A DNA stretch of 64,000 nucleotides from an uncultured Candidatus Saccharibacteria bacterium (lineage in GTDB: Bacteria > Patescibacteriota > Minisyncoccia > Phycocordibacterales > Phycocordibacteraceae). Of this stretch, positions 1-64,000 are shown piece by piece. Both the position numbers and the translations under genes were made by a program. The stretch spans positions 6,307 to 70,306 of the forward strand of contig CAZJKG010000002.1 of assembly GCA_964546795.1 (NCBI GenBank). The letters run 5' to 3'. The first letter of the stretch is position 1. Every line of letters starts with the position of its first letter. Under the pieces are notes generated by a model, which was given only the letters and a program-made list of their open reading frames with translations, did not search any database and had not been told where the DNA came from.

Positions 1-34
1 AAAGGTCTGGTTAATTAATGAACCAATTGTAGAT

Positions 35-331
35 ATGGATATAAATGAACTTCTTTGGCATTTTGCTATTCCTTTTTGGGAAGCACAAGATACAGATGAT
101 TATAATTTAACGCCATGGGAATTTATTAAAGATACGCAAAAACATACTGATCATAATCAGAAAATCAAAAAAGCTAATCTCGCGTTTCCGATTGATATTA
201 TGGAAAATAAGGGACGCTGGCTTATTCTTGATGGTTTACACCGCTTAATGAAGGCATATCAACAGGGCCTTCATAAAGTACGTGTCAGAAAAATCCCACG
301 TTCACGTATATCAGAGATAATTAAAAACTAA
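35..331 (+). CDS. Small (98 aa) protein with a possible ParB/sulfiredoxin-fold (ParB-like nuclease) domain
   Basis: ORF lies in the AT-rich first ~330 bp, unlike the GC-rich remainder. The motif 'LILDGLHRL' resembles the DGxHR signature of ParB/Srx-fold domains. No other similarity recognised. Confidence 0.3.
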   Translation: MDINELLWHFAIPFWEAQDTDDYNLTPWEFIKDTQKHTDHNQKIKKANLAFPIDIMENKGRWLILDGLHRLMKAYQQGLHKVRVRKIPRSRISEIIKN

Positions 332-2394
332 GAACCAGAAAGCGGTTTGCGAGCGCGGGGCTTACGGGCCTTTGGTCCGGTGCCTTCCAGTTTGTATATC
401 TCGTCGCGGATGAGCGCGGCGGTTTCAAAATCAAGTTTTTCTACCGCCTCTTCCATCTCTTCTCGCTTTCGCTTGATGAACGCTTGAGGGTCGTCCTTGT
501 ACGCGAGCGTATCCAAGACGAGGAGTTCATCAATCGTGCGTTGATGCTCTGTGCGCATGGATGCGGCGATGTCATGGATCTCTTTCTTTATTGTTTTCGG
601 AGTGATGCTGTGCTTCTTGTTGTAGGCGACCTGGAGGGTGCGGCGGCGATTCGTCTCGCCGATGGCTCTTTCGAGCGAACCAGTCATGGAGTCGGCATAG
701 AGAATGACACGTCCGAGCACGTTGCGTGCCGCGCGTCCGATGGTTTGTATCAAACTGGTCTCGGAGCGCAGGAATCCCTCTTTGTCGGCGTCCAAGATGC
801 CGATAAGTTCAACTTCAGGCAGGTCTAGTCCCTCGCGCAAGAGATTAACGCCGACCAAGATGTCGAACTTCCCTCTGCGGAAATTGCTGAGGATATCAAT
901 GCGGTCAATCGTCTTCACATCCGAGTGGAGATATTCGGCCTTTATGCCGCGCTCCCGAAAGAATGCGGAAAGATCTTCCGCCATCCGTTTGGTAAGCGTC
1001 GTCGCAAGTGCGCGGCCACTGCGTTTGATGACCGTCTCTGCCTCACTGATGAAATCGGCAATCTGTCCTTTATACGTTCCTGTTTCGCTCACGGCGCGGA
1101 CGACAAGCTCGGGGTCAATGAGGCCGGTCGGGCGGATGACTTGCTCCACTATCTGCTCGGAATGCTTGCGTTCGTAGGGTCCCGGCGTCGCACTCGTATA
1201 CAATACTTGTCCGACGCGCTCCTCGAACTCTTCAAACCGGAGCGGGCGGTTGTCGCGCGCCGAAGGGAGACGGAAACCGTACTCAACAAGCACATCCTTG
1301 CGCGACTTGTCGCCCGCATACATGCCGCCTATCTGTGGAACAGTAACGTGCGATTCATCAATGACGGTAAGGAAGTTTGCAGAGCCGTCTTTCTTATGCG
1401 GGAAATAAGAAAGAAGCGTATGCGGCGGCTCCCCCGGCGCGCGCCCGTCGAAGTGGCGCGAATAATTCTCAATGCCGCTCGTATAGCCAAGTTCCTTGAT
1501 GAGCGCAAGGTCGTGGAGCGTGCGGCGCTTCAGTCGCTCGGCCTCCAAGGGCTTCTCCTCGCGCTTAAATTTCGCGAGCTGTTCTTCCAATTCAAGTTTG
1601 ATATCGATAATTGCGCGCTCGCGCTCCTCTTCACTCGTGATGAAGTGCTTCGCCGGAAAGACAAAGAGTGATTTCGGTTCTTTGACTTTCGCGCGCGAGA
1701 CCGGGTCAAGCTGATCAATATGGGCGATGTCGTCGCCATCGAACGTAACGCGATAGATTGCGCGTTCGTTGACAGGCATGAATTCAAGCGAATTCCCGAT
1801 GGCGCGCAGTTGCCCGGGGTTGAGGTCGGCATTCGTTCGCTCAAAATAAATTCCCACGAGTTTTCTGATGAGTCCTCCCCTGCCTCCTGCTACTGTCTCC
1901 TGCTTCTGAATTTTGACATGCACTTTCTCATATTCCTCCGGCGAGCCAAGGCCATAGATGGCGGAGACCGATGCGACGATGATGACATCCTTGCGCGTGA
2001 GGAGCGCTTGCGTCGCAGCGTGCCGCAAACGGTCTATCTCTGCATTTATCATCGCTTCTTTCTCGATGTACGTATCTGAGTGCGCGATGTACGCTTCTGG
2101 CTGATAATAGTCGTAATAGGAAACGAAATAATGTACGGCATTCTCGGGAAAAAATTCCCGATATTCTTGCGCAAGCTGCGCCGCAAGTGTCTTGTTATGA
2201 GCGAGCACAAGCGTCGGTTTGTCGTGCGAAGCTATGACATTCGCTACGGTAAACGTCTTTCCGCTTCCGGTCACGCCAAAAAGAGTCTGGTGCCGCAAAC
2301 CGCGCTCGAGACCCTGCGCAAGCGCCTTGATGGCCTCGGGCTGATCCCCCGCAGGAAGAAATGGGGTGTGTAGTTTGAAATCGCTCTTGTTCAT
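328..2394 (-). CDS. uvrB: Excinuclease ABC subunit B (UvrB)
   Basis: 688 aa. N-terminal Walker A 'GVTGSGKTFT', helicase motifs, and a C-terminal UVR motif 'AALIRDEIYKLEG'. Typical UvrB length and architecture. Confidence 0.95.
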   Translation of the reverse strand: MNKSDFKLHTPFLPAGDQPEAIKALAQGLERGLRHQTLFGVTGSGKTFTVANVIASHDKPTLVLAHNKTLAAQLAQEYREFFPENAVHYFVSYYDYYQPEAYIAHSDTYIEKEAMINAEIDRLRHAATQALLTRKDVIIVASVSAIYGLGSPEEYEKVHVKIQKQETVAGGRGGLIRKLVGIYFERTNADLNPGQLRAIGNSLEFMPVNERAIYRVTFDGDDIAHIDQLDPVSRAKVKEPKSLFVFPAKHFITSEEERERAIIDIKLELEEQLAKFKREEKPLEAERLKRRTLHDLALIKELGYTSGIENYSRHFDGRAPGEPPHTLLSYFPHKKDGSANFLTVIDESHVTVPQIGGMYAGDKSRKDVLVEYGFRLPSARDNRPLRFEEFEERVGQVLYTSATPGPYERKHSEQIVEQVIRPTGLIDPELVVRAVSETGTYKGQIADFISEAETVIKRSGRALATTLTKRMAEDLSAFFRERGIKAEYLHSDVKTIDRIDILSNFRRGKFDILVGVNLLREGLDLPEVELIGILDADKEGFLRSETSLIQTIGRAARNVLGRVILYADSMTGSLERAIGETNRRRTLQVAYNKKHSITPKTIKKEIHDIAASMRTEHQRTIDELLVLDTLAYKDDPQAFIKRKREEMEEAVEKLDFETAALIRDEIYKLEGTGPKARKPRARKPLSGS

Positions 2395-2489
2395 AAGCGC
2401 GTCATTCTATCACTTCTTGCCCGTGAGATGCCGCTTCGGCTATCTCACCGGGGTCCCCCGCCGGAGGCCATGGTGTATGGAGCTTGAAA

Positions 2490-3704
2490 TTAGCCACGGT
2501 ATTCACGAAGGAATTCTGCACGATACTCATCAAATCGTCCATCGAGGATGGCCTGCCGCGCTCCGGAGACGAGGTTCAAAATGAAGCCAACGTTATGCAT
2601 GGAGGCGATGATGGCTCCAAGCATTTCCCCTGAACGCAACAGATGCGCCACATACGCCCGTGTGAAATGTGGACTTCGTAAGTCCACATGTTCCTCAAGT
2701 GAGGTGAAGTCGGTGCGATATTTTTCATTCTTTAAGTGAATGAGACCATGCTTTGTGTAGATGGAGCCATGGCGGCCGAGGCGTGTTGCAGCGACACAGT
2801 CAAAAAGGTCCATGCCATTCGCGATACCTTCCAGAATGTCGCCCGGCTCGCCGATGCCGAGAAAATGCCGTGGCAACTCTTCGGGAAGTTCCTCTATCGC
2901 AGCAATAAGTGCGCCGCGCATATCCTCCTTGGAGAAGGAACCGCCGATGCCGATGCCGTCAAAGCCGAGCGAGGATATCTCACGCGCTGATTCTTTGCGC
3001 AGATCCTCATGTCGACCTCCCTGCACGATACCGAATAGTGCCTGCCGCTTGTTCGCGTCCATATTTTGCCGGTGCGCTGTAAGGGAGCGCGCCGCCCAAC
3101 GATGCGTACGCTCCATCGCCTCCCGCTGATACTCATAGGGAGCTGTCGGCGAGGTACATTCGTCAAACGCAAAGAACATATCCGCGCCAAGCGCGTGCTG
3201 GATCTCTACCGAACGCTCGGGCGTGAAGCGGTGCAACGAGCCGTCGAGATGCGAAGTGAAAGAAACTCCCTCGTCATCAATGACCGCAAGCTGTCCATGC
3301 TGGCTAAGAACATCTTCATCATACACTGCGACCGACTCTTCTTTGGAAGCATTCTCTTTGATGAATTTGGAGATGGTCTTCCCGAACGCGGCGCCAAGCG
3401 AAAAAACCTGAAAACCGCCGGAGTCAGTCATGGTAGGGCCATCCCAGCCCATGAATGTTCCGAGACCGCCGGCCCCTTGCACGACTTTTTCGCCCGGTTG
3501 AAGATAGAGATGGTAGGTGTTCGCAAGTACGACTTCGGCGCCGAGCCGCTTCAATTGTTCGGGAAGAATGCCTTTTACATTTGCTTTGGTACCCACCGGC
3601 GCAAAAGCGGGTGTGTGAATATCGCCGTGAGACGTAGCGAGTACGCCCGCACGCGCGGCGCTTCGCGCCGCGCGCTTCTCTATTTTAAAATCAATCGCAC
3701 TCAT
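2490..3704 (-). CDS. tgt: Queuine tRNA-ribosyltransferase (tRNA-guanine transglycosylase)
   Basis: 404 aa. N-terminus 'FKIEKRAARSAARAGVLATSHGDIHTPAFAPVGT' and internal 'LYLQPGE' match the Tgt family. Confidence 0.9.
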   Translation of the reverse strand: MSAIDFKIEKRAARSAARAGVLATSHGDIHTPAFAPVGTKANVKGILPEQLKRLGAEVVLANTYHLYLQPGEKVVQGAGGLGTFMGWDGPTMTDSGGFQVFSLGAAFGKTISKFIKENASKEESVAVYDEDVLSQHGQLAVIDDEGVSFTSHLDGSLHRFTPERSVEIQHALGADMFFAFDECTSPTAPYEYQREAMERTHRWAARSLTAHRQNMDANKRQALFGIVQGGRHEDLRKESAREISSLGFDGIGIGGSFSKEDMRGALIAAIEELPEELPRHFLGIGEPGDILEGIANGMDLFDCVAATRLGRHGSIYTKHGLIHLKNEKYRTDFTSLEEHVDLRSPHFTRAYVAHLLRSGEMLGAIIASMHNVGFILNLVSGARQAILDGRFDEYRAEFLREYRG

Positions 3705-3734
3705 TATGCTCTACCTTATCGTGTTTTGTATGGC

Positions 3735-3762
3735 TTGACAAACTAGAATAATTGAGTATCCT
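3735..3762 (+). promoter_or_regulatory. Putative sigma-70 promoter (TTGACA–16–TATCCT) upstream of the lipoprotein gene
   Basis: TTGACA at ~3735, 16-nt spacer, TATCCT at ~3757. About 80 nt upstream of the ATG at 3844. Confidence 0.35.
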
Positions 3763-3843
3763 TACACTCGGATAGATGTTTGCATTTCAACCAACAAATA
3801 TAATCGGCTCGTTGCGAGCCATCTTAAAGAAAGGGGGTGTTCC

Positions 3844-4380
3844 ATGACGCGGAAGTTGTACATGCTTGCCATTATGGCGATGCTCACGTTCACTGCGTGT
3901 ATCGGTCCAGGGCCGAGAGAGGAAGTTCGACTCAAGATGCCCGATGGCGAGACGGCGACCATCTTCGCTCACAATCAGCAAGTCCCGGACTGGATGTTGG
4001 ACCGGGAAAAGATGGCAATCAATTTCGTGCTCAAAGGCAGTGTGAGCAAAAAACAGCTTGCCGCCGTCGCTGAAACCGAACGCGCCTGCCGGCTCTATAC
4101 CGGTGTGGTCCGTCCGAACAACCTGGTCGCCGTGCTTTCCAGTGGCGTGCTCTACGCCGCCGCGGGAGCTCTTGGTGGGGGACTTGGTTCAATGGCAATT
4201 ACCGGAGCCGTTGCAAGCGAGTACGCCCAGTACAGTGCATCAGCGCTTGGAAGCGCTGGCCTTGCGAACGGTATCATCACTCTCGGAGGTCAGACCTATA
4301 CTTTCGAGAACTGTAGCCGGGAAGTGCTCGGCCTGTTCCCGAACTACAAGGTGCGAGTGTTGCAAAAGAGCCCGTACTGA
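3844..4380 (+). CDS. Hypothetical lipoprotein (signal peptide with lipobox 'FTAC')
   Basis: N-terminus 'MTRKLYMLAIMAMLTFTACIGPG' is a typical lipoprotein signal. The C-terminus is Gly/Ala-rich. No recognisable domain. Confidence 0.5.
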   Translation: MTRKLYMLAIMAMLTFTACIGPGPREEVRLKMPDGETATIFAHNQQVPDWMLDREKMAINFVLKGSVSKKQLAAVAETERACRLYTGVVRPNNLVAVLSSGVLYAAAGALGGGLGSMAITGAVASEYAQYSASALGSAGLANGIITLGGQTYTFENCSREVLGLFPNYKVRVLQKSPY

Positions 4381-4401
4381 GAGATGATCTTTCTGAAAAC
4401 A

Positions 4402-4433
4402 AATGGGCGCGAACCGCAAGGTTCGCGCCCATT
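4402..4433. terminator. Bidirectional rho-independent terminator (11-bp perfect stem)
   Basis: AAATGGGCGCGAACC-gcaa-GGTTCGCGCCCATT, followed by a T-rich tract. It sits between the convergent lipoprotein (+) and FKBP (-) genes. Confidence 0.65.
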
Positions 4434-4452
4434 AACATTTTCTGTTTCTGTA

Positions 4453-4977
4453 TTAACGAGTCGGTTTCTGGACTTTCAAGAGTTCAACCTGGAAAACGAG
4501 TGTTGCGTTCGCGGGGATGACAGGACCAACTGCCTGGTCGCCGTACGCAAGCGGCGCGGGAATAACGAGTGTGCGCTTTCCGCCTACTTTCATACCGACG
4601 ATTCCGAGATCCCAACCCTGGATAACCTGCCCCGCACCAAGATTGAATGTGAAGCCCTCGGAGCCATGATTGGCGGAAGCGTCAAAGACGGTGCCGTCGG
4701 TGAGCGAGCCGACATAGTTCAGAGTCACCGTGTCGCCCGTCTCAGCAACGGCGCCGGTACCAATAACATCATCAGTCGTCTGGAGTTGTGTGGCATCGAT
4801 AGGCATAGTGGTGGATGTAGGTTGATATTGGGTAGCACCTTGTAATGCTTGATCTTGCTCTATCGTCCCTATTGGTGCCGACGATTGATTAAAAGGCGAG
4901 AAATCCTGAGAGAAGAAGAGTATGGCGACCACCACAAGTGCGAGCGCCACGGCGATACCTGTCTGGGTTGGTTTCAT
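4453..4977 (-). CDS. FKBP-type peptidyl-prolyl cis-trans isomerase (secreted or membrane-anchored)
   Basis: C-terminal domain 'GTVFDAS...GAGQVIQGWDLGIVGMKVGGKRTLVIPAPLAYGDQ...LVFQVELLKV' is a canonical FKBP domain. The N-terminus has a TM/signal segment. Confidence 0.85.
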   Translation of the reverse strand: MKPTQTGIAVALALVVVAILFFSQDFSPFNQSSAPIGTIEQDQALQGATQYQPTSTTMPIDATQLQTTDDVIGTGAVAETGDTVTLNYVGSLTDGTVFDASANHGSEGFTFNLGAGQVIQGWDLGIVGMKVGGKRTLVIPAPLAYGDQAVGPVIPANATLVFQVELLKVQKPTR

Positions 4978-5019
4978 ATGCTGAAATTAAATATAAGATG
5001 AGTATGTCGTAAGTATATA

Positions 5020-5328
5020 CTACGGGGCTTGGAAGGATTTAAAGCGTTTGACCTCTTCGGCAACGGCCTGCTTCGCTATCGCCTCATGGGTGGGAACCTC
5101 GCGATCAAGGAATGTTCTGAGTGACGCCGCGTCGCCCGCTTCCGAGAGCTTCACGAATTCTTCCTGCTTCCCGCCTTCAAGTTTTCCCACGACCGCAAGC
5201 GTCGCGGCCTTGAGAGCCACTTCGCCGAACTGCGCGATGAGCGCCTGCTGCTCCTCGGACGGAAGATCCGCAATACCGAGATCGGTAGCAATCGCAGCTG
5301 TTACTTCATCGGGCATAGGTGACATCAT
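5020..5328 (-). CDS. Hypothetical small acidic protein (102 aa)
   Basis: ORF with GC-rich codon usage consistent with the host. No recognisable motif. Confidence 0.35.
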   Translation of the reverse strand: MMSPMPDEVTAAIATDLGIADLPSEEQQALIAQFGEVALKAATLAVVGKLEGGKQEEFVKLSEAGDAASLRTFLDREVPTHEAIAKQAVAEEVKRFKSFQAP

Positions 5329-5336
5329 AGCATAGG

Positions 5337-7352
5337 TTATTTTATAAGTGCCTTAAATTCATCCGGTTCCGGTGCTTTCATAAAGGATTTGAAGAAACCA
5401 AAGAAACCGCTTGTTTGCACCGGTGCCCCAGGAGTCATCTCGCCTCCAACGAGATGCCAAGGAATACGGTATTTTCCATCACTATCAGTACCATAGATGA
5501 TGCTTTTCGGATGTTCCGCGAGATATTTCTGAATTAAAGAACCCTGATCTGCGAAGGAGCCACCATGAATGAATAGGTGTTTGACTCCCGGATCAGTATA
5601 AATGTGAGGATTGTCGATTGATATCGCGAGGCCAGAATTATTTACGATAATATCCTCGCCGCGTATGCTTCCTACAGGAAATTCTGACTCACTGGTGACG
5701 GTAGTTGGAGGCGCTGTAATGGATTCTGGTGCTGGAGGCGAAATTGAATCTGTTGTATTTAATTTTTCCTTGAGCCAATCTGAAAATTCTTCGAAAAGAC
5801 CTTTTTCTTGGGGAGGTCCGGGAGGCCATGCACCTATTTCTCTCGGATCGCGTATTCCTTTCTTTATTAGGTCATCATAATCCTTTGCTTCTTGCTCGGA
5901 CGCAAATGAATGTCCATTGGCGTCGCGTCCGAATGGGGCCTCCGGACTTACTTTCCCGGCCCCTTGAGCTTCTGGACCTTCGTCTATTTTCTCTGCCCCC
6001 GACGTGTCCCCTTCTATATTCTGCTGACCAGTTATTTCTCCCGTGTTCTTTGGAACATTTTGTTGTAAATTCTCCTGCACTATTTCGGCCCTCAATGCTT
6101 CATCTGCCTTGAAATCTGGATTTTCCAATTTGGCCCTGAATCTGTCCGCTTCGATTTTATTCAAAGCATCGTTCAGTTCCTGGTGTGCATTAAGATCGGC
6201 ATTCACTTCAGCTTTCAGTTCTTCCAGACCTTTAGCTTCAGAGGAAACCGTCTCATTTTCAACCGGAGAAATATCGTTACCGTAATCAGTCACCGCCTTG
6301 TCGATAGTGACTTGCTGTTCAGAAGCTAATTTTTGAGCTTCATCCAGAGTTTGCTTAACATCGGCAAACGCGCGATCTGTCGCAACTCGTGCTTCTGCCA
6401 ATTCGACGGCTGATGTATCGGGAGTGGACATTTCCGGCGTTGGTGTTTCCGCCGGCGCGGGAGCCGGTGATGTGTCAGGAATTCTTGGCTTTGTGAGTCC
6501 GGTATCTATTGGAGGAGCATCGGGCCCAAGTATGTTGCCAAGCCATTCATTCACCTTGAGCGTATTCAGAACTTCAACACCTTCGTGAACGACGAGTGCT
6601 GTACCTCCCATATATACTGCGGTGAGTATGGTCGCATACGTATTTTTGACTCGTTCCGACTTTCCTGCGAGCCAATAATCCTCTTTCGCTGCTATTTTTG
6701 CATCAAGCTTTTTCCGCTGGTTCATCGCGAAACCAATGCCGCCAAGCGCTCGCTGTCCGTACAACGCCACACTTAATATTCCGGAGAGAGTAGGTAACGT
6801 TATTGACGTAAGAGAAACACCAACAACGAGCGCGCTAGTGATGGTAAGTTTTGTCCTCCAATCCAACTTATTATATCGCTCGCTAGTAGCACCAATAAAT
6901 CCCGCCACTTTGGGACCATATTCTTTCGCCTTTTCCTGTAGACCATTTGAGCGCTCTGCAAGATATGCTTTTAAACGTTCGGTACGCTCTCCCATTTTAA
7001 GATGCTCTTTTGCACTCCCGGAAAATCCACTCAATTTCTCGCTCCACTCTTCTATCTTCGTGCCAACATCCTTGGAACGTTCTGAGAGATATTTCTTCAA
7101 ACCCTCAATTCGTAAAAGTCCCTCTTGCTTAGCTGTTTCGTAACGCTCTGTCGCACCCTCGATGAGCACACGCAATTTGTTGAGATGTTCTCTACGCGTA
7201 CTATCGTCGCTCTGAACTTTTTGTGGGCGTTCTAACTCAGGTACTCGCGGTTCTGAACCGATTATTCCTGCGAGATGGCGTGCGGCAAGCTTGTAATCGA
7301 TTTCTTCTTTTTTAGAATCTTTTTCTGGAGGTGGAAACCCAGGTTCTTTCAT
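5337..7352 (-). CDS. Large membrane/coiled-coil protein, probable partner of the downstream T4SS-like ATPase
   Basis: 671 aa. N-terminal coiled-coil region, two or three TM helices (for example 'LTITSALVVGVSLTSITLPTLSGILSVALYG'), a Pro-rich linker, an acidic coiled-coil and a conserved-looking C-terminal domain. Its start is 4 bp from the end of the ATPase gene (7357), on the same strand. Confidence 0.45.
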   Translation of the reverse strand: MKEPGFPPPEKDSKKEEIDYKLAARHLAGIIGSEPRVPELERPQKVQSDDSTRREHLNKLRVLIEGATERYETAKQEGLLRIEGLKKYLSERSKDVGTKIEEWSEKLSGFSGSAKEHLKMGERTERLKAYLAERSNGLQEKAKEYGPKVAGFIGATSERYNKLDWRTKLTITSALVVGVSLTSITLPTLSGILSVALYGQRALGGIGFAMNQRKKLDAKIAAKEDYWLAGKSERVKNTYATILTAVYMGGTALVVHEGVEVLNTLKVNEWLGNILGPDAPPIDTGLTKPRIPDTSPAPAPAETPTPEMSTPDTSAVELAEARVATDRAFADVKQTLDEAQKLASEQQVTIDKAVTDYGNDISPVENETVSSEAKGLEELKAEVNADLNAHQELNDALNKIEADRFRAKLENPDFKADEALRAEIVQENLQQNVPKNTGEITGQQNIEGDTSGAEKIDEGPEAQGAGKVSPEAPFGRDANGHSFASEQEAKDYDDLIKKGIRDPREIGAWPPGPPQEKGLFEEFSDWLKEKLNTTDSISPPAPESITAPPTTVTSESEFPVGSIRGEDIIVNNSGLAISIDNPHIYTDPGVKHLFIHGGSFADQGSLIQKYLAEHPKSIIYGTDSDGKYRIPWHLVGGEMTPGAPVQTSGFFGFFKSFMKAPEPDEFKALIK

Positions 7353-7356
7353 AGGG

Positions 7357-16398: not shown

Positions 16399-16536
16399 CT
16401 AATCCTTCTTTGAAATGTGCTGCCAGAGCCAGATGCCCAGAAGAACGAGGTCAACAAACACCACTAGCCATGTGAGAAAGCCGTACGTTCCCACTCCTCC
16501 CATCATGCCTTCGTATCCGTATCCATATCCCATCAT
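16399..16536 (-). CDS. Unannotated small Met/Gly/Tyr-rich membrane peptide (45 aa) downstream of the multicopper oxidase
   Basis: Minus-strand ORF ATGATG...TAG encoding 'MMGYGYGYEGMMGGVGTYGFLTWLVVFVDLVLLGIWLWQHISKKD'. It falls below the ORF-track length cutoff. The Met-rich N-terminus is followed by one TM helix. The RBS is weak, so coding status is uncertain. Confidence 0.3.
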   Translation of the reverse strand: MMGYGYGYEGMMGGVGTYGFLTWLVVFVDLVLLGIWLWQHISKKD

Positions 16537-16599
16537 AGGTTGCTGTGATTAGTTCACTGTAGTAATCGACCTTTGTTCATTATAATCCTTCTGCCGTGA

Positions 16600-18171
16600 T
16601 TATTGCACCTCGAAGCTGAACATCATTCCGGTTTCAAGGTGCTCGGCGATATGGCAGTGTGCCATCCATTCGCCGGGATTGGTGATAACAAGCAGAATAT
16701 CGACATATTGTCCAGCAGGAACGAGTACTGTGTCTTTCCACACAAGATTCGTTTGTGGTACGCCGTTCCGGTCAAGCACTAGAAATTGCTGACCGTGAAA
16801 GTGTACCGGGTGTTGCATCGGGTGGTCCGAATTTGCGTCGTTGCTGATTCTGATTTTCACAGCATCGCTGACCTTAAATTTCCAATGAATGTCCATATTG
16901 GCCTTATCGGTGTCTTCGTCCACAATTTTCCAATCCGTCATTCCCGTATTCGACATCGCATTCATCATCGCCATAGTGTCCTCCCATTCGATGCCGTCAG
17001 GACTAAGCATCATGACATTGCTCATAACGGTGCCATCCGACATTCTGTGACTACCGCCCATGTTGGACATCATGCCACCCATCATGTCGATGGTGAGTGT
17101 GAGACGTTTGTCAATCGGTCTGTCAAAATACTGGCGGTACGGATCAATACTTTCAACTGCTGCGCTATTGGTACGAAGTGTTGCAAATGCTTCGGCGTAG
17201 GACGGTAAAGATTCATCGCCTGACACTGAAATCATTCCGAGCGCGTAGGTCTTGTCGGGGGTCTTATGTTGCATCGTGTATGACCCCTCCCTATCAAATA
17301 AAACTTCTACGACCGCGCGTTCCGAAGGTCCGATGATAACGGCATTTTTCCACTCCTCGCGCTCGCTTGCGCCGCCATCTCCGCCGACAAGTTTCATTTT
17401 AACCCCGGAAATAGCGAAGTTAAACGGCCGGGCATTTGCCGAATTGGTGATGTAAAAGCGGATGACCTCTCCCGTTCTCACAGGAAGTTGATACTCCGGC
17501 TCACCATTGACGAGCATCACGTTGCCGAAGCGGCCCATGAGCGTGCGATCGGCTCCTTTCGTGCTCAGATTGATCTTGCCGTCTTCAATGAGAATGTCAT
17601 CGAAAAAGAGCGCGACCTCGCGATTAACGGGGCTCCAGTACGTAGTATCGGAGGGAACGACAAGATAATTGCCATAGAGGCCGAGTTCCTGCTCGAAATC
17701 CTCACGGACATGTGGGTGATACCAATACACACCAGCGTCTGGGAATTTGAGCTTGTAGGAAAATGTTTCGCCCGGATGCATCTCTTTTTGCGACGTCTGC
17801 GAGCCGTCAAACTGGTTGTCCATGCGAACGCCGTGCGAGTGTAGCAGGGTCGGCATGTCCATATTGTTCTTGAAGTTGATAGTGATCTGTGCTCCCTGCG
17901 GGACTTTAATGAGAGGTCCCGGGATCGATCCATTGTACGCGAGCATCCGATACTCCGTACCGTTAATGTTTTTCGCGACATAGCTTGCAGTGAGGGCATA
18001 GGTGTCGCCGTTCTTCAACTCGACAGTTTCAGACGCTTTTACTTCAGACAACCCGGCAATGTCGGTACTGACGTACGCATTACTTCCACTATACGGCGAT
18101 CTCTGATAGAGAAAGAAACCACTGATAACTACCACTGCAACGAGAAGCACATGTAAGTATTTTTCATTCAT
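16600..18171 (-). CDS. Multicopper oxidase (CueO/laccase-like), secreted
   Basis: Type-1/type-3 copper motifs 'HPMQHPVHFHGQQF' and 'WMAHCHIAEHLETGMMF'. N-terminal TM/signal. A Met-rich segment 'MMGGMMSNMGGSHRM' is typical of CueO-type Cu(I)-binding inserts. Confidence 0.85.
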   Translation of the reverse strand: MNEKYLHVLLVAVVVISGFFLYQRSPYSGSNAYVSTDIAGLSEVKASETVELKNGDTYALTASYVAKNINGTEYRMLAYNGSIPGPLIKVPQGAQITINFKNNMDMPTLLHSHGVRMDNQFDGSQTSQKEMHPGETFSYKLKFPDAGVYWYHPHVREDFEQELGLYGNYLVVPSDTTYWSPVNREVALFFDDILIEDGKINLSTKGADRTLMGRFGNVMLVNGEPEYQLPVRTGEVIRFYITNSANARPFNFAISGVKMKLVGGDGGASEREEWKNAVIIGPSERAVVEVLFDREGSYTMQHKTPDKTYALGMISVSGDESLPSYAEAFATLRTNSAAVESIDPYRQYFDRPIDKRLTLTIDMMGGMMSNMGGSHRMSDGTVMSNVMMLSPDGIEWEDTMAMMNAMSNTGMTDWKIVDEDTDKANMDIHWKFKVSDAVKIRISNDANSDHPMQHPVHFHGQQFLVLDRNGVPQTNLVWKDTVLVPAGQYVDILLVITNPGEWMAHCHIAEHLETGMMFSFEVQ

Positions 18172-18176
18172 AGTAA

Positions 18177-20318
18177 TTATAATATTTTACGGCGAAGCAA
18201 TACGGCATTGATTGCTACGATAACCGTTGAAACGCTCATGAGTATCGCGGCGATTGCCGGCTCTAATACGACACCTTTTGATGCCAGCACGCCAGCCGCA
18301 AGCGGAATGGCGACCACATTGTACCCCGTGGCCCAAAAGAGATTCTGAATCATTTTCGCATACGTAAGCTTTGAAAGTTTGATGATCTTCGGAATATCCC
18401 TCGGGTCGTTTTTTACCAAGATGATTCCCGCCGATTCAATCGCGACATTTGTGCCAGCGCCAATCGCAATGCCGAGGTCAGCTTGCGTCAGAGCGGGAGC
18501 GTCATTGATACCGTCTCCGACCATCGCTACTTTTTTACCTTCGCTTTGGAGCAATCTTACTTTTTCGGCCTTTTGGCCCGGCATGACTTTGGCAAAATAT
18601 TCATCAATACCGAGTTCTCCTGCTACCCACGAAGCAACATCCTCCGAATCACCGGTAATCATCGCTGTCTTGACGCCAAGATTCTTCAGAGTTTGAATCG
18701 CCTCACGCGACTCCTCCCTGATGATGTCCGAAAGAGCGATACTGCCGAGAAGTTTCTTATCCACAATCACGTGAATGACCGTTTTGCCTTCTTTTGACAG
18801 CGTATCTATTTGATTTTGATACTCGCCTGAAATCAGTATGGTATGTTCTGTAAGCAAATCATCATTGCCGACGTACGCCTCTTTATTTTCTACACGTCCT
18901 TTTGCGCCTTTACCGGCAATGCGGAAAAAATCCGTTACCGGCATTAGAACAATGTTCCGCTTCTGGGCCTCCGCGACCATCGCCTTCGCTAGCGAGTGTT
19001 CTGAATGGCTATTGACCGAGGCCGCGATACTGAGAATGGTATCTTGGGAAACGTTGTTGCTCGCGATGATGGCGGCAACGCCGAATTCACCTTTGGTAAG
19101 GGTCCCTGTTTTATCGAACAACACCATATCAATGCTACGCGCCGCTTCAAGCGCACGGCGTTCTTTAACCAGCAATCCGTTCTTCGCTGCCATCGTGGTT
19201 GAAATAGATGCGACCAGAGGAACTGCGAGCCCGAGAGCGTGCGGACAGGTGATGACAAGGACGGCTACGAGCCGCTCGGTCGCAATCACAATACCCGCCC
19301 CGACTAGAACCCACACGCCGAAGGTAATCGTGCCGACCACGAGTGCGATGATGGTGAGATAGAACGCCGCTTGGTCCGAAAGCATCTGGAGACGCGACTT
19401 CGACGCTTCCGCATCGGCAACAAGCCGCATTACGCCTGCAAGAAACGTATGCTCGCCTATCTTTTCTATAGCTACCTTGATGCTTCCATCGCCGTTTGTG
19501 GAGCCAGCAATAACTGACGCGCCTATAGATTTTTCTACCGGACGCGATTCTCCGGTAATGACTGACTCATTTATGTCTGACCTCCCTTCAACGATCTTCC
19601 CATCGGCGGGGATCTTCGCTCCCGGCTTTACTAACACAATATCGCCTGCCCGAAGGTCGCCCAGTGGTATGATCTCGGTCTTATTCCCTCTTATGACTTC
19701 TGCCGTATCGGGCAAAAGTTTCGCCAATTCCCGCAATGCTCCCTGGGCACCTTGCACCGACTTCATCTCTATCCAGTGCCCGAGAAGCATAATGGCGATG
19801 AGCGATGAGAGTTCAAACAATAGATCGTGATGCCCGCCCAGAAGTATTGAAAAGAAACTGTAGAGGTACGCGGCTGTGATGGCGATGGCGATAAGCGTCA
19901 TCATCCCGGGCAATCGGGCTTGGAGTTCGCGATACGCGCTTGCTAGGAAAATCCACCCGCAATAGAAGAAAACGAAGCTTCCGACAATAAGGAAAACGTA
20001 CTGCGACCCGGGGAACTCCGGGGCCTGTATATTAAAGATTATTTTCGCCATTTCCGAATAGAAGAAAATTGGAATGGTCAGCGCAAAAGCAACCCAAAAC
20101 TTCCTCAGGAAAGATTCGGTTTGATGGCCCGCGTGCTTACCTGCCCCGCTGTCATGCGAAGCATGTACTTTGGGGTCGTGCGCTTCGTGCTCGTCGGCTT
20201 TCTTTGCGTCGGTCGGGATGAGATTCATTCCACACTCCGGACAGATGCCGGGCGTATCCCGTACAATCTCCGGATGCATCGGACAAGTATATAAATGTGT
20301 ATCGTGGGAATTTTTCAT
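18177..20318 (-). CDS. copA: Copper-translocating P1B-type ATPase (CopA-like)
   Basis: N-terminal Cys-rich metal-binding motif 'CPMHPE...CPECGM', TM motif 'CPH' ('ITCPHALGLAVP'), phosphorylation site 'DKTGTLT', and 'GDGINDAPAL'. Confidence 0.9.
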   Translation of the reverse strand: MKNSHDTHLYTCPMHPEIVRDTPGICPECGMNLIPTDAKKADEHEAHDPKVHASHDSGAGKHAGHQTESFLRKFWVAFALTIPIFFYSEMAKIIFNIQAPEFPGSQYVFLIVGSFVFFYCGWIFLASAYRELQARLPGMMTLIAIAITAAYLYSFFSILLGGHHDLLFELSSLIAIMLLGHWIEMKSVQGAQGALRELAKLLPDTAEVIRGNKTEIIPLGDLRAGDIVLVKPGAKIPADGKIVEGRSDINESVITGESRPVEKSIGASVIAGSTNGDGSIKVAIEKIGEHTFLAGVMRLVADAEASKSRLQMLSDQAAFYLTIIALVVGTITFGVWVLVGAGIVIATERLVAVLVITCPHALGLAVPLVASISTTMAAKNGLLVKERRALEAARSIDMVLFDKTGTLTKGEFGVAAIIASNNVSQDTILSIAASVNSHSEHSLAKAMVAEAQKRNIVLMPVTDFFRIAGKGAKGRVENKEAYVGNDDLLTEHTILISGEYQNQIDTLSKEGKTVIHVIVDKKLLGSIALSDIIREESREAIQTLKNLGVKTAMITGDSEDVASWVAGELGIDEYFAKVMPGQKAEKVRLLQSEGKKVAMVGDGINDAPALTQADLGIAIGAGTNVAIESAGIILVKNDPRDIPKIIKLSKLTYAKMIQNLFWATGYNVVAIPLAAGVLASKGVVLEPAIAAILMSVSTVIVAINAVLLRRKIL

Positions 20319-20339
20319 ACAAGTACACGGAGACCTTCC

Positions 20340-21017
20340 TTATTCGAAGCGCAACTCAATTTTGTCCTTATCGTGCATGACGTAGTTCTCGTACTCAATG
20401 TTTTCCTCCCCATTTACGGTCATCGTTATATTTTTGCCAAATGATTGCATATCCCTGCCCCAATTCGTGAAAAATTGACCAAGAGTAATATCCTGTTTGC
20501 GAACGAGACCTTGAAACTCAAGATGGATAATAGGTAGATCATCATGCGTATGCATCGGCATGTGGACCGCACCGATGCCAATATTTTGCGGAATCTCCTG
20601 CTTTTCACCTTTTACGTAAATGGTAAGTTCCGGATGCCAGTGAAAACCTGATCGGGAGACAATATCTGATTCCGGAATTGGAGGCCTTGTGGCGACATAC
20701 CAGATAAGACCTCCAATCATCGCAATGGTCAGACCGCCGCCCAAAATCCATGAGACAATTTTCTGAAAATTACGTTTCTGCATAGCCGCTTCTTTTGCCT
20801 CCATCTTCACCTGCTGTTTTAGCGCTTTGCGCTCAGTTTTGGTGGGCATCGATTCATTTGTTAATGTGACTGCATGTTTTATTATATCTAAATTACAACT
20901 TTTATGCTCTTTGCACCACGCTTGGCATTTTTCAGCGAATTCTTTGTTCTCATACAGAAGATGGCATTCTTCGCACTGATAGTATTGTTTATTATTATGT
21001 GAAATTATTTTTGTCAT
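20340..21017 (-). CDS. Membrane-anchored protein with an N-terminal zinc-ribbon and a His/Met-rich extracytoplasmic domain, possibly copper-binding
   Basis: N-terminus 'QCEECHLLYENKEFAEKCQAWCKEH' has four Cys. One TM helix follows. The C-terminal domain carries 'HWHPE' and 'AVHMPMHTHDD', which resemble Cu-binding Met/His motifs. It sits directly upstream of copA in the same operon. Confidence 0.45.
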   Translation of the reverse strand: MTKIISHNNKQYYQCEECHLLYENKEFAEKCQAWCKEHKSCNLDIIKHAVTLTNESMPTKTERKALKQQVKMEAKEAAMQKRNFQKIVSWILGGGLTIAMIGGLIWYVATRPPIPESDIVSRSGFHWHPELTIYVKGEKQEIPQNIGIGAVHMPMHTHDDLPIIHLEFQGLVRKQDITLGQFFTNWGRDMQSFGKNITMTVNGEENIEYENYVMHDKDKIELRFE

Positions 21018-21036
21018 GGTTATTTTTGATTAATCA

Positions 21037-21579
21037 TTAAATCTTACAGATCGCTGGATTTTGGATTTGTTTTGCCATCATAGAGAGAGATATCGCAAGT
21101 AGTATCACACCAAGAATACCGAATTCGCCGCCGTTAAGTGGCAGAAATGTCAGTATCCAAGATGCGCCGAAGATCGAAAAAATGCTTGTGAGGAGAAGTG
21201 ACCCGCATGCGGCGCATCCCATACCGACCATACCGCTCGTTATCCCAAAAAATCCAGTAGTAATTCCGCTCTGCTTCACATCAGTGATCCTACGACGCAA
21301 GAAGTAGACAATCATGGCGAGATTGATGCCAAACAAAACAGCAATAGTAATCGTATACGAGGCAGAGAGTGGGGTGAAGTTTGTTGTAATAGAACCGAGC
21401 AAGCTAATCGGCAGACCAAGCTTCTGTGAAAAAGATACTCCCGAATGTCCCATGACTTCCACAATCAATGAAATGTTTGGGAGCCATACGGCAAAAGCAA
21501 AGACGATTGCACTCGTCGCAAGAGCAATGAGTACATACGAGGGTTTTTGAAATACTTTTTGCAGAGCGTGAACGATCAT
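21037..21579 (-). CDS. Polytopic membrane protein with an intramembrane or loop CXXC motif ('GCAACGS')
   Basis: 180 aa, about five TM helices. The stop of the upstream DsbA gene (21582) is 3 bp away. Could be a DsbB/VKOR-like redox partner, but lacks their canonical signatures. Confidence 0.4.
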   Translation of the reverse strand: MIVHALQKVFQKPSYVLIALATSAIVFAFAVWLPNISLIVEVMGHSGVSFSQKLGLPISLLGSITTNFTPLSASYTITIAVLFGINLAMIVYFLRRRITDVKQSGITTGFFGITSGMVGMGCAACGSLLLTSIFSIFGASWILTFLPLNGGEFGILGVILLAISLSMMAKQIQNPAICKI

Positions 21580-21581
21580 TA

Positions 21582-22304
21582 TTATTTTCCCTGCAGGGCC
21601 AGATCAATAAGTTGTTTCACCGCAGAGTACGGCTGCGCTCCGGAGAGCGGATATTTTTTTCCGTTCTTTGCAATCACAATGCTCCATGGTGTTCCGTTTC
21701 CGCCCGTTGCCGCGGCATTTTGTACATCTTCCTCAATATGCTTGGTGAATTTCCCGCTAGTCAGACAGGTATTGAACTTCGCCATATCAAGACCTACGTA
21801 TGCGGCTATCTTGAGGAGCTCGGCCGGATCTAGTCCGTTATTGGAGGGGGTTACTTCATAGAGGCGATCCGTGTAGGTCCAGAATGGGTTGTTGCCCCCT
21901 TGATCGCCGGCGCATTCAAGAGCGACCGTTTCATTCCGTGCCTTTGGGTGGAGTTGGTCCAAAGGGAAATGACGATAGACCCATGCAACTCTTCCGTCCT
22001 TGCCGTATTCATCCATGACTTGCTTCATGGTCTCGTGGAATCGTTTGCAGAAAGGACATTCAGGATCCGAGTATTCAACTATTTTGACCGGCGCATCAGG
22101 ATTGCCTCGAATATGGTCGGCGGCGCTTATCGGCCTCATCTTATCCAAATCGCTTGTCTGCGGCGCCCCTGCCGCCGCTTGGGGCTGCGCCGCCGGAATG
22201 GTTGTAGAACTACCGTGGAAAAATATGGCACCGGCGATGAGAACTCCGGCGATAATGATGGCCGAAGAAATTGATATATTGCTTTGCTTTGAACCTGTTT
22301 CCAT
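21582..22304 (-). CDS. DsbA-family thiol:disulfide oxidoreductase (third copy in window)
   Basis: TM anchor plus active site 'YSDPECPFCKRFHE' in a DsbA fold. Confidence 0.8.
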   Translation of the reverse strand: METGSKQSNISISSAIIIAGVLIAGAIFFHGSSTTIPAAQPQAAAGAPQTSDLDKMRPISAADHIRGNPDAPVKIVEYSDPECPFCKRFHETMKQVMDEYGKDGRVAWVYRHFPLDQLHPKARNETVALECAGDQGGNNPFWTYTDRLYEVTPSNNGLDPAELLKIAAYVGLDMAKFNTCLTSGKFTKHIEEDVQNAAATGGNGTPWSIVIAKNGKKYPLSGAQPYSAVKQLIDLALQGK

Positions 22305-22483
22305 ACGCGCTGTTTACATTATCTTGCTAAAAGAGTCCCATCCTTTATTCCTGTCGTAGAATTCTACCATACGCCGGTCTTACAGAAATTCTCAAAAGAT
22401 GAATCATTGACATCGTGTGGTTCATACCGCATTCTTCACGCAGAATTGAACATTGACTCAATCAAAAAGAAGGAGGTGATGTA

Positions 22484-23200
22484 ATGAACACGGGCAAGGA
22501 GTACAGGGAATGCTTCCCGAAACGCAACACTTTTCTGGCCGTGGTGCATGCGGAAGACAGCGCCCAAGCGGTCAAAAATGTCCGTATCGCTCTCGGCGAG
22601 GGCGCGGATGGTGTGTTTCTCATTAATCATCCGCCGGTCTCTGTCGATGATCTCTATCTCTGCTTCAGGTCCGTCCGTGAGGAATTCCCGAACGCCTGGG
22701 TTGGATTCAACTGGCTTGGTCTGGATCCCTACAGCGCACTCGATATGATGCGAAGCTCCATGGATGCCATGTGGGTGGACAACGCTGGTATTCGCGAGGG
22801 CAGGCATGGCGCCGATGAAGCGTTCTATTTCACTAAAAAACGCCGAGAGTGGGAGATGCTGAGAAAAGGAGCTTCATTCCTGCTTTTCGGTGGTGTTGCG
22901 TTCAAGTATCAGCAGCATGTCTACGACCTCGAGCGCGTCTCTCAGCTCGCTATGCCGTATGTGGACGTGATAACGACGAGCGGCGACGGCACCGGCATAG
23001 CGCCTGAAGTGAACAAGATCCGTACCATGAGGAATGCTATCGGCGACCACCCGCTTGCCATCGCGAGCGGCATCACTCCCGAGAACGTCTCAATGTACAT
23101 GGAATACGCCGATTGCTTTCTTGTGGCGACTGGGATAAGTGACTGCCATACAGCGCTAAATCCGTCTCGTGTGCGAAAGCTCGCCACAATCCTTTCTTGA
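22484..23200 (+). CDS. Predicted TIM-barrel protein, BtpA/SgcQ-like (tentative)
   Basis: 238 aa. 'ALGEGADGVFLINH' and 'TSGDGTGIAPE...AIASGITPENV' resemble the BtpA family. Assignment is weak. Confidence 0.35.
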   Translation: MNTGKEYRECFPKRNTFLAVVHAEDSAQAVKNVRIALGEGADGVFLINHPPVSVDDLYLCFRSVREEFPNAWVGFNWLGLDPYSALDMMRSSMDAMWVDNAGIREGRHGADEAFYFTKKRREWEMLRKGASFLLFGGVAFKYQQHVYDLERVSQLAMPYVDVITTSGDGTGIAPEVNKIRTMRNAIGDHPLAIASGITPENVSMYMEYADCFLVATGISDCHTALNPSRVRKLATILS

Positions 23201-23223
23201 TGATTCCTTATGTTGGTTCGACA

Positions 23224-23262
23224 CGGTCTGCACCTCATCAGTGCAGACCGTTTCATTTTCTA
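23224..23262. terminator. Bidirectional rho-independent terminator (9-bp stem GGTCTGCAC/GTGCAGACC)
   Basis: A T-rich tract follows on the + strand; an A-rich tract precedes, giving a T-run on the - strand. It lies between convergent genes. Confidence 0.6.
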
Positions 23263-23266
23263 ATCT

Positions 23267-24349
23267 TTATTTTTTGCGCGAAACATCAGCGTAGATTGAG
23301 AGGAGAACAAAAAGCAAACTCAACGACAAGGGGCCAAGGAAGATGCCGCTCGGGCCGAAGAACATTATTCCCCCGAGAACTGAAAGGAGGACGAGAAGCG
23401 AATGGAGTTGCATTCTTTCCCCGACAAGCTTCGGCCCGAGAATATTGTCCACAAGTCCGACTGCAAGAGCACCCCACGCAAGGAGTCCAAATGCTTGCGG
23501 TATGTTCCCAATGAAAAAAAGAAATGTGATAGCGGGGATGAACACAAGCGCCGTCCCGATCCCGGGAATAAGGGCTGCGATCGCGGCAATCGTTCCCCAG
23601 AGAAAACCGTTCGGGATTCCAAAAAGCATGAAGCCGATCCCCGTCAACACTCCCTGTATGAACGCAATGGTGAGATTCCCTTTGACGATAGAGTCAATCG
23701 CGGTCTCAAGCCGTTCAAAGACCCCTTCGTCTTCTTTGTCGTTCAAAGGCGAGAGCTCAATAAGCGTCTGTCGTACACGCTTCCCATCGCGCAAAAGATA
23801 GTAGAGCGCGATGAAGAAAATAAAGAATGAAAGAATGAGCGAAGAGATGCTCGAGAAAATCCCTCCGATATGCTGTGTAATCCACTGCAAACCTTCTTTC
23901 GTATATGTATCTATATTCGCCGAGACGCCGCGGGTGAATTCCCCGAGTCCGGGAATACTTCCGCCGAAGTTTTCATCGGCCCGTAGAACCAGCTTCGCGA
24001 TAGCGCTTCGCCCGCTTCCTTCCCCAAGGGAGAGATAGAGATTGTGTGCCTCGTTCCCGACAAATACCCCGATAAGCGAGAGCGGAAGAAGTATGAGGAA
24101 CACGCTAACAACGACCGTTAGAAATGCGGCAACGCTTGGCCAACCGCCGAGCATATTTGAAATTCTTCCATACAATCCCTGCAATATGACGGCGAATACT
24201 GCGGCAAGCGCGAGCGGCTTGAGGAATGGCGCGAATATCAACGCCACAAGGATGATTGCTCCGACAAGAAGAACCACAAGAAAATACGGTCTAAGTTTCT
24301 CGCTTTGCATAAGGGAAGTATAGCAAAACGCTTTTGTCTTTCGGAGCAA
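23267..24349 (-). CDS. AI-2E family transporter (PerM/UPF0118)
   Basis: 360 aa, about eight TM helices. Typical AI-2E layout with N-terminal helices 'LVVLLVGAIILVALIFAPFLKPLALAAVFAVIL' and a C-terminal 'GP' motif region. Confidence 0.8.
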   Translation of the reverse strand: MLRKTKAFCYTSLMQSEKLRPYFLVVLLVGAIILVALIFAPFLKPLALAAVFAVILQGLYGRISNMLGGWPSVAAFLTVVVSVFLILLPLSLIGVFVGNEAHNLYLSLGEGSGRSAIAKLVLRADENFGGSIPGLGEFTRGVSANIDTYTKEGLQWITQHIGGIFSSISSLILSFFIFFIALYYLLRDGKRVRQTLIELSPLNDKEDEGVFERLETAIDSIVKGNLTIAFIQGVLTGIGFMLFGIPNGFLWGTIAAIAALIPGIGTALVFIPAITFLFFIGNIPQAFGLLAWGALAVGLVDNILGPKLVGERMQLHSLLVLLSVLGGIMFFGPSGIFLGPLSLSLLFVLLSIYADVSRKK

Positions 24350-24363
24350 TACTGGAACAGTAA

Positions 24364-25941
24364 TTATGTATTGGAGAGCAAGTTAAGGACCGCCGTATAT
24401 GCGGAACTGATCAAGAATCCGCGATCAAAACTAGTGGAGGTTAGTGGAGAAAGCGGTGATATATAGGAACTGCTGTCAGGATAGGTGCTTCCGGAAGACG
24501 GTGGCGCGTACGAACTGTCCGGTGAGGATTGACTCTTTTCTTCGTAGGTCTCAGTACCTCCTGAAGACGGAGAATACGAAGGTGATGGATATGTATTTTG
24601 ATCTTGTTGGTATTTCTGATACTCGGATTCATACTGCTTTTGATATTCTTGCTGATACTGACTCTGGTATTGCTTCTGATACTCGTCTTGATATTGATTT
24701 TGAAAATCTCCGGTATTCGGAGGAAGAGACATCATTCCGTCCGGTACGTCGCCCTGTCTTCCTTGCATCACCCTCGTGGGAAAGGCCTCTATTCCCTCCT
24801 CTGTGCCCCGGAAACTCCGCTCGCCCTCAAATCCCTGCATCATCCCCTCCGGAGAGAGATGCTCGTCAGGACGCTGCATGAAGCCATGTTCTTCGGCAAA
24901 TTCTTGGCATTCATTTTGATGTGACGCATCCTCGCAATACGTTTTACACTCAAATCCTTTGCAACCGCCCGGACCGGTACTATTGAAAAGTTTCTCGGCC
25001 TGATCGAGCTGTTCTTGTGGAATAAGATCGTGCTCTTTGGCAAAGGCAAAACACACTTCGCGATTGTCCGGATTATCGCAGTATGTGCGGCATTCTTCTC
25101 CGCGGCAGCCGCCGGGACCCTCGATATTCATGAATTTCCGCGCACGCTCGCTATCCTCTTTCGAAATGAGACCGTTCTCTTCCGCGAACGCAAGACACTC
25201 CTCACTATGAGTGGAATCTTCGCAATAGGTTCTGCATTCAACGCCTCTACAACCTCCCGGACCGGTTTTGCCGATAAAGTGCTTTGCTTTGACAAGCTCT
25301 TCCTGCGACATGAGTCCATGTTCTTCGGCAAAAGCAAGACACACCTCCGCATGCGAGACATCCTCGCAGTATATTCGACATTCCTCTCTTTTACAGCCAC
25401 CTGGACCCGCTTCAGTTCCCATCCTCTTTGCCATAACTGCCTCTTCTTTTGAAATGAATCCGTTTTCCTCCGCAAACGCGAGACATTCGTCGAAGTGTGC
25501 ATCGTCCTCGCAGTACGCTTTGCATTCAATACCATGACAACCACCCGGTCCTGACTTCTCTTTGAGAATTCGCGCATATTTAGCATCCTCCGCTTTTATG
25601 ATCCCGTGCTCCTCGGCAAAGTCAATGCACTCTTCAAAATGTTCCTTGACTTCACAGTACGCTCGGCACTCCACCCCCATGCAGCCCCCCGGACCTTCGA
25701 TACTGCCGATTTTCCGAGCTATCGCTGCGTCCTCCTTACCAATCAGATCGTGCGCTTCAGCAAAAGAGAGACATTGATTGATATTCGCTTTAAGATCGCA
25801 ATATACTTTGCATGCTTCCTTCGATTCACAACCACCGAGTTCTGCAACCGGAAACATGATATCGACCTCCGCGGCGTACGCTACGCCTCCGACGAGCAGT
25901 GTGAGCGCAAGAAAGTTCGTCGCGAATATCCTGCGGGACAT
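24364..25941 (-). CDS. Secreted cysteine-rich tandem-repeat protein with a Q/Y/S/P-rich low-complexity C-terminal region
   Basis: Signal peptide 'MSRRIFATNFLALTLLVGGVAYAA'. Eight tandem ~44-aa repeats of consensus 'GPGGCxGxECxxYCEDxxHxxECLAFAEEHGLIsxEE..kAkk', each with four Cys and one His. The tail is 'QNQYQDEYQKQYQSQYQQEYQKQYESEYQKYQQDQ' followed by an S/P/Y-rich stretch. Confidence 0.7.
   Translation of the reverse strand: MSRRIFATNFLALTLLVGGVAYAAEVDIMFPVAELGGCESKEACKVYCDLKANINQCLSFAEAHDLIGKEDAAIARKIGSIEGPGGCMGVECRAYCEVKEHFEECIDFAEEHGIIKAEDAKYARILKEKSGPGGCHGIECKAYCEDDAHFDECLAFAEENGFISKEEAVMAKRMGTEAGPGGCKREECRIYCEDVSHAEVCLAFAEEHGLMSQEELVKAKHFIGKTGPGGCRGVECRTYCEDSTHSEECLAFAEENGLISKEDSERARKFMNIEGPGGCRGEECRTYCDNPDNREVCFAFAKEHDLIPQEQLDQAEKLFNSTGPGGCKGFECKTYCEDASHQNECQEFAEEHGFMQRPDEHLSPEGMMQGFEGERSFRGTEEGIEAFPTRVMQGRQGDVPDGMMSLPPNTGDFQNQYQDEYQKQYQSQYQQEYQKQYESEYQKYQQDQNTYPSPSYSPSSGGTETYEEKSQSSPDSSYAPPSSGSTYPDSSSYISPLSPLTSTSFDRGFLISSAYTAVLNLLSNT
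24774..25860 (-). repeat. Tandem ~132-bp coding repeats (8 copies) within the Cys-rich protein gene
   Basis: Periodic recurrence at protein level of 'GPGGC..EC..YCE....H..EC.AFAEEHG'. Boundaries approximate. Confidence 0.65.
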
Positions 25942-25942
25942 G

Positions 25943-26209
25943 TTATTCGAAAGGGTTATACTTCACGCCCTCGTATGGGTTGATCTTCACGTCATCGAGA
26001 GGATTGGCCGATACGCCGCTTAGAGGATTTTCGTCGGCAATGTTTGATTCAACAAGGGGAACCGGTGTCACTTTCGTTCCTGCCACATACCCTAATGGGA
26101 TGCCGATGACAAGACCGACAACGATGCCGATAAGCACGAAAAGATAAGGCGGTTTTGGTTGGTCCATATGCTTTTCATTATACGGGGTTATACCCGGAGC
26201 ACTTTCCAT
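25943..26209 (-). CDS. Small membrane protein (88 aa), hypothetical
   Basis: Single TM helix 'LFVLIGIVVGLVIGIPLGYVAG'. Starts 2 bp after the stop of the Cys-rich protein gene. Confidence 0.4.
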   Translation of the reverse strand: MESAPGITPYNEKHMDQPKPPYLFVLIGIVVGLVIGIPLGYVAGTKVTPVPLVESNIADENPLSGVSANPLDDVKINPYEGVKYNPFE

Positions 26210-26243
26210 AGGTGTTGATAGCTATATCTCTCAACCTTTATTT

Positions 26244-26453
26244 CTAACTACGTATGTAAGCGATTAGGAGAAACACCAGTAATGAAATAATGCAGAGAAT
26301 GGCGAGAGCGACAACATAGACAAGCGCGATAGCCGGCATGGCGATGATGCCGCCCACGCCCGCAGAGGACAGATGGTAGAAAACGTAGGCCACAATGCCA
26401 ACGGAACCAAGAATGAAACCGGCAAGATGATAGAGAAAAATAGTATGCTTTTT
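26244..26453 (-). CDS. Small two-TM membrane protein (hypothetical)
   Basis: The track ORF 26244–26564 overlaps the upstream gene by 77 nt. The internal Met 'MKKHTIFLYHLAGFILG...' at ~26453 removes the overlap. Low-GC island region. Confidence 0.35.
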   Translation of the reverse strand, partial: KKHTIFLYHLAGFILGSVGIVAYVFYHLSSAGVGGIIAMPAIALVYVVALAILCIISLLVFLLIAYIRS

Positions 26454-26487
26454 CATTTTAGAAATCTCTTCGTCAGAGGAATTGAAA

Positions 26488-27120
26488 TTATATCTTTCGT
26501 ATTCGTTTCCCACTGGCGTTCGTAAAGTAATCGCTTTTCTTCCCATGGTTAACTTTTCCGCCATGAGTATCAGCGGTGCGATGAAAAAACTCGTTTCCAG
26601 CGGTTAGTGAATTTAGATTCCCTTTGATACGTTTCTGATGGCGACCTGTTGTTAAGTGAGTTGTTGGTTGATATCCAAATTCCGCATACATGTCATAAGC
26701 AATTTCCCGTGAATCCAAACCAATCCGTTGTTGTTCTTCCAGAATACGTGCCTTTCTTTTTGACAACTGCTCTGTCTTCTTTTGAATTGGGGGTGCAATA
26801 GATTTTAATGCCGACTCATTGATTGTTCCCTCTTCGATCTGTTGCAACGCTTGTTGAACCTGATCTTCAAATTTGATAATTTCTTGCAGCTTTCCCTCTA
26901 TGCGCCAAAATTCAGCTTCCTTTTCATTCAGCACGTCACGTTCGTGCAGATTCAGTGAGCGAGATTTCATCTCAGATGTCTGTTGATATACGTCTTGTTG
27001 ATGCTCTTTTAATTGAGTTCTCAGCTCCGATAATTCTTCTGCTCTTTGCCAGAGCAATGGTTCATAGGTTGTTTTTAGTGATTCCAGGTTTTTCTTCTGT
27101 TGTGAGCTTTCTATCGACAT
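26488..27120 (-). CDS. Coiled-coil hypothetical protein (210 aa) in the low-GC island
   Basis: Q/E/K-rich heptad-like sequence, AT-rich codon usage, and an upstream RBS 'GGAGGAGG'. Preceded by copy R1 of the duplicated element. Confidence 0.45.
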   Translation of the reverse strand: MSIESSQQKKNLESLKTTYEPLLWQRAEELSELRTQLKEHQQDVYQQTSEMKSRSLNLHERDVLNEKEAEFWRIEGKLQEIIKFEDQVQQALQQIEEGTINESALKSIAPPIQKKTEQLSKRKARILEEQQRIGLDSREIAYDMYAEFGYQPTTHLTTGRHQKRIKGNLNSLTAGNEFFHRTADTHGGKVNHGKKSDYFTNASGKRIRKI

Positions 27121-27181
27121 TGGTCAATTATACCAAACAAGTTCAATCCTCCTCCACTGGCTGACCTCATCGGATTCATGC

Positions 27182-27248
27182 ATTATACCGTTAAGCCCCC
27201 ATTGAGTTTTCTGGCGGCTTTTTTGAACTCAAATCGACGCACTTCGGA
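27182..27248 (-). promoter_or_regulatory. Island promoter/operator element, copy R1 (contains a perfect -10 TATAAT on the minus strand)
   Basis: About 85% identical over its first 33 bp to copy R2 at 28211–28267, followed by a second conserved block after a short diverged stretch ('attataccgtYaagcYccMattgagttttctRg ... aaatcgac...tcgga'). It sits upstream of the coiled-coil gene. Confidence 0.45.
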
Positions 27249-27288
27249 ATGGGGTCGAAATTAGACAAACTAGACACTTTTAACCATT

Positions 27289-28203
27289 TTAATAATCCTT
27301 CCAAAGTTTGTCCTGATAAGGATCTACAATTTTCCCCTTACTATTCCGGACTTCAAAATGGAGATGCGGTCCGACACCCCCATAACCCCCTGAGTAAGCA
27401 ATGATCTGTCCTTCTTTCACGGCGACCGATTTAGTGTAGTCAGTAAGTTGAGCTTCAATTTCATCTACCAATTTTGTGCAGTGCAAGAGCCAGGAAACAT
27501 AGCTATTGGCGTGTTTGATATAGAAAGAGTGCCATCCTTCCCAAGCAGTAGGATTATTGAGCCCAAGATTCTTTAGTGCCCACGTTCTGTTAACTCCATC
27601 AATCGGATCAGTTTGTGCTTTAAATAAGTCCCCGTCTGCAGGGGCTATAAGTTGCGTTCCTGGAATGCACTTAAAGTCATAACCCGCATGGCCATCATAA
27701 TTTAGATAAAACGTTGGCCCATATTTGTCTCCTGCACCTGGTGCACCTACATAATTAATTTCCCCGGCAGAGAAAAATGGAGATGGAACTTTCTTTGCAT
27801 ACCCTAAAGCACTCGTTCCGGCACAAGGATCCCCGTCTCCGACTTCTCCATTAAAAGATCGTGTCTTTTGATCTTTCGCATTCAAGCCCCACGGCTTATT
27901 GCTACTTGGATCAATCGCTGTGCCCATATGGTCAATCACGGCAGTGATTTTTGCGGTACGGGACGTAACGGGCCTTCCATTTGCGTCATTGAGTTTGACT
28001 GGACAAATGAGGAATCCGGTGCTCGTTGGTACGACTGGAGCGGGAGCCGGTTCTGGCGCTGGCGGCACAATCACTGGAGGTGGTACAGGTTGCGGAGTCG
28101 GAGGTAGATTAATCGGGGCCGGTACAGGTTGAACCTTTGATTTAGAAAGGTTCGTAAGGAAAGTCTTAAGTACCTCTCCCAAGATTTTGAGAAACGACTG
28201 CAT
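27289..28203 (-). CDS. M23 family metallopeptidase (LytM-like peptidoglycan endopeptidase) with a Pro-rich N-terminal linker
   Basis: C-terminal 'GPHLHFEVRNSKGKIVDPY' is the M23 HxH zinc-site signature. Pro-rich 'PVPAPINLPPTPQPVPPPVIVPPAPEPAPAPVVP'. The track ORF starts at TTG 28230; the first ATG is at ~28203. The TATAAT of R2 is only ~7 nt upstream, so the transcript may be leaderless. Confidence 0.8.
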   Translation of the reverse strand: MQSFLKILGEVLKTFLTNLSKSKVQPVPAPINLPPTPQPVPPPVIVPPAPEPAPAPVVPTSTGFLICPVKLNDANGRPVTSRTAKITAVIDHMGTAIDPSSNKPWGLNAKDQKTRSFNGEVGDGDPCAGTSALGYAKKVPSPFFSAGEINYVGAPGAGDKYGPTFYLNYDGHAGYDFKCIPGTQLIAPADGDLFKAQTDPIDGVNRTWALKNLGLNNPTAWEGWHSFYIKHANSYVSWLLHCTKLVDEIEAQLTDYTKSVAVKEGQIIAYSGGYGGVGPHLHFEVRNSKGKIVDPYQDKLWKDY

Positions 28204-28210
28204 ATCTACT

Positions 28211-28267
28211 ATTATACCGTCAAGCTCCAATTGAGTTTTCTAGAACCTTAAATCGACCCTCCTCGGA
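28211..28267 (-). promoter_or_regulatory. Island promoter/operator element, copy R2
   Basis: Duplicate of R1. The minus strand reads ...AAAACTCAATTGGAGCTTGACGGTATAAT immediately 5' of the M23 peptidase ATG. Confidence 0.45.
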
Positions 28268-28309
28268 TAGTTTGTTGACTCGCAATTACCCGTTAGTACT
28301 ACAATGATC

Positions 28310-29227
28310 TTAGATCATAATCTTTTCTGAACGAATGAGATGATCCATCTTCTGATAAGCATGGATAGCAGTTGTGTGGTCTTTCTTTTTCATCACCTTA
28401 GCTATTTGTGGGAAAGATAATTTCGCATTTCTCCTTAAGAAATATATGGCGAGATGTCTAGGAAAAACAAGATTCGCCATTCTTCTGCTTCCCAATAAAT
28501 CGTCGATTGGTATAGCGTATGCCTTACTTATACTTGCAATGATATCTTTAACTTCTACCAGTTCGGACGGATCGATTGGTATTGGTTTTTTAGGGGGTGC
28601 CGGAACTGCCCCATTGAGTTTGAGTATTGTTGTATTTAGAATTTGTCTTATTCGCTCCCGCGTGATGCCAAATTTCCCTGCAATTACTTCATAAGTCTTG
28701 CCTTCGAGTCTTAGTCTCATTATTTCATTTTCTCTTTCATTCATTCTGATGTTGCCCGTAGCACGAGCTGGAGCTGAATTGTAAATAAAAGCTGGATTCC
28801 CTTTCTCTAGCACACCAAAGAAGTCATCGATGATAGAAAATTCTGTAAAAGCTGTAATTTTCTGTCCATCGTCATAAACAATTTTCATTTCATTATCAAA
28901 ATCATTTGATGAGATTTGCTTCAACAAATCGTGTAGAACTTCATTTCTTTTGTTGCGATAACGGTCAAATAGTCCTCTCTTTTCTTTGGGTAACCACTCG
29001 CTATCAAATAATAATTTAATTAATTCGGAAAGATTGTACTGAACGATTCTCTTTCTCAAAGCAGCTAAAATAGCTGGGTCTGCATCTCTTATCGATAGCG
29101 ACAATTTAGTTTCGACAAACAATTTTATTAGACTTTCTATGTAGGCACTTTGTAATACAAAAGCTTCGAGAAGAAGGTTCTTCTGTCCATAGTTTTCTAT
29201 TCTTTCTTTTAGGTCATCTTTCCTCAT
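28310..29227 (-). CDS. DNA-binding regulator fusing sigma-70 region 4 (HTH) to a DnaA C-terminal (domain IV) DNA-binding domain
   Basis: 'ERENEIMRLRLEGKTYEVIAGKFGITRERIRQI' matches sigma-70 region 4. 'VKDIIASISKAYAIPIDDLLGSRRMANLVFPRHLAIYFLRRNAKLSFPQIAKVMKKKDHTTAIHAYQKM' matches DnaA domain IV, including the DHTT(V/A)(I/L)HA signature. There is no AAA+ domain. About 38% GC. Confidence 0.7.
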   Translation of the reverse strand: MRKDDLKERIENYGQKNLLLEAFVLQSAYIESLIKLFVETKLSLSIRDADPAILAALRKRIVQYNLSELIKLLFDSEWLPKEKRGLFDRYRNKRNEVLHDLLKQISSNDFDNEMKIVYDDGQKITAFTEFSIIDDFFGVLEKGNPAFIYNSAPARATGNIRMNERENEIMRLRLEGKTYEVIAGKFGITRERIRQILNTTILKLNGAVPAPPKKPIPIDPSELVEVKDIIASISKAYAIPIDDLLGSRRMANLVFPRHLAIYFLRRNAKLSFPQIAKVMKKKDHTTAIHAYQKMDHLIRSEKIMI

Positions 29228-29232
29228 TTTTG

Positions 29233-29303
29233 CTGCCCGACAGGGATTCGGACCCCAATTAACGGCTTCAAAGGCCGCTGTCCTACCATTAGACGATCGG
29301 GCA
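29233..29303 (-). tRNA. tRNA-Gln (anticodon TTG), with an atypical T-arm
   Basis: Minus strand: TGCCCGA-TC-GTCT-AATGGTA-GGAC-A-GCGGC-CTTTGAA-GCCGT-TAAT-TGGGG-TCCGAAT-CCCTG-TCGGGCA-G. Perfect 7-bp acceptor stem. The T-loop reads TCCGAAT, with C where the near-invariant U55 is expected. The T-stem needs two G·U pairs. It lies immediately 5' of the low-GC island. Confidence 0.55.
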
Positions 29304-29352
29304 ATGGATGAACTTTACCATTAGTTCTTTGATTCGTCCGCCCTTCCGCATT

Positions 29353-30504
29353 TCATTTGTCAGGACCTTCGGGGAAGAGTTCCAAAACGGCGAGTTCGAG
29401 AGGAAGCGCGGGAATGGGTGCGTAGCGGATGCGCTCGGCGGCGGTCAGGAAGGCAAGCATGGTCGCATGGGTAATGCCCCTAGACGGCTCGTTCCACGAG
29501 CCGCCGGGCGACCCAGCTTCGCTGGGTTTAGCCTTCCCTTTTCCTGCACTGAGCGACTTGTCCTGAGTTTTATCGAAGGAAGTCGAAGTGGCGAATTTTT
29601 CAAGCGCGGAGAATTCGTCCGCGCCGAGCTCGTCCGCGAGCGAGGTGCGAAGTTCTGGTGCATAACGAATGAGGAGCGTGGCGCGGAGGGCCTCCAACAC
29701 AAGTTCCAGAAACAACTTCATGTCGGCACCGGATTTCGCCGCCTGCTCAATGGCGGTAAGTGCCTTGCCGCGTCCGCCAGCTGGCGGAGCTGCGGCGAGT
29801 GCGCTCACGAGCGCATGCACTTGTTCGCGCCGCGGTGCGCCAGTCGCCGCCTCCACCGTCTCGCGCGACAATGTCTTCCCTTTCGTAGCGGCAAATACCT
29901 TTTGCAACACCGAAAGCGCATCGCGATACGAGCCCTCGGCGAGTATCGCGATAAGCTCAGCGGAGTCCGGTGCGAGCGTATACCCTTCTTTCTTTGCGAC
30001 CGCCACGGTCATCTTCGCGAGCACCACTCGCGTCGGCTTTTTGAATTCAAACACTTGGCAACGCGACTGCACCGTCTCCGGTACTTTCTCAAGCTCGGTG
30101 GTCGCGAGAATAAAAACCGCATACGCAGGCGGCTCTTCAAGCGTCTTCAGAAATGCATTCCACGCGCCCTTGGAAAGCATGTGTACCTCGTCCAGAATGT
30201 AGACCTTATAGGGTGACTGAAACGGCAATGTGTAGACACCCTCGGTGAGGGCGCGAATGTCTTCTACGCTGTTGTTGCTCGCGGCATCCACCTCGTAGAG
30301 GTCATTCTCGGTGCAGCCAATAGCGCTTGCGAAGATGCGCGCGACCGAGGTCTTCCCGAGACCACGGCTGCCGGCAAATAGATACGCATGACCTATCTTC
30401 TTTGACTTTGCCGCTTCTTCAAGCGGTTTTGTCACCTGCTCCTGCCCAATGACCTCCGCAAAAGTGGCCGGCCGGTGAATACGATAAAGGGACTGATGCG
30501 CCAT
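29353..30504 (-). CDS. dnaX: DNA polymerase III subunit gamma/tau
   Basis: 'YRIHRPATFAEVIGQEQVTKPL...AYLFAGSRGLGKTSVARIFA' is the clamp-loader AAA+ N-terminus. 383 aa. Confidence 0.9.
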   Translation of the reverse strand: MAHQSLYRIHRPATFAEVIGQEQVTKPLEEAAKSKKIGHAYLFAGSRGLGKTSVARIFASAIGCTENDLYEVDAASNNSVEDIRALTEGVYTLPFQSPYKVYILDEVHMLSKGAWNAFLKTLEEPPAYAVFILATTELEKVPETVQSRCQVFEFKKPTRVVLAKMTVAVAKKEGYTLAPDSAELIAILAEGSYRDALSVLQKVFAATKGKTLSRETVEAATGAPRREQVHALVSALAAAPPAGGRGKALTAIEQAAKSGADMKLFLELVLEALRATLLIRYAPELRTSLADELGADEFSALEKFATSTSFDKTQDKSLSAGKGKAKPSEAGSPGGSWNEPSRGITHATMLAFLTAAERIRYAPIPALPLELAVLELFPEGPDK

Positions 30505-30570
30505 AATGAAGCTAGTATAGCAATCTTTTTCTCCTCTAATTTACGACTTATTTACTCATCATTTCAGAAA

Positions 30571-30599
30571 TTGACAAAGCATATATTATATGCTATCAT
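30571..30599 (+). promoter_or_regulatory. Near-consensus extended -10 sigma-70 promoter (TTGACA–17–TGCTATCAT)
   Basis: TTGACA at 30571–30576, 17-nt spacer ending in 'TGC', TATCAT at 30594–30599. The RBS 'AGGAGG' and ATG at 30657 follow. Confidence 0.5.
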
Positions 30600-30656
30600 G
30601 GCCTCGTAGCTTTTTGAAGCTTTGTCCTTTCCAAAAAATCTACCAGGAGGTGCTCC

Positions 30657-31211
30657 ATGGAACGATTTCGGTGGCATGCCGTTCTGTGGAGCGGCATTCT
30701 GGGCTTTCTCGTCCCGACGTATTTCGGTTACACGCTCTACGTCGACAGGATACCCCAGAACATCGCCACATGGGGTATGGTGTTGGCGCTTGATGCACTC
30801 GGCTTGTTGTTGGTCATCAAGGACGGAAACAAGAAACCCTATATGCAGGTTGGATGGGTGTTCGCTGCGCTATGTATCTTCGTCGGCGCGTTCTTCAGCG
30901 AAAACATCTCGGCATGGGGATACACAGAAGCAATTTCAGTTGTTATGTGCATTTTCGCAGTTGTGCTGTGGCAAACGCTCGGTCCGAAGTACGGATTGAT
31001 TGCCTACGTCGCGGCAATGTGGATTTCGTTCGTCCCTCTCGCTATGGATTATCTGAAGGAGCCCCAGCCAAGCACTGTATGGTTATGGCAACTGACGATT
31101 GTGTCGTGTCTGCTCGCAATCGTTGGGGCAGAAAAGCGGGACTTCACGAACACCTTCATCCCATGGGGCTGCATCGGGCTCAATGCGGCGATGTGGTACG
31201 TCTGCTTGTAA
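30657..31211 (+). CDS. Polytopic membrane protein, hypothetical (184 aa)
   Basis: Five or six TM helices, strong RBS. No recognisable family. Confidence 0.5.
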   Translation: MERFRWHAVLWSGILGFLVPTYFGYTLYVDRIPQNIATWGMVLALDALGLLLVIKDGNKKPYMQVGWVFAALCIFVGAFFSENISAWGYTEAISVVMCIFAVVLWQTLGPKYGLIAYVAAMWISFVPLAMDYLKEPQPSTVWLWQLTIVSCLLAIVGAEKRDFTNTFIPWGCIGLNAAMWYVCL

Positions 31212-31244
31212 ACCGCCTGAACAAGAACCGTCTGGTTCTTTTGT

Positions 31245-32267
31245 TCAGGCGGTTTTTGTTTTTATTGTACGCTCTAGCTCGGATGCATTCTCGGCCTGCA
31301 TCAGGAGGGCGCGGAGCTCGGCGGCGCCAGCAAATCCGGTGACGAATGCTTTGATGTGCTTTTTCAATATGGAAAAGTTCTTGGGCGGCGAGATTTTCTC
31401 AAAGGTATGCGCGAGCTCAATAAGCGCCGCGAGCTTATCGGCGAGCGGCGTGTCCTCATGGGTGCGGCCGGCGAAAACCCACGGATTCCCGAACATCGCG
31501 CGGCCGAGCATCACACCGTCGCATCCTGACTCGCTCGCTTTCGTTCGCGCATCGGCAAGGTTCCGTACATCTCCATTGCCGATGAGGAGTACGTTCGGAT
31601 TCACACGATTGCGAATCTCGACGGCTTTCTTCATTTGTCCCCAATCCGCCGACACGAGCGACAATTCCTTGCGCGTGCGCAGATGGAGCGTGATAGCGGC
31701 GGGACCCGCTTCCAAGAGCGCTGTGAGCCAGTCGTCAAGCGATTCCGTGTTGTAGCCAATACGTGTCTTCACCGAGACCGGCAACGCGCTCGCTTCTTTG
31801 GCCACACGAATAATCTCACGCGCGAGTTTAGGGGTCTTGATCATCGCGGCACCGGCACCCTGCTTCTCAACGGTACGGTCCGGGCAGCCCATGTTGATAT
31901 CAACACCATCAAAACCAAGTTCCGCGACGAGTTTCGTCGCATACTCAATCATTTTTGGCTTGCTTGAGAATATCTGCGCGACCAATTTTCCTTGTCTGTA
32001 CTCGGACTTAGGAAAATGGAAGTGCCCGTGTGGCACGACGATGGAGCTCTGCTCTTCAGTAAATTGCAAATCGCGCATTAATGGATTCTCTGCATCTTTT
32101 ATTTTTTTAACCTCACGAGTGTAGTAAAGACCGTCCGCCGAAACGAATTCGGTCCAGAACACGTCGGGAGCGCCGCGCCTCGCGACGAGTTGCCGGAAGG
32201 CGACATCGGTCACGTCCTTCAGGGGCGCCATGACGAAAAATGGTTTTGACAACGTATTCCAGAACAT
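31245..32267 (-). CDS. tRNA-dihydrouridine synthase (Dus family)
   Basis: 'MAPLKDVTDVAFRQLV...' and 'DINMGCPDRTVEKQGAGAAMIKTPK' (catalytic Cys) in a TIM barrel. Confidence 0.85.
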   Translation of the reverse strand: MFWNTLSKPFFVMAPLKDVTDVAFRQLVARRGAPDVFWTEFVSADGLYYTREVKKIKDAENPLMRDLQFTEEQSSIVVPHGHFHFPKSEYRQGKLVAQIFSSKPKMIEYATKLVAELGFDGVDINMGCPDRTVEKQGAGAAMIKTPKLAREIIRVAKEASALPVSVKTRIGYNTESLDDWLTALLEAGPAAITLHLRTRKELSLVSADWGQMKKAVEIRNRVNPNVLLIGNGDVRNLADARTKASESGCDGVMLGRAMFGNPWVFAGRTHEDTPLADKLAALIELAHTFEKISPPKNFSILKKHIKAFVTGFAGAAELRALLMQAENASELERTIKTKTA

Positions 32268-32401
32268 GCTCGCACACTATCATCTCTTCCAAGAAGCGCG
32301 AAAATAGCCGGAGATACGAGGCGCGGGAAAGTGAGTTTCAGAGGCGTACTTTGAGGTACGGCGAGGAAACGAACTGGGAACCCGCAACGCGGTAGATTCG
32401 A

Positions 32402-33307
32402 CTATTTTCGCGGTTCTACCTTCTTCACGTACACCTTGCCGTCAAAGCGCAGATCAACATAGTCAACGGAACCGTCCGCGAGGTTGAACGTATCGCGCGC
32501 CGAGACAAGTGCGGTGTAGGCATCATTTTCATGTCCGAGAACATAGCTGATGCGTGTACCGCTTGCGAGATAATCATTCACTTCGTCCCCTTGAAGAATG
32601 ATATGGGTGGCCGGCGACCCCAGAGTATCGAGTTGCCGCGCGAAATCGAATGCGCGCGGCAATTTCTCGGCATACGCGATGGATGCGCCGAGCGGCTCCA
32701 GAGTGTCCCCCGCAAGCGGCGCATAGAGCGTAAAAGCATTGACGGTCTGCGTTCCACTCGCTGCTGCAGCAGCAAAAATATAGCCGCTCGCGTCAAAGAC
32801 ATAACAGTAGGGCTCAACGTCCGGAGTTGGAGACAGACCGCACCAACGCGTAATGGGAACGCGGTCGTTCATCTTAATGGAAATCCCGGTCAGCCCGTTC
32901 CGGAATATGGAAACAGCGGCGATATCCGAATGCGCAGCGAGAATATCGGCGCGAATGCGTGAAGCGGGGAAAAAGAAAATGGAATCGCGCGGAATGATGC
33001 CGAAATACGTTCCCTGCATCGCCGCAAGGGCGATATTCGCAAGCGACTGGTCTGCATTTGCCTCGCCGTAACTTCTGAGCGAAGGAGAGCCGAAGACCTC
33101 AACATGCGCGATGCGCACACTGCTCTGCTGAAGTCCCCAGATGAGCCCGCCAATGATAATGAGTATGAAAAGAATAAGCGCGATGAGCGCGTAGCGGCGC
33201 TTCGAGCGGCGGCGCGCCGCAAAGCCCTGCCTGCCGATAGACAGGCGCTCATCCCTCCCCTGTCGGGACAGGCTACCGCGCAGTTCCGATGACACTCTTT
33301 CCGACAT
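32402..33307 (-). CDS. FtsQ/DivIB-like cell-division protein (tentative)
   Basis: Basic N-terminus, single TM 'YALIALILFILIIIGGLIWGL', then a POTRA-like segment 'VRIAHVEVFGSPSL...' and a C-terminal 'VDYVDLRFDGKVYVKK' typical of FtsQ. Overlaps the end of serS by 35 nt. Confidence 0.4.
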   Translation of the reverse strand: MSERVSSELRGSLSRQGRDERLSIGRQGFAARRRSKRRYALIALILFILIIIGGLIWGLQQSSVRIAHVEVFGSPSLRSYGEANADQSLANIALAAMQGTYFGIIPRDSIFFFPASRIRADILAAHSDIAAVSIFRNGLTGISIKMNDRVPITRWCGLSPTPDVEPYCYVFDASGYIFAAAAASGTQTVNAFTLYAPLAGDTLEPLGASIAYAEKLPRAFDFARQLDTLGSPATHIILQGDEVNDYLASGTRISYVLGHENDAYTALVSARDTFNLADGSVDYVDLRFDGKVYVKKVEPRK

Positions 33308-34541
33308 ACGGCACGAGGGCCTCAGGCACTTTTATGGTGCCGTCCGCCTGTTGATAGTTCTCAACGATGGAAACTAGGATGCGCGGCGTTGGAATTGCGG
33401 TGGAATTGAGAGAATGCGGGAAACGCATATTTCCTTCCGCGTCGCGATACCGGATATTGAGCCGGCGCGTCTGGAAGTCATGAAAATAAGACGTTGATCC
33501 TATTTCTCGATACGTATTTTCTCCCGGCACCCAGAGCTCAATGTCGTATTTCTTCACTTGCCCCAGCCCGAGATCGCCGCCGCAATTCGCGACCGTATGA
33601 TAAGGAATGTTTAGGAGTTCTATGAACTCCTCAGTGTTGCGATTAAGCCATTCATGGAGACGGACGGATTCATCATGTTCCGCGCGACAAAGGACGACCT
33701 GTTCCCATTTGAAAAATTCGTGCACGCGAATGAGACCGTGCACGTCCTTGCCGTGCGCACCGGCCTCGCGGCGAAAGCACGGCGAGAACGCTAGAAATTG
33801 TATAGGGAACGTATTCATATCAAGTGTCTCATCCATGTGATAGCCCATCATCGCGACCTCGCCGGTGCCTGCGAGATATTCACCGTCTTGGGTCTTGTAA
33901 AGATCCTCCTCGCCTTGCGGCAAATAGCCAGTGCCGAGGAACGCCTCGCGGCGCACCAGAGACGGCACGTTCATCAGCGTCAGTCCTTTTGCGGAAAAAT
34001 GCTTGAGTGCCAATTGCCACACGGCATTCGCGAGCAAAACGCCGTCGCCTTTGAGGAAATAGCCGCGAAAGCCGGCAACTTTTGCGCCGCGCTCGAAATC
34101 CACCATATCGAGCGCAGTCATCAGAGCGACATGGTCTTTCGGCTCAAAAGAAAAAGCTGTGGGAGTCCCCCATTTCTTCACTTCGAGATTGTCGGCATCG
34201 CTCGTGCCATCCGGTACTGACATATCCGGAATATTCGGCACAGTAAGCATGAGCTTCTGCCACTCGACCATGACTTGTTTCAATTTCTCTTCGCTTTCGG
34301 CCATGCCGCGCTTCAGTTGCTGCATCGCCTCAATGACTTTCTCGCGTTCAAAACCGCTTGCGCGCTGAATCTCATTGCTACGACGATTCTGCTCCGCCCG
34401 CTTTGCGTCCAATTCCTGCCGCAAGCGCTTGCGCTCATCATCAACGGCGAGGAGACGGTCAATGTCCGTATCAATATGTTTCTTCAGCGCACCCGCCTTC
34501 ACAATATCGGCGTTCTCCCGAATAAAATGTATATCAAGCAT
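33273..34541 (-). CDS. serS: Seryl-tRNA synthetase
   Basis: N-terminal coiled-coil arm 'MLDIHFIRENADIV...', class II motifs 'FSPCFRREAG' and 'GTGEVAMMGYH', 422 aa. Confidence 0.9.
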   Translation of the reverse strand: MLDIHFIRENADIVKAGALKKHIDTDIDRLLAVDDERKRLRQELDAKRAEQNRRSNEIQRASGFEREKVIEAMQQLKRGMAESEEKLKQVMVEWQKLMLTVPNIPDMSVPDGTSDADNLEVKKWGTPTAFSFEPKDHVALMTALDMVDFERGAKVAGFRGYFLKGDGVLLANAVWQLALKHFSAKGLTLMNVPSLVRREAFLGTGYLPQGEEDLYKTQDGEYLAGTGEVAMMGYHMDETLDMNTFPIQFLAFSPCFRREAGAHGKDVHGLIRVHEFFKWEQVVLCRAEHDESVRLHEWLNRNTEEFIELLNIPYHTVANCGGDLGLGQVKKYDIELWVPGENTYREIGSTSYFHDFQTRRLNIRYRDAEGNMRFPHSLNSTAIPTPRILVSIVENYQQADGTIKVPEALVPYVGKSVIGTAR

Positions 34542-34583
34542 GTGCTGACTAGTATATCACTCACTGCATTGTAAAAAAGAAAT

Positions 34584-34621
34584 CGCCCACCAAGAAGCCG
34601 ATGGACGACTTCTGGTGGGCG
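34584..34621 (-). terminator. Rho-independent terminator of the small Cys-rich ORF (13-bp stem with one bulge)
   Basis: CGCCCACCAAGAAG-ccgatggacgac-CTTCTGGTGGGCG. The minus-strand transcript is followed by a U-rich tract (AAAAAAGAAAT on the plus strand). Confidence 0.5.
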
Positions 34622-34627
34622 AATGCT

Positions 34628-34918
34628 TCAGGATCTGTTGGGATTATCGGGGCGTAAGGGCAGTTCGAGAGCAAACGGACAAGGCACACGATTGCTCATC
34701 TTTTCTTTTCCGGGATGCGAAGCATCACATCGATTTCTGCACATACCGGTGATGTACGGACATTCGACAGTGATATCGATAGCCCTTGCGCCCTCGAGAC
34801 CAGTCAGGTACACCTTCACTTCGACCGGCTTCTTAAGGACCTCCCAACCTTTTTTATTTCGCCCTCCGCACTGAATCGGAAACACGATTGACTGAAGAAG
34901 CTTTTTTCCTTCTTCCAT
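34628..34918 (-). CDS. Small Cys-rich hypothetical protein (96 aa)
   Basis: Six Cys ('QCGG...VECPYITGMCRNRCDASHPGKEKMSNRVPCP'). Has its own terminator. Confidence 0.35.
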   Translation of the reverse strand: MEEGKKLLQSIVFPIQCGGRNKKGWEVLKKPVEVKVYLTGLEGARAIDITVECPYITGMCRNRCDASHPGKEKMSNRVPCPFALELPLRPDNPNRS

Positions 34919-35087
34919 AGATCCCCCCTCATTTGGTTACGTCTTGGTTGGTACAACTAGGGAAAACATACATGGAATATTTTATTCTGTCAAATTTTTA
35001 CATTTTCAGTCGCTATCCAAAATACAGTGCGACCGCATTGTGTCATGGATAGTTAAGTAAAGTTCTGCTACGAGATATACTGCACCT

Positions 35088-35948
35088 ATGAACATCCGCG
35101 AGTTGAAACGCACAGAGTGGCCGCAACAATTATTAGAAATACCGCAGTTGCCTCCGCGACTGTGGATTCGTGGCACTATGCCCACAGCGGAAACAAAACT
35201 TCTCGCAGTCGTCGGCTCACGCGCGATGACGCGCTACGGACAAGAGGCGTGCGAAAAACTTATCATCGGTCTTGCGGGCTATCCCGTGTCCATCGTCAGC
35301 GGTCTCGCGCTCGGTGTGGACGGATGCGCGCACAGAGCCGCGCTTGCGGCAGGGCTCCACACCATCGCGATACCCGGCTCGGGACTCGATGATTCTGTCA
35401 TCAGCCCGCGCTCAAACGTCGGGCTTGCGAAAGACATTCTGAAAGCGGGCGGTGCGCTCATATCGGAACAGGAACCCATGCACAAGCCGTGGCTGAAAGA
35501 ATTCCCATCCCGCAATCGGCTGATGGTCGGTATGAGCCATGCGGTACTTATCGTTGAAGCCGGAGAAAAATCCGGTACGCTCATCACCGCGCGGCTCGCA
35601 GCGGACTACAATCGCGACCTGCTCTGCATTCCCCACCGCATCGGCGACCCTCACGCCTTCGGCCCGCACTTATTTATCCGTCTTGGTGCGACACTCGTTT
35701 CTGACCCGCTCCACATCCTTGAGGCGCTGCATATTGCTCCGCGCATTACGAGCGCGGCGACCGCGCCAACAGACCTTGAAGACGTTGAGCTTGAGATCTG
35801 GAGTATGCTTGAAGAGCCAAAGACCCGAGATGAGATACTGCGCGCCGGCTCTGCCGGCGCGAACGCGGGAGAACTCCTTACCGCACTGGTCGCTCTAGAG
35901 CTTCGCGGACTTGTCAAAGAAGAATTCGGCGCATGGCACAAAGTATGA
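35088..35948 (+). CDS. dprA: DNA-processing protein DprA (Smf)
   Basis: Rossmann-like DprA domain 'LAVVGSRAMTRYGQEACEKLIIGLAGYPVSIVSGLALGVDGCAHRAAL...LISEQEP' and a C-terminal winged helix. Confidence 0.85.
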   Translation: MNIRELKRTEWPQQLLEIPQLPPRLWIRGTMPTAETKLLAVVGSRAMTRYGQEACEKLIIGLAGYPVSIVSGLALGVDGCAHRAALAAGLHTIAIPGSGLDDSVISPRSNVGLAKDILKAGGALISEQEPMHKPWLKEFPSRNRLMVGMSHAVLIVEAGEKSGTLITARLAADYNRDLLCIPHRIGDPHAFGPHLFIRLGATLVSDPLHILEALHIAPRITSAATAPTDLEDVELEIWSMLEEPKTRDEILRAGSAGANAGELLTALVALELRGLVKEEFGAWHKV

Positions 35949-35949
35949 T

Positions 35950-36759
35950 ATGACAATTTATTCCTGGAACATGCTGTTCCGCAATAAGGATCTCGATCGC
36001 GCGTTTGAATTCATTTCAAAAAGCGATTTTGATATTTTCTGCCTGCAGGAAGTGTCCGAGGAATTTCTCAAGCGCTTGCAAACGCTCCCCTATTTCATCG
36101 CTTTCCGCACCGATGTGGAGCGGCTCTTTGCGAAGGGCACCAAGCATCTTTTCGTCGTCACCCTGTCAAAACATCCTATCCGGACGCAGGGTGAGATACC
36201 CTTCCCCGACTACGGAGAGCTCATACCGCTGCGCACGCGCTTCTTCATATACCTCATGTGGCCGTTTCATTTCTCAAAGATCCGCAATCGGGGCGGCCTT
36301 TATGTGGATGTGGCGATAGACGAACACCTGCTGCGCGTTTTCAACCTCCACCTTGTCCTCGCGCAACCCTTATGGCGCTTGGAAGAATTCGAGAGAGCGA
36401 TGACCGAGCGCAATACCGCGCAACCGACCATTGTCTGCGGCGACTTCAACATTCTGGAAGCACCGCATATCACGCTCCTCAATTGGCTTCTGGGCGGCCG
36501 CATATCCGACACCGTGCTCTATGGGCGCGAACGCACCCATATTGAAAAACGCTTTGTTGCGCACGAACTGACCAATACGCTCAAGGGCGGCATCACTCAT
36601 CCGCTCTCGCGTTCGCAATTGGATCATATCCTCCTGTCGCGGCATTACAGCGTTACCCACGCTGAAGTCATTCCCGATAGATACGGATCCGACCATCATC
36701 CTATTACAGTTTCTTTTTCAAGAGCGAATGAAACGAATGAAAAGAAAAGAAACGAGTAA
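35950..36759 (+). CDS. Endonuclease/exonuclease/phosphatase (EEP) family protein
   Basis: 'YSWNMLFRNKDLDRAFEFISKSDFDIFCLQEV' and C-terminal 'SDHHPITVSF' are EEP signatures. The ATG at 35950 is 2 bp after the dprA stop; the track start at 35911 would overlap. Confidence 0.75.
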   Translation: MTIYSWNMLFRNKDLDRAFEFISKSDFDIFCLQEVSEEFLKRLQTLPYFIAFRTDVERLFAKGTKHLFVVTLSKHPIRTQGEIPFPDYGELIPLRTRFFIYLMWPFHFSKIRNRGGLYVDVAIDEHLLRVFNLHLVLAQPLWRLEEFERAMTERNTAQPTIVCGDFNILEAPHITLLNWLLGGRISDTVLYGRERTHIEKRFVAHELTNTLKGGITHPLSRSQLDHILLSRHYSVTHAEVIPDRYGSDHHPITVSFSRANETNEKKRNE

Positions 36760-37347
36760 GAGCGCGCAACAAAGAACAAATAATTGATACCAAAACGGCA
36801 GGGTTCCTGCGAAGGCAAAGAAGAATCCGAACGGCGCGACCCCAAGTGCCGTCGCCACCAGATACTTCCGCCATGACAACGAACTAAAAAGACCGAGCGC
36901 GTAACTTAAAAGATCCACGGGCACCAACAAACGGAGAAAGACGACTGACCAAAAGAGATCATGGGTCGGTATGTGTTCTCCAAACATTCTTATTCTGTGT
37001 TCTCCAACGAGTGTCCTTACGAGCGGAAGGCCATATGTACGTGCGATACCAAATGCGACGAGTGCGCCGAGCGTCCAGCCAGTGATGCTCATCAGCGCCG
37101 TAGGCACTGGGCCCCAGAGAATGGTGCCGAGCGGAATGAGAAGCACGATATCGAGCGGGATAATAAAAACGACAAAAAGTGCGGTCAAGAAAATAAATAT
37201 CGCGGCGCTACTCATGCCACCATTTCCCAACACAAGAGCGATATCACTCTCGTACCGATGCACGCCATAGGAAACCAGAATAAAAGCAACAATAAGAACA
37301 ACGCCCGTGAGGAATTCTTGTTTGGTAGTGAGGTCCATGCGGATCAT
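36718..37347 (-). CDS. TVP38/TMEM64 (DedA-related) family membrane protein
   Basis: 'FIIPLDIVLLIPLGTILWGPVPTALMSITGWTLGALVAFGIARTYG' is characteristic of the family. Confidence 0.6.
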   Translation of the reverse strand: MIRMDLTTKQEFLTGVVLIVAFILVSYGVHRYESDIALVLGNGGMSSAAIFIFLTALFVVFIIPLDIVLLIPLGTILWGPVPTALMSITGWTLGALVAFGIARTYGLPLVRTLVGEHRIRMFGEHIPTHDLFWSVVFLRLLVPVDLLSYALGLFSSLSWRKYLVATALGVAPFGFFFAFAGTLPFWYQLFVLCCALLLVSFLFIRFIRS

Positions 37348-37470
37348 GCGTCTTATGGTACTGCATTACGTGGAGGGACTTGATATAGTATCCATTTCGT
37401 GGTTAGATATGGCCTGGCTCTTTGGCACGCAACATACAACAAAAATACACTGAGAAAGGGAGGGCTTGCT

Positions 37471-38148
37471 ATGAAAAGCATTTCGTCAGAGCTGGCTCCC
37501 CGGTTTTTTCCGGTGATCCAGAAAGTTCTCGATGCTCCGTCGTTGTTCTTCCGGGCCAACGTTGAGCCGATCCTCCACAAGATGAAGAAAACCTTTGAGG
37601 ATGAATTCTTGAAGGAACTTGTGGTTCCGCTCACGGTGGTGTGCCTCGTTCTGAGTATCTTCTGCTCCGTTCTGTGGATAAAGGGAATGGGAAACAGAAG
37701 TGTCTCCTTCGTCTCTATGGCCTACGCCGGAAAACCGGAAGTGATGAAAATCTCTCCCCGTCGGCATGGCAAGTTCCGCGTAACGACGACAGCGGGAATG
37801 AAGCCAAAGATCGAGGAGGCGATGTTCAGTTTGATTGCATTGCTCTTCTTCGTGGCGTCACTTCTCGGCATGTTCTGGGGAAAAAGAGGAGCGACCTTCG
37901 GGGTCATCCTCGTCTCGCTCTCCGCCATAGGCGCTCTTGCCATTACTGGAGGACAGATTGCGGCGATCCTTCGCCCGAACATGACGGCTGTGTTCCTACT
38001 CTTTGTCCTTCTATCGTTCGGGCTCTCCGCGTATTTCATGAAGCGCTGGGTTGCTCCTTCAATGGTGAACAGAGTGTCTCTTGCGCTTCTGGGAGAGTCC
38101 CTCCTCGTGTATCTCGTGAGCTTCACCGCTTCGCTTCCCTATCTCTGA
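37471..38148 (+). CDS. Hypothetical membrane protein
   Basis: Likely start 'MKSISSELAP' with the RBS 'AAGGGAGGG'; the track start is 37399. Four TM helices. Confidence 0.4.
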   Translation: MKSISSELAPRFFPVIQKVLDAPSLFFRANVEPILHKMKKTFEDEFLKELVVPLTVVCLVLSIFCSVLWIKGMGNRSVSFVSMAYAGKPEVMKISPRRHGKFRVTTTAGMKPKIEEAMFSLIALLFFVASLLGMFWGKRGATFGVILVSLSAIGALAITGGQIAAILRPNMTAVFLLFVLLSFGLSAYFMKRWVAPSMVNRVSLALLGESLLVYLVSFTASLPYL

Positions 38149-38243
38149 CGAAAGGAGAAACATGCTTCAATCGGTGAACTCAATCTTCTGTCGGAGCTGG
38201 TGGGTGCGGACGCTCTATAAGTTTCTGTATAATCTTCTGTACC

Positions 38244-39038
38244 GTGTCTTCCAGTGACGGAAGTGGGCCTCGGGTTTCGCAAGAACCCGAGGCCCTTCCT
38301 TTTTATTTTATGAGAGAATTTCAACCATTTGGAGCGAAGCGCGTGTTGAAGTATCGGGAGACATGCGTTACACTTCGCAGAAGAAGTACTTTGATTCTAA
38401 TGGGACATGAGGTTTCGCTCGTGCCAATGTCGGTACGAGCATTCATCCAAAGGAGGTGCGTGAGCATGATAATGCGGACAATAGGTAAGGATCTCCTCCC
38501 TTCTATCTTCTCCGCCTTCGCGGTGACGACACTCCCGAGGGTGGCAGGTAGAAGAACGGAGGACTGTTTCTGCATGGAGCAGTATGCGTACCGTGCTGAT
38601 GACCTGGATCGCTTTCGATTTCTCCCGGAAGACCAGCCGGAAGCGGATGCCTGTGTCGTCAGGACGCTTGTTACTTCACAGAAGGAATCATTTTCTGAAT
38701 GGGCGGCCGCGCTTTCCGGGAATTGCGCCAGTACCGAGATTTCCTCCCTTGAAAAGTGTTTGAGAGAGCGCCGATATCTCCTCACCCTGACGCAAGCCGA
38801 AAGGATGGTGGACATCACCGAACGCTACTTGCAGGCCTTTTGGAAACGCGAGAACGGCTGGAACATCTATTTCTTCGTGGAAAACGGGGACTTGAGCGTT
38901 TCGGTCATGCATGTCTTCCGTTATGGAGTGCGAAATGTGCGCGTTCTGAACACGCTGCATCTCGGCAACAGCCACCCGTCGCACCCGAAAAAGTTCCTTT
39001 TTGTCCCGAACCTGAACGTTGCGAGCCCTGTCTTCTGA
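38244..39038 (+). CDS. Hypothetical protein (start uncertain)
   Basis: A strong RBS 'AAAGGAGGT' precedes the internal 'MIMRTIGKD' at ~38465, so the true gene may be 38465–39038. No recognisable domain. Confidence 0.35.
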   Translation: MSSSDGSGPRVSQEPEALPFYFMREFQPFGAKRVLKYRETCVTLRRRSTLILMGHEVSLVPMSVRAFIQRRCVSMIMRTIGKDLLPSIFSAFAVTTLPRVAGRRTEDCFCMEQYAYRADDLDRFRFLPEDQPEADACVVRTLVTSQKESFSEWAAALSGNCASTEISSLEKCLRERRYLLTLTQAERMVDITERYLQAFWKRENGWNIYFFVENGDLSVSVMHVFRYGVRNVRVLNTLHLGNSHPSHPKKFLFVPNLNVASPVF

Positions 39039-39484
39039 CAGCGCTCAAGTGTTCTGCGATTTACCCCTCTCGCGCAAGCGGGAGGGGTGAACTTTTTTGC
39101 TCGAACGGCCGACATGTTTTGTTACTCGCGCCGCCGCTTGACAGCAAAAATTGTGATAGATAAGGAGGATTGTTTATGCTCGCATGGAATTTGCTTATCA
39201 TAGTGTTGGTGTTTTGTGTCTTCCCTCCTGAAGCATATCCTCTCATTATGGAATGGTCCCTCCTAATTCTGCTGGCTTTGGGAGGGATCGTTGCCCTCGG
39301 TTCTAAAATCAGTAACATAAGATATGAAAGGGAGGCGAAGAAGAGGGGTGGTAGCTTCTGATTCATAATGAGGAAGGAGAAGACGAGCAAGCCGCACCGG
39401 AACTATGGTGCGGTTTTCTTATTGCACAGGTACTTGACCATATATGGGTATGCGCGTTATGAGTGAGTGAGTGATTAAACGCAA

Positions 39485-41878
39485 ATGAAAAAATTGCTTC
39501 TCGTCGAATCGCCTACAAAAGCGAGAACTATTGGGCACTACCTCGGCAAGGACTACACCGTCCTCGCTTCGGTCGGGCACGTGCGCGACTTGCCGAAGAG
39601 TAACAAAGACGCTGTCGATATTGAGGGTGGCTTCATCCCCCGTTACGTCATCCCCGCCGAGAAACGGGAAGTGATAGAGAAAATACAGCATGCTGCGGCA
39701 AAGGCCGATGAGATCTATCTTGCAACCGACCCCGACCGCGAGGGCGAAGCGATAGCGTGGCACATCAAGGAAGTCGCGGATCTGAAGGAACCGAAACGTG
39801 TCGTTTTCCATGAAATCACCAAAGCCGCTATAAAAGAAGCACTCGCGCATCCCCGAGCGATAGACGAGCACTTGCGGCGCGCGCAAGAAGCGCGACGCGT
39901 CCTCGACCGCATCGTCGGCTACGACCTTTCGGGACTCATTTGGAAAAAAGTAAGGTATGGATTGTCAGCAGGCAGAGTACAGTCGCCGGCGCTCCGCATT
40001 CTCGCGGAACGCGAGCGTGAGATAAAAAATTTCATACCGGTCACCTATTTTGTGCTTTCGGCGCTCTTTAAATCAAAAACGGGCGATATTGCCACTGTCT
40101 GCGCAGAAGAGCCCTCTACTAAAGAGGAGGCCGAGAGGATAGTACAGGCCGGAAGGAGCGCGCGTTGGAGTGTCTCCGACGTCGGTGAGAAAGCTGAGGA
40201 ACGCAATCCCCGCCCGCCGTTCACCACATCTACTCTGCAACAGACCGCATCAACACGCCTCGGCTTCGCACCCTCGCGCACGATGCGGGCGGCGCAAAAG
40301 CTCTATGAAGCCGGACATATCACATACATGCGCACTGATTCGGTAAATCTCGGAAAGGAAGCGGTGGCGAAAATGGCCGATAGTATTGAAAAAGAATTTG
40401 GCAAGGACTATCTTCAGGTGCGTATCTATAAAACGACGAGCAAGAATGCTCAGGAGGCACACGAGGCCGTCCGTCCCACCGATCCCTCCCACGAGACCGC
40501 CGGCTCCACCTCCGACGAAATGCAATTGTATGAGCTCATCCGAATCCGCGCACTCGCTTCGCAGATGGCGGCCGCGCGGATCATGCGGACAAGCATAACG
40601 GCAAAAGCGGAGGCGGTTATCCCTCTCTTTACTGCGAGCGGTTCGCTTACCATGTTCCCCGGCTGGCTCGCACTTGATACGGCCGCGCGCGGCGAAGATA
40701 CGGAATTGCCCAAGGTCGCCGTGGACGACCCGCTCACACTTCTTTCGCTCTCTTCAGAAGAAAAGCAAACCGAACCGCCCAATCGGTATACCGAAGCCGG
40801 CCTCATCAAAGAACTCGAGAAGCGCGGTATCGGCCGTCCTTCAACATACGCTTCCATCATGAAAACCATCCAAGATCGCGGTTATGTGGAGAAGACCGGG
40901 CGCTCCCTGAAGCCGACGGCGACCGGCATGGTCGTCTCGGGCTGGCTCGAAGAAAACTTTCCAAAGTATGTGAGCGATACCTTCACTGCAGAGATGGAAG
41001 ATGAACTGGATGAAATAGCACGGGGAGAACGCGGCTATACCGAAACATTGAGTGCATTTTACGGCCCATTTGAGAAAGCGGTGCATGCAAAAGATAAACT
41101 GCCAAAAGCGACGTCGCTCGGGGACGCAGGAGCGGAGTTTCCCTGCCCGCTCTGCGGAAGCCCTATGGAGTTCAAGCTCGGACGCGGCGGCGTATTCATG
41201 AGTTGCAAGAAATATCCCGATTGTCTCGGCGCACGAACCGAGGAGGGCACCGAACTAAAAAGTGATGTGCTTATCGGACACGACCCCTTGACCGGCGCGC
41301 CTATTTATATAAAGACCGGACGTTTCGGACCGTATGTGGAAATGGCATTAGAAGAAGAAAGCAGTAAGCAGAAAGCAGAAAACAGTGAAAATGCAGAGAA
41401 GAAAGAGAAAAAGAAACGCGGCAAGGGTCGGCCGAAGAAAGCTGCGAAACGTGCGAGTATTCCGCCCGGCACCGACCTCGCGCACGTAACACTCATTGAC
41501 GCCCTCAAATATCTTTCGCTCCCGCGCGAATTGGGAATGCATCCCTCGACGAGCAAACCGGTATTCGCCTCCACCGGGCGATTCGGACCCTATGTGGGCA
41601 GCGATGGTGAATTTCGTTCGCTCAAAAGCGCCGTGGGCGACCCATACACGGTTACACTCGACACCGCACTCTCGCTCCTCGCTGCACCGAAGCTGCCGCC
41701 GAAAGGTGTCGAAATTGTTAAAGAGATCGGCAAGCATCCGCGCACCGGAAAGACACTCGTGCTATATAAATCAAAACAGGGATTGTTTCTCAAAAAAGGC
41801 CTGCGCCGTATTTATCTGCCAGAAACTGTGAAGCCAGATACTTTAACGAGCACCGAAGCCGCCGAGTATTTGAAATAG
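39485..41878 (+). CDS. topA: DNA topoisomerase I
   Basis: TOPRIM N-terminus 'KLLLVESPTKARTIGHYLG...SVGHVRDLP', active-site region 'ITYMRTDS', and a C-terminal zinc-ribbon 'CPLCGSPM...SCKKYPDC'. Confidence 0.95.
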   Translation: MKKLLLVESPTKARTIGHYLGKDYTVLASVGHVRDLPKSNKDAVDIEGGFIPRYVIPAEKREVIEKIQHAAAKADEIYLATDPDREGEAIAWHIKEVADLKEPKRVVFHEITKAAIKEALAHPRAIDEHLRRAQEARRVLDRIVGYDLSGLIWKKVRYGLSAGRVQSPALRILAEREREIKNFIPVTYFVLSALFKSKTGDIATVCAEEPSTKEEAERIVQAGRSARWSVSDVGEKAEERNPRPPFTTSTLQQTASTRLGFAPSRTMRAAQKLYEAGHITYMRTDSVNLGKEAVAKMADSIEKEFGKDYLQVRIYKTTSKNAQEAHEAVRPTDPSHETAGSTSDEMQLYELIRIRALASQMAAARIMRTSITAKAEAVIPLFTASGSLTMFPGWLALDTAARGEDTELPKVAVDDPLTLLSLSSEEKQTEPPNRYTEAGLIKELEKRGIGRPSTYASIMKTIQDRGYVEKTGRSLKPTATGMVVSGWLEENFPKYVSDTFTAEMEDELDEIARGERGYTETLSAFYGPFEKAVHAKDKLPKATSLGDAGAEFPCPLCGSPMEFKLGRGGVFMSCKKYPDCLGARTEEGTELKSDVLIGHDPLTGAPIYIKTGRFGPYVEMALEEESSKQKAENSENAEKKEKKKRGKGRPKKAAKRASIPPGTDLAHVTLIDALKYLSLPRELGMHPSTSKPVFASTGRFGPYVGSDGEFRSLKSAVGDPYTVTLDTALSLLAAPKLPPKGVEIVKEIGKHPRTGKTLVLYKSKQGLFLKKGLRRIYLPETVKPDTLTSTEAAEYLK

Positions 41879-41895
41879 TCGTAATTAATTCGCAG

Positions 41896-43500
41896 GTGTA
41901 TAGTATTCGGATGACGACCATCAAGGAAATCATTGCCGAGATGGAAGGGCCGTCGCCCGAAGATATTGCATTCGTCGAAAAGGCATACGAGTTCTCCCAG
42001 AAGGCGCATGAGGGCCAAACCCGCTACTCGGGTGAGCCCTATTTCATCCATGCGGCGGCGACTGCGAAGATACTTGCCGAATACGGCATGGACGCAACTA
42101 CCATTGCCGCGGGACTTCTCCACGATGCCGTCGAGGACGGACGCGTCTCGCGCAAAGATATTGAAAAGGAATTCGGGAATGAATTGCTTTTCATCGTTGA
42201 TGGCGTAACTAAACTTGGCACGCATAAATATCGCGGCGCGGAGCGCCATGCGGAGTCGCTGCGGCGACTACTGGTCGCGACCGCAAGCGATATACGCGTA
42301 CTCATCGTGAAGCTTGCTGACCGCTACCACAACATGCAGACCCTGGAGCATGTGCCGGAACACAAGCGCAGTCGCATCGCGCTTGAGACATTGGAGATAT
42401 ATGCCCCTATCGCGGACCGGCTCGGCATGGGAAAGTTGAAGCGCGATCTTGAAGACCTGGCGTTTCCGTACGTCGACCCTGATGCCGCACATCATGCCGT
42501 GGAGGTGCGCACATTGAAAACGGAAGAGACGGAAGAAGGGCTCGCCAAAATTCAAAAAGAGCTTAGTAGTGAACTTGTAAAGAAAGGCCTGACGATGCTT
42601 CACAGCGATATCCGCATGAAAGGACTTTGGAGTTTGCACCAGAAGCTCAAAAGGAAGCGTGACGATATCAACCTCATTTATGACATTGCCGCACTGCGCT
42701 TCGTCGTGCCGACCATCGAGGATTGTTATGCGACTCTCGGCGTAGTACACGCGCTCTACAAACCGCTGCCGGGCGAATTCAAGGATTATATCGCCTTCCC
42801 CAAGCCGAACGGATACCAGTCGCTTCACACGACGGTCGTAACGCCGGAAGCAGGCATCGTCGAGATTCAGATTCGCACAGAGGAAATGCATAAACGCGCA
42901 CAGTTTGGCATCGCGTCGCACATGTCCTATAAGCAACTGGGGAAAGGGATTGAGAAACTCGGAAAGAATGCTCAGAAAAGCAGATTTGCATCGCTTTCTT
43001 TCTCGTGGATCCGCTCGCTCATCCCCTCGCTCATGAAAGTTGCGAAGAAGGAAGGAGAAGTAAAAGGCGTGACCAAAGTGCCGCCGTGGCTCGCCGAGCT
43101 CGCCGAGGCGCATACGGAAGTCGCCGGCTCCAAAGAATTCGTTGAGGGACTCAGGGAGGATTTCTTTTCACATCGAGTATTCGTATTTACTCCCAAAGGA
43201 GATGTTATCGACTTGCCCGCGGAATCAACGCCGATTGATTTTGCCTATGCGATACACAGCGATCTCGGAGACCATATTCAGGGCGCGAAGGTCAACGGAA
43301 AACTTGTTTCTTTTGAAACGGTACTCGGCAACGGCGAGGTGGTTGAAATACTGCGACGTGAGGCCGCGCACCCATCGCTTAAATGGCTTGAGATAGCACG
43401 GACATCGCTCGCCAAACGCCATATCCGCGCGACGCTCGGCATGAGCGACCCAACAAAAGCATCGGGGCGAAGACAGCGGCACTCAAGAAAAGAAAAGTGA
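41896..43500 (+). CDS. rel: Bifunctional (p)ppGpp synthetase/hydrolase, short form (HD + RelA/SpoT synthetase + TGS; no ACT domain)
   Basis: HD motif 'AAGLLHDAVED', synthetase motif 'RFVVPTIEDCYATLGVVHALYKPLPGEFKDYIAFPKPNGYQSLHTTV', TGS 'VFVFTPKGDVIDLPAESTPIDFAYAIHSDLG'. Confidence 0.85.
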   Translation: MYSIRMTTIKEIIAEMEGPSPEDIAFVEKAYEFSQKAHEGQTRYSGEPYFIHAAATAKILAEYGMDATTIAAGLLHDAVEDGRVSRKDIEKEFGNELLFIVDGVTKLGTHKYRGAERHAESLRRLLVATASDIRVLIVKLADRYHNMQTLEHVPEHKRSRIALETLEIYAPIADRLGMGKLKRDLEDLAFPYVDPDAAHHAVEVRTLKTEETEEGLAKIQKELSSELVKKGLTMLHSDIRMKGLWSLHQKLKRKRDDINLIYDIAALRFVVPTIEDCYATLGVVHALYKPLPGEFKDYIAFPKPNGYQSLHTTVVTPEAGIVEIQIRTEEMHKRAQFGIASHMSYKQLGKGIEKLGKNAQKSRFASLSFSWIRSLIPSLMKVAKKEGEVKGVTKVPPWLAELAEAHTEVAGSKEFVEGLREDFFSHRVFVFTPKGDVIDLPAESTPIDFAYAIHSDLGDHIQGAKVNGKLVSFETVLGNGEVVEILRREAAHPSLKWLEIARTSLAKRHIRATLGMSDPTKASGRRQRHSRKEK

Positions 43501-43507
43501 GTATACT

Positions 43508-44515
43508 TTAGACGGTAAAACCGCTAACCGAATACAGTTCGTCATCATTGGATTCCTCGGAAGCAGCTGGAGGAATTGGGTCACTCAAAAGTTGTGTGGT
43601 ATTCGGAAAGACGGGCATAGATGTATTCTTTCCCGAAACGGCTTCTGAGGTCGGAGGATTCGATTCGCGAAGCGCTGAATGTTCCGCGAGCGATGCGGCC
43701 AGATGCAAAAGGTCATCAGGCGAAAAGAAATCAATGACGAGACGACCGCCCTCGGCATTACTCTCAATAATGACGCGCGTGCCGAGTGTCTCGGTCAACG
43801 ACTTCTCGAGTTCAACCATTTCAGGCGTTTTCCGGTGATGGGTCCGCACCCGCTCTTGCGCTATGGACCGTGCGATATGCTCGGCAGCGCGGACCGAAAG
43901 CCGCTTCAAGATAATTTCTTTAAAAAGTGTCTCGCGCTCTTGCGGCCGGCTGTTGAGCGCGAGAAGCGGCCGCGCATGACCCTCGCTCATTTCCTTCCCC
44001 ACGATGGCACCCTGCATGTGCTCGGGCAATGAAAGGAGGCGAAGCGAATTTGAGACATATTCGCGGCTCTTGCCGATCTTCGCCGCGGTCTCGGCATGCG
44101 ATATACCGAATTCGTCAATAAGCTTCTGGAGCGCCTTCGCCCTGTCGATGGCGTTGAGGTCTTCGCGTTGGAGATTTTCTATGATAGCGAGTTCGAGCTT
44201 GGTGAGATTGTTTTCCCCGTGCCGGATAACCACTGGTATCTGAGTGAGGCCAGCGAGTCGACTCGCACGCAAACGCCGCTCGCCGGCTATGAGCTCATAC
44301 ACGCTCTCAAGGCCGCCTTCCGGCTTCTCCACATCGGTACGGCTGACGACAAGCGGCTGCAGCACGCCATACTGGCGGATGCTCTCCGCGAGGGATTTGA
44401 TGCCTTCTTCGTTGAACTCGCGGCGCGGCTGATACGGGTTTGGTTGTATCCGTTCAAGCTCTATCCAAAAGACCGAGTCGTATTTTGTCGGAACGTAGCG
44501 CGCATCATCCTTCAT
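43508..44515 (-). CDS. parB: ParB/Spo0J-family partition protein
   Basis: 'PYQPRREFNEEGIKSLAESIRQYGVLQPLVV...YELIAGERRLRASRLAGL' is the ParB box II/III. The track ORF extends to 44635 over tRNA-Leu, so the real start is the internal 'MKDDARY' at ~44515. Confidence 0.85.
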   Translation of the reverse strand: MKDDARYVPTKYDSVFWIELERIQPNPYQPRREFNEEGIKSLAESIRQYGVLQPLVVSRTDVEKPEGGLESVYELIAGERRLRASRLAGLTQIPVVIRHGENNLTKLELAIIENLQREDLNAIDRAKALQKLIDEFGISHAETAAKIGKSREYVSNSLRLLSLPEHMQGAIVGKEMSEGHARPLLALNSRPQERETLFKEIILKRLSVRAAEHIARSIAQERVRTHHRKTPEMVELEKSLTETLGTRVIIESNAEGGRLVIDFFSPDDLLHLAASLAEHSALRESNPPTSEAVSGKNTSMPVFPNTTQLLSDPIPPAASEESNDDELYSVSGFTV

Positions 44516-44552
44516 GTAAAAGATTTTAGCATATGTTACTCTGCAATCTATT

Positions 44553-44634
44553 GCCGGGGTGGCGGAATTGGTAGACGCAACGGATTCAAGACCCGTCGTC
44601 GTAAGACATGAGAGTTCGATTCTCTCCCCCGGCA
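44553..44634 (+). tRNA. tRNA-Leu (anticodon CAA), long variable arm
   Basis: GCCGGGG-TG-GCGG-AATTGGTAGA-CGCA-ACGGA-TTCAAGA-CCCGT-[CGTCGTAAGACATG]-AGAG-TTCGATT-CTCT-CCCCGGC-A. CCA is not encoded. Confidence 0.8.
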
Positions 44635-44641
44635 CAGGGGT

Positions 44642-44670
44642 TTGACAAATTCAGTATGTTATGCTAATTT
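44642..44670 (+). promoter_or_regulatory. Near-consensus extended -10 sigma-70 promoter (TTGACA–17–TGCTAATTT)
   Basis: It sits directly after tRNA-Leu(CAA). The RBS 'AAAGGAGGTG' and ATG at 44733 follow. Confidence 0.5.
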
Positions 44671-44732
44671 AGCGATAGATGGGAATCTGGATACGCAATT
44701 AATAAAACGTTCCTCAAAAAGGAGGTGAGAAG

Positions 44733-45191
44733 ATGATGACCCAGACGAATCGAGTTGAGTTCGCTCGCCAGAGTTTCGCAGCAAATCGGCGGGTCGCCGA
44801 AGAGAAATTGGCTGAAGCGCGCGAATACATTCAACACCTGCGGGGTTTCCGTCACGACCGGGCGGCCGTAGGTTCGGTGATGCGCTTTATTATGTTCGTG
44901 CCCTATCTGTGGGAGAAACGAAAGATGGTTCTGCTTCTCCAGGAAATTCGCTGGAGGATTCGCTTCTATCGCAGAGTGGAAGCAGACCTCAAACGCGGCG
45001 ATCTCGGCAGTGCTATTGAGGCCCTCTCACTGTTCGCTCCGCGCGAGGAAACGACGACGGAAATTGTCCGTCGCGTGCAGAGCAGTCCCGTGACGGTGTG
45101 GGCAATCCAGCAAAGCCCGACCATCCTGCGTGAGAATATGTTGCGACTGCGCGATGATCTCATCAAGGTTCAGCAAGAGAGGACATGTTAG
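44733..45191 (+). CDS. Hypothetical protein (152 aa)
   Basis: Strong promoter, RBS and terminator. Arg-rich. No recognisable domain. Confidence 0.45.
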   Translation: MMTQTNRVEFARQSFAANRRVAEEKLAEAREYIQHLRGFRHDRAAVGSVMRFIMFVPYLWEKRKMVLLLQEIRWRIRFYRRVEADLKRGDLGSAIEALSLFAPREETTTEIVRRVQSSPVTVWAIQQSPTILRENMLRLRDDLIKVQQERTC

Positions 45192-45226
45192 TCGATACTA
45201 TTCCATTGCCTCTGTGTCGAAAGGAG

Positions 45227-45262
45227 CTTCCGCGCTCGCTTTTGCGCGGAGGTTTCTTTTTT
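45227..45262 (+). terminator. Rho-independent terminator (9-bp stem CUUCCGCGC/GCGCGGAGG followed by a U-tract)
   Basis: Stem, 8-nt loop, then 'TTTCTTTTTTG'. It follows the stop of ORF 44733–45191. Confidence 0.65.
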
Positions 45263-45292
45263 GAAAGATCAAAGGGAAAAATTTTGTTTCTG

Positions 45293-45322
45293 TTGACTTT
45301 TTGCAGGATTTTAGTGTATATT
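45293..45322 (+). promoter_or_regulatory. Putative sigma-70 promoter (TTGACT–18–TATATT)
   Basis: Upstream of ORF 45380; the RBS 'AAAGGAG' is 8 nt before the ATG. Confidence 0.4.
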
Positions 45323-45379
45323 ATTTCCGGAAAACAAATCTGAACGTTGCATAAAAAATCAAATTGAAAGGAGCGATCG

Positions 45380-46081
45380 ATGGAAACGAATGTAATTGCC
45401 AGGTCTTTTGTTAATTTTGTCGCCAGAGGCGACTACCTGAACTGGCGCAGGATTAGTGGATTGTCTGCCGATGAAGTGATGATTCTCTTCAACATCGTCG
45501 CTGCCGCCGGATTCGAACCGAAAAAAGTGATTCGCGGAAAGCTCCTGGGCCACTGTCGTGAGCAGGGCGGCGGCGAAACCGGCGAAACCTACCTGATCAA
45601 CACTTACTGTCAGTACAAGGTTGTCAATCAAGATGGCGACGACCAAGGCGCGACGGGATGGTTGAACTCTGCTTTGCAACTGGCTTTGAGTTCTCTCTAT
45701 CCCCCTAGCACATGGGCGGAGGAGGACGCTATTCGAGCGGTTGAGGGCGAGATAGAGCGGAGCATTCCGCTTGAACCGATCCGCCTCACGGCTGAAGGCG
45801 ACCTGCTGAAGGAGCATCCCCGCCATCGGGAGTATCCTCACTCGGGTAACTACTTCGTAAACCATACCCGAGACGGTCATGAACTCGGATATAGTTCTTC
45901 GGGCGTGGGTATTCACGTTCTCTGTAAGGGTTTAGTGTGTCGGATCCGAGTTTCAGAGACGCATGACGCACTTGTCTGTGGGCCAGGCGGCCTGCGAGTT
46001 CTTTTCCCGAAGAAAATCAAGACCTTCGGAGAACTCCGGAAATTCCTGAAGGAGAATCCTATTCCGGCGGCGGCTGGATGA
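45380..46081 (+). CDS. Hypothetical protein (233 aa)
   Basis: Promoter, RBS and terminator present. No recognisable domain. Confidence 0.45.
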   Translation: METNVIARSFVNFVARGDYLNWRRISGLSADEVMILFNIVAAAGFEPKKVIRGKLLGHCREQGGGETGETYLINTYCQYKVVNQDGDDQGATGWLNSALQLALSSLYPPSTWAEEDAIRAVEGEIERSIPLEPIRLTAEGDLLKEHPRHREYPHSGNYFVNHTRDGHELGYSSSGVGIHVLCKGLVCRIRVSETHDALVCGPGGLRVLFPKKIKTFGELRKFLKENPIPAAAG

Positions 46082-46102
46082 CAGTTCCCCAATGAGCGCT
46101 AA

Positions 46103-46136
46103 GGGGCGGGAAGATACCTTCCCGCCCCCTTTTCAT
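46103..46136. terminator. Bidirectional terminator (11-bp stem GGGGCGGGAAG/CTTCCCGCCCC, loop ATAC)
   Basis: Followed by 'CTTTTCATTT'. It lies between the convergent genes 45380–46081 (+) and the peroxiredoxin (-). Confidence 0.65.
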
Positions 46137-46139
46137 TTA

Positions 46140-46799
46140 TTATAACTTCCCCACCAGATCTAACCCCGGCTCGAGCGTGTCATCGCCCGGCTCCCAGGAA
46201 GCGGGACATACTTTCCCTTTGTGTGTTTCCACATACTGCGCCGCCTGAAGCTTGCGGAGTGTTTCCGAACCTTTGCGTCCTATTGAGTTGTCGTTGATTT
46301 CCATCGCGCGGAGCGTCCCCACAGGGTCAATGATGAACGTACCGCGCAATGCAAGACCCTCGTCCGGAGTGAATATCGTTTCGCCTCCCTCAATGAGCAC
46401 CCCGAATGCATAGGCGAGCTTGCCGGACGGGTCAGCCGCCATCGGATACGATATTTTTTTGATGCCCGGGGAAGCATCGTGCCATGCTTTATGGGTATAG
46501 ACTGTATCAGAAGAGACCGAGATGATCTCGGCATTGAGCGCCTGGAACTTCGGATAGAGTTTAGCGAGCTCTTCAAGTTCAGTCGGACAGACGAAGGTGA
46601 AGTCCGCAGGATAGAAAACGAGGACTACCCACTTTCCACGCAGCTGCGAGAGAGTCATGACTTTAATAACTCCCTCATGGTAGGTTTCGAATTCAAAATC
46701 AGGGGTCGTCGAACCGACTTTTACCTGCGATGTATAATCGTGCGGCGCGTCATGGAATTCGCCGCAGTTCTCGCAATAATTGCTTTTGGTCTCTTTCAT
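46140..46799 (-). CDS. Peroxiredoxin (AhpC/TSA family, typical 2-Cys) with a short N-terminal extension
   Basis: 'GKWVVLVFYPADFTFVCPTELEEL' with peroxidatic Cys and a C-terminal resolving Cys 'GKVCPASW'. The probable start is 'MKETKSNYC' rather than the track start at 46865. Confidence 0.85.
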   Translation of the reverse strand: MKETKSNYCENCGEFHDAPHDYTSQVKVGSTTPDFEFETYHEGVIKVMTLSQLRGKWVVLVFYPADFTFVCPTELEELAKLYPKFQALNAEIISVSSDTVYTHKAWHDASPGIKKISYPMAADPSGKLAYAFGVLIEGGETIFTPDEGLALRGTFIIDPVGTLRAMEINDNSIGRKGSETLRKLQAAQYVETHKGKVCPASWEPGDDTLEPGLDLVGKL

Positions 46800-46882
46800 A
46801 AAATAGGTTGTAGTGAGTAGGTTGTTGGTGGTAGGTAATAAAGAATGCATTTGCCTTTCTACCACCTACTACCTGTTGCTTC

Positions 46883-47758
46883 ATGATACCATCGTGCGCA
46901 ATGGTGAGGCAAATTTTATGCATAATCGGCCCGACCGCCTCCGGGAAATCTTCTCGCGCGGTCGAGGAAGCCCTCGTTCGCAACGGCGAGATTATCTCAG
47001 TTGATTCGCGACAAGTATACCGCGGACTTGATATCGGCACTGAGAAAATTACTCCCGAGAAAATGTGTGGGATTCCTCACCACCTTATTGATATCCGTAA
47101 TCCGAAGGAGAATTATTCCGCCGGAGATTTTGTCGCGGATGCGACTCGCCTCATTAAGGATATTTCGGCTCGTGGGAAGCTCCCCATCCTTGTCGGAGGA
47201 ACGCATTTTTATTTCCACGCGCTTCTCCATGGCCTTCCGATGGGAATCGATGCAAATCCCCTGCTTCGCGAAGAACTTGAAACACTTTCCGCGGAAGAGC
47301 TCTATGCGCGCGTCCGCCTGGCGGACGCGCGCCGGGCTGCGGAATTGGATTCCAAGAATCGCCGCCGACTCATCCGCGCCCTTGAAATCATTGTCTCCCT
47401 TGGCACCGTCCCACCGCGCAGCTTAACTGCAACTTCATTTGGTACAAGGTTGAACCTTGTAAAATATGTTGTTGAATGGATAGTGATTGACCCACCAAAA
47501 GAGGAATTGAGCGCAAGAATAGACGCGCGGTTAGAAAGCGCACTTGCACGCGGACTTATTGATGAGGTACGACGTGTGCGCGAAGCGGTCGGTGATACGC
47601 GACTGAATGAACTGGGGCTTGAATATAAAATAGTGGGCGAGTTTTTGCGCGGAGAACGCACTGAAGCATCGCTTCTTCCGGCTCTCTCGGCAAAACTCTG
47701 GCAGTATGCACGACGCCAAAAGGCGTGGCTACGCAAACTAGGACATCGGATGTCCTAG
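46883..47758 (+). CDS. miaA: tRNA dimethylallyltransferase
   Basis: P-loop 'IIGPTASGKSS' and 'DSRQVYRGLDIGTEKIT...IPHHLIDI'. Confidence 0.85.
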   Translation: MIPSCAMVRQILCIIGPTASGKSSRAVEEALVRNGEIISVDSRQVYRGLDIGTEKITPEKMCGIPHHLIDIRNPKENYSAGDFVADATRLIKDISARGKLPILVGGTHFYFHALLHGLPMGIDANPLLREELETLSAEELYARVRLADARRAAELDSKNRRRLIRALEIIVSLGTVPPRSLTATSFGTRLNLVKYVVEWIVIDPPKEELSARIDARLESALARGLIDEVRRVREAVGDTRLNELGLEYKIVGEFLRGERTEASLLPALSAKLWQYARRQKAWLRKLGHRMS

Positions 47759-49092
47759 TTTGCGTCTTTTATTTTATTATAGTATTGGCTAACCTTAGTA
47801 ACATAATTTCTCGTTTCGATATAACCCGTATTGGGAATAGTGTGTGCCTTATTATCCCATTCGCACTGCCATCTTGAAGAATTGGGGCAATCTCGGCTTG
47901 GTTTATTAGCTCCCGGGCCGCCATTATAGGCGGCGATGATTTTATTTACATCGCCATCATATTTGGCGGACAAATTCTTGAGATAAGCCGTACCGAGTTT
48001 AACATTGTAAACATGATCTGTTAATAATTTTTCTCTAACCTGAGCGTCCGATAAATTCTTCAGTGCTTCTTTATCGACCTCTCGCGCAGTATCAATTCTG
48101 ATCTGCATACGTCCTAAGGACTCTGTACCATCTCTGGCGGTATTAATGATATGATCATCTTTCCTGTTAGATGATTCCGTTTGAATAATAGCTTTCACTA
48201 AATCTGGATCTACGCCATTAATACGTGTTGGTTGCGCAGGTGCGGACGAAGGTGATGGAGTGGGCGATGTCGGGGCCGGTTCCGACGTTTGTTTACTTTG
48301 TTCATCAATTACCTGTTGTACTAAATTACTCGCTTCTGGAGCAATAGGGTCTGTATCTGTATAAGGAGGTTCAGGGGGTTTTTGCTTTAAGCCATCAGTT
48401 TCTGGCACACTTTTGAAAGCAGGTGTGCTAATAGTAACTCCGTCTTCTTTAGTATAACAATTACCATCATCGTCACAAGAAAAACCGTCGAGCGTGGCTA
48501 TTGCCACCGATCTCTGAGCGGGAGTAGCTGGTAAAATCGGTGGTTTTGAAAGTGCTGATGCGGGAGATGATGCGCTTGGTTGCTGTGCAACAGAGAGAGT
48601 CGGCGAGGCGGCTGTAGAAGGCGATGCCGATGAGGAAACCGAACCTTTCTGCTTAAGGCAGGGGTCGCTAGGGTTGCTGATGATGAGCTGCGACCACGTA
48701 GAACCGATGGAACCGGTTGGGTGATACAGGACCGCCATAATCGCATCAACGATGAGCCATCCTGAAAGCGCAATAACGATGCCGACTATTGTGTGGGTAA
48801 GAATACTCTTCGCCTCCTCTCTGCCGCTCGGGTTTACCGGATTCACCACGAAGAGGAACCCGGAATAGGCAATCATCAGTGGCGCGACGAATACGATAGC
48901 GAGCGTGATGAGCAAGCTGATGATGTTGTTGATGACAGTGACGAGCATTCCCCAACCGGCGGGACAAGCCGCATATTGTTCTGGGATAATGGGGCCGAAG
49001 AAAGGTATCCCGCCGGCGTGTGCGGCAAGAGGCACTACAAGTACGGAACTTATTATAAGCAAAGGCGCGAATGCGAGAATTCGAGAACGCAT
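47755..49092 (-). CDS. Pilin-like (TrbC/VirB2-type two-helix) N-terminal domain fused to a lytic transglycosylase (SLT/VirB1-like) domain
   Basis: N-terminus: signal peptide, then 'AACPAGWGMLVTVINNIISLLITLAIVFVAPLMIAYSGFLFVVNP...GREEAKSILTHTIVGIVIALSGWLIVDAIM'. It shares the 'hydrophobic helix – charged loop – WG..G hydrophobic helix' pattern of the pilin-like array at 61.2–63.5 kb. An S/P/T-rich linker follows. C-terminal SLT motifs: 'SLGRMQIRI...', 'GTAYLKNL' and 'AYNGGPGA'. Confidence 0.65.
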   Translation of the reverse strand: MRSRILAFAPLLIISSVLVVPLAAHAGGIPFFGPIIPEQYAACPAGWGMLVTVINNIISLLITLAIVFVAPLMIAYSGFLFVVNPVNPSGREEAKSILTHTIVGIVIALSGWLIVDAIMAVLYHPTGSIGSTWSQLIISNPSDPCLKQKGSVSSSASPSTAASPTLSVAQQPSASSPASALSKPPILPATPAQRSVAIATLDGFSCDDDGNCYTKEDGVTISTPAFKSVPETDGLKQKPPEPPYTDTDPIAPEASNLVQQVIDEQSKQTSEPAPTSPTPSPSSAPAQPTRINGVDPDLVKAIIQTESSNRKDDHIINTARDGTESLGRMQIRIDTAREVDKEALKNLSDAQVREKLLTDHVYNVKLGTAYLKNLSAKYDGDVNKIIAAYNGGPGANKPSRDCPNSSRWQCEWDNKAHTIPNTGYIETRNYVTKVSQYYNKIKDAN

Positions 49093-49260
49093 ACGCTACA
49101 TCATACCGCGTGGCACTCTGAAGCGCTCGGCTTTTCCCCCACCCTTCTATCTGCTATCGTAAATGGGTTCGGAGGCCTATATCAGTTACCTGCACTGATA
49201 TATACCCTTCGTTCGGCGACAGCGAATGATTACAAACACTCATTCGCTCTGTCTCACTCA

Positions 49261-49334
49261 GGGCCTATAGTTTAGTGGTAAAACAGTGGTCTCCAAAACC
49301 ACCGTCCCAGGTTCGAGTCCTGGTGGGCCCGCCA
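49261..49334 (+). tRNA. tRNA-Trp (anticodon CCA), CCA encoded
   Basis: GGGCCTA-TA-GTTT-AGTGGTA-AAAC-A-GTGGT-CTCCAAA-ACCAC-CGTC-CCAGG-TTCGAGT-CCTGG-TGGGCCC-G-CCA. Confidence 0.85.
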
Positions 49335-49699
49335 TAACAAAAACCGCTCTTTCAGGCAGATTTTGATTTTATCTCTTCGCTTCTTTGAAGATAACTCGTT
49401 TGCGCAGGGTTGGATCGAACTTAGAGAGCTCAATTTTTCGTTCAGTTGACTTCTTATTCTTGCGAGTCCAGATGACGTGGTTGGACTTCGTGGATTTGAG
49501 CCGAAGCAGGCGGTCTTGTGACATATGCAAAGAATCTAACAGAGTAAGCAGATTTTCGCAATGGAGTGAGCTGTCCCTTCTTCATCCCAGCCGCAACTTC
49601 GCGGAACAAGTTCGGGGCGGCGCACTCGCTTCGCTCGGCCTATTCCGGCTCTGCGCCGCGAGTATTATGCGAAACTGCCTTGTATAAAAACGATGTCAA

Positions 49700-52384
49700 T
49701 TATACTAGGGGCGAAGCTGCAGCGGGATTCCGCGAGCGGCGAGACGTCGCTCGCTTCACCTCGAAATGCGGCTCGTCATTCTTGATGGAGACCGTCACCA
49801 TGCCTCCCTCCATGAGTCCCTGATCAACCATGAGGGATGCGAGTGGTGTGAGTATCTTGTCCTGAATAGTGCGGCGCAAGGGGCGCGCGCCATACTGCGG
49901 ATTGTAGCCCTTCTCCGCAAGCCATTCGCGCACTCCCGGCAAGAAAGAAAGCGAGATGCGCTTCTGCGTAAGCCGCTTCATGACCTCTTCCACCTGCGTG
50001 TCCACGATCTTGGCAAGCGCCTCCTTCGCGAGTACGTCGAAGATAATGATGTCATCAAGTCGATTGAGAAACTCCGGGCGGAAGTGCTCTTTGAGCGCAT
50101 CCATAACCTTCACCTTCGTTTCCTCATATCGGGTCGCGTCAGTTGCGCCCGCACTGCCGAAACCGATGTGCGCAAGCCGGTCGATGAATTCCCCACCGAT
50201 GTTGGACGTGAGTACGATAATCGTATTTTTGAAATTGACTTTGCGCCCCTTGCCGTCGGTCAAATGTCCCGAATCAAGCACTTGAAGCAGGATATTAAAC
50301 ACTTCCGGATGCGCCTTCTCAATCTCGTCAAAGAGCACTACAGCGTATGGGCGATGTCGGATACGTTCGGTCAATGAACCGGACTCTTCGTAGCCGACGT
50401 AGCCGGGCGGCGCGCCGATAAGCTTAGCGACCGAGTGTTTCTCCATGAATTCGCTCATATCAACACGCACGAGAGCGTCAATATCGTTGAACATGAATTC
50501 TGCTATTTTCCTTGAGAGCTCGGTTTTACCGACGCCGGTGGGACCAAGGAAGAGGAAGGAGCCGATGGGACGATTGGGGTCGCTAATGCCGACGCGCGAA
50601 CGCTTTACGGCATCAGTGACTTTCTTTACCGCGATATCCTGACCGATGATGTCGCTCTTCAATGTTGCTTCCATACGGGTAAGCTTTGCGGCCTCTTCCT
50701 CAAGCATCCGTGAGACCGGGATGCCGGTCCAACGCGAAACGACACCGGCGATATCTTGTTCGGCCACTTCTTCATTGAGGACGCGACGCGATTTCTGCAA
50801 TGTCTTCAGACGCTTCAGTTTCGTCTCCAAATCTTTCTGGATATGCGGGATGCGGCCGTAGCGAATTTCCGCGACCGTGCCGAGATCGGCGGCAATTTCC
50901 GCATTATCCGCCTGTACTTTGAGCGCCTCGAGTTCGGTCTTGGCAGCGCGGATGCCGCTCAAAATATCTTTTTCATTCTTCCACTTGAGCTCAAGTTCGC
51001 TGGTCTTTTCCTTCAAATCCGCGACCTCCGCATCAATGACCTTAATGCGTTCTTTTATCTCCTTGGTATGTTCTCCTTCCAGATCCTTCTGGAGCGCCTG
51101 CCGTTCTATCTCAAGGCGGCGAATCTTGCGATCGGTCTCTTCCAAGAGAGGTGGTTTGTTCTCGAGCGCAATGCGAAGTCCCGATGCCGCTTCGTCTATG
51201 AGATCAATGGCCTTATCCGGCAGGAAACGGTCGGTGATGTAGCGGGACGAGAGCTCGACGGCGGCGACAATGGCGCCATCAGTAATGCGCACGCCATGAA
51301 AGAGTTCGTACTTGTCGCGCAAGCCGCGAAGAATGGCGATACCGTCTTCCACCGACGGCTCTTGCACGAATACCGATTGGAAACGGCGTGTGAGTGCGGC
51401 ATCCTTCTCAATATATTTCTGATATTCCTTCAGCGTCGTCGCGCCGATCACACGTAGCTCACCGCGGGAGAGGGCCGGCTTCAACATATTCGATGCATCC
51501 AAAGAGCCCTCGGCGCCTCCGGCGCCGACAAGTGTGTGCAGTTCATCCACAAAGAGAATCACCTTGCCTTCGGCACGTTCTACTTCCTTCATAACGTTCT
51601 TCATCCGCTCCTCAAACTCGCCGCGATACTTGGTACCGGCGATAAGAAGCCCGAGATCAAGCGAGAGAAGCTCCTTGCTTTTGAGCGATTCGGGGACGTC
51701 GTTAGCCGCCATGCGCGCGGCGAGTCCTTCTGCGATCGCCGTCTTCCCCACGCCCGCTTCGCCAATGAGGACCGGGTTATTCTTCGTACGGCGTGCGAGA
51801 ATCTGGATGACCCGATTGATCTCCTGATCGCGGCCGATGACCGGATCGAGTTTATTCTCGGCGGCGAGTTTGGTGAGATTACGCGCATATTTCGCGAGCG
51901 CACGGAAACGTTTTGGTTCTACGGTCTGTCCTTCCTTAGAACTCTTGAGTTCTTTGAGAATAGCGATTGCCGCGTCACGACCTATGGAGAAGCGTGTGAA
52001 AATATCCGCAGCGCTCCCTGGATGTTCGATAATGGCAAGGAAGAGATGCTCGGTGCCGACGAATGTGTCATTCATCCTTGCAGCTATCTTTCCGGATGCT
52101 TCAAGCGCCTGCGCGAGGTCGGGTGTGAGATAGATCTGATATGAAGGCGAGAGGACTGAGGCGTTTTCGGGTGTCTCAAGGTGCTCAAGCACGGCATCCG
52201 CGAGCATGTTGGTATCCACTTCCATTCTGTCGAGCATGGAGAACACAAGCGATTCTTCCTGGAGTACGAGGGCGGCGAGCAGGTGGAGCGGCGAGACATG
52301 ATTTTGTCCGCGCTCTATCGCTATCTCATGCGCGCGACGTACGGCTTCTTTGGCTTTGGTGGTGAAATTATTGAAAGGCGGCAT
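49700..52384 (-). CDS. clpB: ATP-dependent chaperone ClpB
   Basis: 894 aa. Clp_N repeats, two AAA+ modules ('[10 protein letters not shown]' and '[10 protein letters not shown]'), a middle coiled-coil domain, and a sensor 'GARPLRR'. Confidence 0.9.
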
Positions 52385-52398
52385 GGGTGAGAATTATA

Positions 52399-53166
52399 TT
52401 AGCGAGCTGGCGACGAGGTCGCCGCGGTCGTTGTCGCAGTAAGAAGTGCGCTTATCTTGTTGGCGGGAATAAGAAGTCCGGGTGTTCCTCCGGTGCTGAT
52501 GCCGATGAGATTGCCGGCAAGATCCACTGCAGCGCTTCCAGTGCCTATATCCGGCAGTGTCGTGTGAATGTTCTTTTCGCTGATTCGCGCGACGATGCCG
52601 GTGGAAGCGGAGCCATCATCACCAATAGCAAGCGCCGTTTGACCGAGTTTCAAATCGTTTGCACCGATGAGGATTGGAGAGGTCGCTTTCGGCAGCGTCG
52701 CATCATCCGCAAAACCGTAAATGGTGATGCCGCCGCCTTCATGTGCGAGAGACGCGGGAATAAACGCACCATTCGGGAATTTGATGAGTGCCTCTTTCGG
52801 TAATATGTCCTGGGCCGCAGTCACGACAGCGCGGGATTTGGAAAGATATGTGCCGATGGAGATGGCTGGTGTAGAGGTGCCAATCGTCGCATCATAGATT
52901 GCAACGATGCGGGACGCATCCATGCCAAGAGCATTCATGACGAGATCCTGATTGGAAGGCGCGGGTGCCTGAAGCACTGCGGCGGGAGCCGCCTGCGCAA
53001 CGGTCTCAATGGTATGCTCGACGACGCGATTCACTGTCTGCACGACGAAGGGTGGTGCTTTATCGAGCAAAGAAACCGTCAAGATGCCGGTCGCGACCGA
53101 GGTCACAAAGTTCACGAGGATTGTGAGAAGAATCAGTTGGGACTTTGAGAGTTCCTCTATATTCAT
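52399..53166 (-). CDS. Secreted/membrane-anchored protein with a possible degenerate trypsin-like (S1C/HtrA-like) domain
   Basis: N-terminal TM helix. C-terminal 'DIGTGSAAVDLAGNLIGISTGG' loosely resembles the G(D/N)SGGP...G.VIGI motif of S1 peptidases. Weak assignment. Its ATG lies inside repeat copy B. Confidence 0.3.
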   Translation of the reverse strand: MNIEELSKSQLILLTILVNFVTSVATGILTVSLLDKAPPFVVQTVNRVVEHTIETVAQAAPAAVLQAPAPSNQDLVMNALGMDASRIVAIYDATIGTSTPAISIGTYLSKSRAVVTAAQDILPKEALIKFPNGAFIPASLAHEGGGITIYGFADDATLPKATSPILIGANDLKLGQTALAIGDDGSASTGIVARISEKNIHTTLPDIGTGSAAVDLAGNLIGISTGGTPGLLIPANKISALLTATTTAATSSPAR

Positions 53167-53290
53167 CCCATTAGAAATAGGACACGGATACGCTATGTGC
53201 AGCGCAACCGAACCCTATCCAATTAGAATTGGTAACCGAACCCGTCTTCTGGTGTCGACCTATGCGTCCGTGGTTTCTAACGGGATTCAT
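53161..53290 (-). repeat. Copy B of the ~125-bp element with terminal inverted repeats
   Basis: 'tcatcccAttagaaataggacacggatacgc...cgaaccctatccaattagaattggtaa...tgcgtccgtggtttctaacgggattcat'. It exactly fills the gap between the cysteine desulfurase stop (53303) and the ATG of 52399–53166, and that ATG is embedded in the right-hand repeat. Confidence 0.55.
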
Positions 53291-53302
53291 GCGACTATAA
53301 TG

Positions 53303-54454
53303 CTACCTTCGGCCGTCACTGTCAATAAACGCGACCGCCTTCGTAAGCGCTCTTGCAAAACGAGTGAAAGCGCGTGTAGGAACACCGGGACCCCAGGACA
53401 TACGCAGTGTTGCACAGGCGCGTTCCGGATCGCTAGTCAGGATCAGGACAGCTCGTGAACCCACTTCGGAATCCGTCTCGCAGGCGCTCCGTGACGAGAC
53501 GGCGAAGCCCGCTTCATCAAGGAGCGCGACGAGATAATCGGTATCATGGCCCGGAAGTGAAAGATTGAGAATATGAGGTGCCTGAAAGTGGCCCTCCTGC
53601 ACTTGTACATTCGGAATACCGGCAGTGATCATGTTGATGAGGTTCGCGCGGTCGCGCTCGGCGGAAGCACGGAAGTTCTCGCGCTCAAGCACGGCGGCGG
53701 CGACCGCCGCCGCGAAACTCCGCGCAAGTTCCGGTGCCTCGCTCCCTGAACGCAATCCGCGTTCCTGTCCGCCGCCCGCATAGAGAGGAACCATCGGAAT
53801 CGTGCGATGTGCGATGAGCGCGCCGGTGCCGCGAACAATGGAGACCTTGGAAGCATCGAGTGTGAGCATGTCCGCAGCAAAATGTGCGCGTGTTATTTTC
53901 TCGGTCAGGGGCGCCTGGCTCGCGTCAACATGCAACAGAATGTGCGAGTTGAACGCGAGCTGTGCTTCGTCCAGAACACGGCGAACCTCGCGGGTATTCC
54001 ACACGACTCCCGTTTCGCCGCAGACCGCCTCCATGGAGATGAGGGCTGTCTCAGGCGTGAGCATTTTCTTGAGCGCCTCAATATCAATTCGATAATCCTT
54101 GACCGGAAGAGTGTCTACCCTTACGCCTTCTGCGGAAAGCATCTTTGCGTTCTCAACGATTGATGCATGTGCGCTCGGCAGATACAAGATATGAATGTCT
54201 TTTCTCTCCGCCGCATCGCCTGCCTGCTGGTAGGCAGGAAGCGCTCGCACATGTCCCAGAATAGCGAGAGCGTTGCTCTCAGTCGCTCCGCTTGTGAAAA
54301 TGACATCGTCCGGCTGCACCTCGACGAGACGAGCAATGATTACCCGCGCGTCTTCCAGCATTTTCTTAGCGCGCCTCCCCTCTTCGTGGGGCGACGACGG
54401 GTTAGGCGTCACGCCTGCAGCATTATCAAGATATATTCTCCGCTTCCAAAACAT
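53303..54454 (-). CDS. Cysteine desulfurase / class V aminotransferase (IscS/NifS-like)
   Basis: 'IYLDNAAGVTP', a PLP-binding Lys region 'SAHASIVENAKML' (ASxHK-like), and a C-terminal 'SSRSACETD' region. Confidence 0.85.
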   Translation of the reverse strand: MFWKRRIYLDNAAGVTPNPSSPHEEGRRAKKMLEDARVIIARLVEVQPDDVIFTSGATESNALAILGHVRALPAYQQAGDAAERKDIHILYLPSAHASIVENAKMLSAEGVRVDTLPVKDYRIDIEALKKMLTPETALISMEAVCGETGVVWNTREVRRVLDEAQLAFNSHILLHVDASQAPLTEKITRAHFAADMLTLDASKVSIVRGTGALIAHRTIPMVPLYAGGGQERGLRSGSEAPELARSFAAAVAAAVLERENFRASAERDRANLINMITAGIPNVQVQEGHFQAPHILNLSLPGHDTDYLVALLDEAGFAVSSRSACETDSEVGSRAVLILTSDPERACATLRMSWGPGVPTRAFTRFARALTKAVAFIDSDGRR

Positions 54455-54558
54455 GAGTTGATTCTACACGAGGGTATGATATTTGACTTCTTTCCAACTG
54501 AAAGATATCTTCAACTATAGAAAAGCAAACTGAACACTAAACTAAAGGAGGTTTCAAG

Positions 54559-54792
54559 GTGAACAACAATAAAAAAATTGTCCATGGTCTAGCGCGTGGC
54601 CTACCTTTGTGTATGTTCTCCGAGAAACTTCCATCAAAATGGCCGGAAGGACATGTCTGTACTTCTATAGTCTCTGCAATACAAAGAAAGGATATCACCT
54701 GCCCCGCATGCCTAAGAGAATACGCATCACAATCCAATAAACGTCGTCCGCCTTTCCACGAGGTCGAAACATCCGTGAACATCGGCGATTAA
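54559..54792 (+). CDS. Small hypothetical protein (77 aa) with CxxC pairs
   Basis: 'CMFSEK...HVCTS...CPACLREY' may form a zinc ribbon. Followed by a terminator. Coding status uncertain. Confidence 0.3.
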   Translation: MNNNKKIVHGLARGLPLCMFSEKLPSKWPEGHVCTSIVSAIQRKDITCPACLREYASQSNKRRPPFHEVETSVNIGD

Positions 54793-54807
54793 AGGACCTT
54801 ATGGCGA

Positions 54808-54843
54808 ACCCGCCAGCAGAAACCTGCTTCGGTGGGTTTTTGT
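54808..54843 (+). terminator. Rho-independent terminator (bulged stem followed by UUUUUGUU)
   Basis: CCCGCCAGCAG-aaac-CTGCTTCGGTGGG followed by 'tttttgtt'. Confidence 0.5.
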
Positions 54844-54973
54844 TATCTATCTATCCACTTCTAAAAAATACTTGACAGGGTAGAAATATGCTAACTTACA
54901 CGTGTTGTTCATTTTGGAGGGAAATGCGATGGATCATCAACGGCTTCGCACGCCGCCCAGCTATGGGGATCCG

Positions 54974-55007
54974 TAGACGCGGCGGGGGCTCCTGGTGGAT
55001 CCGGGAG
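54974..55007 (+). terminator. Rho-independent terminator/attenuator-like hairpin upstream of infB
   Basis: GGGCTCC-tggtggatccg-GGAGCCC followed by TTTTTTT. It lies inside a short upstream ORF that starts at 54924 with an RBS 'GGAGGG'. Confidence 0.6.
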
Positions 55008-55092
55008 CCCTTTTTTTATAGCTCTTATTTTTATTTGATCTGCTGCTTTGCAAATTGCAATTAGGTCATTTTTGTGATGAAATAGAGGCATT

Positions 55093-56562
55093 ATGGCGCG
55101 GGTCCCAAGACCGCCCGTCATTGCGGTGATGGGCCATATAGACCATGGTAAGTCATCCCTCCTGGATTACATCCGGAAGGCGAATATCGTGGCGGGCGAG
55201 GCGGGAGGCATCACACAGCATGTCGCCGCATACATCGCGCTCCACAACGGCCGACCGGTCACGTTCCTTGACACTCCCGGTCACGAGGCATTCAAGGCAC
55301 TGCGCACCCGGGGCGCGGCGGCCGCGGATATTGCTATTCTCGTTGTTGCGGCGGACGAGGGCGTGATGCCACAAACGCTCGATGCACTCGCGGCCATCAC
55401 TGAAGCAAAGATTCCTTATATTGTGGCGATCACCAAGATAGACAAAAATAACGCCGATATCGGCCACACCAAGAATTCGCTTATCGAACATGGCATATTC
55501 ATAGAAGGTATGGGTGGCGATATTGCATTTGCACTTGTCTCTTCCAAGACCGGCGAAGGTATACCGGAACTTCTTGACTTGGTCCTTCTTTCTGCGGACC
55601 TTGTGGAACTCACCGCCGACCCGCTCGCGAGTGCGACTGGCTTCATACTTGAATCCACGCAGGATGCCAAGCGCGGAGCATCAGCGACGCTCATCATAAA
55701 AGACGGGACACTGACACTTGATGGCTTTGTTGTCGCTAGCGACGCGTTTGCCCCGATACGCTTCATAGAGGATTTCCGAGGCAAACGTGTGGAGACCGCA
55801 GGACCTTCGGAACCGGTGCGTATCTCTGGATTCAACAAACTGCCCTCGGCCGGTTCGCTTTTCAGCATCGCAAAGAATAAAAAGGAGGCAGAACTTCTTG
55901 CGAAAGAGCAGGCCAAAACGCTTGTGGCGACACCCGAACGCGCTGCGTCGATTGAGGGCATTACCGAACTTCCCCTTATCGTGAAGACAGACGTTGCTGG
56001 TTCAGTTGATGCAATTCAACATGAATTAAAGAAAATCACCCATGAGCGCGCTTCCATTCGCATCGTCTCTTCCGGCGTCGGCAGCGTCTCGGAAACCGAT
56101 GTCAAGACCGCATACGCTGCCGGCGGAGTTATCATTGCATTCAATGTGTCCATTGATCCCATCGCTAGTGAGCTCGCAGAGCGAGACCATATCAGCATCC
56201 TTTCTTTCTCCATTATTTACGAACTTGCTGAGAAAATAGCCGGACTCCTCGTTGGACGTGTTCCTGTTGTCGCCTCCGAGAAAGAACTTGGGCGCGCGAT
56301 GGTGCTGAAATCCTTCTCGTCAAGCGGAAAGAAACAAGTCCTCGGTGCGCGCTACGTCTCTGGTGTGCTCACCGTCGGAAATCGCATGAAAATACTTCGT
56401 CGCGAGGCAGAAATCGCGCGAGGCAGCATCACGAACCTCCAGCAGGCGCGCGCGGATGCCAAAGAGATAAAAACCGAGGGCGACTTTGGTATTGAGATCG
56501 AAGCGCGCGAGAATGCGACGTACGGCGACGAGATCATCGCCTTCGTCGTCACCGAATCATGA
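55093..56562 (+). CDS. infB: Translation initiation factor IF-2 (short form lacking the long N-terminal region)
   Basis: The G-domain starts at the N-terminus: 'PPVIAVMGHIDHGKSSLLD...FLDTPGHEAF...ITKID'. Then the beta-barrel domains II and C1/C2. 489 aa. Confidence 0.9.
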   Translation: MARVPRPPVIAVMGHIDHGKSSLLDYIRKANIVAGEAGGITQHVAAYIALHNGRPVTFLDTPGHEAFKALRTRGAAAADIAILVVAADEGVMPQTLDALAAITEAKIPYIVAITKIDKNNADIGHTKNSLIEHGIFIEGMGGDIAFALVSSKTGEGIPELLDLVLLSADLVELTADPLASATGFILESTQDAKRGASATLIIKDGTLTLDGFVVASDAFAPIRFIEDFRGKRVETAGPSEPVRISGFNKLPSAGSLFSIAKNKKEAELLAKEQAKTLVATPERAASIEGITELPLIVKTDVAGSVDAIQHELKKITHERASIRIVSSGVGSVSETDVKTAYAAGGVIIAFNVSIDPIASELAERDHISILSFSIIYELAEKIAGLLVGRVPVVASEKELGRAMVLKSFSSSGKKQVLGARYVSGVLTVGNRMKILRREAEIARGSITNLQQARADAKEIKTEGDFGIEIEARENATYGDEIIAFVVTES

Positions 56563-56885
56563 TTCACTCAGACAGAACGCGTAGCCCTCGTCGGCAGAGT
56601 AATCGCGCCGCCGAGATAGTCGCGCGCGAGGCCGCGCAATTTATCGCGCGCGAGGCCGGCACTGAATCCCTCATCACCGTCATACGTGCTGAGAGCGTAG
56701 CGCATGGTGAACGCATTATGATATTCGTGAGCGTCTTCCCTACGGAGAAAGCTCGCGCGGCGCTCGCATTCCTGGAGCGGCAGCGCGAGGCGTTCTCGAA
56801 TTATTTGAAATCCCACGCGCGGCTTCGTCTCCCACGCGTTGATTTTCTTCTTGATAACAACGAGACATCTCCATTAAATAATTAG
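56559..56885 (+). CDS. rbfA: Ribosome-binding factor A
   Basis: Sits directly downstream of infB, the conserved gene order. 'RRQSNRAAEIVAREAAQFIARE...LITVIRAESVAHGERIMIFVSV' fits the RbfA KH-like fold pattern. 108 aa. Confidence 0.6.
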   Translation: MIHSDRTRSPRRQSNRAAEIVAREAAQFIAREAGTESLITVIRAESVAHGERIMIFVSVFPTEKARAALAFLERQREAFSNYLKSHARLRLPRVDFLLDNNETSPLNN

Positions 56886-56911
56886 TTTGTAACTTTACAC
56901 ATATAGTTTCC

Positions 56912-57676
56912 TTGCAGTATATAACGTTACCACTTATACTGTATGACGTGGGAGTCAAATATTTTGTGAATGAAAAGTTCTTTGATGTGTGGGGTGATGA
57001 GATGGCATATGTGCTTGGTTATCTTTACGCGGACGGAAGTTTGGAGGACTCGCCACATATTCGGGGTAAGTATGTACGAGTGACAAGTACGGATCGGGAC
57101 AGGATTGAAATCATCCGGTCATTGCTCAAATCTGAACACACTATCGTCCGCGAAATTCAAGATGCTCGACGCAAACCTCGGTTCCTCTTGAGAATTGGAA
57201 ACAGTCAGCTGTTTGATGCTTTGATTAAAATCGGTATTACGCCCCATAAGTCATTGACTATGGAATTTCCGGTCGTGCCAAATCTCTATTTCGGATCGTT
57301 CTTGCGGGGATACTTCGATGGGGATGGTTGTGCTCATATAGACATTGTGCACGGAAAACCAAAACGTTTGCTTTCTATCTTTACAAGCGGCAGTAAGATA
57401 TTTCTTGAAGCACTCCATAAGCGTTTATCTAATGAGATCGGTCTCATCGGAAACGGTCTATACTCACACGGCAGCACTGCTGGTGCCTACCAACTACGTT
57501 ACTCCACTCGAGATAGTTTGCGGTTATTCAATTTCATGTATCCGCGAGGACTCAGTAAGAAGTTACATTTGCGAAGAAAATACGATATATTTATGCAGTA
57601 CCTTGAACTCAGGGGTATTTCGCGGGGTGAAATACCCCTTGTGTTGAATCAGAAAGGCCCGATGGTGAAGAGGTAA
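56912..57676 (+). CDS. LAGLIDADG-family homing endonuclease (two-motif, single-chain type), free-standing
   Basis: Two LAGLIDADG motifs, 'LGYLYADGS' and 'LRGYFDGDGC', spaced ~100 aa apart. AT-rich (~42% GC) relative to the flanks. The track ORF starts at TTG, so the start is uncertain. The 3' end overlaps the first ~20 nt of tRNA-Cys. Confidence 0.8.
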   Translation: MQYITLPLILYDVGVKYFVNEKFFDVWGDEMAYVLGYLYADGSLEDSPHIRGKYVRVTSTDRDRIEIIRSLLKSEHTIVREIQDARRKPRFLLRIGNSQLFDALIKIGITPHKSLTMEFPVVPNLYFGSFLRGYFDGDGCAHIDIVHGKPKRLLSIFTSGSKIFLEALHKRLSNEIGLIGNGLYSHGSTAGAYQLRYSTRDSLRLFNFMYPRGLSKKLHLRRKYDIFMQYLELRGISRGEIPLVLNQKGPMVKR

Positions 57677-57727
57677 CACATCGATCTGCAAAATCGACAT
57701 GCGCGGGTTCGATTCCCGCTCGGGCCT
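57656..57727 (+). tRNA. tRNA-Cys (anticodon GCA)
   Basis: GGCCCGA-TG-GTGA-AGAGGTA-ACAC-A-TCGAT-CTGCAAA-ATCGA-CATGC-GCGGG-TTCGATT-CCCGC-TCGGGCC-T. The D-arm has a short loop and one mismatch. Confidence 0.75.
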
Positions 57728-57757
57728 CATGCGCGAAAAGTTGTACTATAGAAAAAT

Positions 57758-57844
57758 GCCGAGGTGGCGGAATGGTAGACGTCAGAGACTTAAAATCTCT
57801 TGCTGCGTAAAAGTGGCGTGTGGGTTCGACTCCCACCCTCGGCA
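57758..57844 (+). tRNA. tRNA-Leu (anticodon TAA), long variable arm
   Basis: GCCGAGG-TG-GCGG-AATGGTAGA-CGTC-AGAGA-CTTAAAA-TCTCT-[TGCTGCGTAAAAGTGGCGT]-GTGGG-TTCGACT-CCCAC-CCTCGGC-A. Confidence 0.8.
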
Positions 57845-57850
57845 CAAAAC

Positions 57851-58678
57851 ATGCAAAAGAAGAGACATGTACGCATAGGAATTTTTGATTCCGGATTCGG
57901 AGGACTGCATATCTCGCGCTTTATAGTGAAAACCTTGCCGCAGTACGATTATGTATATGTAGGCGATACCGCTCGCGCTCCCTATGGGCACCGATCGCAG
58001 GAAACCATATACGCCTATACGAAACAAGGAGTGGAGTTTCTCTTCAGACATGGATGCGGAATTGTCATCATCGCCTGCAATACCTCATCAAGCGAAGCGC
58101 TCCGCATGGTGCAGCAGAAATATCTTAGGATGTCCGGCGCGAAGAAAAAAATACTCGGCGTGCTCATCCCCGCGGCGGAAGACGCTGTAGAAAAAACAAA
58201 AAATAAAAGGGTCGGCGTTATCGCGACGGAGGCGACCGTCGCATCCCGCGCATTCGTCCGCGAACTTACAAAACTCGACCCGAACGTGCAGGTATTCCAG
58301 AAGGCCTGTCCGCTATTAGTCCCGCTCATAGAGGCGGGAAAGCAGAACTCCAGAGAGACGAAGCTCGTGCTTGAAAAATATCTCCGCCCGCTCATTCGCA
58401 AGAAGATAGATGTGCTTATCCTCGGTTGTACGCATTACGGCATCGTAGAAAAGGAGATTCGCAGTATCGTCGGGCCGCATATCGCCCTCATATCCGAGGC
58501 CAAGATCGTACCGAAGAAATTAGAACAGTATCTGCGCAAGCACAGCGATATTGAAAAAACGTTCAGTAAGGGCTCGGGTATCCGTTTTTATTCAACCGAC
58601 CGTACCGACAGCTTCAGGGTTATCGGGAGCAGATTTTTCGGGAAAAAGATACGGGTTGAAAAAGCGACCCTGCAATAA
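57851..58678 (+). CDS. murI: Glutamate racemase
   Basis: 'IGIFDSGFGGLHISRFIVKTLPQYDYVYVGDTARAPYG' and 'IIACNTSSSEAL...LILGCTHY' with both catalytic Cys motifs. The track ORF starts at 57800 inside tRNA-Leu; the ATG at 57851 ('MQKKRHVRIG') is the likely start. Confidence 0.85.
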   Translation: MQKKRHVRIGIFDSGFGGLHISRFIVKTLPQYDYVYVGDTARAPYGHRSQETIYAYTKQGVEFLFRHGCGIVIIACNTSSSEALRMVQQKYLRMSGAKKKILGVLIPAAEDAVEKTKNKRVGVIATEATVASRAFVRELTKLDPNVQVFQKACPLLVPLIEAGKQNSRETKLVLEKYLRPLIRKKIDVLILGCTHYGIVEKEIRSIVGPHIALISEAKIVPKKLEQYLRKHSDIEKTFSKGSGIRFYSTDRTDSFRVIGSRFFGKKIRVEKATLQ

Positions 58679-58681
58679 ACG

Positions 58682-58766
58682 TGGTGCTGGGGAGAGGAAT
58701 CGAACCTCCAATGGATTGCTCCACATGGTCCTAAGCCATGCGCGTCTACCAATTTCGCCACCCCAG
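58682..58766 (-). tRNA. tRNA-Leu (anticodon TAG), CCA encoded
   Basis: Minus strand: GCTGGGG-TG-GCGA-AATTGGTAGA-CGCG-CATGG-CTTAGGA-CCATG-[TGGAGCAATCCATTG]-GAGG-TTCGATT-CCTC-TCCCCAGC-A-CCA. Confidence 0.8.
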
Positions 58767-58898
58767 CGCTTCCAAAGCATACTATGTTCTGCTATATTTT
58801 TCCTTACGTGCGCGCCTATATCTTCATCTTCCCAGATTCGATATAGCCGCTCGTTCGGAGAACAAGAATCCGAGAATGCATTCTCGTTTCCTCACTTC

Positions 58899-58971
58899 GC
58901 GCCTATAGCTCAGTTGGTAGAGCAGCTCCCTCTTAAGGAGACGGTCCCTGGTTCGAATCCAGGTAGGCGCA
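58899..58971 (+). tRNA. tRNA-Lys (anticodon CTT)
   Basis: GCGCCTA-TA-GCTC-AGTTGGTA-GAGC-A-GCTCC-CTCTTAA-GGAGA-CGGTC-CCTGG-TTCGAAT-CCAGG-TAGGCGC-A. Confidence 0.8.
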
Positions 58972-58973
58972 CC

Positions 58974-59001
58974 TTGACTTTCTAAAAGTTTCCTGTATTC
59001 T
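58974..59001 (+). promoter_or_regulatory. Putative sigma-70 promoter (TTGACT–16–TATTCT) immediately after tRNA-Lys
   Basis: Upstream of the SPFH-like gene. The RBS 'AAGGAGG' is 6 nt before the ATG at 59068. Confidence 0.4.
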
Positions 59002-59067
59002 GCAAGGCAGAAAACGGTTCGTTCCATCACCCATATTGATTAAAATCAAACAGAAGGAGGATGCTCT

Positions 59068-60363
59068 ATGTCGACAAAAGTGGTCGAAAATTGGCGCACA
59101 AACGCCAAAAAAGATCTCGAGGAAATGATAGTGAAATTGGACGAGGAGTTCGAAGCGGAAAAGAAAGAAATTAAGAAACAGAAGGCGAAGGATGCCTCAC
59201 TCTATGAACCAGCTGACCGGTATTACTGGGCTACAGTCGCGCTGTACGTCTTCACGCAAGTGATACTGGGGCTTCTTGTATCGCTTCCATTAACAACGGA
59301 AGTGGTGTCAATGGGAATTCCGGTCAACATTGGCGTGACAGCTCTACTGTTGCAAACCCTCCACTTCATCGGCTCCTTCCGCTCGATCAAAGTTGATGAT
59401 CTGGCTGGCTTCACCCTCTTCGGCCGACCGTGGTATGTTCCGAAACCGGGGCTCTATCTTGTCCCACTGTGGATCTTAAAAGTTATCCGAGCGAGTCGGA
59501 ATTACAAGGACAAACGTTTCCCTGGTCCAGCGGACAAAATCTTTCGGATTAGCTCAACGTTGCAGGATACTCGTGTGGGTGGTGATATTCCTCCTGAAGG
59601 CATGGTTCGCCCCATCTTCGTGATGACCGGGGAGCCGAAGTTAACCGAGGAAGATGAAAAGAAACTCAAAGATAACGGAGGAGCGAATCCTCTCGACCGG
59701 CAACTCTCGGCGGAGATAGCATATTTCGTTCGCTATCGCCCGGATCAGGAGTATGGCGGCATCTTCCGTATCGCCCGCAACCTTTCTGCACAGATCGGGG
59801 ATATTGATGAACGAATCTTGGACCTCGTGCAGGAACAGTCGGAACGCGATATGAAGGCCGTTCTCTCGCGTCATACGCCAGCAACGATCATCGAGAACTG
59901 GGACATCATCAACAAGGTCTTCGTTTTGAAACTTCGGTTGGCGGTCATGCGGCTCGGTATTGATGTTGATAAGAATGGCGGTGGACTCGACGACTTAAAC
60001 CTCAGTCATAAAACCAACGATGCGCAAGCAGAGGTGACACGAGAACAATTCAGAAAACATGCGACGATAACCAAGGCCGAAGCCGAAAAGATTAAACGCC
60101 AAAAAGAACGCGAAGGCGATGCTGCGGGAGAATTGGCGTGGCTTACCGCTGAGGCGGAGGGTCGTAAGAAAATGAAGGAGGCACTTAAGGTAAAGGGTGA
60201 TGCTGTTCTCGCTTCCGAATCCGTCCGCGGTATATTGGGTTCAACCGATGTGATTCTCGCAGGCGGTGAAGGTGGTATGAGAGACGTAATGACCTTCGTC
60301 AAGGGGGCTCAAAGCGTACTCAACTCTGGCCAGTCCAAACCTCAAACGGTGAAAGGAGCGTAG
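59068..60363 (+). CDS. SPFH/band-7 (stomatin/flotillin-like) domain membrane protein (tentative)
   Basis: N-terminal TM helices, then 'IKVDDLAGFTLFGRPWYVPKPGLYLVPLWILKVIRAS', which resembles the start of an SPFH domain. A long charged coiled-coil C-terminus follows. Confidence 0.45.
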   Translation: MSTKVVENWRTNAKKDLEEMIVKLDEEFEAEKKEIKKQKAKDASLYEPADRYYWATVALYVFTQVILGLLVSLPLTTEVVSMGIPVNIGVTALLLQTLHFIGSFRSIKVDDLAGFTLFGRPWYVPKPGLYLVPLWILKVIRASRNYKDKRFPGPADKIFRISSTLQDTRVGGDIPPEGMVRPIFVMTGEPKLTEEDEKKLKDNGGANPLDRQLSAEIAYFVRYRPDQEYGGIFRIARNLSAQIGDIDERILDLVQEQSERDMKAVLSRHTPATIIENWDIINKVFVLKLRLAVMRLGIDVDKNGGGLDDLNLSHKTNDAQAEVTREQFRKHATITKAEAEKIKRQKEREGDAAGELAWLTAEAEGRKKMKEALKVKGDAVLASESVRGILGSTDVILAGGEGGMRDVMTFVKGAQSVLNSGQSKPQTVKGA

Positions 60364-60365
60364 CA

Positions 60366-61121
60366 ATGAGTATCAGTACTGACGGACTGCTAGGAGCATC
60401 TGTCGTTGTTCTGGTGGTCTACATGATCTACGTATTCGGTACGAAGAAATCTTCCTGGAACCTTCCTTCCCTCGACAAAATCAAAACGCCGACTGTCTCC
60501 GAAAACTGGCTACTCGCTATCAGTGGCGTCCTGGTTCTCCTTTGGGGCATGTACACCCCGGGACTACGACCATCAGAGATAGGACAGTTTGGCTCTCGGT
60601 ATTGGTTGCAGATCGTCATCGGATGGGGTATCTTCGCTGCTCTCATTGCCCTCAACAAAGAGGTCTTTGGAACAGCGACAAAAACGCTTCAGGGAGTGCT
60701 GGCGGGAATTGTGTTCTTTCTCCTTGTCGGCTTTCCGACATGGTCCTGGATTTCGGGACCCAGTGGAACACTCGCTGTCAAAACTGTGGCTCAGGCACCG
60801 TTAAAGGAGCCAGCGCAAATTCTGCCGCAGAACGCGCCGAAGCTTCCGTTGGCAAAAGACCTGAAACAGGAAGAGTGGCCGCAACTGGTCTTGGCGGAAG
60901 ATGGAGAATCGGAACGTATTCCCATCCCATTCAAAATGCGTGTAGTGACGTTTGGAGAAGATTTCCGCGTCCACTGCGTGTATCGAGATGGGCATGAGAT
61001 TGACTTTGGCAAAGGGGAGGAGCCGTGTCCAGACGGCGATATGCCCTACGTCTACGTGACGAACGAGGCAGAAGGGCCGAATATGATCTCCTACGCCTAC
61101 GCTCCGATTGGAAGTTCCTAA
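60366..61121 (+). CDS. Membrane protein (4 TM + C-terminal soluble domain), translationally coupled to the SPFH-like gene
   Basis: Its ATG is 3 nt after the upstream stop. Could be the membrane partner of the SPFH protein. No family recognised. Confidence 0.4.
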   Translation: MSISTDGLLGASVVVLVVYMIYVFGTKKSSWNLPSLDKIKTPTVSENWLLAISGVLVLLWGMYTPGLRPSEIGQFGSRYWLQIVIGWGIFAALIALNKEVFGTATKTLQGVLAGIVFFLLVGFPTWSWISGPSGTLAVKTVAQAPLKEPAQILPQNAPKLPLAKDLKQEEWPQLVLAEDGESERIPIPFKMRVVTFGEDFRVHCVYRDGHEIDFGKGEEPCPDGDMPYVYVTNEAEGPNMISYAYAPIGSS

Positions 61122-61204
61122 AGTTCTTTTGATTTGAAAGGAGGTTTTCGAAGGGCCGCGCGACTAAAAATCGTGCGGCCTTTCTCTTTTTCTATTCACT
61201 GCCC

Positions 61205-61474
61205 CTATGGCGAAATCTTGTGTATCGGTGAAATGCCGAATGTCCCAAGCGCGAGATTGATGATGCCGTACGCACCGAAGATGATGACGAGGCCGATGAG
61301 GCCCCAGAAGATAGCGCTCTTGCCCTCCTCACGCTTCCCTTCGTCCCCCGCCTGCCGGATGAACTCAAACACGCCCCACAGGAATACGACAAACGCGCCC
61401 GCGATGAGCAGCAGAATAATCGGATTGATAATCTGGACGACGACTTTCTGGAGAAACTCGTTGAGAACGGGCAT
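61205..61474 (-). CDS. TrbC/VirB2-like pilin-family small membrane protein, paralog 1 of 6
   Basis: '...INPIILLLIAGAFVVFLWGVFEFIRQAGDEGKREEGKSAIFWGLIGLVIIFGAYGIINL': two hydrophobic helices flanking a short charged loop. Confidence 0.5.
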   Translation of the reverse strand: MPVLNEFLQKVVVQIINPIILLLIAGAFVVFLWGVFEFIRQAGDEGKREEGKSAIFWGLIGLVIIFGAYGIINLALGTFGISPIHKISP

Positions 61475-61484
61475 TTATCTAATA

Positions 61485-61910
61485 TCAAATTCCAAAAGGC
61501 GCTTTCGGTATACCACCGGTTGGCGCTCCACTAGTAAAACCAGTGGTACCAGTGAGGATATTCACGAGACCCCATACCGAGATCATAACGAAAAAACCGA
61601 TGAGGCCCCAGAGCATGAGATTCTTCCCTTTCTCCCTTACCTCTTCATTGTTGGCACCCAGAATGAAGGTATCGAACGCGCCCCACAAGAACACGATGAA
61701 AGCGACTGCGAAGAGCACTGGGACAAGAACATTGTTGATAGTATTGATAACAAGCGAACCAGCAGTCGAGAGATTGGTGGGCGTTTGAGCCAAAGAAACG
61801 AGCGGTAGAGCGAATGCAGCGAGTGTTCCCGAAAATATAGCGAGGGCTTTTTTCATAGTATGGGTAAGTGGATAACGAAGTAATTGTAACGTTCCTCTAG
61901 ACAGAGTCAA
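61485..61910 (-). CDS. TrbC/VirB2-like pilin-family small membrane protein, paralog 2
   Basis: The likely start is the internal 'MKKALAIFSGTLAAFALPLVSLA' signal peptide at ~61856. Core 'LVPVLFAVAFIVFLWGAF...NEEVREKGKNLMLWGLIGFFVMISVWGLVNIL'. Confidence 0.5.
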   Translation of the reverse strand: MTLSRGTLQLLRYPLTHTMKKALAIFSGTLAAFALPLVSLAQTPTNLSTAGSLVINTINNVLVPVLFAVAFIVFLWGAFDTFILGANNEEVREKGKNLMLWGLIGFFVMISVWGLVNILTGTTGFTSGAPTGGIPKAPFGI

Positions 61911-61937
61911 CTATACCTTCCCGTCTCGTGGGGATAG

Positions 61938-62228
61938 CTACAGTTTTGGATACGGGGGCGCACCGCCGCCCGGCACGAGCCAGAACGTGGCATTAACGAT
62001 CGCCACCAACCCCCAAAGAGAAAGAATAACGACGAAGCCAATGATGCCCCAAAGGACGAACTGCCGGCCCGTCTGACGCTCGGTGTCGCTCGCCGCACCG
62101 AGAATAAAATACTTGTAGACACCCCACAGGAAAGTGATGAATGCTATGGCTATCAAGGCCGGAACGAGAAGAACATTGATGATGTAGAGGATGTCACCCC
62201 CGTATTTTTGCAAAGGCATCAAATTCAT
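61938..62228 (-). CDS. TrbC/VirB2-like pilin-family small membrane protein, paralog 3
   Basis: 'INVLLVPALIAIAFITFLWGVYKYFILGAASDTERQTGRQFVLWGIIGFVVILSLWGLVAIV'. Confidence 0.5.
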   Translation of the reverse strand: MNLMPLQKYGGDILYIINVLLVPALIAIAFITFLWGVYKYFILGAASDTERQTGRQFVLWGIIGFVVILSLWGLVAIVNATFWLVPGGGAPPYPKL

Positions 62229-62239
62229 AACAAAACAGA

Positions 62240-62743
62240 TTACCGGACCGGCGGCGGCGGTCCGAATGACGAATAGGACGTCGGTTGGGGCAGTGCAAAA
62301 GAGCCCTGAAGGCCGAATGTGTTAGCAACGACATTCACAAGTCCCCAGAGCGATATCATGACCGCAAATGCAATGAGGCCCCACAGGATGATCTTATGCC
62401 CTTCCTTCACTCTCTCGGGATCTCCTACGGAAAAAATATACGCACGGGCAATGCCATAGAGGAACACGATGAAAGAAACCGCGAAAAGGAGCGGTACCAA
62501 CACGCCATTGATGACGTTAATAATAGTAATCGCGATGCCACTAATACCATACCCTCCTCCGAATCCGCCACCAAATGGCATACCAAAGATGCCATTCGAG
62601 AAAACTTGCGACGAGTACGAACTGATGCCTGGTACCGTATAACTGGTACGCAATTCTTGTGCTGATGTGAAGATTGGCATGAGAAGCACTATGAATACTA
62701 AAGCGACACGAACGACGGGTCTCATATGCGGGAAGTATGACAC
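62240..62743 (-). CDS. TrbC/VirB2-like pilin-family small membrane protein, paralog 4 (longer Gly-rich N-terminal part)
   Basis: Signal 'MRPVVRVALVFIVLLMPIFTSAQ'. Core 'LVPLLFAVSFIVFLYGIARAYIFSVGDPERVKEGHKIILWGLIAFAVMISLWGLVNVV'. Confidence 0.5.
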   Translation of the reverse strand: MSYFPHMRPVVRVALVFIVLLMPIFTSAQELRTSYTVPGISSYSSQVFSNGIFGMPFGGGFGGGYGISGIAITIINVINGVLVPLLFAVSFIVFLYGIARAYIFSVGDPERVKEGHKIILWGLIAFAVMISLWGLVNVVANTFGLQGSFALPQPTSYSSFGPPPPVR

Positions 62744-62744
62744 A

Positions 62745-63026
62745 TCAGGCGGTCGGCGCGATGCCGAGCGTGGATAACAAGATATTCACGAATCCCCATA
62801 CCGAGAAGAGCACTACCATGCCAATAATGCCCCAGAAGACGAATTGTCGTCCTTCGGAGCGCTTCCCTTCATCGCTGCCATGGAGGAAAAAATAGTTCAC
62901 GACACCCCAGATGAAAACCGCAAAAGCGAGAGCAAAAATAACCGGTATGACGACAGTGTTGAAAAGGCCGATGATACCGATGGACCCGCCGCCAACGTAT
63001 TGAGCAAAGGTCATAATTTTGGCCAA
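62745..63026 (-). CDS. TrbC/VirB2-like pilin-family small membrane protein, paralog 5
   Basis: 'VVIPVIFALAFAVFIWGVVNYFFLHGSDEGKRSEGRQFVFWGIIGMVVLFSVWGFVNIL'. Confidence 0.5.
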   Translation of the reverse strand: MAKIMTFAQYVGGGSIGIIGLFNTVVIPVIFALAFAVFIWGVVNYFFLHGSDEGKRSEGRQFVFWGIIGMVVLFSVWGFVNILLSTLGIAPTA

Positions 63027-63035
63027 CCGGGCATA

Positions 63036-63461
63036 TTAGCCGCCAGTGGAGAGCGCTTGCACGGTCGCCTTAATACCAATGGCGATGACCTTGGCTCCGA
63101 GGAGTATGAGAGCGCCAACGACGGTCCAGAGGAGCATTTGGCGCGCTTCGGTAATTTTGCCCGGTTCGCCACGCGCGGTGACGAATTTGAACCCGACGAA
63201 AACCATCATGAGAATGACGATGACCGGACCGATGGTGTTGGTAATGATGTTCAGAATGCTCAGTAAAAACGAATTGATACTCGTACCTTCGCCGAGCGGA
63301 TTAATGAGTTTGGTGCCGGTATTTCCCCCCGGTTGAAGGAAAGAACCGCCAGTATTTCCCCCGGGAGATACTATGGCAGATTGTGCGTGCTGGGCGGGCG
63401 CAGCGCCCGCCGCGATTATAACGAAAGCGAAAACAAGAAAAAAAATAGTGAAAAAACGCAT
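63036..63461 (-). CDS. TrbC/VirB2-like pilin-family small membrane protein, paralog 6
   Basis: Signal peptide 'MRFFTIFFLVFAFVIIAAGAAPA'. Core 'IGPVIVILMMVFVGFKFVTARGEPGKITEARQMLLWTVVGALILLGAKVIAI'. Confidence 0.45.
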   Translation of the reverse strand: MRFFTIFFLVFAFVIIAAGAAPAQHAQSAIVSPGGNTGGSFLQPGGNTGTKLINPLGEGTSINSFLLSILNIITNTIGPVIVILMMVFVGFKFVTARGEPGKITEARQMLLWTVVGALILLGAKVIAIGIKATVQALSTGG

Positions 63462-63463
63462 AA

Positions 63464-64000
63464 TTATTGTTGGAGAAGAGAGCTTAAAGAGCGCGCCGCG
63501 CTCCCAAGCACATCATCGACCGTGGAACGACCGCTTATCACGCTTCCAATCATACCCGAGAAGATGCGATTAACATCGGCAGGTGATGGGGATAGCCATC
63601 CTTTGCTGTAGAGCGCTTCGGCGTACGCGACCGCGGCAATGGGATCGGAGGAGGGAATGTTGGCAAGCTGGCTCAACGTTGCGGGTGCGAGTCCGGTCGC
63701 TCCCGCAGCAAGAGTTTGTTCGGTCGCATTGCTGAAGAGCGCGGCGGCCTGATAAGCGCCGGAGGGATTCTTGGCCCCACGCGGAATCATGAATGCATAC
63801 ACGAGGCCGTAGGCGCTTTTCTCCTTGGCGGTGGCACTTTGCGGCAGAGGCGTCACGTTGAAGTTGAGGTTCGGATTTGCCTCTCGCAGATAGCGTGCAC
63901 GGGACGCGTAGCCGAGATAGAGTGCAAGATCGCCCGCTATAAACATCTGCTCGGAATCCGGCAACGAAGTATTCCAGGTGTAGGAAACCTTGGCTGGATC
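63464..64000 (-). CDS. Hypothetical secreted protein, 5'-truncated by the window edge (possibly the C-terminal part of a solute-binding protein)
   Basis: The open frame runs to the window end. Weak resemblance to the C-terminal lobe of family-1 extracellular solute-binding proteins. Confidence 0.25.
   Translation of the reverse strand, partial: DPAKVSYTWNTSLPDSEQMFIAGDLALYLGYASRARYLREANPNLNFNVTPLPQSATAKEKSAYGLVYAFMIPRGAKNPSGAYQAAALFSNATEQTLAAGATGLAPATLSQLANIPSSDPIAAVAYAEALYSKGWLSPSPADVNRIFSGMIGSVISGRSTVDDVLGSAARSLSSLLQQ

What the first reader, a model, noticed from the sequence alone, without database searches (positions are those of the whole stretch)
5337..10131. VirD4/VirB4-family T4SS-type ATPase co-transcribed with a large membrane/coiled-coil protein
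The 925–958 aa ATPase has Walker A 'GQTGTGKTG', a DPHG motif and a C-terminal region typical of TraG/VirD4/TrbE-type transport ATPases. It is immediately followed (4-bp gap, same strand) by a 671-aa protein with coiled coils, TM helices and a conserved C-terminal domain. No other T4SS core genes are adjacent, so this may be a minimal or non-canonical DNA/protein translocation module.
Basis: partly seen in the sequence, partly recalled or inferred. Interest (0 to 1): 0.55.

Follow-up and report, generated by a model that had tools for sequence, protein, structure and literature searches.

The report
Orphan coupling-protein-like ATPase with variable partner
This is a highly conserved, chromosomal relative of the "coupling" motor ATPases of bacterial conjugation, from an ultrasmall Patescibacteria bacterium, sitting next to a fast-evolving membrane protein; such orphan motors are already known to be common in this group, but what they do is unknown.

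Summary
7357..10131(-) encodes a 924-aa P-loop ATPase (Walker A GQTGTGKT, DPHG, Walker B YIDEFQN). Four bases downstream lies a 671-aa protein with about three membrane helices and a conserved C-terminal domain. No T4SS core gene lies within about 10 kb.

The ATPase domain is VirD4/TrwB coupling-protein (T4CP) type by Pfam, NCBIfam, PDB profile and fold, not HerA/FtsK. Three things were not in the finding:
- It has no membrane helix. Its roughly 800-aa relatives carry one N-terminal TM helix, which this clade has replaced with a helical extension.
- Its N-terminal domain (DUF8128) folds like the N-terminal domain of VirB4.
- It is vertically inherited among housekeeping genes and about as conserved as TGT and UvrB.

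The partner is positionally conserved in 43 of 52 related loci but hypervariable. In at least four lineages it has decayed together with the next small gene, so it is accessory rather than a channel core.

Orphan T4CP homologues are already reported as near-universal in Patescibacteria and rarely near virB4 (PMC12102498). Bacillus plasmid homologues occupy the T4CP slot next to a relaxase-family gene.

Best reading: a membrane-recruited translocase motor serving a dispersed T4SS-like apparatus. A T4SS-independent role remains possible. I call it a new variant of a known kind, of moderate interest.

The parts
7357..10131 (-). Gene for the 924-aa TM-less T4CP-like ATPase (DUF8128 + VirD4/TrwB-type P-loop domain)
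   Evidence: Identical to P0001. At least 947 homologues were scored, and the top 120 are all 79% identical or more, from Patescibacteria. No TM segment was found.
9715..10131 (-). N-terminal helical extension (residues 1-139), specific to this clade; it replaces the single N-terminal TM helix of the ~800-aa relatives
   Evidence: The AF2 model shows helices H10-130. In the family comparison, relatives at 39% identity or more have a 128-160-residue extension without a TM, while most ~800-aa relatives have one N-terminal TM helix.
8677..9714 (-). DUF8128 domain (residues 140-485), with a VirB4-N-terminal-domain-like fold
   Evidence: Precomputed PF26449 hits. The domain model has pLDDT 92.8. 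The top 13 Foldseek PDB hits are all TrwK/VirB4, E 4e-5 to 2.6e-3, TMq 0.28-0.45.
7360..8676 (-). T4CP-type nucleotide-binding domain with an all-alpha insertion (residues 486-924; helical insertion about 600-716)
   Evidence: Pfam TraG-D_C, TrwB_AAD_bind and DUF87. NCBIfam TraD and CD1115 VirD4-like models. PDB profile matches TrwB at 4e-7 and DotL at 5.6e-6. Foldseek TrwB E 3e-11, TMt 0.64.
8530..8553 (-). Walker A, GQTGTGKT (residues 527-534)
   Evidence: G527, G530, G532 and K533 are invariant in 66 sequences.
7771..7794 (-). Walker B, LYIDEFQN (residues 780-787)
   Evidence: D783 and E784 are invariant.
5337..7352 (-). Gene for the 671-aa hypervariable membrane partner. Predicted topology: N-terminal ~166 aa cytoplasmic and helical, about 3 TM helices, Pro/Thr-rich linker, then a long extracytoplasmic region
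   Evidence: A homologous large ORF starts within about 60 nt of the ATPase stop in 43 of 52 loci of the clade with 62% or more ATPase identity.
6576..6854 (-). TM region of the partner (residues 167-259; segments 167-189, 190-210, 238-259), part of the conserved module covering about residues 100-300
   Evidence: Hydropathy and loop charges: loop 211-237 has net +4. The module is conserved in relatives.
5340..5654 (-). Conserved C-terminal domain of the partner (residues 567-671), with no match to any known family
   Evidence: alignment A3. No Pfam or PDB match.
5020..5328 (-). Gene for a 102-aa acidic helical protein (its orthologue has a weak DUF5663 hit), present or absent together with the partner
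   Evidence: Median identity is 69% in the clade.
4453..4977 (-). Gene for a membrane-anchored FKBP-type peptidyl-prolyl isomerase, the last gene of the putative transcription unit
   Evidence: Pfam FKBP_C 2.3e-32. N-terminal hydrophobic segment at residues 1-29.
4402..4433 (.). Bidirectional terminator-like hairpin with a 14-bp stem, closing the unit
   Evidence: This is a consensus scan only.

Best explanation
Shown. The 924-aa protein is a catalytically intact P-loop translocase ATPase of the VirD4/TrwB coupling-protein (T4CP) type. It is fused to an N-terminal domain (DUF8128) that folds like the N-terminal domain of VirB4. It belongs to a very large family found mostly in Patescibacteria and encoded among housekeeping genes. 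Typical members are anchored by one N-terminal TM helix. This clade has replaced that helix with a soluble helical extension. The gene sits in an apparent four-gene unit with a fast-evolving ~3-TM protein that probably exposes most of its length outside the cell, a small acidic protein, and a membrane-anchored FKBP. Inferred. Like other T4CPs, the protein probably forms a hexameric ring at the cytoplasmic face of the membrane. It would be recruited there in trans, perhaps by the cytoplasmic helical N-terminus of the partner, by analogy with the TM-less T4CP TraJ and the membrane protein TraI of pIP501. It would use ATP to hand or drive a macromolecular substrate (protein or DNA) into the T4SS-like apparatus that most Patescibacteria encode elsewhere on the chromosome. 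The partner cassette is a lineage-specific accessory (anchor, adaptor or surface factor), not a core channel component.
For: T4CP identity:
- Pfam TraG-D_C and TrwB_AAD_bind score above their cut-offs.
- NCBIfam TraD and VirD4-like CD1115 models match, the latter over residues 551-876 of the 958-aa ORF (about 517-842 in the 924-aa numbering).
- The family profile hits TrwB (4e-7) and DotL (5.6e-6) as its only significant PDB matches.
- The AF2 model (pLDDT 89) superposes on TrwB over about 430 columns, TMt 0.64, and also matches Cagbeta.
- A TM-anchored relative, P0213, passes Pfam T4SS-DNA_transf.
- Sources name relatives 'TraM recognition domain' or 'type IV secretory system conjugative DNA transfer family'.

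Walker A and B residues are invariant.

VirB4-like NTD: the whole model aligns to TrwK/VirB4 over about 920 columns. The NTD-only model (pLDDT 92.8) has VirB4 as all of its 13 best PDB hits.

Functional slot: in a 24.7-kb Bacillus subtilis plasmid, a TM-less homologue (23% identity over residues 167-880) lies immediately upstream of a Replic_Relax-family gene, followed by TcpC, a TcpE-annotated gene and a VirB4-like AAA_10 ATPase.

Literature:
- 5,713 VirD4-type T4CP homologues occur in 2,918 of 3,035 Patescibacteria genomes, only 148 of them near virB4. VirB4 is present in 2,417 genomes (PMC12102498).
- A T4CP subclass lacking a TMD and working with a small membrane protein is recognised (PMC7434980).

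Selection: median identity in the clade is 78% for the ATPase, against 76% for TGT, 85% for UvrB, 63% for FKBP and 36% for the partner.

Partner linkage: it starts 4 nt after the ATPase stop, and 43 related loci have a homologous ORF in the same position.
Against: - No T4SS or relaxase gene lies near the ATPase in the window or in any of the Patescibacteria loci examined. Whether this genome has VirB4 at all could not be checked.
- T4CP homologues occur in more Patescibacteria genomes (2,918) than VirB4 does (2,417). In S. epibionticum the t4cp homologue was not essential while other T4SS genes were, and the authors leave exaptation open.
- NCBIfam scores are far below every equivalog cut-off (58 against 366), so it is not an orthologue of any characterised coupling protein.
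- The anchor role of the partner is pure inference. Lineages at about 50% identity have the same TM-less extension but no partner-like neighbour. Several close lineages have lost the TM part of the partner.
- Hexamer formation, substrate and membrane association were not tested.
Confidence: 0.55

Rival explanations
1. An exapted, T4SS-independent translocase. The DUF8128-T4CP ATPase works on its own or with lineage-specific partners, for example pumping or processing DNA for uptake, nucleotide salvage or chromosome handling. It no longer couples substrates to a VirB4-type channel.
For: - The genes are almost always far from virB4, are found in more genomes than VirB4, and the homologue is not essential in S. 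epibionticum where the T4SS is. The authors explicitly leave exaptation open.
- The gene is embedded in housekeeping, often nucleic-acid-related, neighbourhoods in three different lineages: UvrB/UvrA/TGT, NDK/RNase J/Ham1, and RmuC/gyrase.
- It is as conserved as core enzymes.
- Homologues occur in Bacillus phages (phage G gp156, SPO1-like phages), which have no T4SS.
- Competence genes are dispensable for growth in S. epibionticum, so another nucleotide-acquisition route is being sought (PMC11665869).
Against: - Small genomes are rich in informational genes, so the neighbourhood signal is weak.
- The VirB4-like NTD and the Bacillus plasmid context point to work within a T4SS.
- T4CP genes are often encoded away from virB4 in bona fide systems.
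- No DNA-binding or nuclease partner was found.
Confidence: 0.28
2. One reading: the ATPase and the 671-aa membrane protein together form a self-sufficient minimal translocation or secretion module.
For: - The gap is 4 nt, and the partner is conserved in position in 43 of 52 related loci.
- TM anchoring is complementary: the ATPase is TM-less and the partner has TMs here, whereas in L086/L087 the ATPase is TM-anchored and followed by a soluble helical partner.
- One database protein (P0296, 1543 aa) fuses the ATPase to a partner-like sequence.
Against: - About 3 TM helices and no conserved polar pore make the partner an unlikely channel.
- It is hypervariable: 25-56% identity over about a quarter of its length, while the ATPase stays at 62-89%.
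- It is deleted or truncated, together with the 102-aa gene, in L001/L002, L009, L020 and L047, where the ATPase is intact.
- The clade at about 50% identity lacks it.
- The P0296 fusion replaces the last ~30 residues of the ATPase and may be a frameshift artefact.
Confidence: 0.1
3. A housekeeping HerA/FtsK-type DNA translocase (repair or division), or a decayed remnant of a mobile element or prophage.
For: - The best single Pfam E-value is DUF87 'HerA central domain' (1.1e-6).
- The Foldseek HerA hit has E 2.8e-11, TMt 0.55.
- Weak PADLOC HerA, DndH and mad8 hits.
- Homologues exist on phages and plasmids.
Against: - The DUF87 match covers only the P-loop (53 residues).
- HerA is not significant in the profile-against-PDB search (0.011 or worse).
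- No NurA or other nuclease neighbour, no FtsK_SpoIIIE hit, and no multi-TM N-terminus or gamma domain.
- The NTD matches VirB4, not a HerA HAS barrel.
- Against a remnant: catalytic residues are intact, synteny is conserved across dozens of MAGs, conservation is at housekeeping level, and GC (0.48-0.54) matches the window.
Confidence: 0.05

Closest known systems
VirD4/TrwB/TraD/DotL type IV coupling proteins (T4CP)
   Same: P-loop NBD with a helical insertion. Pfam TraG-D_C and TrwB_AAD_bind signatures. TrwB and DotL are the only significant PDB sequence-profile matches. Foldseek TrwB TMt 0.64.
   Different: No N-terminal TMD. An extra ~350-aa VirB4-NTD-like domain and a 139-aa helical extension. 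Chromosomal and vertically inherited, with no relaxase or T4SS neighbours. Scores are far below every NCBIfam equivalog cut-off.
TM-less T4CP TraJ of pIP501 with its membrane partner TraI (the 'T4CP lacking TMD' subclass, PMC7434980)
   Same: A soluble T4CP encoded next to a membrane protein that is proposed to recruit it.
   Different: No sequence comparison with TraJ or TraI was made here. The partner here is large (529-1267 aa in relatives), hypervariable and dispensable. There is no surrounding tra operon.
VirB4/TrwK/TrbE ATPases
   Same: Two-domain layout. The NTD fold matches the TrwK NTD (top 13 PDB hits), and the whole model aligns over about 920 columns.
   Different: No CagE_TrbE_VirB or AAA_10 signature. 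VirB4_CagE scores 15 bits against a cut-off of 643. hhalign to a Bacillus plasmid VirB4-like protein gives probability 2.5%. No VirB3, VirB6 or VirB8 neighbours.
Orphan VirD4-type T4CP homologues of Patescibacteria (Quinonero-Coronel et al. 2025, PMC12102498)
   Same: Same phylum, same annotation class, same orphan chromosomal placement away from virB4. Very probably counted among their 5,713 hits.
   Different: That paper gives no domain architecture, TM status, NTD fold or partner genes. Membership of this exact protein in their table was not verified.
Bacillus plasmid and phage 'DUF87 domain-containing proteins' (e.g. WP_121549396.1; phage G gp156; phrog_5156)
   Same: Full-length homologues (DUF8128-like NTD plus NBD), also TM-less. 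The plasmid copy sits in the T4CP slot beside a Replic_Relax-family gene and Tcp-like transfer genes.
   Different: Only about 20-24% identity. These lie on mobile elements, whereas the window gene is a core chromosomal gene.
HerA / FtsK-SpoIIIE translocases
   Same: Same ASCE P-loop superfamily, and a fold-level match (HerA TMt 0.55).
   Different: No HAS barrel or NurA partner, and no FtsK TM or gamma domains. The sequence match is confined to the P-loop.

Membership tests
T4CP (VirD4/TrwB/TraG/TraD) | FtsK/HerA-superfamily P-loop NBD with intact Walker A and B | tested here: met
   GQTGTGKT at 527-534 and YIDEFQN at 781-787. K533, D783 and E784 are invariant in 66 sequences.
T4CP (VirD4/TrwB/TraG/TraD) | Family-specific sequence signatures at or above curated cut-offs | tested here: met
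   PF12696 TraG-D_C scores 26.9 (cut-off 22) and PF10412 TrwB_AAD_bind scores 21.6 (cut-off 20.5). PF02534 passes only in relative P0213 (29, cut-off 20.1). NCBIfam TraD models match but far below equivalog cut-offs.
T4CP (VirD4/TrwB/TraG/TraD) | TrwB-like fold (NBD plus all-alpha domain) | tested here: met
   Foldseek TrwB E 3e-11, about 430 columns, TMt 0.62-0.67. Cagbeta also matches. There is a helical insertion at residues 600-716.
T4CP (VirD4/TrwB/TraG/TraD) | N-terminal transmembrane domain | tested here: not met
   No hydrophobic segment above threshold. Most ~800-aa relatives do have one N-terminal TM helix. A TMD-less T4CP subclass is recognised.
T4CP (VirD4/TrwB/TraG/TraD) | Genetic linkage to a relaxase and/or mating-pair-formation genes | tested here: not met
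   None within about 10 kb in the window or in any Patescibacteria locus examined. Met only for a distant Bacillus plasmid homologue. The rest of this genome is not available.
T4CP (VirD4/TrwB/TraG/TraD) | Couples substrate (relaxosome or effector) to a T4SS channel | not testable with these tools
   Needs genetics or biochemistry.
VirB4/TrbE/TraC | VirB4-type N-terminal domain | tested here: inconclusive
   The NTD model's top 13 PDB hits are all TrwK/VirB4 (E 4e-5 to 2.6e-3), but TMq is only 0.28-0.45 and identity 7-9%.
VirB4/TrbE/TraC | VirB4 sequence signature (PF03135 CagE_TrbE_VirB, PF12846 AAA_10, TIGR00929) | tested here: not met
   No Pfam hit. TIGR00929 scores 15 bits against a cut-off of 643. 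hhalign to a plasmid AAA_10 VirB4-like protein gives probability 2.5%. No VirB4 chain appears in the profile-against-PDB sequence search.
HerA | HAS-barrel N-domain and a NurA-type nuclease partner | tested here: not met
   The DUF87 match is limited to the P-loop. The NTD fold matches VirB4, not HerA. No nuclease gene is adjacent.
FtsK/SpoIIIE | Multi-TM N-terminus, FtsK_SpoIIIE motor signature, gamma domain | tested here: not met
   No TM and no PF01580 hit.
DUF8128 (PF26449) proteins | Match to PF26449 | tested here: met
   Precomputed PF26449 hit for the identical protein P0001 and for all listed homologues. The local Pfam scan returned no PF26449 hit.

The most novel reading that the evidence does not exclude
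DUF8128-T4CP ATPases are a distinct third lineage of T4SS-type motors: a VirB4-type N-domain joined to a VirD4-type motor. They became a core, vertically inherited machine of Patescibacteria. Together with lineage-specific, rapidly diversifying partner proteins, they drive a host-interaction or macromolecule-import process (for example DNA or nucleotide acquisition from the host cell) that is independent of the canonical VirB4 channel.
Probability: 0.15. Interest if true: 0.75.

Novelty: new variant of a known kind. Interest (0 to 1): 0.4.

Why it matters
Patescibacteria are a large part of bacterial diversity. They cannot make nucleotides, amino acids or lipids, and the role of their T4SS-like genes is described as completely unknown (PMC11665869). 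A coupling-protein-like motor that is nearly universal in the phylum, as conserved as DNA-repair enzymes and usually detached from the T4SS genes is a good candidate for part of their host-dependence machinery. The details found here give concrete, testable hypotheses for the few cultivable, genetically tractable Patescibacteria. Those details are the VirB4-like N-domain, the TM anchor swapped for a helical extension, the hypervariable and probably surface-exposed partner cassette, and the plasmid homologues in the coupling-protein slot. The existence of orphan T4CP homologues is already published, so the advance is incremental.

Tried and rejected
- My first look at one relative (L001/L002) suggested the 671-aa gene was not a conserved neighbour. 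The survey of 80 genome loci overturned that: it is present in most close relatives and secondarily lost in a few.
- I asked whether the 102-aa protein is a VirB3-like membrane protein. It is not. It is acidic, helical and soluble.
- I looked for T4SS components in the rest of the window. The only hit is an isolated T4SS_pilin+SLT fusion about 38 kb away, among housekeeping genes.
- Searches with the partner and its C-terminal domain against Pfam, NCBIfam, PHROGs, PADLOC and PDB found nothing significant.
- There are no tandem repeats in the region.
- hhalign of the family profile against a plasmid VirB4-like protein was not significant.
- The closest plasmid hit to the NBD (Sulfitobacter, 35% identity) is a stand-alone 395-aa orphan among transposases and says nothing about function.
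- A literature search for DUF8128 found no papers. A search for the Bacillus DUF87/replication-relaxation pairing also found none.
- I did not verify that this protein is in the supplementary T4CP table of PMC12102498.
Full report
**1. What is there**

On the minus strand, ORF 7357..10233 (958 aa) is followed after 4 nt by ORF 5337..7352 (671 aa). Database homologues of the first protein are 916-934 aa and align from the internal Met (MESTPKL...). The gene is therefore 7357..10131, 924 aa, identical to P0001.

- Walker A GQTGTGKT at residues 527-534
- DPHG at 555-558
- Walker B LYIDEFQN at 780-787

They lie in invariant columns of a 66-sequence alignment that reaches down to 29% identity.

Downstream come an 8-nt gap, a 102-aa gene (5020..5328), a 42-nt gap, and a membrane-anchored FKBP isomerase (4453..4977). 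The only strong terminator-like hairpin on this strand (14-bp stem, 4402..4433) follows FKBP. A four-gene transcription unit is therefore plausible, but it is inferred.

The surroundings are housekeeping genes: UvrB, TGT, DedA, a ZIP transporter, DsbA-like proteins, a copper oxidase and CopA, topoisomerase I, RelA/SpoT, ClpB, IF-2 and tRNAs. GC content is even across the window. Named homologues come from Kaiserbacteria, Paceibacterota and Parcubacteria, so the window is a Patescibacteria chromosome.

**2. Identity of the ATPase**

Sequence evidence points to the coupling-protein (T4CP) branch of the FtsK/HerA superfamily.
- Pfam TraG-D_C and TrwB_AAD_bind pass their gathering cut-offs. The DUF87/HerA match is confined to 53 residues around the P-loop.
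- The best NCBIfam models are TraD coupling proteins and the VirD4-like CD1115 family, the latter aligned across the whole NBD. All score far below equivalog cut-offs. VirB4_CagE scores 15 bits against a cut-off of 643.
- A profile of 66 family members finds TrwB (4e-7) and DotL (5.6e-6) as the only significant PDB sequences. HerA scores 0.011 or worse, and no VirB4 chain appears.
- A TM-anchored relative (P0213) passes Pfam T4SS-DNA_transf.
- tblastn with the NBD alone reaches plasmid genes annotated as T4SS DNA-binding or conjugative DNA-transfer proteins in archaea, Firmicutes and Proteobacteria.

**3. Structure**

The AF2 model is confident (pLDDT 89.2). The C-terminal 430 residues superpose on TrwB (E 3e-11, TMt about 0.64), and less well on HerA (TMt 0.55) and Cagbeta. 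They include an all-helical insertion (about residues 600-716) between Walker A and Walker B, as in T4CPs.

Unexpectedly, the lowest-E-value hits are TrwK/VirB4 chains aligned over about 920 columns. I modelled residues 140-485 alone (Pfam DUF8128; pLDDT 92.8). All 13 best PDB hits of that domain are TrwK/VirB4 (E 4e-5 to 2.6e-3, TMq 0.28-0.45). The fold similarity is moderate, so I treat 'VirB4-NTD-like' as probable rather than proven.

The protein thus combines a VirB4-style layout with a VirD4-style motor.

**4. Membrane anchoring**

The window protein has no TM segment. In the wider family, 20,691 50%-identity cluster representatives match at E of 1e-3 or better, and 5,270 at 1e-30 or better. 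Most are about 800 aa and begin with one hydrophobic helix followed by basic residues, directly before DUF8128. All sampled relatives at 39% identity or more instead carry a 128-160-residue helical extension with no TM. The TM-anchored forms are also from Patescibacteria and are annotated as VirD4/TraG-like. This clade has therefore lost its in-cis anchor.

**5. The partner**

The 671-aa protein has only 25 word-level homologues in the protein database. Synteny tells a different story. Among 52 loci with 62% or more ATPase identity and enough downstream sequence, 45 have a large ORF (529-1267 aa) starting within about 60 nt of the ATPase stop (most within 5-21 nt). Of these, 43 join the window protein in one BLAST cluster.

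Two modules are shared:
- a helical-plus-TM module (about residues 100-300)
- a C-terminal domain of about 105 aa

The N-terminal extension and the linker between them vary.

Loop charges are +2 before TM1, +4 between TM2 and TM3, and -1 after TM3. This suggests an N-in, C-out topology, with the Pro/Thr-rich linker and C-terminal domain outside the cell (inference).

Median identities to the window proteins across the clade are:

| Protein | Median identity |
|---|---|
| ATPase | 78% |
| UvrB | 85% |
| TGT | 76% |
| DedA | 72% |
| 102-aa protein | 69% |
| FKBP | 63% |
| Partner | 36%, over about 26% of its length |

In L001/L002, L009, L020 and L047 the partner is absent or reduced to a 114-163-aa remnant of its N-terminal part, which lies before the TM module, and the 102-aa gene is missing. 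The ATPase there is intact.

The clade at about 50% identity has other neighbours, with NDK downstream in 12 loci, plus RNase J and Ham1.

In an unrelated lineage with a TM-anchored ATPase (L086, L087), the gene is again followed, with zero spacing or an overlap, by a 587-678-aa soluble, charged, helical protein of no known family. The context there is PheRS, YkuD and gyrase genes.

One database entry (P0296) fuses the ATPase to a partner-like sequence, but this may be a frameshift artefact.

**6. Homologues with informative context**

A 24.7-kb Bacillus subtilis plasmid encodes a TM-less full-length homologue (23% identity over residues 167-880). It lies immediately upstream of a Replic_Relax-family gene. 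TcpC, a gene annotated as TcpE-family, a VirB4-like AAA_10 ATPase and further genes annotated as conjugal-transfer proteins follow. That is the coupling-protein slot of a Gram-positive conjugation locus.

Full-length homologues also occur in Bacillus phages: phrog_5156 at 1.9e-64, phage G gp156 at Foldseek E 4e-41, and SPO1-like phages. Their function is unknown.

**7. Literature**

- Quinonero-Coronel et al. 2025 (PMC12102498) found VirB4 in 2,417 of 3,035 Patescibacteria genomes and 5,713 VirD4-type T4CP homologues in 2,918 genomes. Only 148 of the T4CP homologues lie near virB4.
- The same paper notes that the S. epibionticum t4cp homologue was not essential while other T4SS genes were, and that exaptation cannot be excluded.
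- A review recognises a T4CP subclass without a TMD that works with a small membrane protein (TraJ and TraI of pIP501; PMC7434980).
- The role of the Patescibacteria T4SS is called completely unknown. Effector delivery and DNA or nucleotide uptake have been suggested (PMC11665869).
- No paper mentions DUF8128.

**8. Mechanism**

Shown: an intact T4CP-type motor with a VirB4-like N-domain, no TM in this clade, core-gene-like conservation, and tight linkage to a dispensable, fast-evolving membrane protein.

Inferred (confidence about 0.55 for the whole statement): it forms a hexameric ring recruited to the membrane in trans, and feeds or energises transfer of a protein or DNA substrate through the T4SS-like apparatus encoded elsewhere. 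The partner cassette would serve as a lineage-specific anchor, adaptor or surface factor.

The main rival (about 0.28) is an exapted, T4SS-independent translocase, for example for DNA or nucleotide acquisition. An autonomous two-protein module (about 0.1) is disfavoured by the partner's small TM content, its variability and its repeated loss. A HerA/FtsK housekeeping role or a mobile-element remnant (about 0.05) is disfavoured by the profile, fold, synteny and conservation data.

**9. Novelty and score**

The kind of gene (an orphan T4CP homologue in Patescibacteria) is published, and hundreds of proteins 80% identical or more are in databases. To my knowledge the following are new:
- the VirB4-like fold of DUF8128
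- the swap of the TM helix for a helical extension
- the hypervariable partner plus 102-aa cassette
- the link to plasmid homologues in the T4CP slot

I rate it a new variant of a known kind, with interest 0.4.

Noticed in passing
window 47755..49092 (-): A 445-aa protein fuses a T4SS_pilin-like N-terminal region (PF18895, 25.6 bits, just under the 26.6 cut-off) to an SLT lytic transglycosylase domain. It stands alone among housekeeping genes (MiaA, peroxiredoxin, ParB, tRNA-Trp, ClpB). It is the only other T4SS-related gene in the window.
   Followed up: partly
family-wide (P0164-P0289 versus P0146-P0163): Most ~800-aa members of the DUF8128-T4CP family have one N-terminal TM helix directly before DUF8128. 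The clade containing the window protein has replaced it with a 128-160-residue soluble helical extension.
   Followed up: yes
P0201, P0205, P0210, P0219, P0234: Giant family members of 1.6-2.0 kaa consist of TM helix + DUF8128 + ATPase + a ~900-aa Pro/Ala-rich low-complexity tail. The tail ends in a conserved motif, GEVFVDExGNVIIGE. Their taxon is unknown.
   Followed up: no
P0296 (1543 aa, Parcubacteria GW2011_GWB1_57_6): The ATPase is fused in frame to a partner-like protein with the same TM module. The last ~30 ATPase residues are replaced. This is either a real gene fusion or a frameshift or assembly artefact.
   Followed up: partly
L086:7580-12686 and L087:7614-12499: In a different Patescibacteria lineage, a TM-anchored family member is preceded by a 128-138-aa acidic protein. 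It is followed, with zero spacing or an overlap, by a 587-678-aa soluble, charged, helical protein with no Pfam match. This recurring 'ATPase + large orphan protein' layout sits in a PheRS, YkuD and gyrase context.
   Followed up: partly
L067-L078, L083 (relatives at about 50% identity): Nucleoside diphosphate kinase lies just downstream of the ATPase in 12 loci, often with RNase J. In L061 a Ham1 NTP pyrophosphatase lies upstream. This may be plain synteny or a hint of a link to nucleotide metabolism.
   Followed up: partly
L009, L020, L047 (first ORF after the ATPase): ORFs of 114-163 aa are truncated remnants of the partner's N-terminal part, which lies before the TM module. The TM region, the C-terminal part and the 102-aa gene are deleted.
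   Followed up: yes
window 4384..4845 (+) and 4402..4433: ORF 4384..4845(+) overlaps the FKBP gene and contains the 14-bp-stem bidirectional terminator-like hairpin, so it is probably not a gene. The 178-aa ORF 3844..4380(+) has two hydrophobic segments and no family match.
   Followed up: partly
window 10119..10131: The divergent DedA (GTG start at 10119, + strand) and ATPase (start at 10131, - strand) ORFs overlap by 13 nt at their 5' ends. Relatives have only about 23 nt between the two genes. Their promoters must lie inside each other's coding regions, or the DedA start is further downstream.
   Followed up: no
window 12637..14084 and 21582..22304 (-); 16600..20318 (-): There are three DsbA-like thioredoxin paralogues, and a copper-resistance pair (multicopper oxidase + CopA P-type ATPase with an HMBD domain). 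ORFs 15291..16352 (353 aa) and 24364..25941 (525 aa) have no Pfam match.
   Followed up: no
L085 (Sulfitobacter mediterraneus plasmid NZ_CP081110.1, 99994-101181): The closest plasmid relative of the NBD (35% identity, E 4e-62) is a stand-alone 395-aa protein without the DUF8128 domain. It lies among recombinase and transposase genes.
   Followed up: partly

What the first reader, a model, noticed from the sequence alone, without database searches (positions are those of the whole stretch)
24364..25941. Secreted protein with eight tandem four-cysteine repeats and a Q/Y-rich low-complexity tail
After a signal peptide there are eight ~44-aa repeats of consensus 'GPGGC-x-G-x-EC-x2-YCE-x4-H-x2-EC-x-AFAEEHG(L/I)(I/M)-x-EE'. 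Each has 4 Cys and 1 His, about 33 Cys in total. A Q/Y/E/K-rich tail ('QYQDEYQKQYQSQYQQEYQKQY...') and an S/P/Y-rich segment follow. I do not recognise this repeat as a described domain. It could be a disulfide-knotted structural or adhesive module or a metal-binding repeat. It lies beside the copper-resistance and DsbA cluster, and three DsbA paralogs in the window could serve its oxidative folding. The Q/Y-rich tail resembles prion-like or adhesive low-complexity regions.
Basis: seen in the sequence. Interest (0 to 1): 0.7.

Follow-up and report, generated by a model that had tools for sequence, protein, structure and literature searches.

The report
Patescibacterial secreted four-cysteine helical-repeat protein
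This is a real, exported protein made of seven 48-residue, four-cysteine helical repeats; it belongs to a large unnamed family seen here only in the tiny "candidate phyla radiation" bacteria and is almost always encoded right after a small membrane protein with four NPF motifs, so it is probably a cell-surface structural or tethering module, not a copper-linked one.

Summary
The ORF is real (window 24364-25941, minus strand, 525 aa). It is under purifying selection: dN/dS is 0.14 against an 89%-identical ortholog. There are seven 48-aa repeats, not eight of 44, and 28 Cys, not 33. His is present in 5 of 7 repeats.

The repeat defines a family of about 1,700 clusters at 50% identity. Every named member is a "hypothetical protein" from Patescibacteria/CPR. 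All four Cys are present in 2074 of 2076 repeats.

New finding: an 88-aa single-pass membrane protein ending in four NP[F/L/Y] motifs, spaced 8 residues apart, lies directly upstream. This holds in the window, in 11 of 11 annotated homolog loci, and in at least 71 of 79 metagenome loci. No other neighbour is conserved, and that includes the copper and DsbA genes.

Best reading: a Sec-exported, disulfide-stapled helical rod, tethered by a disordered spacer, a C-terminal hydrophobic helix and/or the NPF partner. A Cys4 metal site is not excluded.

It is an undescribed domain family and gene pair of unknown function.

The parts
25943..26209 (-). Partner gene: an 88-aa single-pass membrane protein. 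The TM lies at about residues 21-43. The C-terminus carries four NP[L/L/Y/F] motifs at residues 61, 69, 77 and 85 (period 8) and ends in NPFE. Its stop codon TAA is 1 nt before the ATG of the repeat gene.
   Evidence: The same kind of gene lies directly upstream in L001, L003-L007, L009-L011, L132 and L133, and in at least 71 of 79 metagenome loci. Of 60 family members, 58 have exactly four motifs. There is no Pfam hit.
24364..25941 (-). Whole ORF of the four-Cys repeat protein (525 aa plus stop). The mature protein is about 55.7 kDa, with pI 4.6 and net charge about -47.
   Evidence: dN/dS is 0.14 against L007.
25873..25941 (-). Sec-type signal peptide, residues 1-23. It has an n-region (MSRR), a hydrophobic core and an AYA|A cleavage motif. 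There is no lipobox Cys.
   Evidence: Read from the sequence. AF2 predicts a helix at 11-22 with low pLDDT. Homologs all have equivalent AxA-type N-termini.
25696..25863 (-). N-terminal cap motif (DIMFPVAELGGC, residues 27-38) plus repeat 1 (residues 34-82, C-x5-C-x3-C-x8-C).
   Evidence: The cap motif h-x-[FY]-P-[IV]-x-x-L-[GDE]-x-C is present in 110 of 121 family proteins. pLDDT is about 96. Repeat 1 is the only repeat with clear positional orthology between proteins.
24832..25695 (-). Repeats 2-7, residues 83-370, six units of exactly 48 aa. The unit reads GPGGC-x4-C-x2-YC-x8-C-x2-FA-x3-G, followed by a third helix.
   Evidence: AF2 gives three helices per unit with pLDDT about 90-96. All four Cys are present in 2074 of 2076 family repeats.
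24706..24831 (-). Disordered linker, residues 371-412.
   Evidence: AF2 pLDDT is below 50 over 370-414.
24598..24705 (-). Q/Y/E/K-rich segment, residues 413-448. It is predicted as a single long alpha-helix. Its eight Tyr lie at segment positions 5, 9, 13, 17, 21, 25, 29 and 32, i.e. every 4th residue except the last step. The DNA is a 12/24-nt tandem repeat.
   Evidence: AF2 helix 413-448, block pLDDT 79-89. Tyr positions. TRF finds periods of 24 and 12 at 24631-24703. There is a one-unit (4-aa) indel against L007.
24424..24597 (-). S/P/Y/T-rich disordered spacer, residues 449-506.
   Evidence: Composition. AF2 pLDDT is below 50. The equivalent P/G/Q/E/S-rich spacers in homologs range from 4 to 373 aa, median 193.
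24367..24423 (-). C-terminal hydrophobic/amphipathic segment RGFLISSAYTAVLNLLSNT, residues 507-525. This is a candidate membrane or partner anchor.
   Evidence: In the family, the last 16 residues have mean hydropathy +0.58 against -0.90 for the preceding 70. The last residue is Arg in 48 of 121 members. Uncharged runs are mostly 6-16 aa. AF2 predicts a helix at 513-523 with low confidence.

Best explanation
The ORF is a member of a large, unnamed protein family that, as far as named members show, is restricted to Patescibacteria (CPR).

Shown:
- It has a cleavable Sec signal peptide and a conserved N-terminal cap.
- It has seven tandem 48-residue units, each predicted with high confidence to be a small three-helix bundle with four invariant Cys.
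- These are followed by a long disordered spacer and a short hydrophobic C-terminal helix.
- It is encoded immediately after, and almost certainly co-transcribed with, a small single-pass membrane protein carrying exactly four NP[F/L/Y] motifs.

Inferred mechanism:
- After Sec export, the DsbA/MdbA-like oxidoreductases that CPR genomes encode (three in this window) oxidise the four Cys of each unit into two disulfides. These would staple the N-terminal turn and helices 1 and 2.
- My guess at the pairing is C2-C4 and C1-C3. This comes from helix-hairpin register only.
- The result would be a rigid, acidic, protease-resistant rod of equivalent units.
- The rod would be held at the cell surface by the flexible S/P/Y-rich (in relatives P/G/Q-rich) wall-spanning spacer and the C-terminal amphipathic helix, and/or by binding the NPF-motif tail of the co-encoded membrane protein.
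- Its job would be structural: an envelope spacer, tether or adhesive fibre. In relatives it also displays extracellular modules (Kazal inhibitor domains, ConA-like lectin domains).
For: Family and identity:
- More than 1726 homologs, and all named ones are Parcubacteria-group/Patescibacteria hypothetical proteins.
- An exhaustive profile search finds 1697 representatives at 50% identity.

Fold:
- AF2 gives pLDDT 92.4 and pTM 0.73 for repeats 3-5, with three helices per unit.
- The full-length model keeps pLDDT of about 90 over residues 30-355.

Structural rather than catalytic role. The conserved positions in the repeat are all of structural type:
- the GPGG turn;
- the four Cys;
- core residues Y13, F26, A27, L32, I33, A38, A41;
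- helix N-terminal acids and caps (E9, D16-P17, E21-E22, S34-x-E36-E37) and C-terminal K42/K43.
Internal repeats are as similar between proteins as within one, so they look interchangeable. Repeat number varies from 5 to 13.

Oxidising, extracellular location:
- A signal peptide with an AxA site is present in the query and its homologs.
- About 22% of relatives carry Kazal domains, which by established knowledge require disulfides, in the same chain. Others carry LamG or further Cys-rich modules.
- Total Cys count is even in 103 of 121 members.
- CPR genomes are enriched in MdbA-like oxidoreductase plus VKOR (preprint 10.1101/335083). Three DsbA-like genes lie in this window.

Tether:
- The spacer is predicted to be disordered.
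- The C-terminal hydrophobic tail is conserved.

Partner:
- A 4xNPF gene lies directly upstream in 12 of 12 annotated loci, counting the window, and in at least 71 of 79 metagenome loci.
- The look-up is reciprocal: starting from three NPF proteins, a Cys-repeat protein lay downstream in 3 of 3.
- Spacing between the two genes runs from -4 to about 100 nt, and is 1 nt in the window.
- No other neighbour is conserved.
Against: - The redox state of the Cys is not shown. The tools do not expose AF2 coordinates, and the Cys are so invariant that correlated loss cannot reveal the pairing. A Cys4 metal site remains possible.
- There is no direct evidence of surface location, abundance or expression.
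- The C-terminal hydrophobic run is too short for a canonical TM in most members and is absent in at least one LamG-type member.
- The topology of the NPF protein is ambiguous by the positive-inside rule, so its NPF tail could be cytoplasmic and never meet the rod.
- The number of NPF motifs is fixed at four while repeat number varies, so simple one-to-one binding is unlikely.
- About 10% of loci lack a detectable partner.
Confidence: 0.5

Rival explanations
1. Extracytoplasmic metal-binding repeat protein. The four invariant Cys of each unit stay reduced and form a Cys4 site or small thiolate cluster for Cu(I), Zn(II) or another thiophilic metal. The array would then buffer or sequester metal outside the cell, working with the copper ATPase and multicopper oxidase.
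For: - The four Cys are absolutely invariant: 2074 of 2076 repeats.
- Two of them lie i/i+4 on one helix face, one on the next helix and one in the preceding turn, so all four sulfurs probably converge.
- Glu precedes C2 and C4 in 68-74% of repeats.
- In the window the gene lies 4-8 kb from CopA and a multicopper oxidase.
- In the Ryanbacteria-like loci L009 and L010 a multicopper oxidase is directly upstream of the NPF gene.
- Many of these organisms live in anoxic groundwater (my own knowledge).
Against: - The copper linkage is not conserved. In 120 metagenome loci there were 0 multicopper oxidases and 2 CopA, and none in L001-L006, L011, L132 or L133.
- The His is not conserved (H 66% / N 30%) and sits at a helix-cap position.
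- Cys makes up only about 8% of the repeat, which has a normal aromatic/aliphatic core and three helices. This is unlike metallothioneins or Csp-type bundles.
- Obligately disulfide-bonded Kazal domains occur in the same polypeptide in about 22% of relatives.
- DsbA/MdbA-like oxidants are encoded nearby and are typical of CPR.
- There is no Pfam or NCBIfam metal-binding family hit.
Confidence: 0.2
2. A released (not cell-attached) effector or inhibitor. The rod would be a stable carrier secreted into the medium or onto a host cell, for example to deliver protease-inhibitor or lectin modules or to block host defences. The C-terminal hydrophobic peptide and the NPF protein would serve export or maturation rather than anchoring.
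For: - Kazal domains (up to three copies) and Laminin_G_3 modules occur in relatives.
- There is a cleavable signal peptide.
- There is no LPXTG, PEP-CTERM or PGF-CTERM sorting motif and no lipobox (NCBIfam).
- The C-terminal hydrophobic run is too short for a TM in most members.
Against: - The window protein and about 78% of relatives have no effector-like module, only repeats plus spacer.
- A long Pro/Ser-rich spacer followed by a terminal hydrophobic helix is the layout of tethered surface proteins.
- The obligate pairing is with a membrane protein.
- The repeats lack conserved surface residues that would indicate a specific target.
Confidence: 0.15
3. Divergent member of an already described Cys-rich repeat family (EGF-like, granulin, Kazal, CHCH/twin-CX3C and the like), or a non-functional or spurious ORF.
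For: - The Cys-rich periodic sequence looks superficially like such repeats.
- Some homologs are annotated 'Kazal-type serine protease inhibitor'.
Against: - There are no Pfam or NCBIfam hits even at E <= 10.
- There is no PDB sequence hit.
- The Kazal hits in relatives map to a separate C-terminal domain that the window protein lacks.
- dN/dS is 0.14, and the family has about 1,700 clusters.
Confidence: 0.03

Closest known systems
Unnamed 'hypothetical proteins' of Patescibacteria. Examples: A2939_01365 (Parcubacteria bacterium RIFCSPLOWO2_01_FULL_48_18, P0005), A3B35_00385 (Ca. Kaiserbacteria, P0022), and the ortholog on CAZJZB010000004.1 (L007, 89% identity).
   Same: True homologs (E down to 1e-179). 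They share the signal peptide, N-cap, GPGGC-x4/5-C-x3-C-x8-C repeats, low-complexity spacer, C-terminal hydrophobic tail and upstream 4xNPF gene.
   Different: The window protein is at the short end of the family: 7 repeats against a mode of 9 among the 121 closest proteins. It lacks the Kazal, LamG and extra half-repeat modules. It has a Q/Y-periodic helix and an S/P/Y spacer where others have a P/G/Q/E/F-rich one.
Disulfide-stapled helical hairpins: CHCH (twin CX9C), small Tim (twin CX3C) and plant alpha-hairpinins (CX3C-Xn-CX3C).
   Same: A small helical unit with a CX3C on one helix, presumably cross-linked to neighbouring elements by two disulfides. It would work like them in stabilising a mini-domain too small for a large hydrophobic core.
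   Different: There is only one CX3C. The other two Cys are a single Cys on helix 2 and one in the preceding GPGG turn. There is a third helix, and the units form tandem arrays of 5-13 in a secreted bacterial protein. There is no sequence or significant structural match.
Tethered surface-protein layout (recalled from my own knowledge): archaeal S-layer glycoproteins (Ser/Thr/Pro-rich stalk plus C-terminal anchor) and Gram-positive wall-spanning Pro-rich regions. Also the C-terminal amphipathic-helix anchor of E. coli PBP5.
   Same: The order of parts matches: cleaved signal peptide, folded repeat ectodomain, disordered Pro/Ser-rich spacer, terminal hydrophobic helix. The ectodomain is acidic.
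   Different: No PGF-CTERM, LPXTG, SLH or other recognised anchoring signal is present. The repeat fold is unrelated. Anchoring has not been demonstrated. The dedicated 4xNPF partner has no counterpart in those systems.
Cys-lined copper storage proteins (Csp1/Csp3) and metallothioneins.
   Same: Cys placed i/i+4 on helices, an exported protein (as Csp1 is), and copper genes nearby in this window.
   Different: Csps are single four-helix bundles with 13-18 core Cys, and metallothioneins are 15-30% Cys without a regular fold. Here there are 4 Cys per 48 aa and a conventional hydrophobic core. There is no family match, and the copper gene linkage is not conserved.

Membership tests
Unnamed CPR four-Cys helical-repeat family (defined here) | Tandem units of about 48 aa matching G-P-G-G-C-x4/5-C-x2-[YF]-C-x8-C-x2-F-[AG], with all four Cys present | tested here: met
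   Seven units, each E of about 1e-23 to 1e-25. Family logo from 1070 repeats. 2074 of 2076 repeats keep all four Cys.
Unnamed CPR four-Cys helical-repeat family (defined here) | Signal peptide followed by the N-cap motif h-x-[FY]-P-[IV]-x-x-L-[GDE]-x-C | tested here: met
   DIMFPVAELGGC at residues 27-38. The motif is present in 110 of 121 members.
Unnamed CPR four-Cys helical-repeat family (defined here) | Low-complexity spacer plus short hydrophobic C-terminal tail | tested here: met
   Residues 371-506 and 507-525.
Unnamed CPR four-Cys helical-repeat family (defined here) | A 4xNP[FLY] single-TM protein encoded immediately upstream on the same strand | tested here: met
   Window 25943-26209. 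Also 11 of 11 other annotated loci and at least 71 of 79 metagenome loci.
EGF-like / granulin | Six (EGF) or twelve (granulin) Cys in a beta-hairpin-based fold, with a Pfam model match | tested here: not met
   Four Cys per unit, an all-alpha prediction, and no Pfam hit at E <= 10.
Kazal-type inhibitor domain (PF00050/PF07648) | Six-Cys Kazal signature matching the Pfam model | tested here: not met
   No hit in the window protein. In relatives, Kazal is a separate C-terminal domain.
CHCH / twin CX3C / alpha-hairpinin | Two antiparallel helices each carrying a CX9C or CX3C pair, giving two inter-helix disulfides | tested here: not met
   The pattern is C-x4/5-C-x3-C-x8-C. Only helix 1 carries a CX3C, and helix 2 has one Cys. 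No Pfam hit.
CHCH / twin CX3C / alpha-hairpinin | Cys actually oxidised to disulfides | not testable with these tools
   Model coordinates are not exposed, and there is no biochemical data.
Copper storage protein (Csp) / metallothionein | A Cys-lined four-helix-bundle core (Csp), or more than 15% Cys with no aromatic core (metallothionein), plus a family model match | tested here: not met
   About 8% Cys, with conserved Y13/F26 in the core and three short helices per unit. No Pfam or NCBIfam hit.
Copper storage protein (Csp) / metallothionein | Metal occupancy of the Cys sites | not testable with these tools
   This needs ICP-MS or structures with metals.
Sortase / exosortase / archaeosortase substrates (LPXTG, PEP-CTERM, PGF-CTERM) | A C-terminal tripartite signal: the motif, then a TM of about 20 aa, then a basic tail | tested here: not met
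   No LPxT[GAS], PEP or PGF motif. No NCBIfam sorting-domain hit. Hydrophobic runs are mostly 6-16 aa, although a terminal Arg is common (48 of 121).

The most novel reading that the evidence does not exclude
The gene pair would be a CPR-specific two-component envelope system. The single-pass membrane protein would present four evenly spaced NPF motifs that dock the disulfide-stapled helical rod, through the rod's repeats or its aromatic-stripe helix. Arrays of these rods would form the still-unidentified surface layer or attachment fibres by which Parcubacteria-type episymbionts space and hold themselves against host cells. Kazal and lectin modules would have been added in some lineages to protect or target the contact.
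Probability: 0.2. Interest if true: 0.8.

Novelty: new variant of a known kind. Interest (0 to 1): 0.55.

Why it matters
Patescibacteria (CPR) make up a large share of bacterial diversity. Most are uncultured and are thought to live attached to other cells, yet the proteins of their envelope and attachment apparatus are almost entirely 'hypothetical'.

This work does three things.
- It defines a widespread, lineage-restricted extracellular domain of about 1,700 clusters at 50% identity. The domain has no Pfam or NCBIfam model and no structural relative in the PDB.
- It shows that the domain travels as a fixed two-gene module with an equally undescribed 4xNPF membrane protein.
- It removes a tempting but unsupported link to copper resistance.

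The result gives database curators two new families to model. It gives experimentalists a concrete, tractable candidate for a CPR surface structure. The repeat itself is a compact, high-confidence three-helix unit with four invariant Cys in arrays of interchangeable units, so it may also be of interest as a protein-engineering scaffold.

Tried and rejected
The single-protein scan then found only two loci. I switched to a degenerate DNA pattern for GPGGC-x5-C-x2-YC on metagenome contigs, which worked.
- The first structure-prediction attempts failed for technical reasons.
The afdb50 fold library was unavailable.
- I tried to infer disulfide connectivity from correlated Cys loss. No repeat had lost a Cys pair.
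- I tried to infer the topology of the NPF protein from flanking charges. The result was ambiguous.
- Promoter and terminator scans were at background level.
- I tested a copper/DsbA functional link by neighbourhood statistics and rejected it. The adjacent multicopper oxidase in L009 and L010 is treated as coincidence or lineage-specific.
- I checked whether the partner-less loci share a distinguishing C-terminus. There was no clear pattern.
- Six literature searches found no description of this repeat or of the NPF protein. The terms included Patescibacteria or Parcubacteria with cysteine-rich, Kazal or disulfide, and the string GPGGC.
- Pfam hits at E 0.4-0.6 (DUF2095, YrzK, RepB_C) were dismissed as noise.
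Full report
**1. The observation**

The coordinates delimit a genuine ORF, but it is on the minus strand: ATG at 25941, stop at 24364-24366, 525 aa.

After an N-terminal signal peptide (MSRRIFATNFLALTLLVGGVAYA|AE) there are seven tandem units, not eight. The period is 48 aa, not about 44, and 49 in the first unit. The units cover residues 34-370. Each unit has four Cys in the pattern C-x4-C-x3-C-x8-C, with x5 in unit 1.

The Cys fall at 38/44/48/57 and then at exactly 87/92/96/105 + 48n. That gives 28 Cys in all, not about 33. The 'one His' is present in five of the seven units and is Asn in the other two.

The repeats are 33-58% identical to one another. Only this ORF in the 64-kb window carries them. 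At the DNA level only the Q/Y region is a detectable tandem repeat, with periods of 12 and 24 nt at 24631-24703.

The gene is not an artefact. Against an 89%-identical ortholog (L007, contig CAZJZB010000004.1), dN/dS is 0.14 overall, 0.12 in the repeats and 0.19 in the tail. The only length difference is one 4-residue unit in the Q/Y repeat.

**2. What it is not**

- hmmscan against Pfam at E <= 10 gives only noise at E 0.4-0.6. NCBIfam gives nothing.
- phmmer against all PDB sequences gives nothing below E = 4.
- So there is no match to EGF, granulin, Kazal or any other curated Cys-rich repeat.

**3. The family**

A word-seeded search of 5.8 billion proteins returned more than 1726 hits, the best at E = 1e-179. 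Every hit that carries a name is a 'hypothetical protein' from Patescibacteria/CPR. The named groups are the Parcubacteria group and the candidate phyla Kaiserbacteria, Sungbacteria, Azambacteria, Wildermuthbacteria and Kuenenbacteria.

An exhaustive hmmsearch with a profile of the seven window repeats, run against 1.84 billion representatives at 50% identity, found 1697 proteins at E <= 1e-3 and 871 at E <= 1e-30.

Members share one architecture:
- a signal peptide;
- an N-cap motif, h-x-[FY]-P-[IV]-x-x-L-[GDE]-x-C, in 110 of 121 members;
- 5-13 repeats, with a mode of 9 among the 121 closest proteins;
- a low-complexity spacer of 4-373 aa, rich in P, G, E, Q, S and F;
- a short hydrophobic C-terminal tail. 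The last 16 residues have mean hydropathy +0.58 against -0.90 before them, and the last residue is Arg in 48 of 121.

About 22% of members carry one to three Kazal domains between the repeats and the tail. Some carry a ConA-like Laminin_G_3 domain or further Cys-rich modules.

The repeat logo from 1070 units reads G92-P90-G99-G86-C100-x-[GS]-x-E68-C100-[RK]-x-Y87-C100-[ED]-[DN]-P57-x-[H66/N30]-x-[ED]-E74-C100-h-x-F94-A78-x-x-[HN]-G78-[LF]-[IM]-x-x-E-E-A-x-R-A-[KR]-K. The numbers are percent occurrence. In a wider set of 2076 near-complete units from 359 proteins, 2074 keep all four Cys.

**4. Structure**

AlphaFold2 on repeats 3-5, with 120 homologs in the alignment, gave mean pLDDT 92.4 and pTM 0.73. 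Each unit has three helices:
- H1, residues 8-15 of the unit, carrying C2 and C3 one turn apart;
- H2, residues 17-29, carrying C4;
- H3, residues 35-46.

C1 sits in the GPGG turn before H1.

The full-length model keeps pLDDT of about 90 across residues 30-355. It predicts disorder for 356-412 and 449-512. It predicts a single 36-residue helix for the Q/Y segment (pLDDT 79-89). In that helix seven of the eight Tyr fall at every fourth residue and the last at a three-residue step, which gives an aromatic stripe. It also predicts a low-confidence terminal helix at 513-523.

The conserved positions can all be read as structural: a turn, Cys staples, a hydrophobic core, acids at helix N-termini, and lysines at the H3 C-terminus. 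The D-P-x-[H/N] element is a helix cap. That explains why His and Asn interchange there, and it argues against His as a ligand. This last point is inference.

Internal repeats are as similar between proteins as within a protein. Only repeat 1 shows positional orthology. The units therefore look like interchangeable building blocks.

**5. Surroundings: a conserved partner and nothing else**

Directly upstream on the same strand is an 88-aa ORF at 25943-26209. Its stop codon TAA is followed by one base and then the ATG of the repeat gene.

It encodes a short N-tail, one TM segment, and a C-terminus with NPL, NPL, NPY and NPF at residues 61, 69, 77 and 85, ending in ...NPFE.

The same kind of gene directly precedes the repeat gene in every annotated homolog locus I fetched:
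- L001/L002, L003, L004, L005, L006 and L007;
- the loci of the extended LamG-type and 1431-aa members, L132 and L133.

Starting instead from three NPF proteins, the downstream gene was a nine-repeat family member in 3 of 3 cases (L009, L010, L011).

A profile of six such proteins retrieved 60 relatives of 71-173 aa, most of them 75-100 aa (two are apparently mis-called longer ORFs). They have no Pfam domains (apart from PF03721 on one of the two mis-called longer ORFs) and no informative names. Of these, 58 have exactly four NP[FLY] motifs, and they end in NPF[E/K].

For an unbiased sample I scanned metagenome contigs with the degenerate DNA pattern for GPGGC-x5-C-x2-YC.
- The scan returned 120 loci, and 112 contain a family ORF.
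- In 79 loci the N-cap is present and at least 450 nt of upstream sequence is available.
- Of those 79, 69 have an upstream ORF ending in three or more NP[FLY...] motifs, and two more are caught by the HMM. That makes at least 71 of 79, or 90%.

All-against-all clustering of the flanking ORFs found no other neighbour family in more than 6 of 108 loci.

Homologs of the window's own neighbours are essentially absent from the 120 loci: multicopper oxidase 0, CopA 2, DsbA-like 1, AI-2E 1, M23 0.

So the copper/DsbA neighbourhood of the window is not a conserved association. That neighbourhood is a multicopper oxidase at 16600-18171, a Cu P-type ATPase at 18177-20318, and a DsbA-like gene at 21582-22304.

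A multicopper oxidase does lie directly upstream of the module in the two syntenic Ryanbacteria-like loci L009 and L010. I treat this as chance or as lineage-specific.

**6. How it most likely works**

Shown: it has the features of an exported protein. It is built from high-confidence three-helix units with four invariant Cys, followed by a spacer predicted to be disordered and a hydrophobic terminal helix. It is encoded with a dedicated small membrane protein.

Inferred: after Sec export and signal-peptidase cleavage, the four Cys of each unit are oxidised to two disulfides by DsbA/MdbA-like enzymes.
- CPR genomes are enriched in such enzymes and in VKOR (preprint 10.1101/335083).
- This window alone has three DsbA-like genes.
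- VKOR lies just upstream of the module in L006.
- From the hairpin register (turn at unit residue 16; C2 lies six residues before it and C4 seven after), I guess C2-C4 and C1-C3. This is not tested.

The main argument for oxidation is that about one fifth of relatives carry Kazal domains, which require disulfides, in the same chain. Others carry further even-numbered Cys modules.

The product would be a stiff, very acidic rod of equivalent units. The mature protein has pI 4.6 and net charge about -47.

The order of parts is rod, then a flexible Pro/Ser-rich spacer, then a terminal hydrophobic helix. Tethered surface proteins have this layout. Archaeal S-layer glycoprotein stalks, Gram-positive wall-spanning regions and the amphipathic C-terminal anchor of PBP5 are analogies from my own knowledge, not tests.

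The 4xNPF protein is the obvious candidate for a dedicated anchor or receptor. Its N-terminus looks like an uncleaved signal anchor: a short tail, usually a Lys, then about 20 hydrophobic residues ending in GGGYYYG. That would put the charged helix and the NPF motifs outside the cell. However, the charge balance is ambiguous.

The motifs are fixed at four while repeat number varies from 5 to 13. Any binding is therefore to a constant part of the rod protein, or the four motifs fold on their own.

I give this overall model a confidence of 0.5. The identity claims alone (secreted, CPR-specific, undescribed repeat family with a conserved partner) I would put above 0.9.

**7. Rivals**

- A reduced Cys4 metal site, confidence 0.2. 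The geometry probably brings all four sulfurs together, and copper genes are nearby in two lineages, so this cannot be excluded. Against it stand the lack of conserved copper linkage, the non-conserved His, the ordinary hydrophobic core and low Cys density, and the co-occurring Kazal domains.
- A released effector or inhibitor carrier, confidence 0.15. This fits the Kazal and LamG variants and the absence of a recognised sorting signal. It fits less well the plain-rod majority and the membrane partner.
- Membership of a known Cys-repeat family, or a spurious ORF, confidence 0.03. This is effectively refuted.

**8. Novelty and verdict**

Sequences of this family are already in public databases by the thousand, so the protein is not new as a sequence. 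I found no family model, no structure and no paper describing either the repeat or the 4xNPF partner.

In kind it is a secreted Cys-rich tandem-repeat protein, which is a familiar category. It is built from an undescribed all-alpha unit and tied to an undescribed partner. I therefore rate it 'new variant of a known kind', with interest 0.55.

The structural/adhesive reading survives. The copper/DsbA and prion-like suggestions do not.

Noticed in passing
window 25943-26209 (-): An 88-aa single-TM protein with four NP[L/L/Y/F] motifs exactly 8 residues apart, ending in NPFE. It belongs to an undescribed family and is almost always encoded directly upstream of the Cys-repeat gene.
   Followed up: yes
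window 24598-24705 (-); DNA repeat 24631-24703: The Q/Y 'low-complexity' tail is a 12/24-nt tandem DNA repeat that encodes an aromatic residue at every 4th position. AF2 predicts it as one long helix. It differs by one 4-aa unit from the 89%-identical ortholog L007. A similar F/Y period-4 helix occurs in the Kaiserbacteria homolog P0022.
   Followed up: partly
window 11878-22304 (-): A metal/redox gene cluster: ZIP transporter (11878-12594), two adjacent DsbA-like genes (12637-13314, 13326-14084), multicopper oxidase (16600-18171), Cu P-type ATPase with an HMBD (18177-20318), two unknown ORFs (20340-21017 with a weak DUF7128 hit; 21037-21579), and a third DsbA-like gene (21582-22304). The unknown ORFs at 14092-14796 and 15291-16352 have no Pfam hit.
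   Followed up: partly
L009 2290-5975 and L010 2173-6029: In two syntenic Ryanbacteria-like loci a multicopper oxidase lies immediately upstream of the NPF gene and the Cys-repeat gene. No multicopper oxidase was found in 120 other family loci, so this is probably coincidental, but it does recur with the window's own copper neighbourhood.
   Followed up: partly
L058 151-3896: Two family genes sit in tandem, each preceded by its own NPF-type ORF. This looks like duplication of the whole two-gene module.
   Followed up: no
P0125 / L133 3001-7296; P0153 / L132 3001-6189: These are extended family members. P0125 (1431 aa) adds a Kazal-like segment and many 'CPSGQYW(N/Y)...' Cys-containing repeats before the usual hydrophobic tail, and a PMT-family glycosyltransferase lies two genes downstream. 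P0153 adds a Laminin_G_3 domain and lacks the hydrophobic tail. Both keep the upstream NPF gene.
   Followed up: partly
window 28310-29227 (-): A 305-aa protein combining a Sigma70 region-4 HTH with a DnaA C-terminal DNA-binding domain, which is an unusual pairing. Next to it is an M23 peptidase with a Pro-rich N-terminal region (27289-28230).
   Followed up: no
window 7357-10233 (-): A 958-aa protein with HerA/DUF87 and TraG/TraD C-terminal hits, i.e. like a type IV secretion coupling protein. A similar DUF87/TraG protein lies near the family gene in L003 (15738-17525).
   Followed up: no
L007 (contig CAZJZB010000004.1): The closest public relative of this window region (89% aa identity for the target; the same partner gene) is labelled 'uncultured Candidatus Saccharibacteria'. 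The best named protein homologs, however, are from Kaiserbacteria and the Parcubacteria group. I did not check the taxonomic label.
   Followed up: no

Follow-up and report, generated by a model that had tools for sequence, protein, structure and literature searches.

Genomic islands are documented in Patescibacteria, with transfer mostly within the phylum. Those reported from aquifer MAGs lie in small, streamlined Candidate Phyla Radiation (CPR) genomes, have atypical composition, and frequently carry restriction-modification genes (PMC12455944). They were predicted from composition alone; the main text deals with neither tRNA genes nor integrases, and the gene set considered here is not described there (PMC12455944). 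Restriction-modification cargo is also found in two of the loci compared below (L012 and L006). Further counterparts are the tRNA islands with large serine recombinases in the related loci L021, L001, and L031, which share with the locus studied here the slot after dnaX, a low-GC cargo of a few kilobases, and patchy presence. In contrast, the block described here lacks the recombinase and the duplicated tRNA end that are present in L021. The island itself is of a known kind; its unusual part is the family of its first gene, REG, encoding a three-domain protein. The main features of the locus are given in Table 1, where positions refer to the window, that is, the whole 64-kb stretch of DNA analyzed.

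Table 1. Features of the tRNA-Gln slot and its surroundings (positions in the window)
Feature	Coordinates	Strand	Basis	Remarks
AI-2E family permease	23267..24310	-	Pfam; synteny	left conserved flank
Cys-rich secreted protein	24364..25941	-	repeat search families D1/D2	six 48-aa (144-nt) repeats
TM2	25943..26209	-	ORF list; hydropathy	88 aa, one hydrophobic helix
TM1	26244..26456	-	ORF list; hydropathy	70 aa
CC	26488..27120	-	AF2 model	210 aa, helical hairpin (antiparallel coiled-coil)
Extended -10 element	27127..27135	-	sequence reading	TGGTATAAT; 6 nt before the CC ATG, leaderless-type
31-nt promoter-like repeat, copy 2	27182..27212	-	repeat search family D8	upstream of the CC gene
M23	27289..28203	-	Pfam PF01551	304 aa, M23 (LytM-type) metallopeptidase
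31-nt promoter-like repeat, copy 1	28211..28241	-	repeat search family D8	AGAAAACTCAATTGGAGCTTGACGGTATAAT; upstream of M23
REG	28310..29227	-	Pfam Sigma70_r4 + Bac_DnaA_C	305 aa
tRNA-Gln (anticodon UUG)	29232..29303	-	ARAGORN; Rfam RF00005; alignment with 8 relatives	right island edge
dnaX (DNA polymerase III gamma/tau)	29353..30504	-	Pfam; synteny	right conserved flank

Maximum-likelihood segmentation of the 22-32 kb region delimits a low-GC segment of ~2.8 kb at 26424-29231, with a GC content of 0.410 between a left flank of 0.500 and a right flank of 0.548 (41% in the block vs 51% in the whole 64-kb window). The block is the strongest compositional outlier within the window: it contains the lowest 3-kb interval of the 64 kb (GC 0.416 vs a mean of 0.511, sd 0.025), and in tetranucleotide content it is separated from the remainder of the window by a distance of 0.426, the background being 0.192 +/- 0.022 with a maximum of 0.251, which is a deviation of more than 10 sd. 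The GC3 values are 0.32 for REG, 0.39 for M23, and 0.37 for CC, compared to 0.56-0.65 in the flanking genes. In base composition, codon usage, and oligonucleotides the block departs from the host, as expected of a genomic island in the broad sense. The right change-point at 29231 falls 1-2 bases past the 3' end of tRNA-Gln(UUG), whose discriminator base is at 29233, and the left compositional boundary (~26424) lies inside the 5' end of TM1, 2 kb from the AI-2E gene. An earlier sequence-only reading had described an AT-rich block of ~3 kb directly 3' of tRNA-Gln and proposed a check of GC content and codon usage; segmentation, GC3, and tetranucleotides all agree with the description, and the block stands out in both GC and GC3. 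All island genes are on the minus strand, co-directional with the tRNA, as that reading had noted. Its figure of ~55-60% GC for the flanks holds on the dnaX side only, the left flank being at ~50%.

The tRNA-Gln is a genuine tRNA gene, detected by both ARAGORN and Rfam (57.5 bits for RF00005 vs a gathering score of 29) and kept in relatives. It is immediately preceded by a TGnTAnnGT -10-like element, conserved in the alignment with eight relatives. For the synteny comparison, 590 dnaX relatives were found, and the gene order serS-ftsQ-dus-dnaX-tRNA-Gln is conserved among relatives. The 10 kb downstream were analyzed in 80 related loci with a conserved dnaX-tRNA-Gln flank. The block, whose presence or absence the sequence-only reading had suggested comparing in this way, is missing from all 80 loci (DnaX identity <=81%) with conserved flanks, and no homolog of REG, M23, CC, TM1, TM2, or the Cys-rich protein was found within these 10 kb. 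The closest relatives available have a DnaX identity of only 75-81% and do not set the date of the gain; gene by gene, the absence may reflect loss in the relatives. The AI-2E gene adjoins tRNA-Gln in L019, L020, and L025 and is 4.9 kb from it in the window. The left-side synteny comprises the AI-2E gene, then the Cu-ATPase gene as in L024, and then the window gene 15291-16352 as in L002 and L006.

The slot 3' of tRNA-Gln(UUG) is a clade-wide insertion hot spot. For instance, a 549-aa large serine recombinase overlaps the tRNA end in L001, and another is encoded 1.9 kb downstream of tRNA-Gln in L031. In L021, the tRNA 3' end and its flank recur as a 56-nt repeat (82% identity); the enclosed cargo of 3.5 kb is low in GC, and the recombinase lies further on, within 6.5 kb. 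The same slot contains a ResIII helicase in L006, IS transposases in L002, and restriction-type cargo in L012 and L006, often as low-GC DNA. The suggestion that this tRNA 3' end is an integration site is thus supported by the large serine recombinases found there in L001, L021, and L031.

The block now has no means of moving itself. Pfam searches of all genes between 16.4 and 30.5 kb found no integrase, resolvase, or transposase domain; within this region, 16.4-29.2 kb constitute 13 kb that are variable against the closest relatives. The search of the window with the L001 and L021 recombinases by tblastn gave a best E-value of 0.1 and no recombinase remnant. The absence of an integrase from the island, remarked on in the sequence-only reading, is thus borne out by Pfam and tblastn; its further suggestion that an integrase might lie past the far end fails, since the next 10 kb encode the Cys-rich repeat protein, the AI-2E permease, DsbA, the Cu-ATPase, and a multicopper oxidase. 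No duplicated tRNA 3' fragment of the attL/attR kind exists anywhere in the window: the longest match of the tRNA +/-30 nt found by blastn-short is 11 nt, which is chance level, and the same kind of search recovers the 56-nt repeat in L021. None of the 20 repeat families listed, out of at least 60, touches the tRNA, and neither inverted nor direct terminal repeats were found at the block. The block also contains no capsid, terminase, packaging, portal, replication, relaxase, or excision gene. With integrase, att duplication, and phage hallmark genes all absent, nothing marks the block as a phage, satellite, or integrative element, and we read it as neither a prophage nor a satellite. The proposal of a site used by phages, satellites, or integrative elements therefore stands for the slot, a hot spot in relatives, but not for the block.

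REG consists of a HEPN-like N-terminal domain (residues ~1-145), a sigma-70 region 4 helix-turn-helix (162-204), and a DnaA domain IV (227-293). Its ATG is 5 nt past the tRNA discriminator base, and since no separate promoter is apparent, REG is probably co-transcribed with tRNA-Gln. Only 13 full-length relatives were found. In the N-terminal domain, all 13 members have K93-R94-N95, and 11 of them have H99, which is replaced in the other two; these residues form R-N-x3-H, a candidate Rx4-6H motif. The domain has an all-alpha HEPN fold and is HEPN-like by fold, with no curated HEPN family match at threshold in Pfam, NCBIfam, and PADLOC. The best curated match is DUF4145 (E=0.016-0.21 in three of the 13 members), which we take to be a member of the HEPN clan; the profile search against PDB sequences yielded chance matches only. 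The C-terminal part folds as DnaA domain IV and carries R...PR...DHTT, the signature of DnaA-box contact. Nevertheless, REG is not DnaA: neither AAA+ nor DnaA_N is matched, and TIGR00362 scores 73.6 bits vs a cutoff of 343.9, in the domain IV region only. It is not a sigma factor either, as it contains region 4 only and no region 2, and the scores of all sigma equivalog models are well under their cutoffs.

Compared with the HEPN proteins fused to DNA-binding domains in abortive-infection and toxin systems, namely the C-terminal HEPN domain of AbiA (PDB 8oz7), the HEPN/MNT toxins (PDB 5yep, 7ae2), and Csm6/Csx1, REG lacks a partner antitoxin, a CARF domain, and a polymerase domain. The stand-alone DnaA C-terminal proteins of tailed phages (such as BFVD A0A6J5LT00 and A0A6J5MPW1, and a 180-aa protein of the viral contig L088) have the DnaA domain IV fold and the invariant R...PR...DHTT in common with REG, and some of them have an extra upstream helix-turn-helix. 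However, they are only 18-33% identical to REG and have no HEPN-like N-terminal domain, and, unlike them, the REG-family genes sit in cellular CPR contigs. The literature searched contained no description of a fusion of HEPN, sigma region 4, and DnaA domain IV.

The second island gene encodes what is, by sequence, a member of peptidase family M23 (41.7 bits for PF01551 vs a cutoff of 28.7) with the metal-ligand motifs HxxxD (HAGYD) and HxH (HLH) and a Pro-rich linker; the gene call P0030 of the source assembly gives the same 304 aa. The catalytic domain and both motifs are common to it and the LytM/M23 endopeptidases of the MepM, ShyA, and NlpD types, but the match is limited to this domain and stays well short of the equivalog cutoffs, and the island protein has no LysM or coiled-coil domain. 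Its N-terminal half, Pro-rich linker included, occurs only in a CPR family of ~60 clusters. About 60 full-length homologs were found in CPR (42-67% identity), and the closest ones are in genomes of 0.42-0.47 GC, so that the window copy, in its low GC3, is consistent with acquisition from a donor of this kind. The CC protein (AF2 model, pLDDT 77) represents a CPR-only family with 38 homologs and the invariant C-terminal motifs LTTGRH...TADTHGGKV.HGK...SGKRIRK; it has no significant match in PDB, Pfam, PHROG, and PADLOC. The families of REG, M23, and CC are all essentially confined to Patescibacteria. The neighbors of their homologs elsewhere are not conserved, and thus the three genes are not a demonstrated functional unit. 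TM1 is almost wholly hydrophobic and probably forms two membrane helices. Two genes between tRNA-Gln and the AI-2E gene, TM2 (GC 0.48) and the Cys-rich protein gene, have host-like GC and therefore lie outside the low-GC block; the Cys-rich repeat family is very large, with 1633 representative clusters at E<=0.001. Hence the gene content given in the sequence-only reading is recovered (Sigma70_r4/Bac_DnaA_C, M23, the helical hairpin, and two hydrophobic small ORFs), except that TM2 does not belong to the block.

The pattern search for the 31-nt promoter-like repeat produced two matches vs none expected. With this duplicated element in common, M23 and CC are probably co-regulated. The TATAAT of copy 1 ends 7 nt before the M23 ATG in a leaderless-type layout. 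The layout TGnTAnnnT-N6-7-ATG occurs at many genes of the window and also at the AI-2E gene of L019; the promoter of the AI-2E gene in the window is TGCTATACT-N6-ATG.

We consider it fairly probable that the block is an immobile accessory islet of ~2.8 kb, carrying REG, M23, CC, and a small membrane protein, that was laterally acquired from lower-GC Patescibacteria. The islet sits in the chromosome of a Paceibacteria/Kaiserbacteria-like CPR bacterium, in a slot that repeatedly takes foreign, often low-GC DNA, and its donor would be another, lower-GC member of the Patescibacteria. Given that there is no integrase, att-type repeat, or recombinase remnant, we infer the entry route, weakly preferring entry through a large-serine-recombinase element followed by loss of the recombinase. 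The islet genes have leaderless-type promoters of the host lineage itself, and the REG transcript is probably joint with the tRNA and freed by tRNA 3' processing. The peptidoglycan endopeptidase, its coiled-coil partner, and the membrane protein could constitute an envelope module, next to which REG would act as a putative regulator or an RNase-type effector (HEPN-like, double-HTH).

It is unlikely that the block is instead an old resident locus, whose lineage-specific genes were inherited vertically and are intrinsically AT-rich, selected, for example, for low expression or DNA properties. Host-type promoters and the absence of mobility machinery agree with such an origin, and so does the composition of REG, which is AT-richer than the host in six of seven loci, GC3 included, whatever the host GC. 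Since the family is AT-rich in nearly every host, the low GC of REG alone is no proof of recent transfer and, at least here, may be inherent in the gene itself and not reflect a recent arrival. In two divergent genomes REG is found in the arrangement rpsI-REG-grpE, AT-rich there too, and is about as diverged (48% identity) as the flanking RpsI (55%) and GrpE (50%), which are only 50-55% identical. On the other hand, all 80 related loci keep both flanks without the block, and the slot is demonstrably an insertion site in relatives. Moreover, AT-richness is not obligatory for REG, as the L083 gene is host-like (GC3 0.55 vs 0.58), nor intrinsic to M23, whose homolog in L101 matches the GC of its host (0.484 vs 0.465). 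A metagenome assembly chimera, in which a fragment from a genome of lower GC became attached at the conserved tRNA, is hardly credible at all. tRNA genes are classical chimera points, and a further CPR genome in the same sample (L103) encodes an M23 that is 62% identical. An independent assembly, L100 (run SRR8863434), matches 27117-29261 with 100% identity; this contig ends at 27117 and inside the tRNA (29261), but it spans the tRNA/REG junction, independently joining 30 nt of the tRNA to REG. A chimera would also require two joins, whereas there is no repeat at the left boundary and the left side returns to DNA syntenic with the relatives.

Replacement by homologous recombination, in which DNA of a related CPR cell recombined via the dnaX/tRNA-Gln and AI-2E flanks with no site-specific recombinase, would explain the lack of att sites and of an integrase, and both flanks are conserved across the clade; it is also consistent with the CPR-restricted families of REG, M23, and CC and with the predominance of transfers among Patescibacteria (PMC12455944). 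We find it quite improbable, since no donor with the same flanks and the block occurs among the 80 loci, and the left boundary (~26424) is inside a small ORF 2 kb from AI-2E and not at the conserved flank. Very unlikely, too, is a still-mobile, non-autonomous element (a satellite or mobilizable island), whose excision and integration would depend on a helper phage or on a recombinase encoded elsewhere in the genome, acting in trans. The right boundary exactly at the tRNA end would suit such an element, serine recombinases use the same site in relatives, and serine integrases need only short att sites and leave no long direct repeats. The helix-turn-helix and DnaA-C half of REG resembles small proteins common in tailed phages. 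However, terminal repeats and genes for capsid, packaging, replication, or excision are absent; a set of 2.9 million viral contigs yielded no relative of M23 or CC, and one distant partial match was found for REG in viral contigs; and the PHROG matches of block genes are domain-level only (sigma/HTH and M23 peptidase). Finally, no two loci with the REG, M23, or CC families have a gene set or gene order in common, unlike copies of one element. The accessory islet acquired from lower-GC Patescibacteria is thus the reading we prefer.

The genes of the REG family were observed 5 nt past tRNA-Gln, 229 nt past tRNA-Lys, and 20 nt past an rpsI terminator-like structure, an inverted repeat plus a run of T. 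We venture, as an improbable but specific proposal, that REG represents a new Patescibacteria-restricted class of single-gene selfish or defense modules that adjoin the ends of highly transcribed structured-RNA or ribosomal genes and would remain AT-rich whatever the host. Such modules would combine a HEPN-type RNase with a phage-like double HTH, maybe binding DnaA-box-like DNA or AAACTCAATGGGG, and would couple RNA cleavage to the control of replication or transcription. The AAACTCAATGGGG motif occurs four times in the island.

The low-GC block directly 3' of tRNA-Gln(UUG) is best seen as a small accessory islet, acquired laterally and no longer mobile, at the tRNA-Gln 3' flank, which is a hot spot across the clade; no mobile element can be recognised in it. 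When 22-32 kb is segmented by likelihood, the block emerges as a segment of GC 0.410 between 0.500 on the left and 0.548 on the right, the average of the window being 51.2%. No 3-kb interval of the 64 kb is lower in GC than that of the island (0.416 vs. mean 0.511, sd 0.025; next lowest 0.467). At 0.426, the tetranucleotide distance between the island and the remaining window sequence exceeds the background (0.192 +/- 0.022, maximum 0.251). GC3 is 0.32, 0.39, and 0.37 in the genes for the HEPN-like/sigma-70 region 4/DnaA domain IV protein (REG), the M23 metallopeptidase, and the coiled-coil protein (CC), respectively, compared to 0.65 in dnaX and 0.56 in the AI-2E permease gene. The block noticed in the sequence-only reading is thus real, and the flanking GC of 55-60% ascribed to it applies to the dnaX side but not to the left side.

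Coordinates of the features discussed, in the window and in the compared loci (L numbers)
Feature	Locus	Position	Strand	Remark
Low-GC island	window	26424-29231	-	
tRNA-Gln(UUG)	window	29232-29303	-	
REG, 305 aa	window	28310-29227	-	
M23, 304 aa	window	27289-28203	-	
CC, 210 aa	window	26488-27120	-	
TM1	window	26244-26456	-	small membrane protein
TM2	window	25943-26209	-	small membrane protein
Cys-rich repeat protein, 525 aa	window	24364-25941	-	
AI-2E permease	window	23267-24310	-	
dnaX	window	29353-30504	-	
Multicopper oxidase, Cu P-type ATPase, then two ORFs	window	16600-20318 and 20340-21579	-	ORFs GC 0.41-0.45
98-aa ORF	window	35-331	+	left end, GC 0.34
Homolog of 98-aa ORF	L006	15012-15299		57% identical
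184-aa membrane ORF	window	30657-31211	+	between dus and dnaX
AAACTCAATGGGG island copies	window	28609-28621, 28226-28238, 27984-27996, 27197-27209	-	coding strand
Leaderless-type layout, example starts	window	24310, 27120, 28203, 35088, 49700-52384, 53303-54454		
tRNA-Gln	L001	11469-11540		
Large serine recombinase, 549 aa	L001	11510-13159	-	Resolvase + Recombinase + Zn_ribbon_recom; overlaps last 31 nt of tRNA-Gln
56-nt direct repeat	L021	11640-11695 and 15191-15246		82% identity; 30-nt core at 93%
Large serine recombinase, 443 aa	L021	16843-18174		beyond the two repeats
Stand-alone REG N-domain, 174 aa	L089	10001-10525		33% identical
HTH + DnaA-C protein, 180 aa	L088	9971-10513		IMG/VR viral contig
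tRNA-Gly(UCC), 87 nt	L081	11387-11473	-	ARAGORN call, unusually long
Region with M23 homolog	L104	7667-15000		downstream of tRNA-Gln(CUG)

The tRNA was called by both ARAGORN and Rfam (57.5 bits) and aligns with tRNA-Gln of the relatives, in agreement with its earlier assignment. Since 29227, the start of the first island ORF, lies 5 nt past the discriminator base and the segmentation edge is at 29231, the compositional edge coincides with the tRNA end. All genes at 23.3-30.5 kb share the minus strand with the tRNA, as had been proposed for those of the island. The proposed gene contents hold as well: Pfam finds Sigma70_r4 and Bac_DnaA_C in REG and Peptidase_M23 in the next protein, CC is a long helical hairpin in its AF2 model, and both small ORFs, TM1 and TM2, contain membrane-type hydrophobic stretches. 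An assembly chimera is unlikely, because both flanks are syntenic with relatives, and an independent contig (L100, run SRR8863434), 100% identical over 27117-29261, runs from REG into 30 nt of the tRNA.

Scanning species-representative genomes with DnaX retrieved Patescibacteria under the labels Paceibacterota, Kaiserbacteria or Minisyncoccia. Identity reaches 81%, 80%, and 78% in the best matches, of which one comes from a closed 993-kb chromosome. The gene order serS, ftsQ-like, dus, dnaX, tRNA-Gln is kept in related loci, and no homolog of REG, M23, CC, TM1, TM2, or the Cys-rich repeat protein was found within 10 kb downstream in 80 such loci. Synteny between the window and L002 or L006 returns only from the window gene at 15291-16352; hence the whole 16.4-29.2 kb differs from the closest relatives. 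In the more distant relatives L019, L020, and L025, the AI-2E permease adjoins tRNA-Gln. For instance, in L019 the tRNA is followed by 7 nt, the TGCTATAAT promoter and then the AI-2E ATG, the other two being similar. The window has 4.9 kb between tRNA-Gln and AI-2E, of which only the 2.8 kb nearest the tRNA is of foreign composition, and the Cys-rich protein gene is host-like in GC.

Several further features were observed in the window. The Cys-rich protein is secreted, with six 144-nt (48-aa) repeats and a Q/Y/E-rich low-complexity C-terminus, and its family numbers 1633 clusters at E ≤ 0.001 without a Pfam model. The copper genes and adjoining low-GC ORFs, located in the part differing from the closest relatives, may form a second accessory patch for copper handling. 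The 98-aa ORF at the left end may be a small mobile gene; its homolog in L006 sits inside the variable region downstream of tRNA-Gln. Finally, the 184-aa membrane ORF, on the strand opposite to dus and dnaX, has a homolog in none of the 80 related loci and appears to be a second small insertion within an otherwise conserved block.

The site 3' of tRNA-Gln is occupied differently among the relatives. In L001, the closest one (DnaX 81% identical), a large serine recombinase gene overlaps the tRNA end, of which no duplicate was found in the 21 kb searched. In L021, a direct repeat consisting of the last 24 nt of tRNA-Gln and 32 nt of the flank has its second copy 3.55 kb downstream, and between the two copies lie a low-GC TrmB regulator and an NMT1/ABC transporter. 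Another recombinase follows further on, and the arrangement looks like two islands stacked in tandem. The recombinase of L031, 1.9 kb downstream of the tRNA, is 58% identical to that of L021. Downstream of tRNA-Gln there are also a ResIII helicase in L006 and, in L002, two ORFs of ~310 and ~350 aa, judged by eye to be IS transposase-like; low-GC DNA directly follows the tRNA in L007, L014, and L021. Given these varied insertions, the recombinases and the att-like repeat, the idea of the tRNA 3' end as a landing site is right for this clade. One slot with different cargo in different lineages offers a clean example of accessory gene gain in ultra-small CPR genomes.

The tests of mobility on the island itself were negative. 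No integrase, resolvase, or transposase domain was detected by Pfam in any gene at 16.4-30.5 kb, where the next genes to the left encode the Cys-rich repeat protein, AI-2E, a BtpA-like ORF, and DsbA, followed beyond DsbA by two small low-GC ORFs, the Cu P-type ATPase, and the multicopper oxidase. As tblastn with the L001 and L021 recombinases also revealed no remnants in the window, an integrase past the far end of the island, suggested earlier, is not borne out. The same applies to the expected duplication of the tRNA 3' fragment (attL/attR): no att-type repeat, direct or inverted, stood above chance among those listed at 20-31 kb, and querying the whole window by blastn-short with the tRNA +/-30 nt gave no second copy longer than 11 nt, which is the chance level. 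The L021 repeat served as the positive control for the att test. Phage identity was rejected, as PHROGs matches are at domain level only; the viral-contig collection contains no relatives of M23 or CC, and its scan gave one distant partial match for REG. Defence identity was likewise rejected, PADLOC yielding nothing except an LmuB match (E = 0.039) due to the coiled coil. Nor is there a conserved REG-M23-CC module, since no other island gene occurs near the REG homologs L081-L087 and L107/108 or the M23 homologs L101-L106.

The favoured route of entry would be via a serine-recombinase element whose recombinase was later lost. Some fillings of the slot keep a serine recombinase and an att repeat, which that of the window has lost or never possessed. 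Alternatively, the block would have entered by flank-mediated recombination. A Patescibacteria genome of lower GC was the probable donor. Both genomic islands and transfer within the phylum have been described for Patescibacteria before (PMC12455944), so the island is of a known kind, and no general concept is changed by this locus.

The low GC of REG calls for caution. The gene is AT-richer than its host in six of seven loci, with the same pattern in GC3, and the deficit of the family is 6-18 points in nearly every genome, synonymous sites included.

GC of REG genes and of their hosts
Locus	REG GC	Host GC
window	0.363	0.516
L081	0.37	0.553
L107	0.386	0.567
L085	0.289	0.402
L087	0.247	0.31
L089 (N-domain only)	0.45	0.515
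L083 (exception, near host)	0.47	0.491

Either REG has been inserted repeatedly at preferred sites, or something keeps the gene AT-rich. The sites seen, which would be preferred ones in the former reading, are 5 nt after tRNA-Gln in the window, 229 nt after tRNA-Lys in L085, and 20 nt after a terminator-like hairpin of rpsI in L081. REG stands alone between rpsI and grpE in both L081/82 and L107/108, which share 55% identity in RpsI, 50% in GrpE, and 48% in REG. REG identities do not cluster by location, and therefore do not choose between repeated insertion and maintained AT-richness. For island calling, a family that is AT-rich wherever found means that low GC alone can mislead. The low GC3 of M23 in the window looks imported, because M23 matches its host in L101 (GC 0.484 vs. 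0.465). In L081, the tRNA-Gly(UCC) call lies in the same low-GC patch as the REG homolog, 445 nt downstream of it and convergent.

Three parts make up the AF2 model of REG (pLDDT 83, pTM 0.71). In the N-domain, K-R-N is invariant and H follows it in 11 of 13 members, giving R-N-x3-H, which would fit the Rx4-6H signature. We call it HEPN-like since all curated HEPN models scored below threshold (closest DUF4145, E = 0.016); a sequence-profile search against PDB returned chance calmodulin matches only. REG is neither a sigma factor, as region 2 is absent, nor DnaA, as the AAA+ domain is absent. For DnaA boxes, TTATCCACA at ≤1 mismatch has 13 matches vs. 9.8 expected, none of them in the island. 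A search of 5.8 billion clusters yielded just 13 full-length relatives of REG, and both of those with a source name are labelled Minisyncoccia. Exact look-ups with REG, dnaX, and P0001 retrieved no entry, and neither an accession nor a name came from the cluster look-up. The stand-alone N-domain of L089 is encoded between polA and fpg, with recF-dnaN-dnaA ~4 kb away; in L085, too, fpg lies close to REG. Tailed phages commonly encode small HTH + DnaA-C proteins that lack the N-domain, many of them in BFVD. One such protein, in L088, has as neighbours, by eye, early genes resembling a RecT-type recombinase, a methylase, an HNH nuclease, and a VRR-NUC nuclease. The literature searched offered nothing relevant on HEPN combined with either DnaA or sigma region 4, or on DnaA domain IV in mobile elements.

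M23 starts at the ATG at 28203, matching the 304-aa gene call of the source assembly, and retains the HxxxD and HxH ligands. Its ~60 full-length CPR homologs (42-67% identity; P0031-P0033 at 64-67%) occur in varied accessory contexts. For instance, in L101 the gene adjoins KAP NTPase, ResIII, and methylase genes, whereas in L104 a 64%-identical homolog lies 2.3 kb downstream of tRNA-Gln(CUG), amid small membrane and hypothetical genes that make up a 7-kb low-GC stretch; this parallels the window arrangement with different neighbours. CC has 38 homologs, and all those with a source name are from Patescibacteria; P0092-P0094 are 85-90% identical to it. The most conserved part of CC is its C-terminus (LTTGRH, TADTHGGKV.HGK, SGKRIRK), where AF2 confidence is low. 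No known family or fold beyond the coiled coil was recognised, the fold search giving generic coiled coils and none at E ≤ 0.001. The REG-type HEPN-like/HTH/DnaA-IV proteins and CC are uncharacterised CPR-specific families that may bear on envelope remodelling, defence, or the episymbiotic lifestyle; worth following are the architecture and persistent AT-richness of REG, as well as the CC family.

Many window genes have a leaderless-type layout, TGnTAnnnT-N6-7-start codon, others having a GGAGG ribosome-binding site. The upstream regions of M23 (TATAAT-N7-ATG) and CC (TGGTATAAT-N6-ATG) match this host pattern, as does AI-2E in both the window and L019. REG shows no evident promoter of its own, and a conserved -10-like element precedes tRNA-Gln; in the simplest reading, REG would be co-transcribed with the tRNA and then freed by tRNA 3' processing. 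M23 and CC have in common a 31-nt element ending in TATAAT (two copies, 90% identity, vs. 0 expected), found among other loci only in L100, a contig of the same organism. Its core AAACTCAATGGGG, at ≤2 mismatches, has five matches in the window, 1.5 being expected for the whole window; four of the five are in the island, one inside REG and one inside M23, and this core may be a candidate operator.

Follow-up and report, generated by a model that had tools for sequence, protein, structure and literature searches.

Promoters of the sigma-70 type that consist of a -10 hexamer only and drive leaderless mRNAs have been mapped in Actinobacteria (e.g. Mycobacterium) and in Deinococcus. To our knowledge, almost nothing has been established experimentally about promoters and gene regulation in the Patescibacteria (CPR), which are mostly uncultured, and our literature search on leaderless transcription in the CPR gave nothing usable. 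The locus described here resembles the mapped -10-only promoters in the TANNNT/TATAAT hexamer placed 6-10 nt ahead of the start codon, in the lack of a Shine-Dalgarno sequence and in a -35 element that is weak or missing, but it differs from them by an extra 60-70 nt of duplicated upstream sequence and by being known here from sequence alone. It can also be compared with paralogous promoter/operator regions and with tandem P1/P2 promoters. As in these systems, near-identical upstream sequence reaching down to the -10 is shared by two neighboring genes, one of which (encoding a coiled-coil protein) has two candidate promoters, and the gene of a candidate regulator adjoins. Unlike paralogous operator regions, the element contains no palindromic or otherwise recognizable operator, and its two copies are not yet a regulon.

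The window, by which we mean the whole 64,000-nt stretch of DNA that was analyzed, belongs to an organism that the source names of the homologues place in the Minisyncoccia (Patescibacteria/CPR). From 23.3 to 30.5 kb, the minus strand is the sense strand of every gene. Read in that direction, the order is dnaX, tRNA-Gln, the gene of a 305-aa protein, copy 2 of the element, an M23 metallopeptidase gene, copy 1 of the element and the coiled-coil gene (Table 1), followed by the genes of two small membrane proteins, a 525-aa Cys-rich repeat protein and an AI-2E transporter. At about 26.2-29.2 kb the GC content drops from the window's 51% to 36% in the gene of the 305-aa candidate regulator, 47% in the M23 gene and 41% in the coiled-coil gene. 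PADLOC gave no match here, and PHROGs gave generic sigma and peptidase matches only.

Table 1. Features of the locus in minus-strand order, with positions given in the numbering of the window
Feature	Position	Strand	Remarks
dnaX	29353-30504	-	
tRNA-Gln(UUG)	29232-29303	-	3' end 4 nt before the regulator ATG
305-aa protein	28310-29227	-	Directly upstream of copy 2; candidate regulator with helical N-terminal domain, Sigma70_r4 and Bac_DnaA_C
Element copy 2	28211-28288	-	Block A 28279-28288, block B 28247-28267, block C 28211-28241
Copy 2 -10, perfect TATAAT	28211-28216	-	7 nt before the M23 ATG; predicted promoter of a leaderless mRNA
M23 metallopeptidase gene, 304 aa	27289-28203	-	Flanked by both element copies
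Element copy 1	27182-27263	-	Block A 27254-27263, block B 27228-27248, block C 27182-27212; in the 168-nt spacer from M23 stop to coiled-coil start
Surplus 10 nt between blocks B and C of copy 1			A-tract AAAAAAGCCGCC region
Copy 1 -10, perfect TATAAT	27182-27187	-	Putative distal promoter P1; ends 61 nt before the coiled-coil ATG
TCCGATGAG, third block-B core TCCGAnGnG	27166-27174	-	42 nt upstream of the P2 -10; weak lead
Third GGTATAAT	27127-27134	-	Putative proximal leaderless promoter P2, 6 nt before the coiled-coil ATG
Coiled-coil protein gene, 210 aa	26488-27120	-	Conserved Patescibacteria family, no Pfam domain

Direct reading of the sequence located two direct copies of the element on the minus strand, i.e. 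in the sense of the genes, about 1 kb apart. Each copy is ~80 bp long and terminates in a perfect TATAAT, and the two bracket the M23 gene as direct repeats, copy 2 occupying most of the 106-nt spacer between the stop codon of the regulator gene and the M23 start. A preliminary description of this DNA had reported the repeat at this place, with both copies in the same orientation and about 85% identical over the first 33 bp, and pairwise alignment bore out the similarity. The block that ends in the -10 (block C, AGAAAACTCAATnGnrGCTTrACGGTATAAT, found by both the MAFFT alignment and a repeat finder) is identical at 28 of its 31 nt, and the similarity is real. The extent of the element had been given too narrowly. 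The two conserved blocks that had been noticed stand, block B (TCCGArGnGnGTCGATTTrAG, 21 nt) being identical at 17 positions in the MAFFT alignment, but the similarity runs some 15-20 nt farther upstream and takes in a third block that had been missed (block A, TAATTkCGAs, 8 of 10 nt identical), the farthest from the -10.

In the alignment, copy 1 (27263 to 27182) reads TAATTTCGACCCCAT------TCCGAAGTGCGTCGATTTGAGTTCAAAAAAGCCGCCAGAAAACTCAATGGGGGCTTAACGGTATAAT and copy 2 (28288 to 28211) reads TAATTGCGAGTCAACAAACTATCCGAGGAGGGTCGATTTAAGGTT----------CTAGAAAACTCAATTGGAGCTTGACGGTATAAT, the copies differing by a 6-nt indel that separates blocks A and B and by a 10-nt indel that separates B from C. Stretches of 12 and 10 nt are invariant, whereas spacers vary and there are indels. 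The three mismatches of block C without exception sit in the spacer between the invariant 12-mer AGAAAACTCAAT, strictly kept at about -37 to -26, and ACGGTATAAT. In both copies the likeness breaks off abruptly at the final T of TATAAT.

Chance similarity between AT-rich sequences, the outcome that would have undone the preliminary description, did not occur. A degenerate 30-mer matched the window exactly twice at up to three mismatches and never in 100 shuffles, and the Smith-Waterman score between the two intergenic regions was 47, compared with 15.2±2.3 (maximum 30) in 2000 Markov shuffles. An nhmmer profile built from both copies recovered the two (E = 1e-23 and 3e-21), no other match in the window and 162 fetched loci (1.8 Mb) reaching an E below 0.29, and searches with degenerate patterns found no third copy in the window or in these related loci. 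The exact pattern CTCAATNNNNGCTTNACGGTATAAT had no match in genome, viral and metagenome contig collections, so that the search for further copies, which had been proposed at the outset, ended with the same two in the window, the 1.8 Mb of related loci and the three public collections. On this sequence evidence, the repeat is a genuine duplication of a promoter region, in two copies and specific to the lineage. With two copies and no orthologous ones, purifying selection on the upstream blocks is not separable from a recent duplication.

To see what a promoter looks like in this genome, the upstream regions of the 63-65 likely genes of the window were listed. A hexamer resembling TATAAT precedes the start codon of many of these genes by a few nt, and others show a classical AGGAGG. 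Hexamers matching TATAAT at five or more of the six positions occurred 2.0 times per position at 4-11 nt before the starts versus 0.40 times at 12-73 nt, a ~5-fold enrichment of -10 hexamers that rests on 16 hexamers and 63 genes. An arrangement of the leaderless type is present at about a quarter of the window's genes, and no -35 consensus appeared among the window promoters when aligned on their -10. Judging from these regions, promoters in this genome seem to depend mainly on the -10, and many mRNAs seem to be leaderless. This supports the view that the TATAAT, perfect in both copies, is a real -10, as had been claimed from the start. TTGACG, tried as a motif common to several lineages, occurred at chance rate (31 occurrences in the window) and was dropped.

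The copies of the element have no -35 hexamer (AAAACT, matching at 2 of 6 positions, is read at 17-nt spacing) and no TGn extended -10 (the bases preceding the -10 are CGG), and a scan for promoter consensus listed neither of them. As the other likely promoters are also without a -35 consensus, the missing -35 is no argument against function here. If the -10 alone suffices for core promoters in this genome, then the 25-70 nt of conserved upstream sequence go beyond the core promoter, and the ~70 nt common to the two copies would have to stem from a recent common origin or else form a cis-regulatory site that both share.

Copy 2 lies immediately 5' of the M23 gene, as had been described. The TATAAT is followed by AGTAGAT and then the ATG, and this ATG (28203) is backed by the N-termini of homologues of ~300-308 aa from many Patescibacteria (MEKFLKII..., MSKVIQIL..., MLDMQSFLKIL...). 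A -10 within 4-11 nt of a confirmed start and the lack of a Shine-Dalgarno sequence are the marks of a leaderless gene, and since the 7-nt spacing between TATAAT and ATG fits the window-wide enrichment, with no -35 involved, transcription of the M23 peptidase gene very probably starts from copy 2 and yields a leaderless mRNA. The earlier suggestion that the peptidase mRNA may be leaderless is strengthened to a probable one by the enrichment and the homologue-confirmed ATG.

Copy 1 is placed differently. It had been described as lying immediately 5' of the coiled-coil gene as well, which does not hold at the distance given in Table 1. The start of this gene at 27120 is backed by 85-93% identical homologues beginning MSIES, MSIEG or MSMES, even if the deposited annotation of the protein is a shorter form of 160 aa; another close homologue is 64% identical. 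The proximal TATAAT (27127-27132) has the leaderless spacing of 6 nt and copy 1, at 61 nt, does not; a transcript from copy 1 would have a leader of 55-60 nt with no Shine-Dalgarno sequence near the coiled-coil ATG. Because the gene owns this proximal TATAAT, copy 1 looks redundant; it probably serves the coiled-coil gene as a distal promoter, if it is not a relic. The possibility that P2 is a further, degenerate copy of the element was considered and rejected, as the likeness beyond the octamer GGTATAAT consists of a marginal 10/11 match to ATCCGAnGAGG (p about 0.04). Measured upstream from the -10, the core of block B begins at 42 nt in P2, 51 nt in copy 2 and 61 nt in copy 1, the match upstream of P2 having been found post hoc with the same p of about 0.04, and TCCGANGNG showed no window-wide enrichment.

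The explanation that we favor, and consider reasonably probable, is that the element is a locally duplicated, lineage-specific promoter module made of a sigma-70-type -10 and ~70 nt of upstream cis-regulatory sequence. In this model, copy 2 would drive the M23 gene, with RNA polymerase starting ~7 nt past the TATAAT, at or beside the ATG, to give the leaderless mRNA, and copy 1 would be a second, distal promoter feeding the coiled-coil gene besides its own proximal leaderless one. The 12-mer AGAAAACTCAAT and the upstream TCCGAnGnGnGTCGATTT block would be the presumed contact sites of a shared trans-acting factor or of RNA polymerase itself (UP-like); if they are, the M23 and coiled-coil genes would be co-regulated, and the upstream blocks may then be a shared operator. 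A length difference of 10 nt would leave the helical face of the distal block unchanged, a phasing argument that rests on a single indel. The duplication probably arose as the M23 gene came between the regulator and coiled-coil genes, which both differ from it in GC content. We infer promoter activity of both copies, binding of a factor and co-regulation from the sequence.

The alternative that survives best is that the repeat is a neutral recombination scar, left when the M23 gene was inserted or the promoter segment duplicated, with copy 2 acting as a promoter and copy 1 and the upstream blocks functionless and not yet eroded. We regard this as rather unlikely, although a good part of the evidence is compatible with it. 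One gene is flanked by the copies as direct repeats, its GC content differs from that of its neighbors, the coiled-coil gene is already served by a proximal TATAAT, and the element was found nowhere else in the sequences searched. The M23 orthologues (loci L076-L082) point the same way: they lie in varied, partly defence-like neighborhoods (KAP NTPase, Z1/methylase, SMC-like), the genes downstream of them are unrelated to one another and to the coiled-coil gene, and the element is absent upstream of them. Such varied contexts are consistent with the M23 gene having moved into its present place, and the same move could have produced the duplicated promoter. What speaks against a mere scar is that the divergence is uneven, with the invariant 12- and 10-nt runs set against variable spacers and indels, that a perfect TATAAT is retained in copy 1, that the boundary of the repeat coincides with the end of the -10 hexamer, and that the indel equals one helical turn, each of these points being weak with n = 2 copies. 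The invariant runs with the mismatches confined to the spacer, the 10-nt indel and the TATAAT kept in copy 1, together with the third TCCGAnGAG, make us lean towards a function of the upstream blocks, and none of these features is statistically strong.

The preliminary description had proposed that the blocks are a dedicated operator, bound by the adjacent 305-aa protein, which would control both promoters. The position and the make-up of this protein are what recommend the proposal. Its gene immediately precedes copy 2, both being on the minus strand, and the AlphaFold model (pLDDT 85) has an all-helical N-terminal domain and two DNA-binding domains that are modelled with confidence. One is a sigma domain 4, with an rmsd of 1.0 Å to 4g6d, and the other a DnaA domain IV, with an rmsd of 1.4 Å to the DnaA-box complex 1j1v. 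The family is very small, with ~13 members among 5.8 billion clusters, all of them from Minisyncoccia and other Patescibacteria; when genome, metagenome and viral collections were searched more widely for the regulator, nearly everything that came back was a true DnaA gene, and in the literature we found nothing usable on the combination of sigma region 4 with DnaA domain IV. An RNxxxH motif, invariant in the N-terminal domain, recalls HEPN domains, a reading for which the sole Pfam support is DUF4145 at E = 0.15 and which we keep as a lead.

The same DNA-binding domain argues against the proposal. The family alignment retains R257, P273, D283, H284, T285 and H289, which we take, from 1J1V, to match the base-contact residues R399, P423, D433, H434, T435 and H439 of E. 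coli DnaA, and with all six kept the 305-aa protein would be expected to prefer canonical DnaA boxes. No DnaA box TTATNCACA with up to two mismatches is found inside either copy, and the surroundings of the element gave none either. The loose resemblance to a DnaA box that had been seen in TTATACCGT could not be upheld, as this sequence has four mismatches to TTATCCACA (three if position 5 is left free) and its TTATA is accounted for by the -10 read on the opposite strand. At the homologous locus L001, two perfect TTATCCACA boxes, and not the repeats, adjoin the regulator homologue in non-coding DNA. Compared with promoters controlled by DnaA boxes, the likeness thus lies in the DnaA domain IV of the neighboring protein with its base-contact residues, and the difference in an element without the box; the protein itself differs from DnaA in having no AAA+ domain and, instead, sigma region 4 and an unrelated helical N-terminal domain.

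Homologues of the regulator in other lineages offer a further argument for such an operator. Their genes usually follow rplM-rpsI and are themselves followed by variable genes, and in two other lineages a repeated intergenic element, which differs between them and is specific to the lineage, stands before each of these downstream genes. The element in L003 (GGTTCCCACGTCGTCCCAAACTGCCAGC) is present in 3-4 copies, ~23 nt upstream of -10-like hexamers, and that in L001/L002 (GTTGCGTTTGTTGACGTTTTGAAATAGCATTGCGG plus GGGGATTnnCCCCAAACGCTA) in three copies, the last of them before purC/purE. Neither has any sequence in common with the window's element, even though the regulator proteins are 47-59% identical across lineages. 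Moreover, downstream repeats occur in three of the eight lineages with a regulator homologue, the other five having none comparable, and comparable short local repeats were found at 28 of 150 unrelated control loci. The association of regulator homologues with downstream repeats is suggestive at most, and the link between the element and the adjacent 305-aa protein appears slightly disfavored. We consider control of both promoters by this protein to be unlikely. We would give about as little credence, or slightly less, to the wider idea that proteins combining RNxxxH (HEPN-like), sigma region 4 and DnaA domain IV form a new class of dedicated transcription factor, controlling variable downstream cargo genes through lineage-specific repeated elements, with the window's element as its operator.

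The copies could also be attachment or recombination sites, either of an integron-attC-like cassette or of an island with its att site at tRNA-Gln. As with Campbell-type or cassette insertions, direct repeats bracket a single gene of differing GC content; the low-GC stretch of ~3 kb adjoins a tRNA gene, and in L003 the repeated elements come right after each small gene. This is very improbable, as Pfam scans of the 17 sizeable ORFs between 16.6 and 33.3 kb revealed no recombinase, and no partial copy of tRNA-Gln longer than 15 nt was found within 10-14 kb on either side, the best matches of 10-15 nt being at chance level. The element also differs from integron attC sites in that there is no integrase and there are no further cassettes, nor any attC-type hairpin or inverted repeats (fold z-scores 0.1-0.8), and in that the -10 of the repeat is well placed for the downstream ORF; no copies were found elsewhere in the collections and loci searched. 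Finally, a transcribed structured RNA (leader, small RNA or terminator) or AT-rich chance similarity can practically be set aside, since the short hairpin that copy 1 can form (UCGAC...GUCGA, then UUUGAGUU) is not kept in copy 2, fold energies are no better than those of shuffles on either strand (z = 0.1 to 0.8), Rfam gave no match other than tRNAs, and chance is excluded by the 30-mer shuffles and the Smith-Waterman score.

A two-copy local duplication of a promoter is, taken alone, a common result of genome rearrangement and raises no new question; the duplicated promoter described here is real but fairly ordinary. For the Patescibacteria, the paralogous promoter pair and the window-wide evidence for -10-only promoters provide concrete sequences for promoter tests, and the adjacent protein with its two HTH domains, as a candidate regulator, lends itself to binding assays.

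The start of the gene for the 305-aa candidate regulator, the protein encoded upstream of the second copy of the duplicated TATAAT-ending element (a probable promoter), lies only 4 nt from the 3' end of tRNA-Gln(UUG) (…GGGCAGC AAAA ATG), and tRNA 3' processing could therefore yield an essentially leaderless mRNA. A 13-nt match to the core of the duplicated element (CCCCATTGAGTTT, the complement of AAACTCAATGGGG) was found within the coding sequence of this regulator, where it encodes the linker that joins the two HTH domains. This match is probably fortuitous, as its flanks do not align with the element. For the coiled-coil gene downstream of the first copy, the deposited annotation gives a protein of 160 aa starting at Met51. 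The start at 27120 and the 210-aa form are backed by homologues at 85-93% identity, and the gene appears to be truncated in the annotation.

Coordinates of the features discussed (window positions except for L001 and L003, loci of other lineages)
Feature	Position	Detail
tRNA-Gln(UUG) 3' end/regulator ATG	29225-29303	
305-aa regulator gene	28310-29227 (-)	
13-nt core match	28607-28619	
Coiled-coil gene	26488-27120 (-)	
Secreted 525-aa protein	24364-25941	six Cys-rich repeats, 144 nt (48 aa) each
Second repeated element, ~130 bp	11745-11870; 53162-53290	~78% identity across the aligned stretch
ORF at second repeated element	52399-53166	start codon inside one arm
Tandem array 1	12637-14084	300-nt repeats at 12748/13440
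Tandem array 2	61134-63026	conserved 56-nt coding segment, five copies, at 61253-62836
L001 non-coding region	8943-9806	perfect DnaA boxes at 9301 and 9604; tRNA at 9390-9473, opposite strand
L001 complementary pair	~8975; ~9232	
L003 GGTTCCCACGTCGTCCCAAACTGCCAGC copies	1171-3001	three full, one abbreviated

Other repeats were observed in the window. The secreted Cys-rich protein follows the pattern …GPGGC.G.EC..YCED..H..EC..FAEE.G… in its 48-aa units, ends in a Q/Y-rich, low-complexity C-terminal region and had no match in Pfam, PHROGs or PADLOC. Both copies of the second repeated element sit at gene boundaries and carry inverted repeats at their ends (TTCATCCCGTTAGAAATAGGA ... ATTTCTAACGGGATTCAT); a MITE-like element is one possible reading, a palindromic site of regulation another. 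Small paralogous genes form the two tandem arrays.

Homologues of the regulator were also considered in their own surroundings. In L001, the homologue is followed on its 3' side by an 860-nt non-coding region, and likewise in L002 and L012. The long-range complementarity within the L001 region, between TTCCGATAATGGCCG and CGGCCATTATCGGAA, suggests a structured RNA of ~270 nt, and this putative RNA had no Rfam match. In L003, all copies of GGTTCCCACGTCGTCCCAAACTGCCAGC are found downstream of the regulator homologue (59% identical), each directly 3' of a small gene's stop codon and ~23 nt upstream of a -10-like hexamer belonging to the next gene.

In the regulator itself, the N-terminal domain is helical and bears an invariant, HEPN-like RNxxxH motif; sigma-70 region 4 comes next, and then a DnaA domain IV in which every DnaA base-contact residue is kept. 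This combination of domains is unusual, and only ~13 homologues were found, every one of them in Patescibacteria.
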